Both the position numbers and the translations under genes were made by a program. Below are positions 1 to 64,000 of a DNA stretch of 64,000 nucleotides, piece after piece (the first letter of the stretch is position 1; every line of letters starts with the position of its first letter). The notes under the pieces were generated by a model. The model ran no database searches and was not told where the DNA came from. It saw nothing but the letters and a program-made list of their open reading frames with translations. The stretch is from positions 21,204,001-21,268,000 of the forward strand of contig CAIIXF020000001.1 in assembly GCA_903813345.2 (NCBI GenBank), given 5' to 3'. This DNA comes from Owenia fusiformis. Its lineage: Eukaryota.

Positions 1-1352
1 ACTTTTCAAGTGATGTTCGGATGATGCTTTCATTTAATTGCTTGCACTGATGGTTTCTCTTGAAAATTCATGCACATAAGGTGATCTAGTATTTCAACAC
101 AGGACCATGAAAGCGCTATTTGAGCTTGAAGTAGAAGTATTCATAGTATTACTGTTTGTATTATTAATCTCTATGATTTTTCAATAGGCTAACTCAGTCA
201 GTGAATGCAGGATTAAAACACAACACACATGAGTAATTCACCCACCTATGCATGTTATTATTGAAAAACATTGCCATCTTTTACATCACTCCTAAATTAT
301 TTTTGTAAACATGCATTTTTGTAGAGGTTCATTTTTTCAAAAAAAAATCAAAAACAAACTTCATGGAGTTCCTTACATATTTTACTTGATGAAACATGTG
401 TTCAAGTACAATGTAACTTTGCATGAAAAATTGTAAAAAAAATGAGGGACGATGGTGAAAATGACGAATGTATTTTGAAAAAGTTTGTTGATGGGTGGAT
501 TAAACATGGATTATACGATAATCCAATTGATCTGGAAACTATTCTTTGAACTTTTCTTGAAGATTATAGATTCGCCTTTCCCAAGCATTTACTTTTTACA
601 GCCAGAAACTACTCAACAAAAAATTATCAACTGTCAAAATTATCAAAAGTCTGTTGCGATACTTTCCCTGCTCCTTTCTTCTATGTCTGATGTCCAAAAG
701 GCAGTTGCTACTGAATGGACACACAGGTACTCCTACTCAAACTGTGTACAGTAGGTTAATAACAATGGTTGCTCCTCTACCTCAATGACAACCGTCACAT
801 GAGAACTCTGTAGTTTCTATCACACTTGAAAGAGAATTCTGCATGTACCATGACACCATGTACCAGGGAAAGGTTTCAACACTTATGTATTCAGAATGAC
901 TCAACCCTCAATATCCTTTAAGGTTATTGAGAAACACGGAAAATTTCCAGTTCAACTGCCACATATGCTAGTATGATTGGTTGGGATTCTAGGCTCTCAT
1001 TAGAATTTTTTTATTTTATTTATTTATTAGGATAAAATGCTTCTACAACAGCGGCACTATTAAAATTTAGTGTGCATGCAAAGAGACTTATATACATACA
1101 TACAGTAGGTTAAAATCATTAAAAATACACTTAACTGTAAGGTTTGACAAAAACAAGTCACCAAAACGAAACTATTTATTTACTCCTAGGACATGTATGC
1201 CTATTAAAAAACTAAAAATGACATCATGCCTCAATTTATTATCAAACATTAGATAACAAGTGTCAAAGTGGAGATTGAAGAACACAAACAAACATAATAT
1301 AGTGGTTTCCTATACATCGCAGCTCTAAAATACAAAGTATTTCAATTCAAAA

Positions 1353-4300
1353 ATGAATTTTACAATACCTACTACTAACAATGGAACAATTGGTCTACAA
1401 CTGACTACAACAGTGACAACTGCAAGTCTTAATGGTAAGTAGAACTTCTCAGAGATTAAAGGTCATGAAATTAATCTTAAAGGGGAATTATTTAAACAAA
1501 ATCTAAAAAGGCCATGAATAACCAAGTGAAATAATAAGTACTTTGATAGAAATATTTAAATCAAATCATGGATAATGTTAAAAAATGATGAACACTAACC
1601 CCTAATTTTTCTTTTCAAAATATAAAGTACATGGAGGGAGTACATGCCATAAGTGTTTCTGATTTTTGAAAAATGTGAACACACATTCATCATAAATATA
1701 GATCACCATATGTCATGGCATACAAGCAATTCAGAATAACGTTGTTATCTGATTCAAATGACACGTCTTATTATGGTGCCCTTATTACAACGTCAATAAA
1801 TTAAATGGTTTGATTTGTTTTCTTATAAACACATCCTGTTCTTCTTTAATTAGTGTTGCAAGTACATATCAGTCAATGTTTACAAATGTTAACTTGAAAA
1901 ACAGCAACTACACGGAGTAGCAAATCCCACCGAACAAAACATGTTTCGATAAATGGTGGCCATATAAAATTTGAGCCAAATCCATCCACTAGTATTTGAG
2001 TTAATATTTAAGTTAATATTTGAGACAATGTTTTTATGAAACATGGTTGCCATTTTGAAATTCAGCTCAAATGTCCCAAGGCATCGGCATATAAAATTTA
2101 ATCCAAATCCGTCAACTGGTACTTGAGTTATCAAGGATTACATGTTTAATGAAAAATGGTGGAGATTTCAATAAATAGCAGCCACCTTGAAAATTTATTT
2201 TCAAGCAGAGCTCCTTATTTCTCGGAATCAGTTTATAAGTAAATCTGTCCACTGGTATTTGAGTTATCAAAGATTACCTTTTTTATGAAAAATGGCAGCC
2301 ATTTTGAAATTCAGCTGACATCTTTGAAGTTTCTTCTGAAGCAGATCTCCTTTTTCCCTAGACATCAGTATATAAAATTGGAACCAAATCCATCTACTGG
2401 TATTTGAGTTATCAATGATTACGTCTTTTTACGAAAAATGGAGGCCATTTTGAAACTCAGTGGCCATGTTGAAAATGTCTTCTTGAGCAGAACTTCTTTG
2501 TCTCTGGGCATCAGCATACAGAATTTGAACCAAATCTGTCAACTGGTATTTGATTTGATTTAAGGTTACGTTCTTTTACAAAAAATGCGGCCATTTTGAA
2601 ATTTAGCTGCCATCTTGAAAATCCCTTCTTGAGCAGAGTTCCTATATCCCTAGGCATCAGCATATAAAAGTTGAACCAAATCCATTCAATGGTATTTGAG
2701 TTAACAAAGATAATATTATTTTACAAAAAATGGCAGCCATTCTGAAATATAGCAGCCATCTTGAAAATGTGTTCTCGAGCAAGACTCCTTTGTACCCAGG
2801 CAACAGCATATAAAATTTGAGCCAAATCCATCCACTAGTATTTGAGTTATCAAAGATTTTTTTTCTGAAAAATGGTCGCCATTTTTAATTAAGCGTCCAA
2901 AATTCTTTCTCGAGCAGAGGTCCTACACCCATAAGGCATAAGCCTATAAAATTTGAATCAAATCTGTCAACCGTTATTTGAGTTATTGCCTGGACAGACG
3001 GATGAACGGACAGACGTCATTTGTTGCTGCTGCATCAGTGTCTTCATTCGTTTTCGGACGGAGGGACGGACGGCTTCCCTATATGCCCCTCAAACTTCGT
3101 TCAGTGGGATAATAAACATCCCTACTTAATAACATGCTTGTGTTAAAGGGACATTTTGCTCTATCTGAACACATTTATTAATTGAACAGTTATTTAAGCA
3201 ATATTGTTTCAAACAGGTAATATTTTATGAAAAGTGTTTATACAACTAAGACAGATTAATGTTTCAAATATGACTATTTAATGTTTAAATTGGGTGTTCA
3301 TATTACATTGTTAAAATGGTAGTCAATAGAAGGGAAAATTGGGACTGTAAAAAGTGTTCGCAAATGCTGGTCCCTAAGTTGTATTGACTTCACTTAAACC
3401 AAAAATTGTTAAAATGAGAAACATCTTATGCAATAAATGTATATAAGACGCTGAGAAAACATTTGTTTGATTCTAGCTGGTGAAATAGCTGGAGTTGCAG
3501 CTGCTGTGGCTATACCACTGATCCTAGTAGTGGTGTGCATAATTTGCAGACAAATAAAAAGGAGCAAAATGAGCAAATCTGAAAGCAATCCTGATAGCAG
3601 CACTATGGGACAAAGTGAGTGTATAGGGTTTAAAGGAGGATATATACACAGCAAAAGATTCTATAGGGTGGTCCAAAGGAGTACAACATATATACAATAT
3701 TACACAAAAAATATTTAAAATATTCAAATTTTTTCTGAGCATAGTTCATTCAATTGCTTATTTCCTGAAAAGGTTATATAGATGCAATCGATCCACCATG
3801 GTATTGTAAAACATTTCAAAGCTTTTTTTAAGAACATGTTGATCACTATTCGCTTTTTATAAAAAAGTATGTTTACAAATATGATTCAGTCGAACACTCT
3901 TGTGTCAATGCCAAGGAATATCCAAATAATTGAATATACGGGTATTTATTTTAGGGAAGAAGGAACGTGTCAAATGTAGCATTGATGTTCTGTTAGGGAG
4001 AGGGCTTCATTTATTCGTCATTTATACAAGTTTAAGTTTATTTCCCCATCGAACAAAATAATAACCTTCAACTATGACTGATACCAAACAATATGGAATC
4101 AAAATGTGTATCAAGCTGACAGATTTGATCTTCTGATGCAAAAATCTTGAAAGTTTGTCCAAGCTGAAGTTCATTATCAAAAAAATCAACAAATAGCAAA
4201 TTGAAAGAATTAGTTTGAAATGAAGGTCTGAGTTTGAATTTAAAATTCAGTAGAAAATGGGCCATATTAAACATTAGGTTGTTGAACCCATTAACACAAA

Positions 4301-5218
4301 AAGCTACACCAATAAACTATCTGAGTAAACTATACAACAAATGCATGTTTGGATGAACTATACTCAGTAAAACTCTTGTGTATTTTAGTGGAGGAATTTT
4401 TCTCCATACATTTAGTAACGTTCCACTTTAAAGATCACCCTGTATACCTCTTGAGTTCAAGATTTTCATTCAACAAAGTATCCTGCTTTGAAAGAATCCC
4501 TTAAACAATTTATGATAAAGAGAAACATCGGCACAAGGGTTAAAATACAAGCAGAACTCTTTAGTGTGATTAAATATGCTATCTGTCTCCTTTCTCATTT
4601 CTATATTTCTAATGTATTTATTTGACAGCAACAACATAATTGTAATGTATTTGTCCCAGGATGTTCAACTAGTGTAGTATAGTACTGTAAAATATACTTA
4701 AATGTTTCTTATCTTTAAAAGTTTCTAAAGTTTAATTTCTAATAGACTAAGGGTTATCACTATCTGATAAAATCATGTTCTCTGTCATAGATAAATCTAA
4801 TGAATACATGTACTTCTATATAATATAACCATGGCTGGAACTTTGAATTTATGTAATCTTAAAAACAACTTGAAATAAGTCAGGTTGATTTTTAAATTTT
4901 GTAAAGCTAGCACTTGAACTGCAAAAGACATTAGGACTTAAGGCGATCGAAGTGAACCCAAATATTTTCTTTTATTTGTAATACATTATAATAGCTAACA
5001 TACTACTATTCCACTTATCACTACATCTTTTCCAGTTCTGGTTTTCTAGTTGTAAATATTATATAAAGTTCACAATTTTATTCATCCATTTTATTTCTGT
5101 TTTTGTCAAACTATTTCGATTCTGTAAATGCTAAACATAGATTGATGAACATGCACATGTATATGTTTATGTTACAGATGTAGGATTTTTACCAGGGGGA
5201 GGAAGCAATAAGCAGTGA
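1353..5218 (+). CDS. Putative 86-aa single-pass membrane protein (Thr-rich N-terminus, TM, short tail)
   Basis: Exons 1353-1434 (AAAAATG start, donor G|GTAAGT), 3477-3614 (ttctAG / GTGAGT) and 5178-5218 (ttacAG, TGA) are phase 1/1 consistent. TM: IAGVAAAVAIPLILVVVCIIC followed by RQIKRSK. Confidence 0.55.
1890..3115 (+). mobile_element. HINE/Helentron-like element with ~119-bp internal tandem repeats
   Basis: About 9 units containing AAAATGGC(A/G)GCCAT(T/C)TTGAAA, then a GGAC-type microsatellite and a terminal CCC...GTTC...GGGATAATAA hairpin. Confidence 0.7.
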
Positions 5219-6042
5219 GATCTGGCTGACTGGACTAATGAGACATTTACTTTCATGTACAATTTGACTCTCCTTATGTTATTGTGTTTAACCAAGTGAT
5301 CTCCAAAACATTAGAGCAACTGGTGCCCATTGAAAATTGTGTCTCCCCGTTGGGAATCTGTTTGCACCATATCAAATTGATGAAATATTGATTTGATGAA
5401 AACAGGTAACTTAAGATTTAGCTCTCTGTTTCTGAAAAACCCTAATGAAATCACTGGTTACACATGAGGACCCAGTATATCTCAGAACAATGAATTTTAT
5501 TTTATTATATGTTATCTTATATATATATATGTTATATGTTGCTAAGTGATTGGCTGCTTATTGTATTTGAATTGTTGATAAACAATTGCAACTGATGACA
5601 TGCAACATATTCATTTATACTAGCTATCTGTCATGCCAATAGGTGAAAGATGTGACATTGTTGTGAAACAAAAATGAAAATTTATTTACATTTACTTTAA
5701 TCTAGTCAATTAATTACAAATCATGTTGCATGTACAGTAGTTGCAGGCCCACACACAGTTTTTGCTAATGGGGGTTCACTTATAAAAAATTCCAGATGAG
5801 GTTCACATTTGTCAACTTTAGCGAACCCGCCCCCCTGGCTATGGGTCTGAGTTGCATGTACACTATATGTGCAATATGATTTTTCAGAATTATCTCATCT
5901 TAGATTTGTTAAAAATGTTATGTTTATTTTTCAAAGTTTATACATACTGTAGTCTATTGAATATGTTTATTAAATAGTAATTAGAGTTTAGAAGAACTTT
6001 GTAGTTAGCTATTATTTAAACTATGTATCTTAAAGTGTATTA

Positions 6043-6441
6043 TGAGGTTATATAATGGTTGTTTCTGTATATTGTGTTTATACTAAAGTGAGTATATGAT
6101 ATATTCACGAGTGACTGAAGGGAATGAGTGAATATATCATATACTCACGAGAGTATAACGATATACAGAATCAACCATTATATGATCTTATTATCCCACC
6201 CTAAATCTAAATTGAGCAGTTGTATGATCAAGTTGGAGAGTTGTATACGCAGCCCAGGGGTTGTTTACACTATCTAGGAGTTGTATATCAAGTCGAAGAG
6301 TTGTATACGCTGCCCAGGAGTTGTATACGCTGCCCAGGAGTTGTATATCGTTCTTAAGAGTTGTATACGATGAGTGTTGGTTTTATATTGCAGTTATACA
6401 ATCCTATTATACAATCATATAAAGCACTTAGGGTGGGATAA
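6043..6441. repeat. ~150-bp palindrome followed by an inverted-repeat-bounded 20-bp minisatellite (probable non-autonomous element)
   Basis: Palindrome 6043-6190 centred near 6115. TTATCCCACCCTAA...TTAGGGTGGGATAA encloses repeats of GAGTTGTATACG. Confidence 0.65.
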
Positions 6442-9400
6442 ATACCCCTATATGAAAGTTTGACACCACATACAAGACATGCTATCAATTCCTAAAACTT
6501 ACAAAACTGCAATAACATAGATGCGAGCAGGTAGTTTACCAGTTTCACCACCAGGTGACTTATTCAAGTCAGATAGCATGAAAGGTGTCGTAGAAAGTTC
6601 CCTTTATATTGAATATTCATCAGTTTCAGTGGACCAATTTTCATATCATTCTTATATTATGTATCTAATAGTTATCCAAATTTATATATCTCCAGTAAAA
6701 GAAAATCTCTGTCCAATACAATAAAAGATATGTCACTTTTTGTGATTTTATAACATGGGGTCTATGGGGAATCTCCCCTAACTAGAAGTCACATTTTCAA
6801 AGAAAATCAAATTTTCAAACTTAATAAACAATTTTTGAAACCACATTTCCAAATGAACTTTTACACATAGATTTCAAATATGACATCACTTTGGCTGAAC
6901 TTTGAATATTTACTATAATCAAGATTATTTCTACTCTCATCTAGTCTATTCTATAAAGGATGTGTCCGGATACATGCCCTTTTGGTCCCTCAGTCAAATG
7001 TATGTGAAATATTGTTTTTATTACTGTCCTAGTTATATTTGATAAGTATATTTACTTTTTCACGAGTTTTGATGCATAATGAACCCCCTGCTGAGAGTCA
7101 GAATAAGTATCCTAACAACAACAAAAAATAGTCATTATTATAGAAAAATCACCAATGGCAACATGTATGACATACAAAGAAGAAATAACTGAAGACCCAT
7201 GAAGAATTAAAAAGAAAATCATATTTTTGAAATATATTTAAGGATTAAAATTTTTTCAAACTTTTGAATTTCCCGCCAGTTTAATTTGAAGGGGGAAAAA
7301 CAAGATGGCTGCCATTTGATGTAAGAAATATCAGAAAAAAAGTTGCTTCACTTTTAGTTTTCACCATGAGCACAGTTTTCCGGTTTAGGTTTTTTGACTG
7401 ATTATGACTCTTCATCACCAGGGTCATGTATAGAGATTATAAAATTGAAACCAAAATGTTGTGCTCAGCATGAATTTGACTGAAATATGTGTAACTTCAT
7501 CAACACAATTGAAGTCTCAAAACTTGATGCTCAGTAACTTTGAATGACTATAATCCCTTGATTACCCAGATAACCACCAATTCACTTATCCAGAAATACC
7601 ATTCAATGTCTATACAAAGAAAGTAAGCAATGTTTTGGAGGATATGTTTCAAACTTTTTGAATAAATAATTCATTTAATATTTGCCATTGATTTTTTTTC
7701 AATTCTGACAAAGTGATATGCATTGTCTTTGATGCCAATATTCTTCATCAATTGTGATACAAATTGATATTTTTGTAATCTCAGAAGAAGGATAAGATAT
7801 TGAAGTTTAATAATATGTGTGATTGAGTTGGTTTTTCAGACATTACAATTTTCAATATTTTCTAAGTCGATACCCAGACTCATTCCCAGACTCATCCTTT
7901 AGAATTTCAGTCTTTGACATTACATGTATTTGAATCAGTCATAGCTGAATTGTTTTGATATATATTATCAATAAAATATCATATCTGCATGATGTTTAGT
8001 CCTGCGGAATCGATGGACCTGGTTGCTTTCTAGGATGTATGCTATGTCTTTGTATTTTCTTCATCTATATGTAATTGACTTTCAAAATCAGAACTGTGCC
8101 GGTTTGGCACTGGTGGGCAAAATTTTTTACAGCCTTGTATAGGTGGCGCCCCCTATGAAATACCCTTTTAATTAAGGAATTTTTTTTAAATGATCTTGAG
8201 TAGAGCCTTTAACTCAAGCCACCTAGTATAACCTGTTATATATCCTTAATAGCATGTCTATTTTTTTCCTTATCTAAAATCTCATATTTACAGAGTACTG
8301 GTCATTTATCCCCCCTGATATCACATATATTCCAAGGGGTCACTATGTTTTGAAGGCATAAAATTTGAACAAAGCGTAATTGTGATCTTACATTATTCAT
8401 AGATATGACTTGATACATGTTTTGGATGGTGTTAAAATAAAAAGTTCCTGTCTTATATATTTTAAGAGAAAAAAATTATTTGTTATTACAGTATATCCTA
8501 TATTCAACGATATGCAATTTGTATAAAAGTTACATTCAAAAGTCTATTTTGATTAAATTATCCTAACACCATCATGGATTTAAATACATTTTATTATATG
8601 AAGTAACTATTTTAATTTTAACACATGAAAACAGAAATCAAGGATTAAGTACTAATTGTTTAGTAAAGCCCATGGTCATGCCACCATGTTTGAAGAGGGG
8701 GGGGGGGTAATGTTACCGGACATTCTGCCAATTAGTAGGTGTTAACGTGGAATACTTATTAACTTCATACAGGTTTGGCTAGATAGTTACTGGATGATGA
8801 AAGGGTTTGAAATAATGTTCATAAAAATTTGTTTCTGTCATTAATAAACTAATTTTTAAGATATTGTAGCTCATTGAGTGTCAGCTTTTATTCCGTTATC
8901 AAGGGTATCATTTTTGGTCTCTTTATCCAGTACTTCTTGGACAGCTTGCAGAACAATTCCATCATCAAGATCATCATCATTTGTTTCATTGGTGAATGTG
9001 ACCATTAGTCTGGTATGTTTATGCAACACTCTTCACCTTTGCAAAGGCAAAATATACTGCATGACAAAGTAGTTTTACAGCACAGACAACAATCTATACC
9101 ACAAATGATATCATTGCTGGCACACTTCTCACGTGTACAATGTATCATCTTTAGCACTGAGTCTGGTGCACATAAAAACGTTTGGTGGAAGATTAACTGA
9201 CACTAATATGTTGTTGACAATATCAATTTGCCAGCCATACTCCGTTGGTTGCAACTTAGGAGGTAAGGGTTGGGCTGCATGTTTACACAGGGATGTTTGT
9301 AGATGAGCATGTTTCCAAAAAGGTTGCAATGATTGTAGTTCTGGCAGCATTTCTCTTGGTCCACACATCATATCTAACATCAGATGACTGGATTGATACC

Positions 9401-9845
9401 ATAACATGCTGCTGTGAATTTAGTAGCCTGTGTCTTTACATCAGATATTGGTATGTTGTCTTCTCCAATCCAGCTTAAAGGAGCATTTCCAGTCTGGTGT
9501 TAACTGCTTTAGTCTTGCCTATGCGGTATAGACTAGATGTTGTGTCACAGTCTGTCAGGCTGAGGGCAGCAAGAAGTTGTGAGGTGACATTTTTGTTGGA
9601 AGTTGACACAGACTCCAGAGTAACATAAGCAATTAGATAGTGTTTTTTTCATAGTAGTGAAGCAATAGGATTAAGACACTAGTGTCTTCACATACTACAT
9701 TGATATTTTTACTTCCAGTTTTGCTGTTCATAACATACTTGTTTGTTGATGTTTTCAGGTTACCAGATTCATCAAACATAGAGGTGGGGATGGGTGCCAT
9801 TGGCCCAGCTCAATGACTTGATAGTTTTCATATCAACATTGGCTT

Positions 9846-10290
9846 CAGAAGGGGGAGGGCGCTGGGGGTAACCGCCCCCTCCCTTTCCCAGATTTTTTTG
9901 GATTTGAAACTGAGGCTAGAATTTGAAAGCTTTTGAGAGCTTATTAAAGTCAAATGATACTATGCCATTATTTAGTCTATATCAAGCCAGATCTCATTTC
10001 TCATTAAGATATTTACATATGTTATTCTGTACCTTCGTTTCTAAGGAACCAATACAGTATGTAAATACTTTGGAGAATAAGAGCAAAATGTATATTTTAG
10101 TAAAATTCAATGTCAGTTTTCTTAAAACACAATTTTCTCTTGTTTTTTGGGAATGTTGTGCTGAGACATGTTCAGAATGTACCAGAGAGGATCTAAATCT
10201 GAAAATTTTCTGAGGGCATCCATCCACGCTTCACGCACGATCCATCCATTTCCAAACCCCTCCCTTGCGAAATCCTTCTGGCACCCCTGT
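9846..10290. mobile_element. GC-rich-ended MITE nested in the Academ element
   Basis: AGGGGG...CCCCTG type ends interrupt the transposase remnant; ends approximate. Confidence 0.45.
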
Positions 10291-10811
10291 ATCAAGTTGC
10301 CAGTTTATTACCAGGCTCAAACTCGATAGTAAATGAGATTGGTGTCATGGACAACCTTGAGTATAACTATATGAAATAATAAAAATTAAATCTTAATCAC
10401 TGAAATAGAGAATAGAGGTTTAAAGGTTATATAAATAAGACAGACCTATGAAACTTTTTCTAATATCAAATATTACATATTACCTTTGAAGTCAGTGGTT
10501 CATAGGATCTAGATCATAGGATCTAGAGGATCGATTACAGTACTCAATGATTCTCTGAGCTTCAGTCTGTCTATGCAGTGAGCCTCAACATTTGTGAGGC
10601 TCTCTTCTTTGTGTCTGGTCACAATAGAGGATTGGGCATTGACAGTTTCACCAAGGTCCTGGATATTGAGTTGAGGATCTGACTGCATATATGCATGCTG
10701 AGATCTCAGAGAAGTGTTTGACTGAATGAGTTGCCTATGATTCCAGATGGTCCATGGCCGTACCTAATATAGTACTTAACAAAAATATCAAAAAGGCCCT
10801 AATTGAGTTTT

Positions 10812-11147
10812 AATGTCCCATTTAAGAACCCCTATTCTAACTTTCGAAAATGAATTCTAGCAATATCACCCAATAGGAATCTACTTGTTGAGATTAATGA
10901 GTTCTTCTGAGAAATTGAGGATTTCAGCAAGGGTGCATTGACTTAACATGGGGACATACCTAAAGGTATCCCCAGACTAAGTCAATGGTCAATGGCTCTT
11001 TCCCCATGTTCAGTCAATGCATCCTTGCTAAAATCATCATTTTCTCAGAAGAACAGTTGATTGAGTCTAAACAAGTAGATTCATGTGGCATAGTATTGCT
11101 ATAATCCATTTTCAAAGGTAAGAATAGGGGATCTTAACAGGACATTG
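10812..11147. mobile_element. Foldback MITE nested in the Academ element
   Basis: ~140-bp imperfect inverted arms (aatgtcc...catgggga / tccccatg...ggacatt). Confidence 0.65.
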
Positions 11148-13408
11148 GGTTTGCTTTGCAGAACATTTTGTTGGTACTAATAAGTGGTCTCTATCATCAT
11201 ATCTAACCAGATTCCATTCCAAATGGAATGACGGGTGACATGCTGTCCTTGTAGAAACTCAACAACATTCTGTGGATGTCTCCCCATGTCTGACAGAACA
11301 GTGCTTACTAGTTATATTGTCATGCAGAAACGAAATGGGGAAGCATAGATTGATCAACAGCAGCCAAACGGAGCAGCCAGTTGCCTTCCCTTTCAGCCCT
11401 AACAAGTTGCACAATGATAAATACTGGCATTTGTACTTTTCTTTCTGACAATTTAGTGTTGTGTTAAGAACATCTATGAGTTCCTGGTAGCTGTTTACCT
11501 GATGAATTACTTGTCTCGAAAATTCTTCAGCAAGGAGTCTCAATGCTTGAACATTGTTAGGGTAATTCTTGCCTGTTGATCTTGGTTTCCCCAGCAAATT
11601 GGGTATCTCTACTATTCAACTGTCTGACATTAGGATGCCGACACAACCAACAAAACTCATGAGCATGCACATGCCCCGAACCTGTTGATGAATGTATAAT
11701 AAAGGTTGTTGGGGTCCAGAAAATGACATCAGTGGCTACTTTGTACAACTGCTGGTGCGTTCTCAAAATTGTGTAATCTTGCTTATATGTTTGGGTCAAC
11801 TCCTTTGCCTGATGCATGATGGTTTACATTGTGCTTGGGTCCACTGACTTAACATCAAGGAGTTGGCTGTAGGCAAGTTTTATTGCAGGTTAAATGATGG
11901 CGCCACTAGTCCTAGCTAACCTAGTAGTGTAGCCCCAGAATTATGGTGTCCCTGGTACAGATGTAACACTTCCAATAAATGGTCTAAAATTTGACCCTTA
12001 TAAGCAGGGATGACCTACTTACACTGTCAACAATGAGTTTCTTTCACATTTCAAACTTGTCATCTAACCCCCCCCCCTTCCTCCCTCTATAAAAGGGTAT
12101 ACATTATAATTTTCTGAAATATTTTAATTTAAAGAACCTGTATCTTACATAAATAGCTTAGTTTGATAGATAGACTCACAGAATCTGCTGATATTATATT
12201 TTTCAATGTTTCACAGTGATTACAGTGATATTTTTCATACATATTAATATTGCTGAATACAAGGAAGTCTATGTTAATATATTTATTTTCTCTTCAACTA
12301 AATAAAATACAAGTCTCATATTTCCACACTATCTCTGGCATGGGTTAATTTAAAGTCATGGATAATTTCAGATCACAATCTTGTTTAGTTTGCAAAATAT
12401 GCTTATTAAACATAGTGACCCCTTAAAAATAGGTGGTGCTAGGGTAACAAATCAAGCATATCTCATTAAATTTGTGATTCTATGTGATGAAACATAGTTG
12501 ACATGTTGTTTAGACTAAATACAGTTTATCTGAATTGGTTAAAGTTTTCAACTCTACCAACAGCCCTTTAAAAAAAATATTTTGTGAAATGGGCATTTTA
12601 CAAGGGGCGCCACCTATACGATGCTGTAAAAAAATTTGCCCACCAGTGCCAGTCCGGCACAGTTCTGATTTTGAAAGTAATTAACTTATAGATAAAGAAA
12701 ATACAAAGATATAGCATACATCCTAGAAGGCAACCAAAAGTTTCAATATGCCATTATTCCGCTGGACTAGTTTGTGTAATAATTTGTAAATAATAATGAA
12801 TTGACTTGCTATTCTGCAAATATTGTCAAAGACACATTTCAGAACTTGCATTTTTGAGTGACTTGGAGTGACAGCATGTCTAAATTGAAAATGTGATTTC
12901 TCCAAATCTTAAAGTTGTAATGCCATCTAAGAACATCATGACTGTTTTTGGCATTGAATTTTATTCATCACTGTCTCTTATGAGAATATGATAATAAAAC
13001 ATGTCATTTTAAAATATACTTTGAAATATACTTTTTATTTAATATGTTGTGAGGCAATAACAAATATCTAAAATAAAATAAATATTCACCATTCAATAGT
13101 TTTTCACTGTTTTCTGTTTACTGTGCACAATATAGCACTCCGCTATATACAAATAACAAATAAATGGACAAACAGATGGATCAACGAAGAAATGAATGCA
13201 CAAACAGATGGATAAACGAACAATTGAATGGACAAACAGATGGATGAATGAAGAAATGAATGGACCAAAGAACAAACACATGATGAATCAATCTACAATA
13301 CATACCTATGTTCTGGTGATCAGTTAACTTTTCTGAGTGAGCTATTAGAATAGTCTCCTCTGGTTTCCCTGGTCCAGCTGTAAGCACAAAGTATTCCACA
13401 TCATTAAT

Positions 13409-16400
13409 TCATCTTTTTAGTTCTTCAGTAGCTTCATGCTTAACTACAGTACATTAAATTTAGACATAAAAGAAAATAGAGGAGATATAATCTCTGCAAA
13501 TAAATCTTCGCTATAGTCAATACAGAATACCAAGGTCTCAATATCCATAACAAACAATACAAATTCAACACAGCTGGTAAAATAGCCAAGGTTTACAACC
13601 CCCTAGTGTAAGATTGAACTTGAAGATTTTCTTGACCAGAATGGGTCAAAGGGGTGAATTATTATGGGAATGATTTTGGCTCATCGACAGACAACTCCAT
13701 ACTGACTATGACTACTCAACCAGATACAACCAGGGATACACAAATCTGGACCTTTACCAAACACACCTCAAAATAGATCAAAAATTGTCCACTTACCAAA
13801 AAAGTACCAAGCAAGTGTGGCAGCAATTGCCATCATTAGCACAATAGTAATAGCCACCCGTAGACAACAAGTCAGCCGCCATTGTTTATAGTGGTCCATT
13901 TCTCGCTGCTTGGCACGTTGACGCAGCTTCTTACTAGAAACAATGCAATGGATTTAGTATGTGAACTATTTTTGTATTGCAGATGAATTTTTCTACTAGA
14001 TGATAAAATGGGGGGGGGGTCTATTAAATGTCTCAAGAGTTTCTGGCAGCATGTAGGTGACATATTCAAAAGATACATCAAACAAGACCTAAAATATTGA
14101 AATTTTGGGGTCAACCCAGTTGTCCGAAACCCAATTCTCCGAAACCCAGTTGTCCGAAACCCAGTTCTCCGAAAATTGTATACAGCTCTATGAACGAGCA
14201 TTCTTTCATTAGTAAAGGGTGTATTTGAGAGTTAATTTCATCAACTGAACAATTCCTTTATGGGCTGGTATTTAATAAAACTGTCACAAGATGAAAGTAC
14301 AAGGGCATATACAGGTGATATAGATGTTCAAACAAACAAAGTTAAATTATGTTATTCTCATTGCAAAGTGGCGTTTACATGACATACATAGGGGTGTACA
14401 ATTTTTAAACCAATTTTTTTTATGGCCCATAGGCCTTTTTTGAGAGGGAATAACATTTTTCCAATGGGTGATGGGTGTTCATAAAAGGGAAAATAGCTTT
14501 CCCAAGCCAGTGGGCATTTATTTAGTAAAGTTGATGTGTACATCTTTTGAAACCAAAACTTATTCTTCACTTACATAAGCTACTCTGTTCGAGAAATAGA
14601 GATTAGATTCAAAAGGATGAAGTGAGTACATGGCGAAAATGAAACTTCTTGCAAATGGGAGAACATCCATTTTCGATATGAGGACAGCCTTTGACAATGT
14701 AATATGTATACTGTTTTATTCTTTAAAGGAACATTCCTTGCCAGACTATTTTTCTCCTGATATGGCAGCTACAATCATATATATACTTTACATATTTAGC
14801 AAAACACGGGAAAATGTTTTCATATGGTCAATATTGATCATTTAAAAATGTAGTACTCATTCCCAGTAAGCTGCCATCTTTTCAGATTTCTTCCAGGAAG
14901 TGATGTCATCGACTCTCACCTGTTATAACCTTGTCTATTACAGTATAGGAAAGAAGTACAAAATCACTTCTAAACAAGAAGCCCTTATCTTCAGTGTAAA
15001 AATATTTTCAGGAGTTGTCAACTTAGAACTAAAGAAGAGATCATCAAAAGGACTTTAATCATAGACCAAATTGAAAAAAATATTCAGCTGGTTTAGTATT
15101 TCTAATAGCTCCTTACCTAATGTTATATGCAAAGTTGAGAGTCGATGACATCACTTCCTGAGTGAAATTTTAAAAGATGGCAGCCTACTGGAATTGAGCA
15201 CTACATTTTTAAGTGATCAATATTGACCATTTCAAAACATTTTTCTGTTTTTTGATAAACTTGCAAAGTATGTATATGGTTATAGCTACCATATTAGGAG
15301 AGAGATGGTCTTGCAAGGAATACCCCTTTAAGTTCTATGCGATAACTTATTTTATATGTTTCAAAATGTTTCATTTTATTTTGCCTATCTAAAAAAGACT
15401 GAAGAAGATAGATAAACTGTTCCGTAATATATATTGTGTTTTGATAACCTTTTTTATATTTTTTTTGTAAAATATATAAATCCCCCGTTCCTGCCATTCT
15501 GGAAATTTTTATTTTTTTTATTTATTTATTTATCTATTTATTTTGACATATGCTTTTTTAACAGCGGCACACTATTGCTAGGTGCGTCAGTATTTGTAAT
15601 CTACATATATATTTTATAGGCACTAAAAATGTTTACATAAAATACGACAATTTTCTAGGGTTAAAAAGTGTTGCTAAAAACATCTTTACATATTTGTAAA
15701 ACATATAAAAAATGGCATGCCCCCATTCCATAATAAAAACCTTATCACTAAGTAGTGTAACCTCGATCATGAATGTTCGAAGGCAATAAACTACTACTTA
15801 AATTGGGAGAAATGTATTTCTCTACATTGTTGTAAAAGTTGGACCTGGCTTTGGCAAAATGGGGACACACCATTAATCTGTGTGATAGAATATCTCTCAA
15901 CTTAAGAGACGCCATGCAATAGATGCACTTTCAAAGTGAGAAAGAGAGATCTATGAACATCAGAAAGTACGTCCCCCCTTTCTTTGGTAAATTATGACTT
16001 TATTTTTCGGAGTAATGGGTTTTGGACAACTGGATTTCAGACAACTGGGTTTCAGATAACTGGGTGTCGGACAACTGGGGTGTACGCAAAATTTTCACAA
16101 ACATGTATATCGATTTTTATACATTATAACATAAGTAACCCATATTGTTCTGAACTAGCCTGCATCCAACCAAACTATAATATAGTCAAGACAAGAATAC
16201 ATGACGCCTCATTTTCTCCATAAAGTTAACATTCATTTTAGATGAAATGCAATACAAGGTCCATTTGAGATCATTTAGATCTTCAGCATCAAAACTGTTC
16301 AAGGCATCAACATGCAATATGTCACCACCTGCCATTTGTTAGACGCTGACTGCCAAATGCTGCACTATCCACAAAAAAGTTGGCAATGGCTGGACATGTA

Positions 16401-16735
16401 AATATTCTTTTACTCCCATCTGTTTTAATTGTTTTGATGTAATTTGTATATGCACACTTTAATAGCCTATTTTAAACTTTAAAACTAGAACAATATGTCG
16501 CCACTTGTTGACATAAAAACCAGAAAGCAGAGTGCTTGAAGCCGACGGGAACTCAGAGTGAGGATGTATTATCTAGGGCTACATACCTGAAGGCTTTGGG
16601 ATTACTGTGTAAAGTTGCACTCTGCTGGGAAAGTTTTGTTAAAGTGTAGTCTTCAAACTGTTTATGCTGCATGTCCATCTCAAGGTCCCGCATTGTGGCA
16701 CCCGCACCCCGGCATGATGCCTGGATCTGGACCAT
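13409..16735 (-). CDS. Putative 106-aa tail-anchored membrane protein, divergent synaptobrevin/VAMP (R-SNARE)-like
   Basis: Exons 16587-16735 (donor AG|GTATGT), 13797-13933 (tttctAG / GTAAGT) and 13409-13443 join in frame. Protein: MVQIQASCRGAGATMRDLEMDMQHKQFEDYTLTKLSQQSATLHSNPKAFSKKLRQRAKQREMDHYKQWRLTCCLRVAITIVLMMAIAATLAWYFFVKHEATEELKR*. It has a heptad-like helix, a basic juxtamembrane stretch and a C-terminal TM. Confidence 0.6.
14100..16097. mobile_element. Foldback DNA element with 15-bp subterminal tandem repeats; hosts the TTAA MITE
   Basis: (AAACCCAGTTGTCCG)n at 14112-14175 and inverted (CGGACAACTGGGTTT)n at 16005-16080; ends approximate. Confidence 0.6.
14727..15327. mobile_element. 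TTAA-flanked MITE (Kolobok/piggyBac-type target)
   Basis: TTAA|AGG...CCT|TTAA with ~190-bp imperfect inverted arms. Confidence 0.75.
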
Positions 16736-19013
16736 AGTCTATTAACACTCACTGTTCGTATTCATCAATAATTAAGGGCCTAAAATTAAACATCAAAAAT
16801 GGTTATTCATATCAAAAAATCAATATTTTTAAAATATTATTTGCACACTGTATATTTATAAAGGTTAGAATTAGACCAGACTTTGACTGAAGGGAATGCT
16901 ACATGTAATCAATGTATAGATGGCAATTATTTTTACACAAAAAACCTTTGAGAAACAATTATTTTTGAAATTTTCAATTTACAATATCTTATACAATGGG
17001 TAATGTTTTTGAGTAAAACAAAGGACCCTTAAAATAATTGAATCAAGAAATACAAATAAATATGAATATCTATACCTTTATATTAGAATGCTGAACCATG
17101 AATGTCCTGCATTGTATCTGAGCTAGCTTACTTTGCAACATATTCTGTAAGGAAAACATTGCCTTTAAATTACAGATAGTTATGAGGTTTTTAATGTTTG
17201 AGGGATTTGTAATATGAATTTTTTAAGCACAAATCTTCATTCATGTATTCACGTAAGCTGCACAAATTAACAAACTATTAAAATCATGCACTTGAATTTC
17301 AGGTTTATGGCTAATTGTACAAATGTTCAATCATTTTTAATAATATTATTCTTACATAACAATCTTCATCTTTACTTTACCACCTAGTTGGTATGTTCCA
17401 TAATTTTCAATTTATCTTATCCTCAGCCCTTCCCTATATTCACATACTAACAATAATGAAGATTTATTCAAGAGTTCATAAAAAACAATACATGTTAAAA
17501 TTGTAAAAATTACCTTTCTTGGAATCCATTTCTGTGTTGAGTAATTTAGTAATTAAGGTGGGGTTTCCAAGATGGCCTCAACTAAGGGACCATCTCAACA
17601 TTATCAAATCTGCAGTCGAGTTTAAAACTACATGTATCCAGATCACAATGTCTCTTAAAGTGGTAATCTAGTTTTCATATTAATCAAAACCCAATTTTCT
17701 CCTCAATTTTGGTTTTTCTACTTTTACTCAAAGAAAGTTTTAAAATTTTGCATTCCATTGGAATTTTCAATACTATAGATGAACTTATGAATAATTCATC
17801 CACAATCACTTATTAATATAAGAGTATATTTAGTACATGTACTAGTAATTGGTAATTGAAGTGTAGACCTAATATTTTGACAGCCAAAATTGTTTGTGTA
17901 ATTAGGGGCACAAGGTGACAGCTTGATTATTCATGTTTTATTTCTGACCAAATAGACTGATACAAAAATGAATGAATGAATAGTCCATTCACATCCATGT
18001 ACTTGTAATTAGAAATGAGATATTGAAATACAATATTACATGACAGGGGTGACTTATTATCTAAGCTGTATTTTTCTAAATTAAATAAGAAATTAAATCA
18101 TGTTCTTATTTATTTGATTTCTTTCAAAAATGAGGGGTAAATAAGCTACTTACATGGAGGAATTGGATATATTGGTTTTATCAACATCGGAGGGATAATA
18201 TGATTATCTAATCGAGGGTTCTGATTGATACACTTATACAAGTTATAAGTATGAGTAACATAAAACAATTAGAAAACAAAAGGCTTTCAGTTCAGATATT
18301 CAAAGAAATTCCTGCACAATTGAAATGCAAATCTTAAGAGTCGCAGCTGTCACTAGAAGTGTGCTATATCAAAAAATGAAACAGGGGTTACTGTAACCTA
18401 TAAACTTGTTTACTTACTTTAAACATGTTGAACATGAGTTTGTATAATCATGGAATTTTGTCATGTAACAAATAAATCAAGAATGAAAGAATAGATTCCA
18501 AGTTGCTAAATATATGAGGCTTGTTCAATAAAACAGTACAAATGTTTTCCATGTAGAATTCTCATCAATTGAAGTCAATAGTATGTATGTCTAAATATTG
18601 AAAAGATATTATGAGGTGAGTATTTGTACTTTAATGAAGGTCAAATCTCAAATCTAAAGTCAGATTTGGACTTTTGATAACTTGTAACTTGATAAATTGG
18701 GTCAATTTGAAGCAAGTTGAAAAAATACATATTTGACCTTTTTTAACTTATTTTGACCTGAATAAGTAATTGAAGGTCAAATTTTGAAAAATATTGAAGT
18801 CAGTCTAAACAGTATGTGTTAAGTTATTGGAAGTTGTAAGAATTTGTTACAGACGCCAACTGCCGATCGCCAACAGCCGATCGTCAACCGCCGCCACAAA
18901 AAACAACATGTCGCCACTTTTTGGTGGTGACATAAAAACTAGAGTTATTTAGGATCAGAATAACAAACACTGCCATTTCAATTTACATGTAACAATAAAA
19001 TTACAACAAACAA

Positions 19014-19270
19014 ATTTTAAATCTTAATTGCCAATGAAACTAAAGAATATAATTTGACTTAATCACAAAAAACAAAAATATCTATTCTGAAATAAAAAAC
19101 AGCCAACACATTTTAAATCTTAATTGCCAATGAAACTAAAGAATATAATTTGACTTAATCACAAAAACAAAAATATCTATTTTGAAATAAAAAACAACCA
19201 ACACATTTTAAATCTTAATTACTAATGAAACTAAAGAACATAATTTGACTTAATCACTAAAACAAATATC
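19014..19270. repeat. ~96-bp tandem repeat (~2.7 copies)
   Basis: TTTTAAATCTTAATTGCCAATGAAACTAAAGAATATAATTTGACTTAATCAC recurs at ~19014, 19110 and 19205. Confidence 0.85.
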
Positions 19271-20572
19271 TTTTTTCACAGGTTACCTTTCATCATTGAA
19301 AATGGGATCTAGATCGTAAATGCCTACAAAGATCATCCTCTACTACAAACCAGTTAGAGGGATGATACTAAGTCACTGGAGGTCACAGGTCAAAAACGGA
19401 TGAAATACCATTATTTACCAAACTTCATCCTACTTATTTTTCTAGCTTCAGAGATTCTCATTGTTTGAAACTACATGCACATCTATGCACTACTGGCCAA
19501 ATTGGCAATACTTGGTATTTAGTGAGTAATATGTTGGTAATGTCTACAAAACTACAGATAATACATTTTACGATAAAAAAAGTTACAAATGTTTGAGAGA
19601 ACAGGCTACAAAAGCATTCTTCAAAACAGGGCTAAGTTAATCCCCTATTGTTTGATCTAAATATCTGTTTATATGATGTATCACTGACATCTATAGACAT
19701 CTTTCAACACTAGCGGTGACACCACAGCACTTATATCAGACATGTCAAAATTAAATAATGGACAAAATGTCATGTTAATTTCAATTATGTCCTGCAAAAT
19801 TAGCTAACCTAGATCAAAACTGGCTCCAAGTCCAAGTCTTCACACACTGGTTGGAAGAAAAGAATTTCCTATGGATTCCTCTTACAGTTTGACTAAATCG
19901 AGATTGCTCGACACTTGTAAAGACTGCATGTTCACTATTTAGAGGTTATGTCACTATCGTGGCTTTTCAACACTTATATTAGCCCGCTGTCTTGTGTACA
20001 CTTTGCACTATACATCATTATAGGTATGTTATAAATAAGAGTATGAAACAGTAATATCATCCTAGACATCACATTGATATCATGTCAGCAGTTTGTCCAA
20101 GTTATGTATCCAATAAGTTTGAGTAATACAATAAGTCGAGGGAATCCAATAAGTTTGAGTAATCCAATAATCTGAGGGAATCCAATTAGAGATGTACAGC
20201 TCTTGACAATGCTCATAATCCCAAAAATATACACACTGTGTTTAATACTGAACTCCTGCAATATTCCCATTACTCCTGTACCTGTCACTTTTGGCAAGAC
20301 TAGTTCAAGTTTCTCCAGTACATAGAGACATGGATGGATACTTGTATATTGTATCCACTGTAATTCTATATAACTGGTGCTTTAAGAATCTATATCAGGA
20401 TTATACAGGGTGAGCTCCTTTTTGTTTCTCACTTTCTTTGAATAGTGTTACCACTCCTCCTCCTCATTGCTCCTCTACATTGCTCCTCTTTACAGTTCTT
20501 CATTCCCCTCATTGCTCCTTCTCCCAATTGTTACTCCTCTCTCTTGCTCCTCCTCTCCATTACTCCTCCTCT

Positions 20573-23500
20573 TCATTGCTCCTCATCCTCGTCATTGTTT
20601 GCTGTCTCAGTGATAGGTCTGAAGTTGAGAGTCCCACTTCCTCTATCTGGATCTGGCATCCTGAATATCCTTAGCTCTGGACATACTTTTAACTTACTGA
20701 AAACATGATATGTACATGTTTATAAATATATTTTAATCTACATATGAAGCATCAATTAAGTTCTAGCCTTAATCCAAAACATGAATATATATGTATATAG
20801 ATAGCCTTAAGGAGTGTCAATAGATGGCGAGAAATTCAATCAGTGGGTTGGCTTGTTAAGTTAACCATGTAAAATTACTTCAATAATTTTTGTTTGTGTG
20901 TTTTCTCGAGATATTTTACTTTAGTGCCTGAAATTAAACCTGGACACATGATTGGTCTATAAATTAAAAATATGTCAAAGTGTTTCTAAATGTACAGACA
21001 AATTGTCCAATTGTTCAAGTTAATAAATGTATGGACAAAGCCAGGTACAATGAAGGACCCACGGTCCTGTGCTCACACAGTTTGGAACCTTCAGAGGAAT
21101 GTATATCCTGACTTTCAAACAAAAATATTGATTTGGATTTGTAGTCTCGAACTTTGAGAAACTTAAATAGCACAGTTGTGTGACCTAGTTTGATGACCTT
21201 TGACCTTGAAAATTTTACTTAGTCAGAGCTCAGTAAGGTCTTTTGTGATTAAGCTGACCAAAATTTACATCCAAAAATCAATTTGAAAAATCAACTTTTT
21301 TGACCTTTCGAAGGTCACTGAAGGTCAACTAAAGGTCAAATCCTAAAACTAATGTCAGATTTGAACTCCTGGCAACTTGTAGATGTAAATCATTGCAAGA
21401 AATGATCAAGTATAAGGCAAACTTTGAGAAACTTGTCAATTACAAAACCTGCCATTGACTTTATACATGAGAAGTTTCCTGAAAATGACCAAGTCCTACT
21501 TTTTGTCAAATTTTATGGAGTAAACACCAAAAACTGTAATTCCAAGAGCTTTGAAATCTTCAGAGGACATAAGTTGCATATACAGCAACTACAAAAAGTT
21601 ATTTGAAAGTTCTACTTCAACAAAGTGTCTAGTATTTACAGAAAATTTGACTTTTTGACGTCAAAATCCGCAATTTCTCGGAAACCGGGCGAACTTGGGA
21701 AATGGCGATGATAGGTCAAATAGGCATTATGGATATGCATAAAATGAATGTGGCTATGACTCAATCCGAATAGCAGTTTTAATTTGTGCGGCCAATGTTG
21801 ACGGACGGACCAACGGACGGACGGAAGGACGGACGGACCAACGGACGGACGCCTGGTCGATCCCATAGGCTCACTGTGTGAGCCAATAAAAGCTTATTTC
21901 ATGCACTGGACCACGACTGAGCGCATTTCATACCTCATGTCCTGAGGGGTGAGAAAGATAAACTGTTTATCCAAGTTCTGTTTTGCCATTCCCAACATCA
22001 TATTCATAGAGATCTGTCTGTTAATTGCATCCTGAAATAAATACATACATACTGTATAGAGGTTTCAATCAGTCTTTTGTCTAGCATACATCTAGCAGTA
22101 ATAAAATTTACAACTTAAACGAGACCTGATCAGATCTTTGTTCTAGTCTGCCCTTGCATCTATAAAGATATCAAGTATGTTGAACTGATCAGCGATTTTC
22201 CCCAGAATTTTGATGACAAGATTAAGCTTAAGGAGGCGCCCAAATGCCGACCAACCCAGACACACTAGATGACAAAAATTTAGTGAGATAAAAACCAATT
22301 TCAGTCTAATTGCAAACGTATTGGTACAATCACACAAATTTCTAGTAATGTAAAGTTCAACTTACCATGAAAACGTCAAACTCGTCAAGACACCTGAATG
22401 GAGACTCCATAGCCTGCCAGAGACTCAACATAAAACACACTGTAGAGAAACTCCTTTCTCCTCCAGACAGTTCCTTGGTGTCTTTTACCTCAGAGAGCGC
22501 TCGTTGTTGTTCTCCTGCCCTCGATGCAGGCTGTACCTAGAATAATACCATACAGACATATTAATGCAATGATCATACAAGGGTGTCTCTAAAAATGGAG
22601 TCTTATCACATCTTTTTCTATTTTATAAAACCAACTTTAAGTTTGTATGTTAAATAATCTTATCCCATCTGATTGTTGTGCTTTTTGAGCTAGAAGCAAA
22701 AAATGAGTTCAGACTTGAGGGAAATGCATCAACACTTGAAACATTTCAACTTTATGAACATACTTAGATAATATTGACTCAGGGGTAAGGTTTATTGCTC
22801 TGAAGATTTTAGGTCCCTACTATGGATCATAAAATAGAATATGAAAAAGTATGTGATAAGATCCATTTTCTCTTTTTCATATGTTGAATACCATTTATAA
22901 TGAAAACTGATAATTCAACCATGTGATATTGAAATGTTTTCAGACGTTATGATACTGAATAAGAAAAGCTTTGAAATATAATTGAATAATAATTTATTAT
23001 TATCTTCATTTATAGGTTAGGTTCAATTATCATAATATTTAAAAAATTGACAATTCTTAGCTAGTACAGGGTGTACTAAAAAGGCTATTAGGTTGACTGT
23101 TCAAAATCACATCAAGACCTTCATATGACAAGTGCAAGTTTGTCTGCAGAGATGGTAGCCATTTGGACCTTGTTCCTTAAATGGCCAGGAAATAGGCCAT
23201 ACACATCCTAAAGTGATGAAACTTTGTCAACTTATAGAACATTGAACTAACTTTAACTATGCCAAAAAGATCAGTCAACTCTGTTGTTTAAAAAGATATG
23301 CATTGTTAGTTTGGTTGCACTTTTTGGTACACTCTGTACATACTACATAGCATACATGGAACAATACACATGCATATTTAAAAGTTTTATTCAATGGTAT
23401 TACACTAATCTAGCTAAAGCATTCTCCCAAATGAATTGCAGCTTGTCAGCTTATATGAGAAAATTATCCCATTAAAATATAGCAAGTGGTTTTTGAAGGG

Positions 23501-26500
23501 TTTTCATGCAATCTAAAACGGAAGTGACAAAACTTGTGCAGCTGTCTGGAAGAACATATTATTTCTGTTGTGACTTTCTTTGTATAAATCAACAATAGGT
23601 TAACATAGAAATGTATAAACTAACATGCAAATGAACAGACTTATTATAAATCATGCCTAAAAATCAACAACAAACCAATATAAACATAAATTGCATTACA
23701 ATGAGTGTCGGCTAAAAAGGTGCTGAACTACATATTATATGAAACACATTAACAGACACACAGGCAAACACACTTGAGTACAGGGTGTCAAATAAGTCTG
23801 TTCTCCCCCCTTAACTTTTTTAATTTAGAAATAACATAGAGTTGGTATATATCATCTTCAAGGGAATTTAATTTGCTGATCACACACCAAATTACAGAGT
23901 GATTGGTTAAATTCTAATATTTTTGGAGTATTTTTAGTGATGTCCATATTTCACTTTTTAATAGTCTGTATGTCTCCCCCAGCAGTCCGGATTGCCTCAA
24001 TTCTACGAAGATATGATCCTGTATAAATCATTCAGAACGTTTAATTTTGGCTGTAATCAACTATTTTGTGATGAAAGATGCCCCTGCTTCAAAAGCTCCC
24101 CTGAATGAAACACATTTTACTCTGTAACGATATTGAGAAACATCGAAATCACCCAATGTTGGCATTGTCACTGCAGTATCAAAATTTCATTTTCATTCAC
24201 TATACCTTGTAATTTTACTTGTTTTGACGTAATCAAAGGTCAACTAGAACCTTACAAGAAACATTGTAGCAATTTTATTAGGAGAAGTTTATGATTGATT
24301 TTTTGAGGGTGATCAGCATTTTCCATAAGCTTCAAAATGATATATGGGAAAGTATGATCAATTTAAAGATAAAAAAGTTAAGGGGGGAGAACAGACTTAT
24401 TTGACACCCTGTATAACAACATCAACAAGAGATCTGAGAGGAAAGCAACTTAAGGTTATATATGTGGAAGAGATATAACAGATAACTATGAACAAATGAA
24501 GTTAGGAAATCTTATTTGAAGTAAATGTGTGGATGACATTAAAAGGAGACACTGCGTTTATCGATGAAAAGGAATAAAAAATTTCGAAACACATCACTCA
24601 CAGTCAAGTGAATACTACAAAAAACTTCTGAAGTAGAAAACAGCATGAGAAGAAATCGGTTATGACACATGCACTGTTTACCCTGCAAAGGTGTTTTTAA
24701 ATTACTTTTGAACGAATAGATGGCATATTGGTTAACTCTTAATAAGGCAGTATGAATGATCTATATAGGAATTTAGGACATGATAAACATTTTCGATAAC
24801 AATTTTACAGAATAGAGAAAATTTTTTGACTTTAATATAATTGAAATTTTAATATGGCCTGTTTGAGGTGTTTTTGGTGCCAAACCAAAGTTTGAATACT
24901 ATCAACCCATTTCAAATACCAGGACGACGAAAAGTTTTTATTTAACTAATGAACACTGAAAAGTATGCAAAGCCTCCCTTTAATCATCAACAGGAAAGAA
25001 GCAGGTTGATTAAAGGTAAAATTCAAACAGGAATAATTCACTTCAACATCACAGACTTACATGCATTACTATCATCTCTTTACGATGATCAAAGCGTAAT
25101 TTTCCAGCGAATTCACGTTCTTGGAGATACTGGTTGAAGCTATATTTAGTTCTAAGTGCAATAAACTGGCGAAACTCATTGTAATGCGCCTTTCTGTTCA
25201 TCATCAATTTGTCAAGCTTCTGTAACATATAACATAAAATAGGTTTAACATATAATAAGGAGATGTAAGAAGGATGAAGATGTGATGGGACAGTCACAAT
25301 AGACAGTGATCTCCCCAACAACAGGGGGTAATACTCCCTTCAGAAATTTTGAAAATTAAATGGCACCATATTGAAAATCTGTCTGCACACTTTCAAAAGC
25401 ATTAAATATTGAGATATTCTGAAGATAATGCTTCCTTTTAAGAATAAATAAAAAAAAAGATATTTGAGATATTTCGACGAGATTAGGATAATGCATCCTT
25501 TTGAGAAGAAATACCTGGGAAGATCACTGATGTGTGTTAGTAAATAAAGTACAAGAGTATAATGCGTACCAATACATAAAAGGCATACAGAAGCAAAGCA
25601 CAAATAAAAATGGTACTTGGTAGAAAACATGTAAAAAACAATCACATAAAAAAACTAAAAAAACTAACCAAACATTTCCGTTTTTTGAAATTGCTATTAG
25701 TTATGTGAAATATCAATTCTGATGCTCAATTAGAGCTTGAATTAGTATACTGAAAGAAATAAAAAAAAAAAAAAAAAAATGCAAAGATTCGAAATTCAAA
25801 ATGGAGGATTTAGAGTGTTTGAGCAAGCCACAAATGTTCAAATGGAAAAAATGTGATATTCTTAGTTATGAAATCCATTGAATTTATAATTGGAAAAGCT
25901 TTAATTCCATTCTAGTTTATGATTCTTGAATTCTGATTGGCCCATATGGAGTGACAAGGATGCGATACAACATTATATGAGAGACTAAGAGAACAGAACA
26001 GAATGAGTGTGAAATACACTATCAAGAAGCGAGACAGAAGCATAAATTAAACTCTCCATGCAATTTTACACTGAGTTGTCCATTATTGCTTGCTTACTAT
26101 AACATCAAGACTTTTGCCTTTGTGGGTAAACTTGAGTTTTCCTGAATAGCCATTAACAATACAACGACAACTGAAAAATTGTGATGTGCGATATGCCATG
26201 CTCAGGAGAATTCTGTTGTACATTCTGCCTCTCTTCTTCATAGCCATGTCCAATGCCTGAAAATAATTATCTGGCTACAATGTAATAGTTACTTGGATTA
26301 TTATGAAGAAACGTGGGTTTCCTACAAGAGCATATAGCACAAGCATAAAGTGTGTAATTATACACACGCAAAATGAGAATTGTTCAGATATTTCAAGCGT
26401 CTTTGGGTAAAAGAGCAGAACATTTTACATGTAGGGTTGCAAATAACAAAGGTCATATGGAAACAGGTCACAAAGTAAACCCTGCCTTATATCAAAGTTT

Positions 26501-29500
26501 ATACCCTGTAATTAGAAAAAATAATCAAATTGTGCTTTATAAAGCAATTCTCCTGTGTTGTGTGTCAATGTGTTAACCTATAGGCTACTCAATCATAAGT
26601 ATGATCCAACAGATTATAGCCCTACATTTTACACTATGTGCATCTCTTTTATTTTTCTTTGTTGGTATAATGTGTCACATGGTATAACATGTACTTTAAT
26701 CTCTAGGATACTACCCAGACTATATTCCAAACTATAGCCTTACAATGTGAACAATGTCTAAGGACTGTTTTTTGTGGTCAAATCTCATCTTGTATTTTTT
26801 CTGGTGTGTATTGTCAAGTTGCATTGCTATGTATGAAACTTTAATTCTGTACACTATAGACCTCCTAAAATCCAAGTACCGCTCCGTTCTCAGTGCCAAA
26901 CTGTCGTCCACTGCCTAAATAACAAGTTTAACATACAAATGCATTCATAAATGTGACCTTTTTGACCTTAAAACTTTCAATTATATTTACACAAATTATT
27001 TAATAGAGACCAGATTTTGATGATTACCTACATAAAGAAAATGTGTCATACTTACATGTACAGTAGTTACATATTTAACATTAACAAAATCATTCTATTA
27101 TTTTGAAGTTATCAATTTACTAAACAAATAAAAACATGCTTAAAATTGAATGTCTTCGAGTCTACAGTATCTGATAATTACTTATAAAGTTTCTTGTCAA
27201 ATTATTGCTTTATTACAACGAGTTCCACAAGTTATCACTGACTATATGTTGCTATGGTAACAGATATTGCCAATAATCTGTTCACTCTTGAGACAACATG
27301 TTTATGTGTGTTTCAAGTCAATCTTAAGTTTACTTCTCTAAATTATTGCAAATTACAAAAGTGTAACAATTGTTACAGATGCCAACACAGAATTCTGGTC
27401 ACTTAACAGTTGGAGGCTATAATAATATAATGTAACAATGTAATATGGTGTGATTCTTCAAGAAAAATAGAACTCAATTTGAAATCAATTTAAATACAGT
27501 TTAACATTTCAAAAAGCTTGAAGTAAAAGAGATTGCAATAACTCACCTTTAGGAAATTTTCCTGTTGCTCCACTTCAAGCCTAATCCGTTCTAACGACTG
27601 TTTCTTCTCATGGTACGCTCTTGTTATTTCATCATAGCTTCCTTTGCTGGAATACATGAGACTTTTGTTAAAACAATTCTTAATAGACGTTTCCGATAAA
27701 TCGTGCATCTTTTGATCCATCAGGGAAACTATAACTTATTGGTTTGATTGATGATGTCATTGGCTGTAGGTAGCAAACTGCCCATTCGAAAATGGTATTA
27801 ACTTTTTGCTAATTTTATAAAAGTACAACCTATGACATCATCAATCTAGCCAATATATTGTGGTTTCTCTGATGGATCAAAAGATGGCACGATTTATCGG
27901 AAACGTCTATTTTTATTATGGAGAGAGGGTAACAGGGGCTTTAGACAAGAAAAAGACAAGGTATTAACCAGCAAAATGTCACCACCTGACAATTGTTACA
28001 TATGCTATATGTTACAGACGCCGAAATGTCATCCACAAAAAAGTTGGAGACTACTTCTGGTGGTGACATAATTCTACTGATATACTGAATATAGTTAGAT
28101 ACCAATAGATAGTAATCCATTTTGACAAATACAATGGCCTGAACACAAAGAATGCAGCAACAAAAATGATTATTTCTTCAATTTCAGTCAAACCCACAAA
28201 ATATGTACAGAAGTTACATCCTTATTGTTGAGACATCCATAGACAACTATTAAAATGCATATACAGTATATATCAAATCTCATAGCACTAATCAATCTTA
28301 ATGTTTTGTGAAGCCACTGCCCCCTCACTTAAACGTGCTTCTTTAAAACAGTTACAGACATCAAACTGAATGCCAGTCACAAAAACAGCCGCAAAAACAG
28401 ACAAATTATCAATACCTCTTGGGGCCTGTTCTAAGGGTATTGGTACTCGTTTTGAAGGCTTATATTTTACAATATTAACTTGAGCAATATGGGACATCAT
28501 AGTGATGAGCTAAGTGTCAGGCCATAATGGATATTTCTGCCTGGTAATGTTTCAGGGGAAATGAGATATTATTCAGTGTGTATGATTTTCGTTCAGTTCT
28601 CGCTATTTCAGCCCAAGGCATAAACAGAGCTAATATACTAATAATCCCATTTCAGCGGGCGACATAGTGAAACCTTGAACCTCTTGACTTTGGCCCTTAG
28701 TCCAAGATCTCACTATGTAGCTCTTTAAAATGATATTCCATATTGGTATTATTACCAACATTTATCTCAAGGGCTGAAATCTTGGCGTTTTCATAATACC
28801 TTCTCTCCTCCAAAGCAATCCTTCTCTCTATCTGACTAATCTCACTCTGTATATTCTGTGGTTTACGCTTAACCCTCACCTCTTCACTGACCTGCCTAGC
28901 CTTTGCCTCACTCTCCTAAAACATACATGTTAAACACAACATTTACAATTCTCGGTCTGTATATTCTGTGGTTTACGCTTAACCCTCACCTCTTCACTGA
29001 CCTGCCTTGCCTTTGCCTCACTCTCCTAAAATATACATGTTAAACACAACATTTACATTTCTCACTCAGTATATTCTGTGGTTTACGCTTAACCCTCACC
29101 TCTTCACTGACCTGCCTTGCCTTTGCCTCACTCTCCTAAAACATACATGTTAAACACAACATTTACAATTCTCGGTCTGTATATTCTGTGGTTTACGCTT
29201 AACCCTCACCTCTTCACTGACCTGCCTTGCCTTTGCCTCACTCTCCTAAAACATACATGTTAAACACAACATTTACATTTCTCACTCAGTATATTCTGTG
29301 GTTTACGCTTAACCCTCACCTCTTCACTGACCTGCCTTGCCTTTGCCTCACTCTCCTAAAACATACATGTTAAACACAACATTTACAATTCTCGGTCTGT
29401 ATATTCTGTGGTTTACGCTTAACCCTCACCTCTTCACTGACCTGCCTTGCCTTTGCCTCACTCTCCTAAAACATACATGTTAAACACAACATTTACATTT

Positions 29501-32500
29501 CTCACTCTGTATATTCTGTGGTTTACGCTTAACCCTCACCTCTTCACTGACCTGCCTTGCCTTTGCCTCACTCTCCTAAAACATACATGTTAAGCACAAC
29601 ATTTACATTTCTCACTCTGTATATTCTGTGGTTTACGCTTAACCCTCACCTCTTCACTGACCTGCCTTGCCTTTGCCTCACTCTCCTAAAACATACATGT
29701 TAAACACAACATTTACATTTCTCACTCTGTATATTCTGTGGTTTACGCTTAACCCTCACCTCTTCACTGACCTGCCTTGCCTCACTCTCCTAAAACATAC
29801 ATGTTAAAAATAAACCTTTACATTTCTATTTTCCCTACCAATTTCTTGAATTACACTTGGGATATGTTAATAAGCTATACAGATGAACACAATGTTTTCA
29901 AAATCAATCATATTCTTCAAATCCTGAAATTATTTTCCTAAAATATTGATTTTAAAGAAGACCCTTTAAGATTACTTATTTTATATGATTCTTTGCAGTG
30001 ATCTATAATATTTATTTCATCATTTAAAACAATGATTAAATTAAATAGTTAATATGAGTAACGACATGTCAACTGAAATCCGAAGATTATGGTGCTGGGG
30101 AATTCAACAACTTTTAAGGAAGTGGAAAATTGGGTCTTGACCTCGGAAGCTCCAATTCAAATAAGAAGTGAAGTTATTTTTCATACTCCAAGAAAGCCTA
30201 CTGAATACATGCACAAATCTTTTCTCAAGAATATTATAGGAATATAGGAAAACTCATCGATCTATGTATATTTTATGGATACAATTCCAAGATTTCAAAC
30301 AGTTTCTCATTCTTAAAATTTTCACCAAAAATTCCTGGCATTTTTGACCAAGAAATGTCTCACCCAACTTAAAAGAAATCTGACCACTTTTATGATAAAG
30401 ATAAAGTAGTTGTGTTACCTCTACGTGTTTCTTGTGGGCATCATACTCGGCAAGACAATCTTTGATCTTGGCCTGATGCTCCTTCAGCTTGCCTTCATAA
30501 TGCTTCTTATCATGTTTAGCCTTCTCTTTGTTAGCACTAGCAGTATCATGGTCTTCCTGAAATAACAAATATTAAACTTTTGGGTAATCTTGGGTCAATC
30601 TCTTGTCAATTTTATAAATAAGGGAAATTCAAGAATTTTGCATGACAATTTGGATATCAAAATATTGATGAAGTTGATGCAAAGAATCGGGAGATCAATT
30701 CAATATATTCCTCTCTCCCACTGCTGCTTCTGCCTTTACATAATTCTAAGCTTGCACACAAACATTTTTCAAGAATTCAGTCTTAATCTAAAGTTAAGTT
30801 TAACATTAGATCAATTGTACAAACCTTTAGTTTTTCAACTTTTGTGTGGATCTCAGTGATCTTATCATTTATTGCTTGAAAACGTTGCTCTGCTTCTCTG
30901 CGCACTTTGTCTGTGGCGAGCTTCCTCTCATTTGCAGCTTCCAGTAGTTCCTGAAGCTCTGCCATTTTATTCTTGTATCTAGCTACATCCTCTTGCTGTA
31001 ACATGCACACAGCTTTGAAATTTCACCAAGTTTTGAGATTTGCATGTAATGATTATCAATGACTTTAATGTTCTCCCTATTAGAGAACATGTTTCAATAA
31101 TGTACCCAGTTTTTACATGTACTCGAAGAACTTTGATCTACAGATATTTTGTTACATGAGATTCTGCATGACTTAACTTTTTAAGCAATTTGAAAAATGT
31201 AAATAAATTATCATCCCATTAGAATCCTTTAGAAAACATGCTGCAATGTGTTTTTAGAAAGAATAATATATTTTCAGCATCCTCACCAGCACAAAAACAT
31301 CTTCTGGCTCTGGGTCTTCTTGCAACTCAAGCTCTTCTTTCTCCTAAAAAAACAAATGATAAATCAACACACATTTTACCCATTAACAAATATTTGCTAA
31401 TAAGAGTAGAATAACAAAGGTCTATCCATCAACGAACAACTATACATGGACAACTTACTGCTTGAATTTTCTGCAGCTGGTCCCTGATTTTCATAATTTC
31501 TGTCTCACTACGTCGTTTTTCCTTTTCTTGGTTATTCATCTGAACTGTCAGATTTCTGTTTTCTTGGTTAAGCTGCTTCATCTCCTGAGTGTTAACTTCC
31601 AATTCTTGCTTTGTTTCTCTAAAATAATGAGTGAACAGATTAATGTTGGCTTCAAATAAAATGTCAAAATGGTAATGGCCTTAAATATTGTGTTGGGGAT
31701 GGTGTCAAGATGTGTCCAGATGAGTTTTGAAAAAAAAAATTAGTCTCATGGTTTAAACTCGGGGTGGGTCGGGTCATAATTGTATGTTGATATTAGATAG
31801 GTTTAGATGTAAACTATTTCCCATAGTAAAATACTGTACTGTGACATCTGTTTCCAACTGAGTAATTGATTAAGTCAATGACATGGTACATTGCAGCCTG
31901 GTCCGAGGATCCCGACCCATCCCTAGTTTAAACCCCCAGCCCCACATAATGAAATCTGAAAATGTTGACTTGAAAATCAACATTTCTACTTGCAATAACA
32001 AGATTTACCCCTTCATCTAACAAAATTAACTTTGCTTTTCCACAACTGCCCTTAATATGGATATGCATAATGAAAATAGAAATGAAGAAGGTTGTCTTTG
32101 TCCCATTCAATATAAAATGTACAGACATGTACATGTAATAACTAACCTGATTTCATCTTCCACACTGGCTTTTAAGTATTTTGAATTTTTCTGATCGGAG
32201 GAGTAGTAACGGAATGAAGGTTTGGAGAGGACTTGATCTCCTTCTATGGTAAATACCTATAATATATACAAGAACACAAATGTGTACAAAATGTCCCCAC
32301 CAATGGGTGATCCCGTCATAATGGTTATCCTAAAAATGAGTAGACAAGACTTTACCAACACAATTTGAGGATGGAAAATCCAAAATGGCCACCTTAAAAT
32401 TTACCCAGAATGCCAAAAATTTAGTCAGTTCTAGATTTTCATACTAAGAAGCACCCCTGAAAATTTGAAATTGATCCGTCACACAGTTAACCAGAAAAAA

Positions 32501-35500
32501 TGTAAGCAAGACTTTACAGACAAGATTTTAGGATGAAAATCCAAAATGGCTGCCTTGACATTTACCCAAAATGTCAAAAAACTAATATGTTTCTAGATTT
32601 TCATACTAAGAATTATCCCTGAAAATATGAAATTGATCTACTGAACGGTTCACCTGAAAATGCGTAGACAAGACTTTACAGAGAAGATTTTAGGACAGAA
32701 AATCCAAAATGGCTGCCTTGATATTTTACGCAGAATGCAAAAAAAACTAATCAGATGTAGATTTTCATACTAAGAATCATCCCTGAAAATTTGAAATTGA
32801 TCTACCACACGGTTCACCTGTAAACGTGTAGACAAGACTTTACAGACAAGATTTTAGGACGGAAAATCCAAATTGGCTGCCTTGGCATTTACCCAGAATG
32901 CCAAAAAAACTAATCTGATCTAAATTTTTATACTAAGAATCATCCCTGAAAATTTGAAATTGATCCACCAAACGGTTCACCTGAAAACGTGCAGACAAGA
33001 CTTCACAGACAAGATTTTAGGATGGAAAAATCCAAAATGGCCGACAATAAAAAAGTGATTATAAGTTTTTGCTTATTTCTTTTTACAAAATCATCACATA
33101 TACCTACTGTTAACAATAACATAGAGTTTTACAAGAAAGTACATCTGAAATTATTTATAGAGCTACTAAATAGTTAAAGTATGAAAATCAAAAACACCAT
33201 TCAATATAATACAAAGTATTATCGCGCGCTAACTTTTCTTAAGACATTCAAAATGGCTGCCATGACTGAGCTAATAGGTTCAAAACCTATTCAGATCTAG
33301 AATGAAGTGAGCTGAACAAGATGTTAAAGTTTTAAAAGCAACTGTGAAGCCGTTTTTCTTAAAGTTTGCAGACAAGGATTTTAGCATTTGACTTCAAAAT
33401 GGCCGACAGGAAGTAGGTTTCGAGTTAAATTTTTTTCATCCATATCTGTATGCACTCATAAGTTATCAATGAAAATTTGAAGGTGATAACTGTAGCGGTT
33501 GTGGAGAAAACTCCCGGACGTACGTACGGACAGATGAACGGACGGACGCACCTAGGCCGACAATATGGCCCCACACTATGTGGTGGGGACATAACAAAAC
33601 AGAATATCGCACCCGATGAGCAATACTTCATAAGTGGGATTTAATCCAACTGGTTAATTTGCTGATTGGTCAAATTTTATCATTTTCCAAATTTTAATTT
33701 TCTTAATGATAAGAAACTTCCGTTTTGATAACATTTTGAAGATAATATGACAACTCACCTCCTTGCAGTTGTGTGGGGGATTGTACATCATTGTTTTCCT
33801 AGCAATCTCACTGCTGGGTATGATCATCACACACTCAATGGTACGCTAAAAATCAATTTTTTTATTGATATTTTTAACTTCTAAACAAAGCATTAATGTG
33901 CAAAATGTCACAACCTGCCATTTGTTACAGATGGCAAACACCTACCACCATCACAAAAAAGTTGGAGACTATATCAATGTTACCACTTGTGGTGGTGACA
34001 TAATAAAAACATAATGAAAGAGAAATTCTTCAGCGGTGGCAGCAATTTTTCGATAATCATTACTCAGTACACCTGAGGAATGTCCAGTCAGATTCAAAAT
34101 TTCTTTCTTAACCTAAGGAAATGTTAAAAGTATTGGTGTAGATTGGAGTGTAACTGTTTCCTAGGAATTTATTGTTCTTCAAGGGGTTATTTCATTGTAT
34201 CTTTTGTAGCTCACGCTAACAATTTCCCTCCACTGCCCTCCTTTTATTATCTCTCATATGGCTTACTCTTTTCAATTGCGCAAATCTCAATACGTGTTAG
34301 AAATCATTCTTACTTGATCAATGAGTGTGTTAATGATGACAGGGTCCTCTATCTCTAGGACATCTAGCACCGTATCGTACTGATCATGACGGGCTCGCTG
34401 AAACAATGAAACATCTTCAACTGTGAGTTGCATTGTAAATATGATTCATAATATTCAATGGACATTCAAGGTATCTCCATTATTACATATCTACGAGGGG
34501 TGACCAATAAGGAATGGACGCTTTTTTACACAGATACTTTTTATCGACCAATCCCTTTGATTTTCTTACCAGTGATACATCATTCAATCATCTATCAATT
34601 CTTAAGATTTGAAGACAAAATATGTAATACATGTTGATATATCCTTATTTCCGTGAAGGAGGTACAGGTATCCCGGGACTGACATTTACGTCACAAATTT
34701 ATTTTATAGCCAGTCTGGCATATTTCAGTTAGATTTGAACTTTTTGATATGCAACAAGTGTTGTGTTGTTTGAAATATTTTGCTGACTGATAACACATAA
34801 ACGGTGATGTCAACGTGTTGTATGGTTGGTGTTTGCAGTTAAATTTGAGAAAACATTGTGGAAGGAGGGGTTGGTGACAGAAGGGAGCACCCTACTCCAT
34901 AATGCACCTGTCAAAAGATTCAAAATGTCCAGAATACAATATCCCTGGACCTCAACTGAGCCCTTGGAGGGGCCCTTGGCCAATGCACCATTTTGTCCAG
35001 ATCTGCCCACATGTGACTTATTCATTTCTATACTTGTACATGTATTACTAATTTCTATAGAAAGGACACAGGTTTAATGACATTGATGAAATAAAACAAG
35101 CTGTGCCACTGCATCTTGCTTCCACGTCAGAGAATGGATTCGGTCTTGTCTCACAATCTTGGATTAAAAGGATGAGGAAGTGTGTTCCTATTGATGGAAC
35201 CTATGCAGAGGGCCCTGTAGAATGAATGTGGCATGAATAGAATACCACATAGTGATGATGAAATATTCAAAATCAAGTATGGCATATCAAAATGGCGTAA
35301 TTCATGATCATCATGGTTAGTTTTGTTCAGCCTGCATTCAATTGCATTGCTTGTTAAACAAGCTAAAATAGCTTCATAATGTGTGACATTATGTCAGCCC
35401 CAGGGTACCTATACCTCCTTCACGGAAATAAAGATATTACATGTTTTGCTTTCAAATCATCGGAATTGATAGATAATTGAATGATGTATCACTGGTGAGA

Positions 35501-38500
35501 AAATCAAAAGGATTGGTCTATAAAAAACATCTGTGTAAAAAAGTGTCCATTACTTATTGATCACCCCTCGTAGATGTGACAACCATCAAAAATCAAAAAT
35601 GATAGAGATTTACAAATTTTCGAAGACAGTTTACCCAAAGAAGATTCAGAAATAAATAGACTTGTAAATCTCTATCATTTTTGATGTTTTTAACACTTAT
35701 TAACATACATTCGAGCCACTAAAAATAAATTGAGAATTGTTTTAGTTTGTTAACTGACTGTTTGTTAACTATACCTATGTGTATTCTGACTGTAACATGC
35801 TCTTCAATTTTCAAGATCAACATCATTGCTTAACTTACATTTTGTGAGACGTCATAGACATTCTGTTTAAATGCCCCTACAATGGTAGTTGGTGTCTGTC
35901 CTGGTGGGCAAGCACGCTTGAATATTCCTTCAAGGACTTGGTTATCATGGTGATCATGTACACAGAAGGACTTCATAAGGTTTTTTAAGCAGCACTCTAT
36001 TGCCAGTGCATAGTCTTGGTTCCTCAATTGCATACAAGCACCTACATATATTGAACACATGTTAATGCTGAACCAGAACAACGGCAACGCCAAAGCGTAG
36101 CGAATCCCATCAAACAGAAATGGCTGGCATTTTTACAAACGAATAGCAAATATCATAAAACAACACACCAGAAAGGCCACCATTTTCAAAATGGTTGCTC
36201 ATTAGCGAAGTTGTCACCAGAAGAAATAATGTGCTTTTAAGTAGCCACCTCTAAAATTTTTGAAAAATCGCACACGTACTTGTAAAATAACACACATAAA
36301 AATGGTGGCCATTTTTCAAAATGGCCCACTACTCCCCAAAGTTTTATTAGACAATGTGCCATGCTTAAAGTATTCACATATCAAATATGAACAAAATCGC
36401 TCCACTACTTTTCGAGTTATAGTAAAATACGTTAAAATGGCGGCCATTTTTCAAAATGGCCACTGTCTACCAAAAGTGTCATTAGATATAGACAGCGTGC
36501 CATGCTTATAGTATTCACATACCAAATATGAACAAAATCACTCCACTACTTTTCGAGTTATAGTAAAATACATTAAAATGGTGGCCATTTTTCAAATTTT
36601 TTTTCAAAATGGCCGCCTTTTACCAAAAGTGTCATAGGACAGTATGCCATGCTTATAGTATTCACATACCAAATATGAACAAAATCGCTCCACTACTTTT
36701 CGAGTTATAGCAAAATACATTAAAATGGCGGCCATTTTTCAAAATTTTTTTCAAAATGGCCGCCTTCTACCAAAAGTATCTTTAGACAGTGTGCAATGCT
36801 TATAGTATTCACATACCAAATATGAACAAAATCGCTCCACTATTTTTTGAGTTATAGCAAAAATCGTAAAATGACGAGTAAAGGCCGCCATTTTCAAGAT
36901 GGCTGCCATGTGCTTCTTTAATATCTACATTTGTAGCATTATTAATGTCCTTTATAATTCTTTTACATTTAAAACATATTGCTATTACAGTTTTACATAT
37001 TACACCTAAATTACTGTAAAATCGGCACTAAAATGGCCGCCATTTTGAAATGAGTGGCCATTTTGAAAATCTGCTTTCGAGCAGAACTTCTACCCCAATA
37101 GGGTATATGTGTACAAAATATGAACAAAATCGGGCCAACGGTATTTGAGTTATTGCCCGGACGGACGGACAGACGGACGGACGGACGGACGGACGTACGT
37201 ACGGACGTACGGACGGACGGACGGAGGCGTTCCCTATATCCCTCCGAACTTCGTTCGATGGGATAATAAATACAGTAGAAACTGCTAAGTGGAACACCTA
37301 TGTAAAAGGAACATGTTATTTAAAGTCCTGCAGTCAACGGACTCCATGTTAATGAACCTATGTAACATGTGATTTATGGAGCAAAAGCTGGCCACTGTTT
37401 TTTTCTTTCTGAAATAATGAGGTAGTTGACAAAGGGCAAAATAAAATAAAACCTCTATTTGATCAAACATTTGTCATATATCATAAATTGAGCAACAAAA
37501 TTCATATGAGACCAGAAACTGCAGCATGTCGATACTTGTAAGGTTAGATCCCCACTTGGGTGAACTGACTTTTCACATCAGCCCTAAGCACAGGATTTCA
37601 TTCTGTGTTTTCTTTAACTAATGATTTGAATTTACAGATAAATTCACAATTTATTCAAAACTATCATTTTTCACCCAATTGAGAAAAAATCTTAAAGAGC
37701 GCACTCTTCCAGGTGAGGTCTTACCCAATGGACCAATTGGCTTCTTGTGAAATCTGCCCTGTTGGTGTGCCTGGTTTATAAGATTCTGCAAGTCTGGCAT
37801 CCAGGTTCCAAATCTCTTCAATCTGTCTTTACTAGAAGCCTCAAGGTCCTTCAAGAATCGCTTCTTTTGTTCTATATTATTCTGCAGGTCTCGCTCCTGG
37901 CGTCTGGAATATTTAAATCGAATGACAAACTATTACAAACCATCACCCACAGATTGAGGAAAGTTATAAAACACAAGAACCCCAGAAAGCTGAAATAGTA
38001 TCACTGACCCGCCTAAAACCCAGGCCACACTCCAAATTATAACAAGATTTTTATCGATGCAATAATAGAGATTTATATAACAATAATTCTTACTAAAAAA
38101 ACTTTGATTTGCCAGATACCAGTCTACCTACTTTTTGCCATAAGATTCCTCTTTATATCTGGTAATTGCCCCAAGATATTGTCTGACTTCATGTTCCTTT
38201 GTGGATTTCTGAGCTTCCAGTATTGCCATCTGTCCCGTTAGTTCTTCGATCTTTCTCTCCCTTACTGCCTTCTCGGTGTTGATATCACTGACACTGGAAA
38301 ATACATACATATACATACAATACAGGTTACATATGATCAATGTTAATTAATCATTGGTGTGAATTCATTCTTTTCCATGACTGAATGCATGATAAGAATG
38401 ATTGAATAGTGTAAATCCTACTAATAATTGGTATGAATCCTTACCTTGATTGAATGGTGTGAATCCTTATTATGAGTGGATGGTGTGAATCATTACATTG

Positions 38501-41500
38501 ACTAAATGGTGTAAATCCTGATCCTGATCGAATAGTGTAAATCCTTTCCTTGATTGAATAGCGTGGATCTTTACCAAATTGTGTAAGTCCATAAATCCTT
38601 GCTCAAATGGTGTGAATTAGTGTGAATCATTACATTAACTGAATGGTTACCCTGACTGAATGGTGTGGATCCTTACCTTGATTGAAGGGTGTGGATTCTA
38701 TCAAGAGTTTCCTGTAGATCCCGCCCAACAGTTGTGATTTTACTTTGCAGCTTTTTTGGTTCGTACTGAAAGGTCAGTGCAAAATCAAAATAGATAATAT
38801 ATGGGCACAGTGACAATATGAACCAAATAAACAGAGAAACAGTACTTTTCAGCTTGGCTGTTGATTTTAAATGATCCTTACATTAGGCCTAATATACTGA
38901 ACTGACACATGACAATAGGCACACAAATGACTTAGAGACATAACACTGTCCACAAAATGCCACAATGTGTGCTCTGTATGCTCATATAGCAATTTGTTTC
39001 CACCAAACATTCTCATGGAATTGGAACATTAATTTGATATCCTATTAAAGCCATATATGAAAGCAATATCCCTAAATGTAGATATCTTACATTGACTGCC
39101 TGGCAAGCTTTCTTAGCTTCCTTCAGCTCAGCATTTGCTCTATCATGCTCCGGTTTATACTCCGTAACTTCTCCACTGATTGCCTGAAGCTGTTCAGTTA
39201 TTTCTTTGTAGCATGTGCTATGTTCATCAACAACTTCCTAAAAAACATTGATTTTGCTATATTACATCAACTTGAGAAGTGTTTTGTAAAAGTGTGATTT
39301 CAAATGATCGATCCACATTTTTGTTGTAGCTCAACTAAAGAATTTATTTAATAGGTATGAAAGTATATGCAAGGTGCATATTTTGCAAGTTTCAACTTTC
39401 AAGGAAGTGATCATTTTTGACAAAGGAATGATTAACAAATAATTTGATTGGTACTTAGCTCATTTTAAAATTTTCCAAACATTTTAGGCTGAACTTACAT
39501 TAAACTGAAACAAAAATTAAACAATAAACCTGTGCTTTCTGGACTGCAGCCACAAACTTTGGCAGTCTTGCTTCTGCAGTCTTGTGCTCTTTCTCTTTGA
39601 TATCTCGGACCTGAAAGGTTAATTACAATTTTTATTTAATGTACGGAATCTTCTTTCTTTGTGCCAACTAACTTGGGGATGGTATCAAAATGTCAACAAA
39701 TGTGAAAGAATAAACTCCATTTAATTAGGGAGGGGGGATAGATGAGAATTTTATTTTTAAAGAAGTTGATTTTTAAAAAACAAAACTGAGTCCAAAATTT
39801 AACTTTAAGCTTTAAGGGGGCAGGGGGATCAAACCAGAATTAAATTAACTCTGTTTTTCCACAACTCTATCAACATCACTTACAATATTTGAATAGTTTC
39901 ACAATTCTGTAAGTATACTTCAAAATTCTATATATAGTATACGTAGTACTTTAATTATAAACTTATCTTGTTTTGAACCATATTATGGTTTCTTGAAAAC
40001 AAGATAGTGTCCAATATGCTTTTCTTAATAAAATTCTTTTCTTGTCTCTCATGTACTGCAATACTCTTCCCATAGATTAACTTCACGTAAAATGCTTGTT
40101 TACACACCTCTCGCTTCTCATTCACCATAGCCCAAGCCAATTGATTGTGCAGTCCCTCAATTTTCTTCTTCATTCCAGTAAGAGCTTCACAGGCGTCGTA
40201 TCTCTCCTTGCATTTGCTCAGTTCATCCTCCAGCTGAGGCAAGGACTGACAACATAGCAACAACAATTATGAATGTAATGACTGGAGTCCATATTCAATG
40301 TACAGTATTAGCAATCTTAAATAACAAAAAGACAAAATCCCTCCCAATAAATTTTGTATGTACCCTATGTACTTGGTAATGAGGTTAAAATTAACAAATA
40401 ATTACAGAGACTTTTGTATTTGATCATCATGATTTAGTCTCAACAACTAGAATTGCCATGGTTTGTTTGCCATAGTGCAATGCACAAGAAACTTGATAAT
40501 ATTTCAACATTAACACAAGGCATCAACATGCAAGATGTCACCATCTGCCATTTTTTACAGACACCGATGAACACCAAACTTTGAACACTGTTGGAGACCT
40601 TGACTATAACATTAAAATAATTCCAGCTGTCCTTTCAGCTGTTTCTTACCTTCTTCTTGGACTCAACTATATTCTGGGATATACTTTTAAGTTCGTTGGC
40701 ACTGGCATAGTCATACTTCATCTGTTCTAGCTGAGTGGCACGTAGGAAAAACTAAAAGAAGTACATGTATGTTAACATGTGAGTGGTTACAGGGTGCGAC
40801 ATTAATATTGACCGATAGCATAATGTTTAGTGAATTTTCCCCGCACCAGCTGATAATTAGCAAGTGTAGGGAAATAAAATAACAATGTTATGCAGCTCTG
40901 ACCACACCCTGTTGGTGATATTTTGTATATATGGAAATTATTAGATAGACATCTCTCCCAACATTGCGATGCAATACAATATACAAAACTTTTATCAAGT
41001 GAATGTAATTCAATTTTAAAACATAAATGTTTTGTACTTACCTTATACTTGTCATTTGGGGATTTTGAGTTGAGGAAGTTTCTACTTGTGTCCTGGTTTA
41101 AAATGGCTACAGGATTCTCTACTTGAATATTGAATTGATCAAGAATCCTTGTCAACTCCTCTCGTTTCTTGGACACCTCTTTGCCTGAAATGAAACATGA
41201 TTAGCATGATTAAGTATATGATATACCCTGAGCTCAAAGAATAGTTCACAACCTTCTTATTAGGTGTGATCATTTAAAAATTGCATTTTGTGTTAAAACA
41301 TTTGTTTTCTGTCAATTGGACAATATTGACTTTGAATAATTACCTGACTTAGATTTAAGACTGTAACTGCTCCCGCCACTTGCTTGTATTGTCCGCTCTA
41401 CAATAATGGAGTCTCCATAGGCCTCATGTTTGTAGGCATCTGGCCCTTTATGGTTTCTCAGTGTCACTCTCACTTGTGCTGATCTACAAATATAAGCAAA

Positions 41501-42816
41501 ATAAATTAAATCTTTCTGTTATGCAATGAGTAAGAAGTGTATTTATCATCTCGGTCTTTTCCCCCGCATTTTCCTCAAATGCGGGCAAATTGCAAGTTCC
41601 CACAATTCTAATCAAAATTGGTCCAAAATATGCCAAGATGACAGCTTCTTTTTATCACTACTCAAATTTTAATAGGTGGGAAAATTCTCTTTGAGGTTTG
41701 AATAATTTTCCCTTTTCAATGAATGCAAATGTATTATTAAAAGAGAGATAATTCAACGCCAAGTTACATTCCTTGATGCAGATTGAATTTGAAATGTTGA
41801 AATAACAATGCTATACTTACGATTTGCCATTCTTGATGAAGTTCTTGATGGATGAGCCTCTGTTGGTTGCTGATGATTTGGCACCAAGGCCAACAACTAA
41901 TCCTGAGAGAATTGCACTCTTCCCACCTACAAGAGCAATAAAACATACTAGATTACTCCACAGTTGAATGCCATGTGACAAATTACCCTAACAATAATCC
42001 AGTCCAAATAAAAAGGGTAAGATCATTAGGTTTATTTGATATAACCATAAGATTAGTACATGATACTCTGTTTAATTCATAAGTGTCACTGCTAGTAAAA
42101 TTGGTTTCAGGAAGATCTTCCTGAATATTAACAGCACAAGTCTGACGAAGCACTGAGAATATTCACAGGCAAGTCTGACCAAGCAATGAGAATATTTACA
42201 GCACAAGACTGACCAAGCACTGAGAATATTTACAGCACAAGTCTGACCAAGCACTGAGAATATTTACAGCGCAAGTCTAACCAAGCACTCAGAATATTTA
42301 AAGCACAAGTCTGACCGAGCACTGAGCATATTTACAGCACAAGTCTAACCAAGCACTTCGAATATTAACAGTACAAATCTAAAATAAAGTACTTACTTCC
42401 ATTTCTTCCAATGACAAAGTTCACTTGCGGACCAAACGTGAAATCCAGCTTTGTGTGACACATGAAATTCTTCAGAGATATATTCTCTACTATCCCATAC
42501 TCAGCCTCGTTCTAAAAGCATACATTTTACTTCATTTACAGTAACAGTACCATTTAAACTGTCAATCCATCAACAATGTTTGGACAAATGAAAACACAAT
42601 TGGTCTCAGCTCCTACTTTTGCTTCGTTTTCGAGGAATTTTGCACCCACTTTTTGGAAAAATCCAGAGACAGACAACTTACTTGCTTCGTTGTGCTGACA
42701 ATGTCACTACTTTGTGACAGGTTGTTGTCATCATCTTCACTATCAGATTGAAGCTCAGGTTTAGCTTTCTTGGAACCAGATGGTCCAGCATCTTGACCAT
42801 TCGATTTGCGTTTCAT
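20573..42816 (-). CDS. SMC6: Structural maintenance of chromosomes protein 6 (SMC5/6 complex), complete, ~1104 aa, 26 coding exons
   Basis: Exons, all GT-AG and phase-consistent: 42682-42816, 42397-42511, 41821-41926, 41344-41483, 41042-41184, 40650-40751, 40108-40245, 39530-39610, 39091-39237, 38677-38765, 38132-38293, 37725-37903, 35839-36041, 34314-34397, 33759-33845, 32147-32256, 31459-31618, 31287-31343, 30825-30995, 30419-30556, 28800-28915, 27547-27646, [one of 26744-26914 / 26098-26256 / 25061-25219], 22366-22536, 21934-22031, 20573-20696. Motifs: LKNFMCH, Walker [30 protein letters not shown], hinge PIGPLG, signature [13 protein letters not shown], Walker [21 protein letters not shown]. 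Confidence 0.96.
21035..21890 (+). mobile_element. HINE/Helentron-like element
   Basis: TGACCTT/AAGGTCA-rich core, (GGAC)n microsatellite at 21800-21850, terminal hairpin GGCTCAC...GTGAGCC. Confidence 0.6.
23067..23336. mobile_element. Tc1/mariner-type MITE
   Basis: TA|CAGGGTGTACTAAAAAG...CTTTTTGGTACACTCTG|TA. Confidence 0.65.
23781..24411. mobile_element. Tc1/mariner-type MITE
   Basis: TA TSD; TIR CAGGGTGTCAAATAAGTCTGTTCTCCCCCCTTAACTTTTTT at both ends. Confidence 0.85.
25061..25219 (-). CDS. SMC6: SMC6 exon 23c (canonical-looking variant), [53 protein letters not shown]
   Basis: 159 nt, ttacAG / GTAAGT, phase 0/0, open. Best resembles the vertebrate SMC6 segment before VQP...LSGGE (recalled, not aligned). 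Confidence 0.92.
26098..26256 (-). CDS. SMC6: SMC6 alternative exon 23b, [53 protein letters not shown]
   Basis: 159 nt, the same length as 23c, ttttcAG / GTAAGC, phase 0/0, open. Shares LD..M..R...YN.......RT...F..........GKL.F.H with 23c, without gaps. Confidence 0.82.
26744..26914 (-). CDS. SMC6: SMC6 alternative exon 23a, [57 protein letters not shown]
   Basis: 171 nt, atttAG / GTAAGG, phase 0/0, open. Shares D3, R9, Y13, FR, R23, K.RFDH.K and SLD with 23b/23c. Confidence 0.8.
27682..27911. mobile_element. Hairpin MITE just upstream of the SMC6 exon 22 acceptor
   Basis: ~80-bp inverted arms AATAGACGTTTCCGATAAATCGTGC / GCACGATTTATCGGAAACGTCTATT. Confidence 0.8.
28841..29825 (-). repeat. 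Nine-copy 110-bp tandem repeat made of the SMC6 exon 21 acceptor plus the first 75 nt of the exon
   Basis: Units start at 28841, 28951, 29061, 29171, 29281, 29391, 29501, 29611, 29721. They are near-identical, with two variants alternating in units 2-6; the last unit has a 6-bp deletion. Confidence 0.97.
32272..33598 (+). mobile_element. HINE/Helentron-like element with ~165-bp internal tandem repeats
   Basis: About 4.5 units (AGACAAGACTTTACAGACAAGATTTTAGG...AAAATGGC), an ACGG microsatellite, terminal hairpin CCCCAC...GTGGGG. Confidence 0.7.
34494..35570 (+). mobile_element. Mariner (Tc1/mariner) internal-deletion derivative in an SMC6 intron
   Basis: TA-flanked CGAGGGGTGA...TCACCCCTCG long TIRs. 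Transposase relics [18 protein letters not shown] (cf. YSPDLAPCDF) and [10 protein letters not shown]. Confidence 0.85.
36071..37269 (+). mobile_element. HINE/Helentron-like element with ~135-147-bp internal tandem repeats
   Basis: Tandem units, (GGAC)n/(GTAC)n at 37159-37225, terminal hairpin; near-identical flanks in the inverted copy at 49430-50082. Confidence 0.75.
38350..38700 (-). repeat. Degenerate ~26-bp minisatellite overlapping the SMC6 exon 10 donor
   Basis: Unit ~GAATGGTGTGAATCCTTACCTTGATT; the last unit is the real exon end and donor. Confidence 0.8.
42122..42380. repeat. 34-bp minisatellite (~7.5 copies) in SMC6 intron 2
   Basis: Unit GAGAATATTTACAGCACAAGTCTGACCAAGCACT. Confidence 0.9.
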
Positions 42817-43741
42817 TTTCTAGTAAGGTCTGAAACAACAAATAAACAAGGCATTAACATGACAAAATGTCACCACCTAGGTTACTGCAAATTGTTACCT
42901 CACTCAGTAATGCTTATAATGTAAGGTTATATCAAAGGCTCCCAAGACAAGAATGTAGAGATTGGATTAGAACAGGATTATCCTGCCTAGTGCCCCAAAA
43001 ACATCATAAGGCCTTTGGGTGGAATAGGTCCACAAAGTGGTGACTCTGACATTGCTGGAAAATTTATGTGTTCAAGGCTGTGTGAGGCCATCCTCTGATC
43101 ACAGGGCTTCAAAATCGGGAATATATTCTTTCTTTTTACCTCCTGCGATAAGCAGTTTGCATTTCCCCGATTAAGAACTCGCAATCTGATTGGCTGTCGC
43201 AACACTGCGACAGAAATCATGTATAAGTCATTGCGCATAATTAGATCACATGATTCCAAATTGGTTATAGCAGGAGAAAGAAGGAGGTACAGATTCTGGA
43301 TACCTGCTTAGGAGAATGGTGTGGCTCGCGATGTGGGAATTCTGTGAGCGAGGAGAAATATGTTCGGGAGAGAGGTACTTGTGGATCACAACTAAAGAAT
43401 CAATATTTTTGTTGTTAGAACTGTAGTTAGGGTGGAAGGAACATAAATCGCGAGTTCGGAACTGATGATCACGTTTGTGAAAGTCTACGAGTCCTCATGA
43501 TCATGCCTTGACTAGTATGTATCCAACAGACCGAATATAATATTCGGTCTGTTATGATTGATATATTTCCTGTGGAAATCGCGGTGATATTTTTTGCACA
43601 TAAATTTCTCGTTTATTACAAGAATGTTCACCTTGAAAATTGGTGAATATGTTGAAGAGATGTTCATCTTAAACTAGAAGCAAAAATATTTGTATAAGGC
43701 GGGTACAAGTTGATATAAAATAATGAAATGTTCAGACTCAC

Positions 43742-44170
43742 CAAAACTTCTGGATGTGTTTATAAGTAGATCGCGAAATCAATGTCAAGGACGTTTGAGT
43801 TCACGAGATCCAAACGAGATATGCAAATTTTTGAACTTCGACAACACATGACCACTTGATTACCTCGGCCTTCTTTATGAATATTTCCGCTCTATTTACT
43901 ATAAATGAAGAAAATTAATCGGGATAATGATAATAAATGACTAGATCTAATAAATTCCCGCACAAATGGAATTTATCAACATGCTTCCGTCCGCTCCACG
44001 TGTTATTTGTTTACAAATAGACTGACGTCACTGGCTAAATCTCGTTTATCGTGAGAATTGGCATTGCCAAAATGGCTTGACCTAATCAATGGCTTCGCTA
44101 CAAGAAGCGTCTGTACATTTTATGAATATCTTCAGTAAGAGGACAATATACGAAAAAATAATATTGTAAG
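43742..44170. promoter_or_regulatory. Candidate bidirectional promoter of SMC6 and PPIE
   Basis: CpG-enriched. Octamer 43821-43828, E2F-like TTCCCGC 43955-43961, E-box 43997-44002, CRE TGACGTCA 44023-44030. Minus-strand donor GTGAGT at 43741 and plus-strand donor-like GTAAG near 44135/44166. Both ATG exons begin with acceptors (42829, 45040). Confidence 0.5.
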
Positions 44171-44296
44171 TACTTTTTAAGGTAATCATTTTATCATTTA
44201 ACAAACTTATTTGTAACATTTATACAACACCACATTTTACAATAGGTGACTTACAGTCTGAATATTTATTCAGACGAAGGATACAGTCTAATGCCT

Positions 44297-44617
44297 CACT
44301 GGCGGATTAGGGGGGGGGGGCCCAGGGGCCCGGGCCCCCCCCCCTTGGGTGGGCCCAGAAAAAAAAAATTGGGCCCAAAAAATTTTTTGGGCCAAACAAG
44401 GCCTTCAGGCCCCACTTTTTGGTCATTACTGGGCCTTTTAAGGCCTTATTTGTTAATTTCAGGCCAAATTTTGAAGAAAATGGGCCTCAAAATTTCAAAA
44501 TTTGGGCCCACTTTTGGATTTTAGGGGCCCAAAATTTTTTTCCGCGCAAGCGCGGACGTTTTTTCTCTGACCTGAAATTTGGGCCCCCCCCCTTGTTGGT
44601 TCCTGGATCCGCCCCTG
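44297..44617. mobile_element. GC-rich MITE (CACTGGCGGAT...ATCCGCCCCTG) between the SMC6 and PPIE starts
   Basis: Imperfect TIRs, flanking direct repeat TGCCT; a second copy lies at 63127-63413. Confidence 0.8.
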
Positions 44618-45056
44618 TGCCTTGACTGCAGAGTGATAATTTCATGATTTCAAGTGATTTGGAAAGTTGAATTCAAAATTCAAAAATATTACCAAACTAC
44701 AGATATAGATCCACATTATCAAAGTACATGTGTGTTACCTATATACTTAGGGTGATTTGAAACATATCTGACACAACATATAATACAGGTAAAACATACG
44801 AAATCCCAAAATAAAATAATGTGTGAAAAATGCATACCTTTCAAATTTCAAAATGGCGCCAATGAAAATAGACTGGAAACCGGATATGTTTTTGATATCT
44901 ATGGATTACACAAAATACGGATCTACGAATAATGAATGTATTAAGTGTAAATATTTTTAAGACTATGTAAAGGCAAATTATTCTCACAGATATGGCATTT
45001 GGGATACAGTACTCACATAAAAATCATTTATTTTAATAGCTCTTCAAAATTGGAGG

Positions 45057-48000
45057 ATGGCAGTAACAAATAAACGAATACTTTATGTTGGTAAGTTTTG
45101 TGGTATATCTTCTTACAGTTCCAATTAATTCTTAATATTGCCTAGTGTAAGCAATGTTTAATATATGTTTTATCGACAGGTTTGTACTTTTTAAAATACA
45201 TAACGTTGATTTCCTTTGAATACTACTCCAAACTAAAAGCATTTAAAGTAACTGTATTATCGCCCATCATAATATTCATAAAACTTCACATGGATGATCT
45301 GAATAAGATGATTCTTTTGGACCGTCATCTCCGTTCAGGCTTTTGGCTGAGAATTTCCAGAAATTAGAGATGTGGTCGAGGTCGATGTTAATATTGTTTC
45401 AATTTGATTTGCGATTCACTACCAAAAGTCAATGGTAAATTTCATACAGTGCTCACCATAAAGAATTTCAAAAGCTATGGAAATTACAGTTATTAATTTC
45501 TCCGTCCTAGTAAGTCCAGATATAGTGGAATTCATATCCATAATTACAAATAAGAACTTAAAAATTTGAAGTGGAATTCACATGTTAATGCCGACTCTTC
45601 AAATGTTGAGGTGATTTTAGAGCCGGATTACGCGGCAATGTGGATTGGCTCCCAGAATGCAACATGACACGTGTCAGCTTTCAAAATGCCGTTCCGTAAA
45701 TAAGGTTACCTGATGTTGCATTCTGGGAGTCAATCCTCCTTGGATCACAAACATGGCGATTCATGAAAACATTCGTTCGATTTGGTAGGGATTTATCTAT
45801 CATTTGCAGGTATGAAGCTTTGGATTCATTTATTGTGCTACTTAAAGTCAATGGGAATTATTTTTCTACCGCTTGGGAGAGTTTGAGACATGATACTTAG
45901 AATTTAGCTCATTGTGACAACTTTTGAGGGTTGAGATTTACTTTTGCATCCCATTTTATGCGGCATTTTGTTGAATCCTTTTTTTGATTGTTTACCATAA
46001 AAAACAATATGGCCGACAAGAAAGTAAAAAAATAATATGAAATTGATTAATCTTAAAAATGTGATTTATCTGCACAGCTCCTTTAATTTTGATCACAAAT
46101 ATATCAGGCAAAAGTGTAACTGCACACAATGCTTGCATATTTTGAAATGTAACTCTCGCATATATTGTCTAAAACTCATCAAATTGATGTCATCAAAATG
46201 GAAATTTACTCCAATTTGAGTGGCAATTTTCTTAAAAACCAGAGAAAACCGGAGCTTGATATCTTACAAAACCACATTTTAAAGTGTGTTTATTCAGACA
46301 AATGTGTAAAATTAAAGGTTCAAGACTCCAATTAGCAGGTAAAGTATCCCTCCTTGCGACTTTCTTGAAGAATAGACAGCCATTTAGCTGTGAAAAGATC
46401 AAAAATACTTACATCTTCAATCATTTAAACTTATCCCGCCATTTGTTTACGATGTTGTGCCTCCAAAGCAAGAAATTTAGACACAATTACGATATCCCCT
46501 CCTATTTCCATGTTAAAAACGTGGGGTGACACCGTAATTGGAACAAAAGTCGTTTCTTCCGGTGCACAGCACATTGACCAATCAATGGATCGGAATCAAT
46601 GGATCAGAGCGTAATCTGGCAGAGAATCGTCAATTGAAATTTTCCACGCCAATTCTAGCTGAAATTCATTCTATTCTACGATAAATACTGCATATGCTAT
46701 AAAAGATATTATCAGATGTAAGTATAAGGTGTATTTGAAATATAAGACCAACATTTATGCTTTGAATTATGACAGTATACTATAATAAAATTGAGATAAC
46801 AGTGTATTGAAAATTGAAATGAAGTGTGACAGTGACAAGCATGCGTAATTATGTTGAACCAACATGAAAAATTTCAGTTGGAAACTAGTTGGGAACTATC
46901 TAAGTGTAAAAATAAAAGATACTCAGTATAAACACTCATTATTCAGTTGCTATAGCCCATTGTATTGGCATGTTTATGACCACTATTAGAATTGTATAAC
47001 TTTGTCAACCTCTCGATTTTGGGAAGCTAAGACGTCTTGCTGTTGCCGAAGATCAAATGTGACTTTGAATAAAACTTTTTAATCTAAATATGCATCCTCT
47101 TTTTCTTGAAAACAGTATCATCTAGTTTTATTTTCTATTAATTTATAGTACATGTACTATATTCCTGTTATATCTCATGCAAGTCTCCAATAATCAAGTG
47201 TGTAAGTTTTGGTGATATAAAAAATGCCACACACATAAAATTCTGGATTTTGAAGAAATATAAATGCATTCTCAATGAATATTAATTTTTCAATTGATCA
47301 TGTAGCTTTATCACATTCCAAATGAATGAAGTCCTGCCAGAAAGAACTATTTTGAGACTATTTGATGTTTTTTGAAAAGTTTTGATATCATAGCAAATCA
47401 GTGTTAAATTGAAAATATTCGAGCAATGTTATGTGAAATATGTGTTATTTTGTAAAAAGTTTTCGGATTAGGCAGGATAATTTTTCAAATATGAGTGTTC
47501 ACTGGTCATGTTAGGATGTGTTCAGATTTTAAACATAGGAATCAATGGGAGGAAAAAATGGACCAAAAAAGTGTATGGATTGGAAGGATTTTGGATATAC
47601 AGGTTTCACTGAAGGTAGCTTTATGTCCTGTAAAGCTACAGCCTCTTGTAATTTGCTTTGAAAATAACATGGCAGAGAAGCATCAAAATACAAGAGGCCC
47701 AAAAACAAGTTAGGTCTCTAATATATGTTTCTCGTTTTCAAAGAGTTGCACTCTAGTCCTTTGATTGCTTTGTTTAGGTTTGATTGACCACACAAAAAAA
47801 CATTTTTGACTGCTATATGCTTGCATGTTTTATTAGGAGGTCTCTCCGAAGAGGTAGAAGAGAAGATTCTTCATGCAGCATTTGTGCCATTTGGTGACCT
47901 TATCGATATCAACATCCCATTAGATTATGAAACAGGTAAGCTGTATCAACTGACATTTCACTATTATAGATAATTTTGAAGTTACTTTTATTATGTTGAT

Positions 48001-51000
48001 ATTTGAACATTTTATTTTATTTGTTAATAAAATACAGTCTGATTGAATTACATGTATATCGCACTCTTCATTTCCAACTCTGGTATATAATAGGCTACTA
48101 GTAAACATATACCTGTACATTCAACTTCATCTGTTTTTATGTCACCACAACGAGTGTTGACATATTGTCATTATCTCCAACTTTTTTATGGATGGTGTCT
48201 AGCAGTTGGCATCTGTAACATTGGTATGTGGTGACATTTTGAATGTTACTGCATTCGTTATGTTTGCATAAAGTACATCAGGATGTTTGACTGAGTGGTC
48301 CACAACTTGTACAAAAGGCTGTGGTGTGTACTTGTATGTCTATGTATGGGAACACATAAAATGAATCATAGAAGCTCTAGTAGTAAATAAATAAACAAAA
48401 ACATACAAACATTAACAAACATACTGTACATACATAGTATTATATATCCGAGTACTTTTGTTTTTTTCAGAGAAACATAAAGGATTTGCATTTGTAGAGT
48501 TTGAACTAGCAGAGGTAAGTAAAATATGTTTTTTTAATATTACAATTTTTAAAGAGATCGGGTCTCCTAAAAACACAATTAGATTAACCCCCTGATTTTT
48601 TCGTGTTATTTGATGTAAAACAAGTTTGTTTATCAACTTATCAATTCTGAGGTTTGAATTAATTCGTTAACTGTATCAGTTCGATCATTGTTCCTAGCCA
48701 TGAATTTCCACTTACATCAATAGAAATTAAAATTTTAATTTAAAAAGCCAGCTCGAATTTGTTCCAGTCTGATTGGCTTTTTCCTTCAGATTATTTTGGC
48801 TTAGAGAAGCCATATTTATTACTTCTAAGGGGTTACAATATAGATAAATCCCCCAAAAAACATTGTATTCTGTTTTGACTTATTGCGTTCAATTCTGACA
48901 GTTGGTTGTTCTTTTGGTTGTCCTGTTGATATCCTCAATGCATTGTTGATATTGTGCTTATGATTTGGTCTCAAGATATTTCTAAGGTATAACTATGATG
49001 TTTTATGAGCAATGATATTGGACATTACTGATTGTCCAGAACAGAAATCTGGATGACTCGATCTCTTTAAGGATTTGTTTAGTTGAAATGAAATGAAACC
49101 ATGCACCATTCATTTTTGTTTTTTTAATATAGCACCCTATTTATTCCATCGAACAAAATTTAGGGGGATATACAAGAGTATAGAGAATGAATCTGTCCAT
49201 ATATACCTACACCAAAATTCCTTCAAATGCCAAATATGTACTAGATATTGATCTTGGAATGACCTTGACCTCTGACCTTCATAGAATATCCATTGACCCA
49301 CTAAGTATGTTGACCAAGTATAATTATCGAAGGTTGAATTGTCTCGGAGAACATATATACTGTCCTCACTACTCATTTTCTTGATCTATCATGTACTTTA
49401 TCTCTTACTTAGAATATCTGATTATTGATTGTTATCCCATCGAACAAAGTTCGGAGGGATATAGGGAACGCTCTGTCCATCCATTTGACGTACATCTGTA
49501 CGTCAGTCCGTCCAGGCAATAACTCAAATACCGTTGACCTGATTTTGTTCATATTTTGTACACATATACCCTATGGGGGTAGAAGTTCTGCTTTAAAGCT
49601 GATTTTCAAAATGGCCGCTCATTTAAAAATGGCGGCCATTTTAGTGCCGATTTTACAGTAGTTTAGGTGCAATATGTAAAACTGTAATAGCAATATGTTT
49701 TAAATGTAAAATGGCGGCCTTTACTCGTTATTTTATGATTTTTGCTGTAAATTGAAAAGTAGTGAAGCGATATTGTTCAAATTTGGTATGCGGATGCTAT
49801 AAGCATGGCACACTGTCTAATGATGCTTTTGGTAGAAGGTGGCTATTTTGAAAAATGGCTATTTTAACGTATTTTACTATAACTCCAAAAGTTTTGGAGC
49901 GATTTTGTTCATATTTGGTATGTGAATACTATAAGCATGGCACACTGTCTAATGACACTTTTGGTAGAAGGTGGCCATTTTAAAAAATGGCTGCCATTTT
50001 TTGCTATATACTTTGTTTGTAAAAATGCCAGCCATGGCTGTTTGATGGGATTTGCTACGCTTCGGCATTGCTATTGTCTAGTTCTAAAAGGGAAAAGGCA
50101 ATTACCAGTCTCATAATATTCATAACTCATTTGTTAAAGAAGACTTAAATACTACCCTTTGCATTCGTTTGACTTCACTGCTTAAAAGAGAGCTTCGTCT
50201 TCACTCTTTCAAACTAAAATAAACCTGTGAACTCACAGCGCCAATCAGTTCTATATATGGTAATTCCTTCTGACGTCATCGTTGAGGCCGGAATTGACAA
50301 ATGACATGCGCCTATTTAATTAGAACGCATTTGGCGTATGTTTCTTCAAGCTCGCTGATTGGTGGAAGAAAGGTCAGCGCGTAGGTCAAAAGTGATTTAT
50401 TACCCAAACTGTTACCAGTACCCGTCGTGGGGGCGGGGCTACTAAACTGTAATATGGTCTCTACTAGGCAGAGTGTAGTTTAACTAGACTCTGCACGCAG
50501 GGTACTTAAATACCTTCATGGTGGGAAACAAATATCAACAAAAAAGGAATTTGAAGAGATACACTGTACTGTGTTTTTGATTTATTTCTCAGATTTATTC
50601 CAAGTTTTATAGTAATGATTACTTAATTAATGAAAATAGGCATGGAATGTTTTGTGAGCAAAACATATCATAAAATGTGACTTTCTTTCCATCTATAATT
50701 TTTGTTGCCTTATAAGCTCTAGAACTTGGGAAAATGAAGAGGCATTTCTTGTTTAAGGTTCTTACATGAACTTCAGACTGAGCTTTAAAAAAATATTTTA
50801 TAAATAATGTCTTTTTCAGCATGAAGCTGTATGACTGAAATGTAGATTTGTATTTTCTCAATTGCTCTTAATTTTTACAGTCTGGCTAATAATATGTGAC
50901 ATTTGTTCAAATAAGTAGAGATTGCTACATTTAAACAGCCTTCTGTAATACCCTGTATAATAACATAAGAGGTAGCAAATCAATATTCCAGATGCATTGT

Positions 51001-53201
51001 CTCTTGCAGGAGTCAGTGACTGACAGTGAGCAAGTAGATGGGTGAACCTGTTCAACATCTCATAATGCAAAAATCAAGGGTTGTAGACTAACTGTGCTCC
51101 TATCAGACATCGCCTCCTTAACATCAATCCTTTATTCATTGTTTAAAGCATGTACATCAATAGATACCTTTTAAAGCTTCCATTACTGATGTAGACAAAT
51201 GCATTATTTCACTTCATCTGTAAACAGATTTGATATAAATAATCGAGGAGATAATGGACATCATTTATTTATTGTTTGAGTGATGACTTTTTACATCTTA
51301 TTTATGTGACATTAAATAGAATATTGAAATCTTCAGTCAATGTCACTGTGCACTCAGAGTATAAAAAAACGTTGACTCTTTTCTGTGGAATTTAAGAACT
51401 TTGGCTTGTGTCTGCCATTCACAGCCAAAAATATCACTCTGCATTAAATTTTTGTGTCATCACCAAGTGGTGACATATTGTCTTTTCTGTGGAGGATGTT
51501 CTGTCAAATTCCAATAAATTAATGGCCACATTAAGTACTTAAATGTTTATTGTGAAGATATAAAAGAATGTTAAGAGTTTCCAGCTACTGCTCAGGACCT
51601 TAGCAAGGGGGGTTAGGGGTTCTTTCAAAATAATGCAGTATTTCATCATTCTGAGTACTTTTCAAGTGATTTTGGCCATTTTTGAGTCAGAGTTGTCAAA
51701 AGTGAACCCCCTCTGGAATTTAAAAAAAAGTGAACCCCCCTTGGCAAATCCTGGCTATAGGCCTTCTGCTACTGCACTCCTGCAAAGTTCTTGAGACAAC
51801 ACATGAGTGGTTAAAATCAAATAAATAAATGCATTGGGCCCTTGGCTTAAGCCTTAAATCCTTTTAATACATTAGATGATGAACAATATATTGTATTCCA
51901 ACAATATTCATATTGAATGTCCCAAACAAGTTGCCACTGGAGACTCATTCTTGTCTCTTAGAAAGAAATCTGAGATGAGTATTGATGTGATGAGGTATCA
52001 AGAAATCTTTCAGACATGCAAGAAATGAAAAGATAACATGTCCCTCCATTTGGCAATTGACCTTTCCAGTACAGCCTGCCATCTTTGCTACATCAAAGAA
52101 GCATTGACCCCTGCCAGATTCCTCCTGTTGGTCTCTACGTAGGCTCAATAAATCTACTCAAGGATAAGACTTGAAATATTTGGAAAATTAATCTTATTTC
52201 CTTGATTCTGGAGTCAGTTTATCAATAAATATAACATTTCATACCTCAAATGATGCGTACTGTTGTCAGCCTTATCTCCAGTCACTTAAACCATACATAG
52301 ATGTAAGCGTCTGTTGATAAAAGCACAAAATAGCTAAGCTTAAAGATAATGTCTGGTTTCGGCAATTTCCGGTGATCATAATGAAAGAAACACCATGACA
52401 TTTTTCTCAAAATCCCCTAAAAACAATAACCAAGGTTTGTTTAGAATATGTGATCACTTGCTTTCATTGGCTGTTTGTTGTGATGTGAACTAACAGATGA
52501 ACAGCATCGGACATTGCCAGAAATACCAAATCCAGACATTATCTGCACCCTGGAAACTCTGGGTCTGTGCAAGGAAGCAAGGATATATTGACTAAATAAT
52601 TGTGACATATTTCTGTTTCATAATTTGTTCATGACAATTTGCTACTCTGGGATTGCTGTTTTCAAATAGACCACAAATTCATTTTATTATAATGTACATG
52701 TAATTTATTTTGTTATTTTGTTTGCATTATAATATAATATGTCTTTACTGTTACAGGATGCAGCTGCTGCCATAGATAATATGGTATGTATACTCACACT
52801 ATTGCTTAAAGCCTCACTCACATTTGCTCTATGGGGAACGTAGCTCCACAAAATTGAAATAGAAAATCGACATCGTTCTGCTGAACCCTATATTTTATGC
52901 CACATATTTCTCTTAATTTTTTGAAGCTAAAGCCACTGTACAGTTCCCGTAGATCAAATGTGATTGAGACATTACCAATCTATTACATAAAAATTTTTTT
53001 TTGGACCCACATAAAATGACTGGCTCTAAATATTTCATCGCCTAGTATCTTTTTTGTAAAATCATATGAAATACATTGTACAAAGAAACAATAATAAACC
53101 ACTTACTACTTTGAATTTGTTTCAGAATGACTCTGAGCTCTTTGGAAGAACTATACGTGTAAACATGGCCAGGCCACAGAAAGTTGCCAAAATGAAACCA
53201 G
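45057..53201 (+). CDS. PPIE: Peptidyl-prolyl cis-trans isomerase E (Cyp33), N-terminal RRM exons only; 3' part not found in window
   Basis: Exons 45057-45090, 47837-47935, 48471-48514, 52757-52783, 53126-53201 splice in frame to [93 protein letters not shown]. This is the characteristic PPIE RRM (RNP2 LYVGGL, RNP1 KGFAFVEF). Confidence 0.93.
49430..50082 (-). mobile_element. Inverted, shorter copy of the 36071-37269 HINE-like element
   Basis: Reverse complement of both termini of that element, with fewer internal units. Confidence 0.75.
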
Positions 53202-54670
53202 GTACAGATATTGCTATTTGTTTGTTCTAGTAATCCTTGACCTTGTTGTTGTACAAACAGGGGTGTAACCAAATTCAAAAAATAGATGAGACAAAAAGGG
53301 AAATAGTGATTTGTAGCTGGGACAATTCTTGATAACTTTTTCAATTCTCAATATTTCTTCATGAAATTTTCACAGGATAAACTTCAAAGCACCTAACATA
53401 CAAATATTTTGTTTAACTCATAATCAGTTTTTCCAAAATGATGGCCAAATTCTTATAAAAGACCAATTTTGCATCTTCAGATACATAATAATTACAATAG
53501 ATAATAACAGTATTTATTCCATGGTTACAAGGATAGATGGAATATCAGGTGAAGAAATATTTGATATGTGGATCAAGATATCATATTTTAGCAAAAAATC
53601 CCCAAACCATCGAATATCACTTCTCAAACCATTGAATATCACTTCTAACTTCTAACTAAAAAAATTCTATTTTTTGAAAAGTTTTTGTAAGATTTTTTAA
53701 AATTTATTTTTAGATTGGAATAAACGGACAATCCTATGGCTTTTCAAAAATATCAATTATATCCACTCGTGGATATCAATATCTTTACTCATTTGCTGCA
53801 ATCACTTGTGAAGATATCAATATTCATTCATTCATAAATTATATTATTTCAAAACCATAAGATATTCCTATAATATTTGAAAACTAATTTAACAATATTT
53901 ACTTTTGGTGCAAATAAATAGGTCTATCTATCAAATTTGAAATCTACATATAAAATTAGATTTGGAAAAGTGGTTTTTAAGATTTTTCATCAACTTTGAA
54001 ATATTTGCTTTTGAAAATTCTAGACTGGGTAAATTTCCCATAGAGCCTCTGTTATAAAATCATGAAATATAAAATATTTTCTTTTATGGACAAAAAAAAT
54101 ATTTCTTTAACTGGTGGAGATACTGTTAATTGGTGGTAACCAACTTCTGGCACTTTGGTAATTACAAGATAATTGATAAATAACATCGTACTCAGAGTTG
54201 TACATCAAAAGTCACATTGTTTTTTTTTCATATTTGCATGTCAAAAATAAGACATTCACCATTATTTTATAGGTAATCAATTGGAAATGACAGTCTTATT
54301 TAGAATAAAAAAAACTCTTAAACTACATGTAATTAAGCAGTTATTATTTAAGGTACATGTCATTGATTTGCAAGACTATCAGGATAATTTGTATTGAACC
54401 CATGAATGGCTCATAAGGAAATTGGATTGTTTAAATGAATGCTTTATTGCTCTAATTTGAAGTATTTTTGAAAATTTTTGTTAGTAAATTACATCTTATT
54501 AATACCCTGTCTTCCGGAGTTCATGATAAGAGGAGAGGATTAAATTAGCTGGCACTGAAGACATTTTCTCTCCCATTATATTCTTAATCCCAGGAAAACA
54601 ATCTTTTTCCTTTTGTGTAATCAAGTTTTCACACCTTGGTCATTGCAATCTATTCATACCTCAATGCATT

Positions 54671-57600
54671 TAGTGTGGGAGCAAAAGTCCAAATAAGAGG
54701 TTCCGTGTCCTTTTTAGAGGCGAGCTAAACGACATATGTTTTCATGAACTAGAAATGATACTGATCAAGAAAAATGATGTTGGCAATTCTGAATCCGCGA
54801 CGGCGTTGCTATGGTAACCAAGTAAATATGCCACGCCCACTTTTAGGGGCTCTTTTCAGTGTATGGCCCCTATCTCTGTCATTATTGCTCAGATTTAGAT
54901 GAAATTCACACCAAATAGAAGATAATGGATAATGCAATCAGGAAATATTAAGTTGGCAATTCTGAATCCGATATGGCGTTGCTATGGTAGCAAAGTAAAT
55001 ATCCCACACCCACTTTTAGAGTCTCTTTTCAGTGTTTGGTCCCTATCTTCATCAATATTGCCCAGATTTAGGTGACATTTGTACCAAATGAAAGGTCATG
55101 GAAAGAGCAATCAAACGGTTTAAAAAATATGCAAATAAGGTGATTTACATATTAATTATGACGTCATAACCGTTTGTTCTTGCATATTTAATTTTAATCA
55201 TGATGTATAAATCTGGGAAATTATTGTCTTTAAAATGGTCAGTAATGCTCCTAAGTAGTTAATTAGTTCATTTCTTTTTGATGAGTTAATTAGTTTATTT
55301 CATTCATACATGTATGGTCATAAAAATTGAAAAAATGTAATGAAAATATCCAATTTAAGCTGTTGCTATGGTAACAGTATGTTGCAAAACTATCTGCTGT
55401 GAAAACAATTCTTTGGGAAATGTTACATTTTGACTAGTTGACTGACATGTATTCCTTTTAAAATTTGATGGCTGTCAGAAAATAACCTAATAACGATATA
55501 AAATTATATTATTTGGATTGTGTTATATTATGATGTCATAATGGCTATTATTAATCAGGGGTGCAACCAGCTTTCAATCAGGGGGAGGGGTGCGATATCG
55601 GCATAAGCAACTCAAAAAAGTTTAATTTGACTTGAATTTTACAAAAATTCCTTCAAAATTGAGCTAGAAGCTTCAAGTCAAAAGCATTTTTAAAGCTCTT
55701 CTGCCGAAAGAACAATGGAAATGACGTCTTGGATCTCCTGCTCTAATGGTTCTATTTTTATTGCTAAATTGGGGGGGGGGGGGGTTGGCCCAATCACACC
55801 ACCTGGCTATCCCTATTTTAGCTGTTGTATTCAGGTGATTATGCCATCCCCACTTTTCAGGTCTTTTCCAAAGTCTTGATTCTATCAGTTGTCATGATGA
55901 TAGCTCTGGTGTATATGCAATTTTCATCAAATGGAAAATAATCCAATCTATCCACCAGTTATCTTAAATGATAAACAAATTGAAAAAACTGACATTCATA
56001 AACACCTAGGCTTCATTTTTGATAAAAAATTAAGTGGGTCAGCACATATAAATTCTATCTGTGCAAAAATCCAAACAGCTCTTAACCCCTTAAAAGCACT
56101 TAAGGGTAGACTAAAATCAAAACAATTAAATATTCTCTATACAGCTTATATTCAGTCCTTATTTGATTATTGTGATATCCTTTACGACTGTGCTCCTATT
56201 TTTGACCTTAACAGACTTGACAGTCTCCAGTACCAAGCTGGTCTAATAGTCTCTGGTGCTCTCCCAGGCTCCAGCACTTCCAAAGTACTTAACATTTTGA
56301 ACTGGTCCACCTTAACTGAGAGGAGGATCCTCCACTTTAAAACAATTATGTACAAAGCCGTGAACGATTTAACACCTATTTATATCTCAGATATATTTAG
56401 GCCATTCATAAATCCTCAAGCAAGATTGTTAAGGAAATCTCGAGATTTCACTATCCCTATTCACTATCCACATAAGTCTCCAATATACAAAATGATGAAC
56501 CTATGGAATGATCCAGGATCTGTTCCCTTGGAACAAAAGCTCTTGCCAACTATTGCATCTTTTAAAAGAACACTTAAATTAAATTTGTTCCCTGGTGTTG
56601 TTTCAACAATTTGTTTAAAATTAACTCGTCAACAAGAACTTTATCTGAATAGAGCCAGGGTAGATTTAATTTTAAAAGCCCAGCTCAAAGCCCACAATTG
56701 GAGCTCAGCTGAGTCATCAAATTGTTTATGTGGTTCCCCTGAAACTTTTCCCCACTTCTTTTTCAAATGCCCTCTGAAAGAACAACAAAGAAATAAATTA
56801 ATAACAGATACTTTAGGGATATATGGGGACTTATTAACTCATTTCAGAACTCAGCAAGACAAAATTCACTTTTTTCTTTTTGGGGATCCATCATTAACCC
56901 AATTAGAAATGGATAATCTATTTTCACTGGTTGCGAATTATCTCATTGAAAACACAACCAGAATCTAAATATTTTCCTGCCTATGACCTGTTTCCAATTT
57001 TCAACATACTACCCCCCCCCCCAGGATATCAGCAGCCCTCCTATCTTTTGTTTCATTGCAAGGCATTCTACCATACACAGGTGACATCCAGGTTAAAATG
57101 AATATTGTACTTTATTGTTTATTTATATAAGGGGACATCTAATGCTTACAGCGCTTTGCCCCTTGTAATTGTATCTAAATGACTTGTGCTTACAATAAAT
57201 ATGAAAGATGATAAAAAAAATCAAATGGAAACTAAAGAATCAGACGATGCATGGGGAATGTAGATTGACAGACTGATATACCTGTTATGGTATGACTACC
57301 ATAGCTGTTTTCGAAATTATTTTCTTGAAATAAGGTAAAATTGCTCAAGATGATTCCAAATTGGTATCTAGTCCTTTTACATTTACCATAAAAGTAGGTT
57401 AAAGCTGAAAACAATGATTGATTTACATTATATTTCTTTACACGTATAAAGTATGATCAAGAAATATTGTGGGCAATTCTGAATCTGCGATGCCGTTGCT
57501 ATGGTAACCAAGTAAATATGCCACACCCGTTTTTAGGGGCTCTTTTCAGTGTTTGGCCCCCATCTCCACCATTATTGCTCAGATTTTAATGAAATTCAGA

Positions 57601-60506
57601 GTAAATTGAAAGTAATAGATAATGCAATCAGGATATATTAAGTTGACAATTCTGAATAAACGATGGCGTTGCTATGGTAACAAAGTAAATATGCTCCACC
57701 CACTTTTAGGGGCTCTTCAGTATTTGGCCCTTATTTTCTTCATTATTGATCAGATTTAGATGAAATTTGCACCAAATCAAAGGTAATAGATGGAGCAATC
57801 AGACAGTTAGTAAACTATGCAAATAGGATGATTTGCATATTGATTATGACGTCATAAATATTTGTTCTTGCATATTTTATCTTAATCATGATGTATTAAT
57901 CTGTGATATTATTGTCTTTAAAATAGTCAGTAATGCTTTTAACTAATTAATTAGTTTATTTCTTTAAGTTGAGTTTATAATTTTATTTCATTCATACTTG
58001 CATGGTCATAAAAACTGATGGAATCAAAAATGTATTGAAAGTGTCCAATTTATGCTGTTGCTATGGTAACAACACGTAGCAAAACTATCTGATGTAAAAA
58101 AAATTCTTTGGGAAATTTTACATTTTGACTAGCTGACTGACACATGTATTCTTTTTAAAATATGATGACAGAAAATAATCTTATAACTATAGAAAATTAT
58201 TTAATTTGGATTGTGTTATGTTATGATGTCATAATGGCAATTATTAATCAGGGGTGCAGCCAGCGTTCAGTCAGGAGAGGGGGATTGCGCTTGTGGCATA
58301 AGCAACCCAAAAATGTTTTTAAGATTTGTTTTGAATTTTACAAAATTGATGCACCTTCTTTCAAAACTGAGCTAGAAGCTTCAGGTCAAAATGATTTTAA
58401 AGCTCTTCTTCTATTTAATGGTTCTATTTTTTTTGTTTATGGGGGCGCACCCATCGCACCCCCTGGCAATGCCTATGTTAATCCAATATGATGTTGCTAT
58501 GGTAACAAGGTGAATATGCCATCCCCTGTTCAGGGCTTTTTCAAAGTTTCGCTTCTATCTTTGTCATGATTACAGCTTGAGTGTGTATGAAATATTCACC
58601 AAATTGAAGCTAAAGAATCAGACAATGCATGGATTATGTATATTGACTGACTGGCATACCCATCGTGGCATTAATAGCTGCTAATGGTTTTGAAATCCGA
58701 AAATATGTTCAACGTCAATTAACATAAAAAATAATATCATTTTATGGTATAGGTCAATACTTTTGCCTATTTCATCTTTTTAGGTCATGTAGACATAACT
58801 GTACCAATTCTGAACCGAATGGTTGGATATCGGATTTCAAAACCAAAAGCATATCTTAAATCAGGGGCTTCCATACTCCATACTTGTAAAGAAATGGAAT
58901 CAATCATAGTTTTCAGCTTTGACCTCATTTTATGGTGAATGTCAAAGGACAAGGTTCCAATTTGGAATCATTTTGAGCAATTTTACCTTATTTCAAGAGA
59001 TAATCACAAAAAGCATAACAATAATAATGATACCATAACAGGTACTGTACTCCTGGTATTTTTCGCCTGCGATTTAGTTTCGTGCTTGATAAAAAAGCAA
59101 AAACTAATCTTTGCAAAATTGTCGTGGGGATTTCTGAAATTTAGTATTACAATTTGTGTTTTGTAAAATGTTTGTCAAGTGTTTTAGGCGATTAATGGGA
59201 TAGTTAGTACCAATGTCTGTTACAGAGGAATCATTTTGAGCAATTTTACCTTATTTCAAGAAAATAATCACAAAAATCAGCTATGATACCATGACAGGTA
59301 CTTAGTTTGTCAGTCAGCCAATCTACATTATTCATGTATCGTCTAATTCACCTAGCATATTCACCTAATGGTTACCATAGCAACATCAAGTTGGATTAAC
59401 ATAGGCAGTGCTTAGGGGGGGGGGGGGGTGCGCTGGGTTCACCTATCCCCTCATATCTGATAAAAATAGAACCATAAGATAAAAGAAGGCTTTCGACTTG
59501 AAGCTTTTTGCTAAATTTTGAAGGAAGTTTTTTTTCAATTTTTGTAAAATTCAAAACCTATCTTATAAATACTTTTTGATTGCCTGTGCCACGATCGCAG
59601 GCCCCCTTCTGACTGAAAGCTGGCTGCACCCCTAATTAAAAATTGCCTTGCCATTATGACATCATAATATAACAAAATCCAAATTTAATAACTATGGTTA
59701 TTAGATTATTTTCTGTCATCAAATTTTAAAAAGAATACATGTTAGTCAACTGGTCAAAATGTAACATTTCCTAAAGAATTCTTGTTTACAGCAGGTGGTT
59801 TTGTTGCATGCTGTCACCAAAGCAACAGTGTGAATTGGACACTTCCATTATATTTATTCAACTATTATGATCATACATGTGTGAATGGAATAAACTAATA
59901 AACTCAACCAAAAGAAACAAACAAGACTAGTTAAAAACATTATACGGACCATTTTAAAGACAATAATTTACCAGATCTATACATTATGATTAAAAAAAAA
60001 TATGCAAGAACAAAGAGTTATGACGTCATAATTGATATGAAAATCACCAAATTTGCATATATTAAAAAGTGTCTGATTGCTCTATCTATTACCTTTCATT
60101 TGGTGCAAATTTCATCTTAATCTGAGCAATAATGACTAAGTTATAGGCCAAACACTGAAAATAGCTCCGAAAAGTGGGTGTGGCATATTTACTTTGTTAC
60201 CATAGCAACGCCATATCGGATCCAGAATTGCCAACTTAATATTTCCTGATTGCATTATCCATTAGCTTCCATTTGGTGTGAATTTCATCTAAATCTAAAC
60301 AAAAATGACAGAGATAGGGGCCATACACTGAAAATAACCCCTAAAAGTGGGCGTGGCATATTGACTTGGTTACCATAGCAACGCCGTCGCGGATTCAGAA
60401 TTGCCAACATCATTTTTCTTTGTAAGTATCACGTATAGTTCATGAAAATATATGTCGCTTAGCTCGCCTCTAAAAAGGAAACGGAATGACCTTTGCTCCC
60501 ATACTA
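54671..60506. mobile_element. Non-autonomous Academ-like foldback element with ~1.2-kb TIRs, an internal direct copy of the arm and a LINE insertion
   Basis: TAGTGTGGGAGCAAA...TTTGCTCCCATACTA termini, 3-bp TSD ATT (54668-54670 / 60507-60509). The left arm (54671-~55900) is inverted at ~59230-60506 and directly repeated at ~57450-58610. Confidence 0.75.
55938..57220 (+). mobile_element. 5'-truncated non-LTR retrotransposon (CR1/L2-group LINE), RT thumb to C-terminal zinc knuckle, 3' UTR and A tail
   Basis: ORF 55931-56968 contains KHLGFIFDKKL, YTAYIQSLFDYCDILY and CLCGSPETFPHFFFKCP. AATAAA and a short A tail follow. 11-bp TSD TCAAATGGAAA at 55927-55937 and 57221-57231. Confidence 0.9.
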
Positions 60507-60873
60507 ATTCATTCTGTAAATAAAATACATTTATTTCATTTTCATTTGTGAACAAAATTTTTATTGGATAATTCTGTCTTCAGGGTTACAATTTCTTCTT
60601 TTCTCAAAAGATTTTGTGTATATCAGATATTGCCATTAGTGCTGCAATATGAAGATTCATTGACGAGTTCTTCCAGTTTTAAAACTGTATTATCATTTGT
60701 CATGTTTCAAAAGGGAAGAATTTTACTTCTTATGAGAAGTGTTAACATCAAGATAGCTCGGAGGTTGTGGATAAAATAGGAAGCTAAAATTATTCATATT
60801 TCAAATGTTGTATTTATACAGTAGTACAAATACCGCATGTATATATTTGGCCCCATAATAAATTTCTTGTCTC

Positions 60874-62003
60874 TTAGCATCCAAGGATGTCAAACCTCAT
60901 GGATATGTGATTATAAAAACTCTGTGGATTGATGCGGGCAAATCTGGCTAGCACAGGTGGCTGAAGCATGTTAGTAACTTTGCTGCTTCGGTCTGCATTC
61001 CCTTGTAAAATCTGAAAAAAGAAATCATGTTGTGAAAATTTACATTGAGAATGATTATACAAAATTTGAGCTTTTTGAGCTTTTGACAAATGTTGGACAT
61101 TACGATCGTATGTACAAATGTTTTATTACCGATCCATAGTGTTCCAGATTGCTGTCAGTTTTGCCATAGAAAAATTTGTATGATTTCACCCATTGGCTAT
61201 ATGAATCTCTTCCCTGAGTGATCACTCCCGTCACTAACATAACTTCACCAAGGTCTGCTTGAATCCATGTCTGCGTATCATATCTATCTGCTGACCAGGC
61301 TCCTTGCATTAATCCTCTGGAATTGTTGCAAAAATTTAAGCAAGTAGTGTGTAGCTATCTTTTGGCGTTAATGATACAGAAACCATGCTTGATTCAAAAT
61401 GGTTGCAATTTCTCGGGAAAAATACCAGCTGTCGTATTTAGTCCAAATTCTGTAGGCTAATGCCTTTGACAGGCTAAAGCCACCTCTACATCCAGAAGAA
61501 ATTTATAACATGGGTCACATCACATCATAGGTGTAGATTTTTCTAAAAGGTGACAATACCACTCTTTACTTCCTGGTTCTTTCTTTCATGTTATGTTGAT
61601 GATGAATTCTTTCAGTGATCTCCCCAGCATTAAACCAAGTGGGTGCAGTACCCACCTGAGATTTTAAAAACAGGCTTGCACCTACCTGAAAATCCATTTG
61701 CACCCACTTGAAAATGAGAAAAATCATGAAAAATGGGCATATTTTGATTGTGAAAATGAGAATTCTGCACCCACTTGAGAAAAAATCCTGTGGAGAACAC
61801 TGGATTTGATAAAACATGTTTTGTTTGGTGGGATTTGCTACGCTGTGGAGTTAGTGTCTTTCTAGTTTGAAATACGTACTCATCTGGAGTGTCTAATCTA
61901 GATCTGTCAGTGCGATGACCATGTCCAAAACTCCCTGATGCTGTAATTCTTGTATTGTCAACATCGTAGATATCTCCAGATACTAGCAATTCTCTGCAGA
62001 CAG
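60874..62003 (-). CDS. F5/8 type C (discoidin) domain protein, 3' exons (5' partial)
   Basis: Exons 61880-62003, 61130-61316, 60874-61011 are phase-consistent. Motifs ITASGS, SRLD, GAWSA, WIQADLG, TGVITQGR, QWVKSY, GNAD, PPVLARFARINP, SMRFDILGC*. Confidence 0.9.
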
Positions 62004-63042
62004 CTAAATCATAACAGTAATGTTTTCTCAATGGAAAAATGTATTTTTTTCATTTCATTATGCCAACAGATAATAATTTCAGTAATTTGTGAACCCTCTC
62101 TTGCTTGTTAGTGCAGATGCCCACTATATTTTTGCGGAAAGTGAAACAGTAGCTCACACCAAATATTGTTAGACATTAAGCACTTTACTACTTGACAAAG
62201 CGATTCCCTTATACTAAAAGCACCCTATGCAGACAGTGCTATTCTAAAACAATCCCCGTGGATTTATGTGTGCGTGATGCAGACTTTAACAGCCACTTTT
62301 GAATTTGAATTCCTGATATTTCATTAACTAACGCATGTTGGATACTCATATTGTCTATAGACACCTAAAAAAGGATATTGTGTTGATAGTTGTGTCATTC
62401 AGTATTGGTGATCAAGATGACCTAACAATATAAATTATTTTTGCATTTTGAAAGTCATAAACTTTCTGTGCGATTTTATAAAAAAAATAAGAAACATTTA
62501 ATGGATATATAGCAGATAACTTCAATAAACTGGAATCTTTATAATTTGATGATAACATGTTTTGTTTCAAGAATGGACTTGGATCATAGTTAAGGATGGT
62601 CCCAAATAAATCCCTTTATTACTAATTGATATACAGTGTAGCGTGTGCCAAAAACGTGAAATTAGTGAAGCGTTATATTAATTGAGAAATGTACACTTTG
62701 ATGAAAGGATTGGTATTGATATGGTGAACTGAATTCAACATTGTTTTCTCTCAAACCAATTATTAAAAATGCTGTACTTTATGAAATGGTCACTGATTGA
62801 AAACAATTTAATGTTATTAAGTGCAATTGTTTTTGTTCCTTTCTACCAATTCTTGAGAATGATATAAAAGATCTTTCCGAACCTCTTTGGAACTAAATAG
62901 CATATTCAACTAAGGCCTCTCAATATTATAGTTCTACAAAGGAAACTTTGGTTCAGTTAACAAAAAGTATTCAAAAAATTAAATCAAAAACCCCAAAAAT
63001 AGATAAAAATTAAATTAAACCTTTTATTTTATTAACAAGGTA

Positions 63043-63567
63043 CCGGATTTTCTCGCATATACGCCCCCCTAAATTTAGGCCCATGCGCCAAAAATCGAAT
63101 GTAGTACGCTTATACGCCCATGGGCCCACTGGCGGATTGGTGGGGGGCTGGGGGCCCGGGCCCCCCCCCCCCTTGGGTGGGCCCAGAAAAAAAAATTTGG
63201 CCCAAAAAAATTTTGTGCCAAAAAAATCCTTCAGACCTCAAAAAGTGGGCCTTTTTGGTCATTACTAGGCCTTTTAAGGCCTTATTTAATTTCAGGCCTA
63301 ATTTTGAAGAAAATGGGCCTCAAAATTTGGGCCCACTTTTGGGTTTTAGGGGACGTTTTTTTTTCTCACCTGAAATTTGGGCCCCCCCTTGTTGGTGCCC
63401 AGATCCGCCCCTGAATCATCAGCTCTTCTCACCTTTACGCCCACTGGGCCAAAAAATCGAAAGTAGTACACTTATACGCCCATGGGCGAAAAATAAGAGG
63501 TAAAATAACAGACAAAATTACCTTTCTTTCAGTTATATGCCCAGGGCTTATATGCGAGAAAATCCGG
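63043..63567. mobile_element. TA-flanked MITE (CCGGATTTTCTCGCATATA TIR) with a nested GC-rich MITE at 63127-63413
   Basis: TA|CCGGATTTTCTCGCATATA...TATATGCGAGAAAATCCGG|TA; the nested copy matches 44297-44617. Confidence 0.8.
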
Positions 63568-63819
63568 TACTTTTTTTAAAGAGAGAGCTAAACACATAAT
63601 TTTATTCTAATGAGGTTCGGATAAAAGTGTTCAATTCAGTTCGCCATATTGATACCAATTTTTTACACAAAATACGTAAAATTTGGAGTTACATATGAGC
63701 TGATTTTGCATGTTGACCAGACTAGTTCCCTGTTTATTGAGGTTATCCACATTATAAAATAACACAGAAAGTTGATAACTTTTGAAATGAAAAATAATTT
63801 GTATCTGTATTTGTAGTCC

Positions 63820-64000
63820 ACCCGTATAGCTCAGTGGTAGCACAGGTACCTCTTATGCAATAGGTCCCAGGTTCGATCCCCGTTTCAGGCAAGACTTAAT
63901 TTGCTTTTTTGCGTGAAGTACTTCAGGGTGTTTGACTGAGTGGTCCTCAACTCATACAAAAGGGTGTGGTGTGTACTTGTATGTCTATGTATAAGTGCAC
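63820..64000 (+). mobile_element. tRNA-derived SINE (Nin/Deu-like core), runs off the window end
   Basis: A box TAGCTCAGTGG 63827-63837, B box GGTTCGATCCC 63870-63880, no clean cloverleaf. The downstream body is shared with a headless copy at ~48279-48350. The Nin-like call is from recalled consensus only. Confidence 0.7.

Follow-up and report, generated by a model that had tools for sequence, protein, structure and literature searches.

The SMC6 gene of Owenia fusiformis probably carries a tandemly duplicated and alternatively spliced cassette of exons for the neck of the protein, in which one copy (exon 23c) is canonical, a second (23b) is chosen in an either-or manner and a third (23a) is rarely used, and through which splicing would exchange the neck surface. 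The cassette lies between exon 22 and the exon that carries the signature motif, in a window of 64,000 nucleotides (the whole stretch of DNA analysed here), where the features relevant to the argument are the following:

20576..42816, minus strand: SMC6 gene, 26 coding exons in its annotated form (tblastn of the annotated protein against the window)
27547..27646, minus strand: exon 22, constitutive (sequence and tblastn); its donor at 27547 is joined by RNA to 25219, 26256 and 26914
26744..26914, minus strand: exon 23a, 171 nt, 57 aa; alternative copy, rarely used
26098..26256, minus strand: exon 23b, 159 nt, 53 aa; alternative copy, mutually exclusive with 23c
25061..25219, minus strand: exon 23c, 159 nt, 53 aa; canonical copy, main form
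22366..22536, minus strand: exon 24, constitutive, with the signature motif LSGGERS (open reading frame list, tblastn and joints); acceptor for 23b and 23c

Three homologous exons in the SMC6 gene

The identity of the gene as SMC6 follows from the C-terminal 217 aa, which match human SMC6 with an E-value of 6.6e-54 and yeast Smc6 with 1.8e-17, against 2e-08 for SMC5. At E<=1e-5 there are 1293 relatives, and SMC6 is the name of most source-named rows among the 120 listed. Both GRNGSGKS (Walker A) and LSGGERS (signature) are present in the annotated Owenia protein, for which AlphaFold2 predicts long helices between the N- and C-terminal halves of the head. This protein (P0004) is 100% identical over 23c, the sole cassette exon that it uses, and its 1104 aa are the length that the first-pass annotation had expected with one copy included. 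When the protein was searched against the window by tblastn, no further duplicated exons were found elsewhere in the gene except for a 110-nt array.

All three cassette exons are open on the minus strand in phase 0/0, flanked by AG upstream and GTAAG downstream, with the splice sites and peptides first proposed for them, between the end of exon 22 at 27547 and the start of the signature exon at 22536. Their homology is apparent from a profile of the corresponding 53-residue block, built from 119 other SMC6 proteins, against which 23c scores 69.1 bits, 23b 43.0 bits (E 1.9e-15) and 23a 39.7 bits (E 2e-14, Z=1). The copies are thus homologous, equal in phase and frame-preserving in length (171, 159 and 159 nt). 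Three homologous cassette exons are more than chance; a stop-free frame of 159 nt occurs in 1072 of 22082 windows of that size on the gene strand. At the DNA level, identity between the copies has sunk to 0.58-0.64, compared with about 0.55 in shuffled sequences, and only the 23a-23b value (0.64) is exceptional, being reached by 2 of 200 shuffles. Taken singly, 23c matches residues 920-967 of human SMC6 (E 3.5e-06), and neither 23a nor 23b matches a solved structure at E<=10.

Splice junctions and exon choice

Splicing was assessed in three stranded Owenia runs (X13, X14 and X15) and one contig run (X7), with joints listed from a threshold of 3 reads. Exon 22 is joined to 23c in 216 of 252 junction reads, to 23b in 29 and to 23a in 7. 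In the order X13, X14 and X15, the canonical copy has 101, 63 and 52 reads on its upstream side and 46, 34 and 32 (total 112) on its junction with exon 24, while 23b has 15, 10 and 4 upstream and 10, 6 and 1 (total 17) downstream. For 23a, 4, 1 and 2 reads reach the acceptor and no donor joint is listed at the 3-read threshold in the four runs; read depth nevertheless spans both halves of the exon. In addition, 23b and exon 24 are joined in an X7 contig with a depth of 75.9, and the three variants shown in 23b (26128, 26131 and 26134) all fall, when read against the sequence, in third codon positions and are synonymous.

Inclusion of two cassette exons, or of none, would keep the reading frame. 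No joint between 23a and 23b, 23b and 23c, 23a and 23c, or exons 22 and 24 appears among the listed joints of the four runs at the 3-read threshold, a result obtained at modest depth, at which rare forms are possible; within these bounds, neither double inclusion nor skipping is seen in Owenia. By junction reads, about 85% of transcripts carry 23c, 23b is a genuine either-or alternative (approximately 7-14% by acceptor reads), and 23a is a rare third copy with 1-3% of acceptor reads, which may be decaying. The first-pass annotation had suggested mutually exclusive splicing of all three copies, to be judged by reads entering 23a and 23b and by the absence of transcripts that combine copies. Acceptor reads do occur for both exons and joints linking copies are not listed, so that the suggestion is borne out for 23b versus 23c, spliced on both sides, and reaches only the acceptor junction (7 reads) for 23a.

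Docking/selector complementarity between the introns, which had been proposed as a search target, did not rise above chance: in Owenia, the only species searched, the longest perfect complements between introns measure 10-13 nt, and equally long ones arise in 18-98 of 100 shuffles. Likewise, 103 inverted pairs were found in the Owenia sequence, with no shared arm among the 25 longest, and the Owenia cassette revealed no short intron, U12 site or frame-shift safeguard.

Among the alternatives to a three-copy cassette, the one that survives best, possible though short of an even chance, is that the working pair consists of 23b and 23c only and that 23a is a dying third copy. In favour of this are its 1-3% share of acceptor reads and unlisted donor joint, together with the loss of G39, a residue found in 29/29 canonical rows, and a length greater by 4 residues; furthermore, 23a has 0 matches among 1.84 billion protein representatives and none in a word search of longer proteins. 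Against it stand the 57-codon open frame with good AG and GTAAGG flanks, the 39.7 bits to the family profile and the depth over both halves. Moreover, 23a clusters with mollusc and nemertean alternative exons, some of which are likewise 54-58 aa long.

The same exon swap in other species

RefSeq isoforms that exchange exactly this exon are present in 17 of 30 opened SMC6 protein clusters and come from 23 species besides Owenia, namely 13 bivalves, 6 gastropods, 1 nemertean, 1 hemichordate and 2 crinoids. The 30 clusters were picked from the 120 listed (of 1293 matches) for having several members or names containing “isoform”; 17/30 is therefore not a frequency, and the range of taxa recovered is a minimum. 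In the automatic “SMC6-like X1/X2” models of molluscs, Lineus, Glandiceps and Antedon, the exchanged block of 53-58 aa is the one delimited by the Owenia exon borders, between F-I/L-x and VQP. These species have two copies, whereas Owenia has three, and their RefSeq entries list the alternatives, whereas the Owenia annotation holds the canonical form only. The first-pass annotation knew of no such cassette in SMC6, and the literature searched indeed contains no description of one; the swap itself, however, was already there among the automatic isoforms of the 23 species.

Exclusivity may leak, or may not be strict everywhere, given the RefSeq models with both copies (Mytilus californianus X1-X4, Mercenaria X1 and Antedon X1); skipped forms also occur among the models of other species. 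Two tandem copies are present in 3 of 120 proteins. The alternative copy lies upstream of the canonical one in Owenia and in three both-copy mollusc models (M. californianus, Mercenaria and Pinctada), and downstream of it in crinoids. As for rates, the alternative copies of oysters are 78-91% identical, approximately the protein average. In 8 of 9 species pairs, the alternative exon has changed more quickly than the remainder of the protein, with MagGig-SacEch marginal (0.836 versus 0.841); examples are Mytilus (0.81 versus 0.97) and crinoids (0.42 versus 0.77).

Age of the canonical and alternative copies

In a tree of the exons, 17 lophotrochozoan alternative exons, 23a among them, form one clade with support of 80/66. 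Exon 23b has a long branch (1.94) and adjoins a canonical row. The AU test rejects a model in which the alternative exons arose independently inside each of 13 lineages (dlnL 88.8, p-AU 0.0007), but neither one clade uniting all 22 alternative exons (p-AU 0.266) nor one of 19 lophotrochozoan alternative exons (p within 0.24-0.27). Profiles point in the same direction: with one lineage left out at a time, its alternative exon scores better on the alternative than on the canonical profile of the others in 9 of 9 lineages. Against an alternative profile built without Owenia, 23a reaches 36.1 bits, compared with 30.8 for the canonical profile (+5.3), and 23b gains 4.7 bits. Features common to the alternative copies of different lophotrochozoan lineages make the canonical/alternative pair an old one. 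The paralogy, intact frames and old age that the first-pass annotation had read from the exons are thus upheld by the segment profiles, the tree, the AU rejection and the alternative and canonical profiles.

For the Owenia copies themselves, a somewhat unlikely alternative is that they stem from a duplication in the annelid or oweniid line and resemble mollusc exons through convergence or long-branch attraction. Grouping the three Owenia exons together, as an Owenia-specific triplication would have it, passes the AU test without rejection (p-AU 0.241); long branches are flagged in the tree, including the one that joins 23a to Pomacea, and the alternative exons of Mya and Glandiceps adjoin their own canonical exons. 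The 23a-23b identity, higher than in 198 of 200 shuffles, suggests at least one local duplication. On the other hand, independence of all lineages is rejected, both 23a and 23b favour the alternative profile made without Owenia, and the exon order is that of the three both-copy mollusc models. Because the AU tests, on 53 columns, reject neither an Owenia-only nor a pan-alternative clade, they do not fix the age of the Owenia copies.

It is improbable that 23a and 23b are relics of an old duplication, spliced in as noise into proteins without a role of their own: their low usage (7 and 29 of 252 acceptor reads), their failure to match solved structures, the faster evolution of alternative exons and the loss of canonical-invariant residues would fit such relics, but frames, phases and splice sites have stayed intact despite near-background DNA identity, 23b shows clean junctions on either side in three runs and in the contig of a fourth, its three shown variants are synonymous, and alternative exons are open and swapped in 23 other species, about as conserved among oysters as the protein average and with features shared across lineages.

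Position of the cassette at the Smc6 neck

The cassette aligns without gaps to residues 952-1004 of yeast Smc6. Each copy encodes the neck, which consists of the final 34 or so residues of the helix in the C-terminal coiled coil, followed by the first beta-hairpin in the C-terminal half of the head. According to two studies, the kleisin Nse4 and Nse6 bind and compete at this neck (PMC7297730, PMC10636319), whose helix spans residues 949-978, with N963, N966 and D974 contacted by Nse6 (PMC10636319). In the alignment, this helix overlaps cassette positions 1-27 and the three contacts fall on positions 12, 15 and 23, in agreement with the placement at the Nse4- and Nse6-binding neck made in the first-pass annotation. 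Judging by their spacing, L965, L972 and R975 of S. pombe would correspond to cassette positions -1, 6 and 9.

Position 9 is R in 29/29 canonical and 19/19 alternative rows, with R936 and R930 likewise invariant, and position 6 is occupied by M or L. At position 15, the counterpart of N966 (an Nse6 contact in yeast), the charge is often reversed, with K in place of E. Further along, R35, G39 and F43, each invariant in canonical rows (29/29), vary in alternative rows (5/19, 12/19 and 6/19, respectively), which could equally mean relaxed constraint. AlphaFold2 models predict the same helix and two strands in the canonical Owenia protein (pLDDT 72-90) and in an alternative isoform of the oyster, in which blocks over 921-980 have pLDDT values of 71-85 and block 981-990, holding the last two cassette residues, has 62.

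On these grounds, exon choice would exchange the Smc6 neck surface on which Nse4, the kleisin, competes with Nse6, the loader subunit whose animal counterpart is SLF2. From sequence conservation, residues for Nse4 binding (R at position 9, M or L at position 6) appear to be retained in every copy, while E to K at position 15 may yield SMC5/6 with an altered neck-gate balance or partner preference. The partner switching and the escape from antagonists put forward in the first-pass annotation are likewise hypothetical. A broader scenario, which is speculative and rather doubtful, would have two neck-gate modules in existence since at least the lophotrochozoan ancestor: a slow canonical module and a faster alternative one that keeps kleisin binding and changes the Nse6/SLF2-facing surface, from which splicing would make two kinds of SMC5/6, for example housekeeping versus germline or anti-selfish-DNA, with the alternative side expanded to two copies in Owenia.

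Comparison with known exon clusters and SMC variants

Mutually exclusive, tandemly duplicated exons are familiar from Dscam1, 14-3-3 zeta and Mhc in Drosophila, and from FGFR2 (IIIb/IIIc), PKM (9/10) and SNAP25 (5a/5b) in vertebrates. The SMC6 cassette resembles them in that adjacent homologous exons of equal or nearly equal length and the same phase are included one per transcript and so exchange a defined structural unit of the protein. It differs from them in its host, an SMC ATPase, and in the unit that is swapped, a kleisin-binding neck; nor was competing RNA pairing of the Dscam docking/selector type found in the introns of the one species searched, Owenia. Variants of SMC complexes are also known in the form of paralogues, such as SMC1-beta, REC8/RAD21L and NSE4A/NSE4B. 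These likewise diversify the SMC-kleisin interface, there for special contexts, yet they are separate genes, whereas the SMC6 variants differ by one exon within the same gene.

The “neck gate switch” of yeast Smc6 (PMC10636319) involves the same Smc6 stretch as the Owenia cassette. Nse4 at the neck closes the ring and Nse6 displaces it, and it has yet to be settled how the different tasks of SMC5/6 make use of this gate (PMC10636319). Competing partners share one neck in yeast, whereas in Owenia the neck itself comes in alternative versions. The pair of alternative necks, natural and conserved in many invertebrates, would supply ready-made gate variants for comparison, and it indicates that a core SMC subunit may be diversified through exon choice instead of gene duplication.

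The cassette exons and their gene

The first-pass annotation had placed three paralogous exons between exon 22 (ending at 27547) and the signature-motif exon 24 (starting at 22536), and all three were located exactly there, between 27700 and 24900, with AG/GT borders and with translations the same as the peptides it reported. The gene itself was delimited by tblastn of P0004, the annotated Owenia SMC6, on the window:

42816 to 20576, minus strand, Owenia SMC6 gene
26914-26744, minus strand, exon 23a, 171 nt
26256-26098, minus strand, exon 23b, 159 nt
25219-25061, minus strand, exon 23c, 159 nt

AG directly precedes and GTAAG directly follows each exon. When the three translations are aligned, identity to 23a is 28-32% and seven columns are invariant. 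On the gene strand, just 1072 of 22082 windows are free of stops over 159 nt. DNA identity between the copies is 0.58-0.64 versus 0.55 in shuffles, with 23a-23b being the sole pair to top nearly all of them (2 of 200 as high). P0004 (unnamed protein product, 1104 aa) was the one match to 23c in a word search, 100% identical, and since it runs from exon 22 through 23c into exon 24 (ENFLK/KLDKLMM ... IVMH/VQPASR), the annotated Owenia SMC6 contains 23c alone. Its C-terminal 217 residues match human SMC6 with E 6.6e-54 and yeast Smc6 with about 1e-17, versus 2e-08 for SMC5.

Open frames with RRM-like sequence at 47788-48595 on the plus strand, taken from the ORF list, may represent a neighbouring gene, opposite in strand to SMC6.

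Expression and choice of the exons

Three stranded RNA-seq runs labelled Owenia fusiformis (X13, X14, X15) and one contig run (X7) were mapped on 22300-27700, 3 reads being the threshold for listing a joint. In all spliced reads the first mate lies on the plus strand, as expected of stranded data from a gene on the minus strand.

Reads across cassette junctions (X13, X14, X15; total)
Exon 22 to 23c: 101, 63, 52; 216
Exon 22 to 23b: 15, 10, 4; 29
Exon 22 to 23a: 4, 1, 2; 7
23c to exon 24: 46, 34, 32; 112
23b to exon 24: 10, 6, 1; 17

All three acceptors are thus used from the donor at 27547, and the share of 23b in the reads, varying by run, is 7-14% on the acceptor side and 3-18% on the donor side. 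One X7 contig links 22-23c-24 at a depth of 293.5, and a second links 23b to 24 at 75.9. At the 3-read threshold, none of the four runs yielded a listed joint between any two cassette exons, a direct joint of exon 22 to exon 24, or a joint leaving the 23a donor. Because 23b and 23c are both joined to exons 22 and 24 and have no listed joint to another cassette exon, they behave as mutually exclusive exons at this depth. The exclusivity proposed for the whole cassette therefore holds for 23b and 23c, while 23a has acceptor reads alone (1-3%) and is doubtful as a working exon. Among the sequence differences listed (401 further exist), 23b variants at 26128, 26131 and 26134 are, by our reading, third-position changes that keep F, K and L.

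The cassette introns measure 487-2524 nt, every one GT-AG, and double inclusion or skipping of the exons would keep the reading frame. The suggested docking/selector pairing found no backing: intron-intron complementarity around the cassette is no longer than in shuffles, and the 25 longest of 103 inverted repeats share no common arm.

Repeats and probable repeats lie in the introns. An element of 635 bp at 23779-24413, in the intron that separates 23c from exon 24, is bounded by inverted terminal repeats of 44 nt that match perfectly, and it resembles a multi-copy transposon of the MITE type; RNA over 23748-24471 comes from both strands at a depth of 35-65, mismatches are numerous, and loose ends occur at 23778 and 24413. 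Where the intron downstream of exon 22 begins (27187-27548), gene-strand RNA has a depth of 4-8 and many loose ends of low agreement meet at 27385, which probably marks a further repeated element. In the intron preceding exon 21, a tandem array with a 110-nt unit (28840-29827, 9.0 copies, 95% matches) repeats the exon 21 acceptor site plus its first ~70-75 nt. There tblastn finds SMC6 residues 850-874 nine times, and a GTGAGA donor-like site closes each upstream unit.

Homology and distribution of the swap

Against the solved-structure set, 23c alone matches human SMC6 (residues 920-967, E 3.5e-06), and 23a and 23b taken singly have no match at E<=10. Relatives were collected with P0004 residues 860-1104 (1293 found, 120 listed), and the homologous 53 residues of the 119 non-Owenia proteins among those listed were made into a profile. 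Against this profile 23c reaches 69.1 bits, 23b 43.0 bits (E 1.9e-15) and 23a 39.7 bits (E 2e-14, for a search space of one sequence). With phmmer, 23b matches 118 and 23a 117 of the 120 listed relatives, and the matches inspected fall at the homologous position. Judged by these scores, all three are SMC6 neck exons.

Two tandem copies of the segment occur in 3 of the 120 listed relatives (Mytilus californianus X4, Anneissia japonica and Pinctada imbricata). Thirty of the 120 listed clusters, picked for several members or "isoform" names, were opened and all listed members profile-scanned. In 17 of the 30, isoforms swap exactly this block, with identical flanks, for a diverged copy of 53-58 aa, called alternative here as opposed to the canonical, 23c-type copy; 13 hold the canonical block alone, although absence from annotated isoforms is weak evidence.

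Clusters opened, by isoform content
Swap, bivalves: Mytilus (4 species), Crassostrea virginica, Magallana gigas, C. angulata, Ostrea edulis, Saccostrea echinata, Ruditapes philippinarum, Mercenaria mercenaria, Mya arenaria
Swap, gastropods: Gigantopelta aegis, Haliotis (3 species), Pomacea canaliculata, Littorina saxatilis
Swap, others: Lineus longissimus, Glandiceps talaboti, Antedon mediterranea, Anneissia japonica
Canonical only: second Haliotis cluster, Tubulanus, Branchiostoma, Biomphalaria, Octopus, Nematostella, Dreissena, Asterias, Mizuhopecten, sharks, Callorhinchus, Xenopus, sturgeons

Annotated models with both copies include M. californianus X1-X4, Mercenaria X1 and Antedon X1; in such models molluscs share the Owenia order, with the alternative copy upstream of the canonical one, and crinoids have it downstream. 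The RefSeq isoforms P0144, P0185 and P0189 (Gigantopelta X3, Littorina X3) are without the whole 53-aa block, which would leave a head lacking the last turns of the neck and the first hairpin of the C-terminal part.

In the parts of the full-text literature covered, which lies outside subscription journals, no description of an SMC6 neck-exon cassette was found, in line with the first-pass annotation, and the matches listed for Owenia fusiformis with alternative splicing hold nothing on SMC6.

Age and rates

A maximum-likelihood tree was built from 54 segments and 53 columns; the tool cautions that columns are few and that long branches meet. One clade in it, with modest support (80/66), unites 17 lophotrochozoan alternative exons, Owenia 23a among them. 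23b lies on a long branch next to a canonical row. In Mya and Glandiceps the alternative exon is placed next to the canonical exon of the same species, and the alternatives of the crinoids group as a clade of their own. The data reject a model that unites alternative with canonical exon within every one of 13 lineages (dlnL 88.8, p-AU 0.0007, LG+G4). The AU test does not reject an Owenia-only clade (p 0.241), one clade of the 19 lophotrochozoan alternatives (p 0.246) or one of all 22 alternatives (p 0.266). When one lineage at a time is left out, the alternative profile beats the canonical one for the alternative exon in 9 of 9 lophotrochozoan lineages, by 0.4 to 45.5 bits; 23a (+5.3) and 23b (+4.7) also lean alternative, and 23c leans canonical (-12.2), as do the ambulacrarian alternatives (-6.6 to -19.9). 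The old duplication proposed earlier agrees with this shared profile and with the rejected origin within each lineage: we read the pair as old within Lophotrochozoa, the alternative copy having probably doubled in Owenia, and the ambulacrarian pairs may be separate inventions.

The canonical exon is conserved at least as well as the rest of the protein in nine species pairs, and is 100% identical in three Mytilus species. The alternative exon falls below the rest in 8 of 9 pairs (for instance 0.81 vs 0.97, 0.56 vs 0.87 and 0.42 vs 0.77), marginally so in MagGig-SacEch (0.836 vs 0.841); oyster pairs are about equal (CraVir-MagGig 0.91 vs 0.89, MagGig-SacEch 0.84 vs 0.84).

The exchanged part of SMC6

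The Owenia C-terminal fragment aligns to yeast Smc6 without gaps, so that the cassette corresponds to yeast 952-1004, and the yeast letters reproduce N963, N966 and D974. According to the cited papers, the yeast neck comprises 237-271 plus 949-978, Nse6 contacts these three residues and competes there with the Nse4 helix-turn-helix (PMC10636319), Nse4 is bound by peptide 960-984 of S. pombe SMC6, for which L965, L972 and R975 are required (PMC7297730), and the Nse4-neck contact recurs in a DNA-bound structure (PMC9191643). By spacing, these S. pombe residues would be yeast L950, L957 and R960, which fall at cassette positions -1, 6 and 9. All rows, canonical (29/29) and alternative (19/19), have R at position 9, and position 6 is M or L in 28/29 and 15/19, otherwise V or I. 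Position 15 changes from E (18/29 canonical) to K (6/19), F (3/19) or E (3/19) in alternative rows, and R35, G39 and F43 are invariant in canonical rows whereas alternative rows vary.

AlphaFold2 models built from a 72-row alignment show helix, loop and two strands alike in the oyster alternative isoform (helix to 962, strands 967-973 and 978-984; pLDDT 71-85 over 921-980, and 62 for 981-990, which holds the last two cassette residues) and in the Owenia canonical form (helix to 955, strands 958-965 and 970-977, pLDDT 72-90).

The SMC6 cassette is real, expressed and evolutionarily old, and by alignment it is placed, as first proposed, at the kleisin- and Nse6-binding neck. That exchanging this neck has a functional consequence is a hypothesis.

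Follow-up and report, generated by a model that had tools for sequence, protein, structure and literature searches.

Nine tandem copies of an intron-exon boundary in Owenia fusiformis SMC6, most likely a tolerated mirage-type minisatellite

The SMC6 Gene and the Array at Exon 21

The window, meaning the whole 64,000-nt stretch of Owenia fusiformis DNA that was analyzed, carries on its minus strand the gene SMC6 (Table 1). The exon map was obtained by mapping the public O. fusiformis protein P0001 exactly onto the window with a longest-match rule, and it gives 26 coding exons, the one considered here having the number 21 as in the first-pass annotation, with P0001 being 100% identical over the real part of this exon. 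The best match of P0001 among solved structures is the SMC6 chain 9lwi_A (E 1.4e-230, residues 13-1099), and other SMC6 chains match at ~1e-89 compared with 2.8e-22 for the best SMC5 chain, which aligns with the N-terminal part only. Proteins at E<=1e-10 number 1411 of 8000 candidates, and the 120 matches listed have a median length of 1097 amino acids compared with 1104 for P0001, most of the named ones being SMC6 or SMC6-like. P0001 contains GRNGSGKS, LSGGERS, and LDEFDVFMD (read by eye), which we take to be the Walker A, signature, and Walker B motifs of an ABC-type ATPase head. Pfam searches with single exons returned sub-threshold matches to SMC_N and AAA_23.

Table 1. Coordinates of the SMC6 gene features and of the tandem array in the 64,000-nt window
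Feature	Position	Strand	Description and source
SMC6 coding region	20573..42816	minus	26 coding exons, 1104 aa
Coding exon 20	30419..30556	minus	138 nt, donor GAG/GTAACA; P0001 mapping; X12 contig over 30418-30558
Intron 20	28916..30418	minus	1503 nt, GT..AG, contains the eight extra units; P0001 mapping and X12 contig
Coding exon 21	28800..28915	minus	116 nt, donor AAG/GTATTA; P0001 mapping; X12 contig colinear over 28800-28914
Coding exon 22	27547..27646	minus	P0001 mapping; X12 loose end matched by eye
Tandem array	28840..29827	minus	nine head-to-tail 110-bp units; repeat finder and unit alignment
Unit 1 (edge unit)	29721..29824	minus	104 nt, 6-nt deletion, original upstream intron context retained
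Units 2-8 (seven extra units)	28951..29720	minus	110 nt each; acceptor copy and two donor-like sites apiece
Unit 9	28841..28950	minus	acceptor in use (AG at 28917-28916) and 75-nt start of the real exon 21

Tandem Repeats Finder reports a single array at the boundary of intron 20 and exon 21 with a period of 110, 9.0 copies, 95% matches, and 0% indels, and its score of 1806 is the highest among the 25 rows returned for the window. Each 110-bp unit is composed of 35 nt of intron tail followed by the first 75 nt of exon 21, the tail as read from the sequence having a branch-point-like TTTAAC, a T-rich tract, and TTTTAG at its end. An 18-nt word covering the acceptor and exon start occurs nine times on the minus strand, always as an exact match, compared with 0 expected from 100 dinucleotide shuffles, in agreement with the first-pass annotation, which had counted eight extra copies ahead of the real acceptor. 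The first exon bases of units 1-9 lie at 29789, 29685, 29575, 29465, 29355, 29245, 29135, 29025, and 28915.

Identity among units 2-9 is 95.5-100%, and the full identity of unit 4 with unit 6 and of unit 5 with unit 7 gives the array a 220-bp higher order. Unit 9 has a private synonymous GCT at exon position 18 in place of the GCA found in the other units. The edge unit is the most divergent, with 84-86% identity to the others and a spacing of 104 to its neighbor, confirming the earlier observation that one unit lacks exactly 6 nt. Lost with the deletion is one of two AGGCA direct repeats 6 nt apart, and this in-frame loss needs no selection because it is explained by slippage between the repeats. 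Two further properties of the units stand as first described. Reading through from the acceptor leads to TAA after 31 codons in units 2-8 and after 29 codons in unit 1, and two internal donor-like sites, CAG/GTCAGT after 24 nt and GAG/GTGAGG after 36 nt, are present in units 2-9, leaving 86 and 74 nt, respectively, to the next acceptor, with the corresponding sites of unit 1 placed after 18 and 30 nt owing to its deletion. Open reading frames of 47-56 amino acids also occur on the plus strand within the array and are read as a side effect of the repeat, not as a gene.

Splice-site Strength and Observed Splicing

The eight upstream acceptors score 6.8-9.6 compared with 7.7 for the real acceptor and a median of 7.0 for the acceptors of the gene. 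Among the donor-like sites GAG/GTGAGG scores 9.7, the strongest internal GT in all 26 exons, and CAG/GTCAGT scores 8.7, with the real donors of exons 21 and 20 at 4.4 and 5.8 and the median over 25 real donors at 8.8. The internal donors thus score above the real donors of exons 21 and 20 and the extra acceptors are as good as the real one, so that a view taken from sequence only would predict their use.

Assembled contigs from four sequencing runs (X1, X4, X6, and X12) were compared with the window. The listing covers 20 runs from seven studies, none of which is recorded as RNA, and the RNA status of X12 is the guess of the search tool. The same guess for X4 and X6 was rejected because their contigs are colinear with introns, and these runs are treated as DNA-like. 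A spliced contig is present in X12 only, one of the four runs, with a length of 602 nt and a word depth of 295. It joins 30418/19 to 28914/15, skipping 1503 nt and all eight upstream units, and the skipped segment has the ends CT..AC on the plus strand, corresponding to GT..AG on the minus. The contig is unbroken through exon 21, leaving the internal donor-like GTs at 28891 and 28879 unused, and continues into sequence that reads as exon 22 in a match made by eye, its other loose end being assumed to be exon 19. P0001 has the same exon 20/21 junction. The SMC6 message seen uses the last acceptor only and regular splicing is kept, a result given by one assembled contig from one run, and contigs drop rare, stage-specific, or NMD-cleared forms. 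The description of the upstream copies as decoy 3' splice sites fits these data, as the copies are intronic and absent from both the X12 contig and P0001, and the caveat that the real exon 21 ignores its internal donor is likewise borne out.

A search of protein fragments shorter than 607 amino acids with P0001 residues 790-930 as the query scored none of 234 candidates, in a collection nearly without fragments from this species. The idea that the unique part of exon 21 holds an enhancer rich in purines was considered and rejected, as this part and the duplicated one have the same purine fraction, 0.73. Recursive splicing was also rejected, as exon 20 joined to a unit start reads GAG/GAGAGT with no GT and rebuilds no 5' splice site.

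Origin of the Array and Related Boundary Duplications

The array is very probably a minisatellite of the type called a "mirage," and most likely a by-product of tandem duplication that is nearly neutral and tolerated, not a device. A 110-bp segment lying across the intron 20/exon 21 boundary would have been duplicated in tandem, and the duplication junction shares three bases, AGA. Slippage or unequal exchange may then have amplified and homogenized the array to nine units, the latest steps probably being of 220 bp (two units). Intron 20 was lengthened in this way by ~880 nt, with no change in the number of introns. The last acceptor is the only one with the rest of exon 21 and an authentic donor behind it, and the other eight would be kept silent through exon definition because the donor-like sites 24 and 36 nt away would leave no room for an exon to be bound at its two ends simultaneously. 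Stray transcripts that enter at an upstream acceptor would reach TAA well upstream of later exon junctions, and nonsense-mediated decay would be predicted to clear them. The exon definition and nonsense-mediated decay steps draw on general knowledge of splicing. The earlier proposal of exon and intron gain by tandem duplication in progress is correct in its first half, the duplication origin, and finds no support for the gain, the ancestral junction being the only one seen in the X12 contig and in P0001.

The term mirage reportedly comes from Canestro et al. 2002. The SMC6 array has the features of such arrays, namely a unit of minisatellite size, units that span the boundary, an authentic terminal unit, and inner units that evolve in concert next to a divergent edge. 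The comparisons made here draw on excerpts of the papers cited. Mirage units described so far measure 10-160 bp (PMC3087553), and in amphioxus those of Adh3, globin, troponin C, and PGBD5 have duplicated splice sites and regular splicing (PMC3087553, PMC3902484). In the excerpts of Ebner et al. 2010 (PMC3087553), the BflGb6 mirage is composed of the 3' end of an intron together with the following exon's 5' part in units of 150-160 bp, with two haplotypes of six and three units that are 81-100% identical, homogenized inside, and divergent at the edges. The SMC6 array is likewise built of a 3' intron end and an exon start, with inner units at 95.5-100% and the edge at 84-86%, and as described for BflGb6 the units carry AG and GT signals yet splicing is regular, the SMC6 RNA seen using the last acceptor only. 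The amphioxus mirages differ in belonging to Cephalochordata and to other genes, whereas the present array lies in SMC6 of Annelida with a 110-bp unit repeated nine times and contains frame-preserving pseudo-exons of 24 and 36 nt with strong donor-like sites. Arrays called mirages are so far described only from amphioxus, and among the hits listed in the literature searched by title and abstract only the papers on amphioxus globin and lancelet PGBD5 deal with such repeats. The SMC6 array would carry mirages beyond amphioxus into an annelid, and they may be widespread among marine invertebrates whose genomes are rich in minisatellites.

Ma, Lan, and Niu 2016 (PMC4974935) describe in the potato RdRp gene a new intron that arose when a segment crossing an intron-exon boundary was duplicated, a case belonging to the tandem genomic duplication model of Yenerall and Zhou 2012 (PMC3443670) in its "imprecise" form. 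In both genes the boundary-crossing segment brings a branch site, a pyrimidine tract, and an acceptor, and the donor is formerly exonic. The potato case differs in that a single duplication produced a new intron that is present in transcripts, whereas SMC6 has eight extra copies and no such splice is seen; a new intron or exon piece of the potato type is absent from the X12 contig, from P0001, and from the fragment search, which together form a thin sample.

A second parallel is the 37-bp VNTR of human F7 intron 7, which has a terminal unit spanning the exon-intron boundary according to the excerpts of Borensztajn et al. 2006 (PMC1557585). As in SMC6, the authentic site is flanked by silent identical pseudo-sites, functional ones in F7, and splicing selects the site that adjoins the full exon. 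F7 differs in that its donors are repeated downstream of the exon and the first is described as chosen by 5'-3' scanning (PMC1557585), whereas in SMC6 it is acceptors that are repeated, upstream of the exon, with the last one in use, the scanning rule being known for F7 only. The SMC6 array mirrors that of F7 and provides a natural competition experiment with nine near-identical complete 3' splice sites in a row of which the last alone is used in the message seen, a compact substrate for setting exon definition against first-come or proximity rules.

In the Rogers model an AGGT-containing segment is duplicated in tandem. Hellsten et al. 2011 (PMC3265369) re-enacted this for ATP2A1/2, and Lehmann et al. 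2010 (PMC2891723) inferred it for Drosophila. There, as here, a short intragenic duplication supplies splice signals, the redundant copy is intronic, and the protein is unchanged; the difference is that a purely exonic duplication gives birth to a new intron, whereas in SMC6 an existing intron is enlarged.

Alternative Readings of the Array

An unlikely alternative to a tolerated mirage is that many transcripts use the upstream acceptors, reach TAA, and are destroyed, with the copy number setting the SMC6 dose. The nine acceptors hardly differ in sequence or score, those lying upstream come first in transcription, reading through gives a premature stop, and the unstable products would escape assembled contigs, all of which is compatible with such losses. 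Direct evidence for them is absent, however, and SMC6 is a single essential-type gene in which a large loss of output would be costly. Amphioxus mirages, moreover, are reported in the excerpts of PMC3087553 and PMC3902484 to be spliced regularly by RT-PCR.

The first-pass annotation had offered as its second reading a ladder of in-frame micro-exons that might vary the coiled-coil length, in which splicing enters at an upstream acceptor and then includes exons of 36 or 24 nt that add 12 or eight residues to the C-terminal arm helix. This reading is highly unlikely. Both micro-exon lengths preserve the frame, the donors at 9.7 and 8.7 bracket the real-donor median, and every unit supplies a full acceptor with its branch-point-like TTTAAC. 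The potato RdRp intron, which has a donor from a formerly exonic segment (PMC4974935), is a precedent, and the same route has been put forward for mirages by Ebner et al. (PMC3087553). The ladder is nevertheless absent from the one spliced RNA contig, in which 30419 to 28915 is the only junction, the outcome that the annotation had itself set against the ladder, and from P0001, and none of the 234 protein-fragment candidates carried such a form. The real exon 21 ignores the same donors, and the 74-nt intron required would be shorter than the minimum of 115 nt among the 25 introns of the gene. An alignment of 15 orthologues, picked from the 120 matches listed, has gaps of no more than one residue relative to P0001 around the exon 20/21 junction, with no change of length in the region. 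The arms of SMC proteins are formed by antiparallel helices, and a one-sided insertion that is not a multiple of seven residues would be expected to put the two helices out of register.

Selection on the 36-nt part of the units was considered and rejected. All five substitution events among units 2-8 fall outside it, but this pattern is expected by chance with a probability of (74/110)^5 or ~0.14 (calculated by hand), and the part is not significantly spared. A related proposal, that the array is read as consecutive 36-nt micro-exons in particular stages, tissues, or individuals and so sets the SMC6 arm length in 12-residue steps, or in a weaker form that the array length tunes SMC6 dose via unproductive splicing, is very unlikely. 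If the ladder were true, a mirage would have been caught becoming exons and introns, and a minisatellite would set the length of an SMC arm; SMC6 biology is unchanged unless minor isoforms are found.

That the array or its copy number is an artefact of assembly is extremely improbable: no contig in the four runs spans the array and the count of nine comes from the assembly alone, and in the draft amphioxus genome, according to Ebner et al. (PMC3087553), the assembly of a mirage was aberrant, but contigs of the array unit are present in X1, X4, and X6, three runs from three studies, which argues against an artefact. These contigs hold the duplication-specific junction (coordinates read by eye), and X4 and X6 differ from the window at nine flank positions and so represent other haplotypes. 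Unit contigs mostly exceed flank contigs in depth, with 302 versus 33-83 in X1, 22-63 versus 9-11 in X4, and 6-51 versus 7-14 in X6, where the shallowest unit contig does not surpass the flanks. This is a hint only, as depth, by the tool's own warning, does not equal copy number. The O. fusiformis assembly from which the window presumably derives drew on PacBio reads whose N50 was 25-30 kb (PMC9977687).

The array also has a practical side for annotation, as arrays of this kind trap naive spliced aligners, and a mapping rule that accepted the first matching acceptor stopped inside the SMC6 array.

The tandem array at the intron 20/exon 21 boundary of SMC6

P0001, the public SMC6 protein of Owenia fusiformis, an annelid, has 1104 amino acids and maps exactly onto the minus strand of the window, where its 26 coding exons extend from 42816 down to 20573; identity over the real part of exon 21 is 100%, and the 25 introns have a minimum length of 115 nt. 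A homologue search with P0001, in which 8000 candidates were scored, returned 1411 proteins at E<=1e-10, and the named proteins among the 120 listed relatives are mostly called SMC6. Solved SMC6 chains match P0001 along its full length, at E 1.4e-230 for 9lwi_A and about 1e-89 for others; the best SMC5 chain gives a far weaker match (2.8e-22) in the N-terminal part only.

Tandem Repeats Finder reports a single array at the intron 20/exon 21 boundary (period 110, 9.0 copies, 95% matches, no indels) with a score of 1806, top among the 25 rows returned across the entire 64-kb window. Each unit consists of a 35-nt intron tail, in which a branch-point-like TTTAAC is accompanied by a short T-rich tract and by AG, followed by the exon's first 75 nt; the units are numbered in gene order from the upstream edge (unit 1) to the real boundary (unit 9). 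The 18-nt intron-end/exon-start word occurs nine times, all exact, with none expected from 100 shuffles, bearing out the eight extra acceptor-plus-exon-start copies claimed by the first-pass annotation. Its further claims, of a TAA met on reading through an upstream unit, two donor-like sites per unit and one unit with a 6-nt deletion, also hold: the stop follows 31 codons in units 2-8 and 29 in unit 1, and CAG/GTCAGT and GAG/GTGAGG (slash, splice position) lie after 24 and 36 nt in units 2-9 and, in unit 1, which lacks the 6 nt, after 18 and 30 nt.

Positions of SMC6 exons, array units and other features in the window
Feature	Position	Strand	Length or period	Location or basis
SMC6 exon 20	30556-30419	minus		exact mapping of P0001
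SMC6 intron 20		minus	1503 nt	exact mapping of P0001
SMC6 exon 21	28915-28800	minus	116 nt	exact mapping of P0001
SMC6 exon 22	27646-27547	minus		exact mapping of P0001
Tandem array	28840-29827	minus	110	Tandem Repeats Finder
First exon base, units 1-9	29789, 29685, 29575, 29465, 29355, 29245, 29135, 29025, 28915	minus		
Nine flank differences, X12/X4/X6 haplotype	within 28656-28776 and 30388-30397			
Minisatellite	42123-42380		34 bp	SMC6 intron 2
Minisatellite	38429-38575		26 bp	SMC6 intron 10
Minisatellite	36447-36862		147 bp	SMC6 intron 12
Minisatellite	32329-33042		163/327 bp	SMC6 intron 15
RTDG/GRTD-rich open frames	21743-21945, 33462-33644, 37011-37352			SMC6 introns
Open frames with MSPP and GGDI motifs	18809-18952, 23880-24027, 27850-28177, 33425-33640, 33850-34112			

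Splice signals and the observed transcript

Weight matrices built from SMC6's own 25 donors and 25 acceptors give the nine unit acceptors scores of 6.8-9.6, compared with 7.7 for the real acceptor and a leave-one-out median of 7.0 for real acceptors. The internal donors GAG/GTGAGG (9.7), the strongest internal GT across all 26 exons, and CAG/GTCAGT (8.7) compare with a real-donor median of 8.8 (range 1.5-12.4), and the authentic donors of exons 21 and 20 score 4.4 and 5.8. On sequence alone, use of the eight decoy acceptors and of micro-exons would thus be predicted. A further donor-like site, CAT/GTATGT (score 8.0), is placed in the pyrimidine tract of each unit directly before the acceptor, 11 nt upstream (28926, 29036 ... 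29800), with unit 8 having the variant GTATAT (score 3.2).

Seven studies contribute the 20 runs of candidate sequencing data, of which none is recorded as RNA, and assembled contigs from four runs (X1, X4, X6 and X12) were analysed. One spliced contig comes from X12, with 602 nt and a word depth of 295, and joins 30418/19 directly to 28914/15, with 1503 nt skipped and GT..AG ends on the gene strand; it follows exon 21 colinearly over its full extent and passes into sequence reading as the start of exon 22, the other loose end being assumed to be exon 19. From this path the last acceptor is used and both internal donor-like sites of the real exon 21 are ignored. Exons of a few dozen nucleotides are as a general rule poorly defined; the silence of these donors fits this rule, so that their copies in the array units are likely silent too. 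A simple enhancer explanation does not work, since the duplicated and unique parts of exon 21 have the same purine fraction (0.73). The exon 20/21 junction in P0001 is the same, and the O. fusiformis genome annotation is described as having drawn on RNA-seq splice junctions (PMC9977687). Contigs of X4 and X6, guessed to be RNA, are colinear with introns and are therefore treated as DNA-like. Upstream of the array, a site resembling an acceptor (CTTTAAAATCAATATTTTAG/GAA, first base after AG at 29937, minus strand) scores 11.2, more than every array acceptor, and is likewise unused in the X12 contig.

Known arrays and rival readings

The array is a mirage-type minisatellite, formed by tandem duplication of an intron/exon boundary, in intron 20 of an annelid SMC6, and is of a kind already known. 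It is most probably a tolerated by-product of the duplication, the extra acceptors being bypassed. The term mirage is reportedly that of Canestro et al. 2002, on Adh3, an amphioxus gene whose minisatellite is reported to be unstable. In amphioxus globin BflGb6, Ebner et al. describe repetition of the intron 3' end together with exon 2's 5' part, in units of 150-160 bp, with two haplotypes of 6 and 3 units sharing 81-100% identity, the inner ones homogenised and the edge ones divergent, and regular splicing by RT-PCR (PMC3087553). The same arrangement is described for lancelet PGBD5, Adh and troponin C, without aberrant mRNAs (PMC3902484), and the human F7 intron 7 VNTR is a donor-side mirror image in which functional pseudo-donors are reported to be silent (PMC1557585). 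A full-text literature search, judged by title and abstract, located such repeats only in amphioxus globin and lancelet PGBD5 among the matches listed.

Contigs lose rare variants, and X12 therefore shows the main form and not the absence of other forms; a search of shorter protein fragments gave no truncated or laddered SMC6 among 234 candidates. At low expression levels, an NMD-coupled dosage effect is unlikely. Splicing of the units as a chain of micro-exons, also at low expression levels, is very unlikely. It would belong to the "imprecise" form of intron gain by tandem duplication (PMC3443670; PMC3265369; PMC2891723) and has a real single-copy precedent in a potato RdRp gene (PMC4974935), and Ebner et al. 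propose that mirage units could turn into exons and introns (PMC3087553). Against it, the direct exon 20 to 21 join is the only such junction in the X12 contig and in P0001. Alignment of P0001 with 15 orthologues chosen from the 120 listed (molluscs, annelids, nemerteans, echinoderms, hemichordates, amphioxus and a cnidarian) has gaps of <=1 residue around this junction, and P0001, at 1104 aa, compares with a median of 1097 aa for the 120. Judged from its place between hinge and head in the full-length alignment, the segment probably lies in the C-terminal arm helix. SMC arms are antiparallel coiled coils, and 12 residues added to one strand only, not in whole heptads, would mismatch the arm, which argues against a functional ladder.

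Array history, variation and assembly

Within the mirage-type array, units 2-9 are 95.5-100% identical, with unit 4 matching unit 6 exactly and unit 5 likewise unit 7, a 220-bp higher-order repeat; unit 1, at the edge, shares just 84-86% identity and still has its original intron context upstream. Three bases, AGA, are common to intron and exon at the duplication junction. The deletion in unit 1 takes out one of two AGGCA repeats spaced 6 nt apart, so that its being in frame needs no selection. All five substitution events among units 2-8 fall outside the 36-nt part (chance about 14% by hand calculation), and two are amino acid replacements when read in the old exon's frame (Q to L and S to T); unit 9 has a private GCT, which is synonymous. 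X12, X4 and X6 have a common haplotype differing from the window at 28817, 28829 and 28844, all synonymous in exon 21 (I, I, S), and at nine flank positions, by which X4 and X6 represent other haplotypes. Amino acid changes in the units compared with synonymous variants in exon 21 fit constraint limited to the real exon. At exon position 72 this haplotype has a C that is also present in units 4, 6 and 8, a hint that the real exon and the units have exchanged sequence or that the units derive from that allele.

Depth is mostly greater for unit contigs than for flank contigs (302 compared with 33-83 in X1, 22-63 with 9-11 in X4 and 6-51 with 7-14 in X6), which is only a hint since depth does not equal copy number. 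An assembly artefact is very unlikely. None of the four runs has a contig spanning the whole array, so that the nine-copy figure comes from the assembly; array-unit contigs of X1, X4 and X6, from three studies, contain, judged from their coordinates, the junction found only in a duplication. The published O. fusiformis assembly is described as using PacBio reads of 25-30 kb N50 (PMC9977687), which would easily span 1 kb if the window belongs to it. One X1 contig (depth 41 of about 74) swaps 40 nt of intron 20 for 9 other letters at 29974-30015, with two T>C differences nearby, suggesting a heterozygous indel in what is probably the source individual.

The window overall is rich in tandem arrays, and four further minisatellites lie inside SMC6 introns, the 34-bp array of intron 2 starting about 16 nt past the exon 2 donor, which is itself outside the array. 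Open frames rich in RTDG/GRTD, coinciding at 37158-37225 with a (CGGA)n run, are present in several SMC6 introns and others with MSPP and GGDI motifs recur; both resemble members of a dispersed repeat family.
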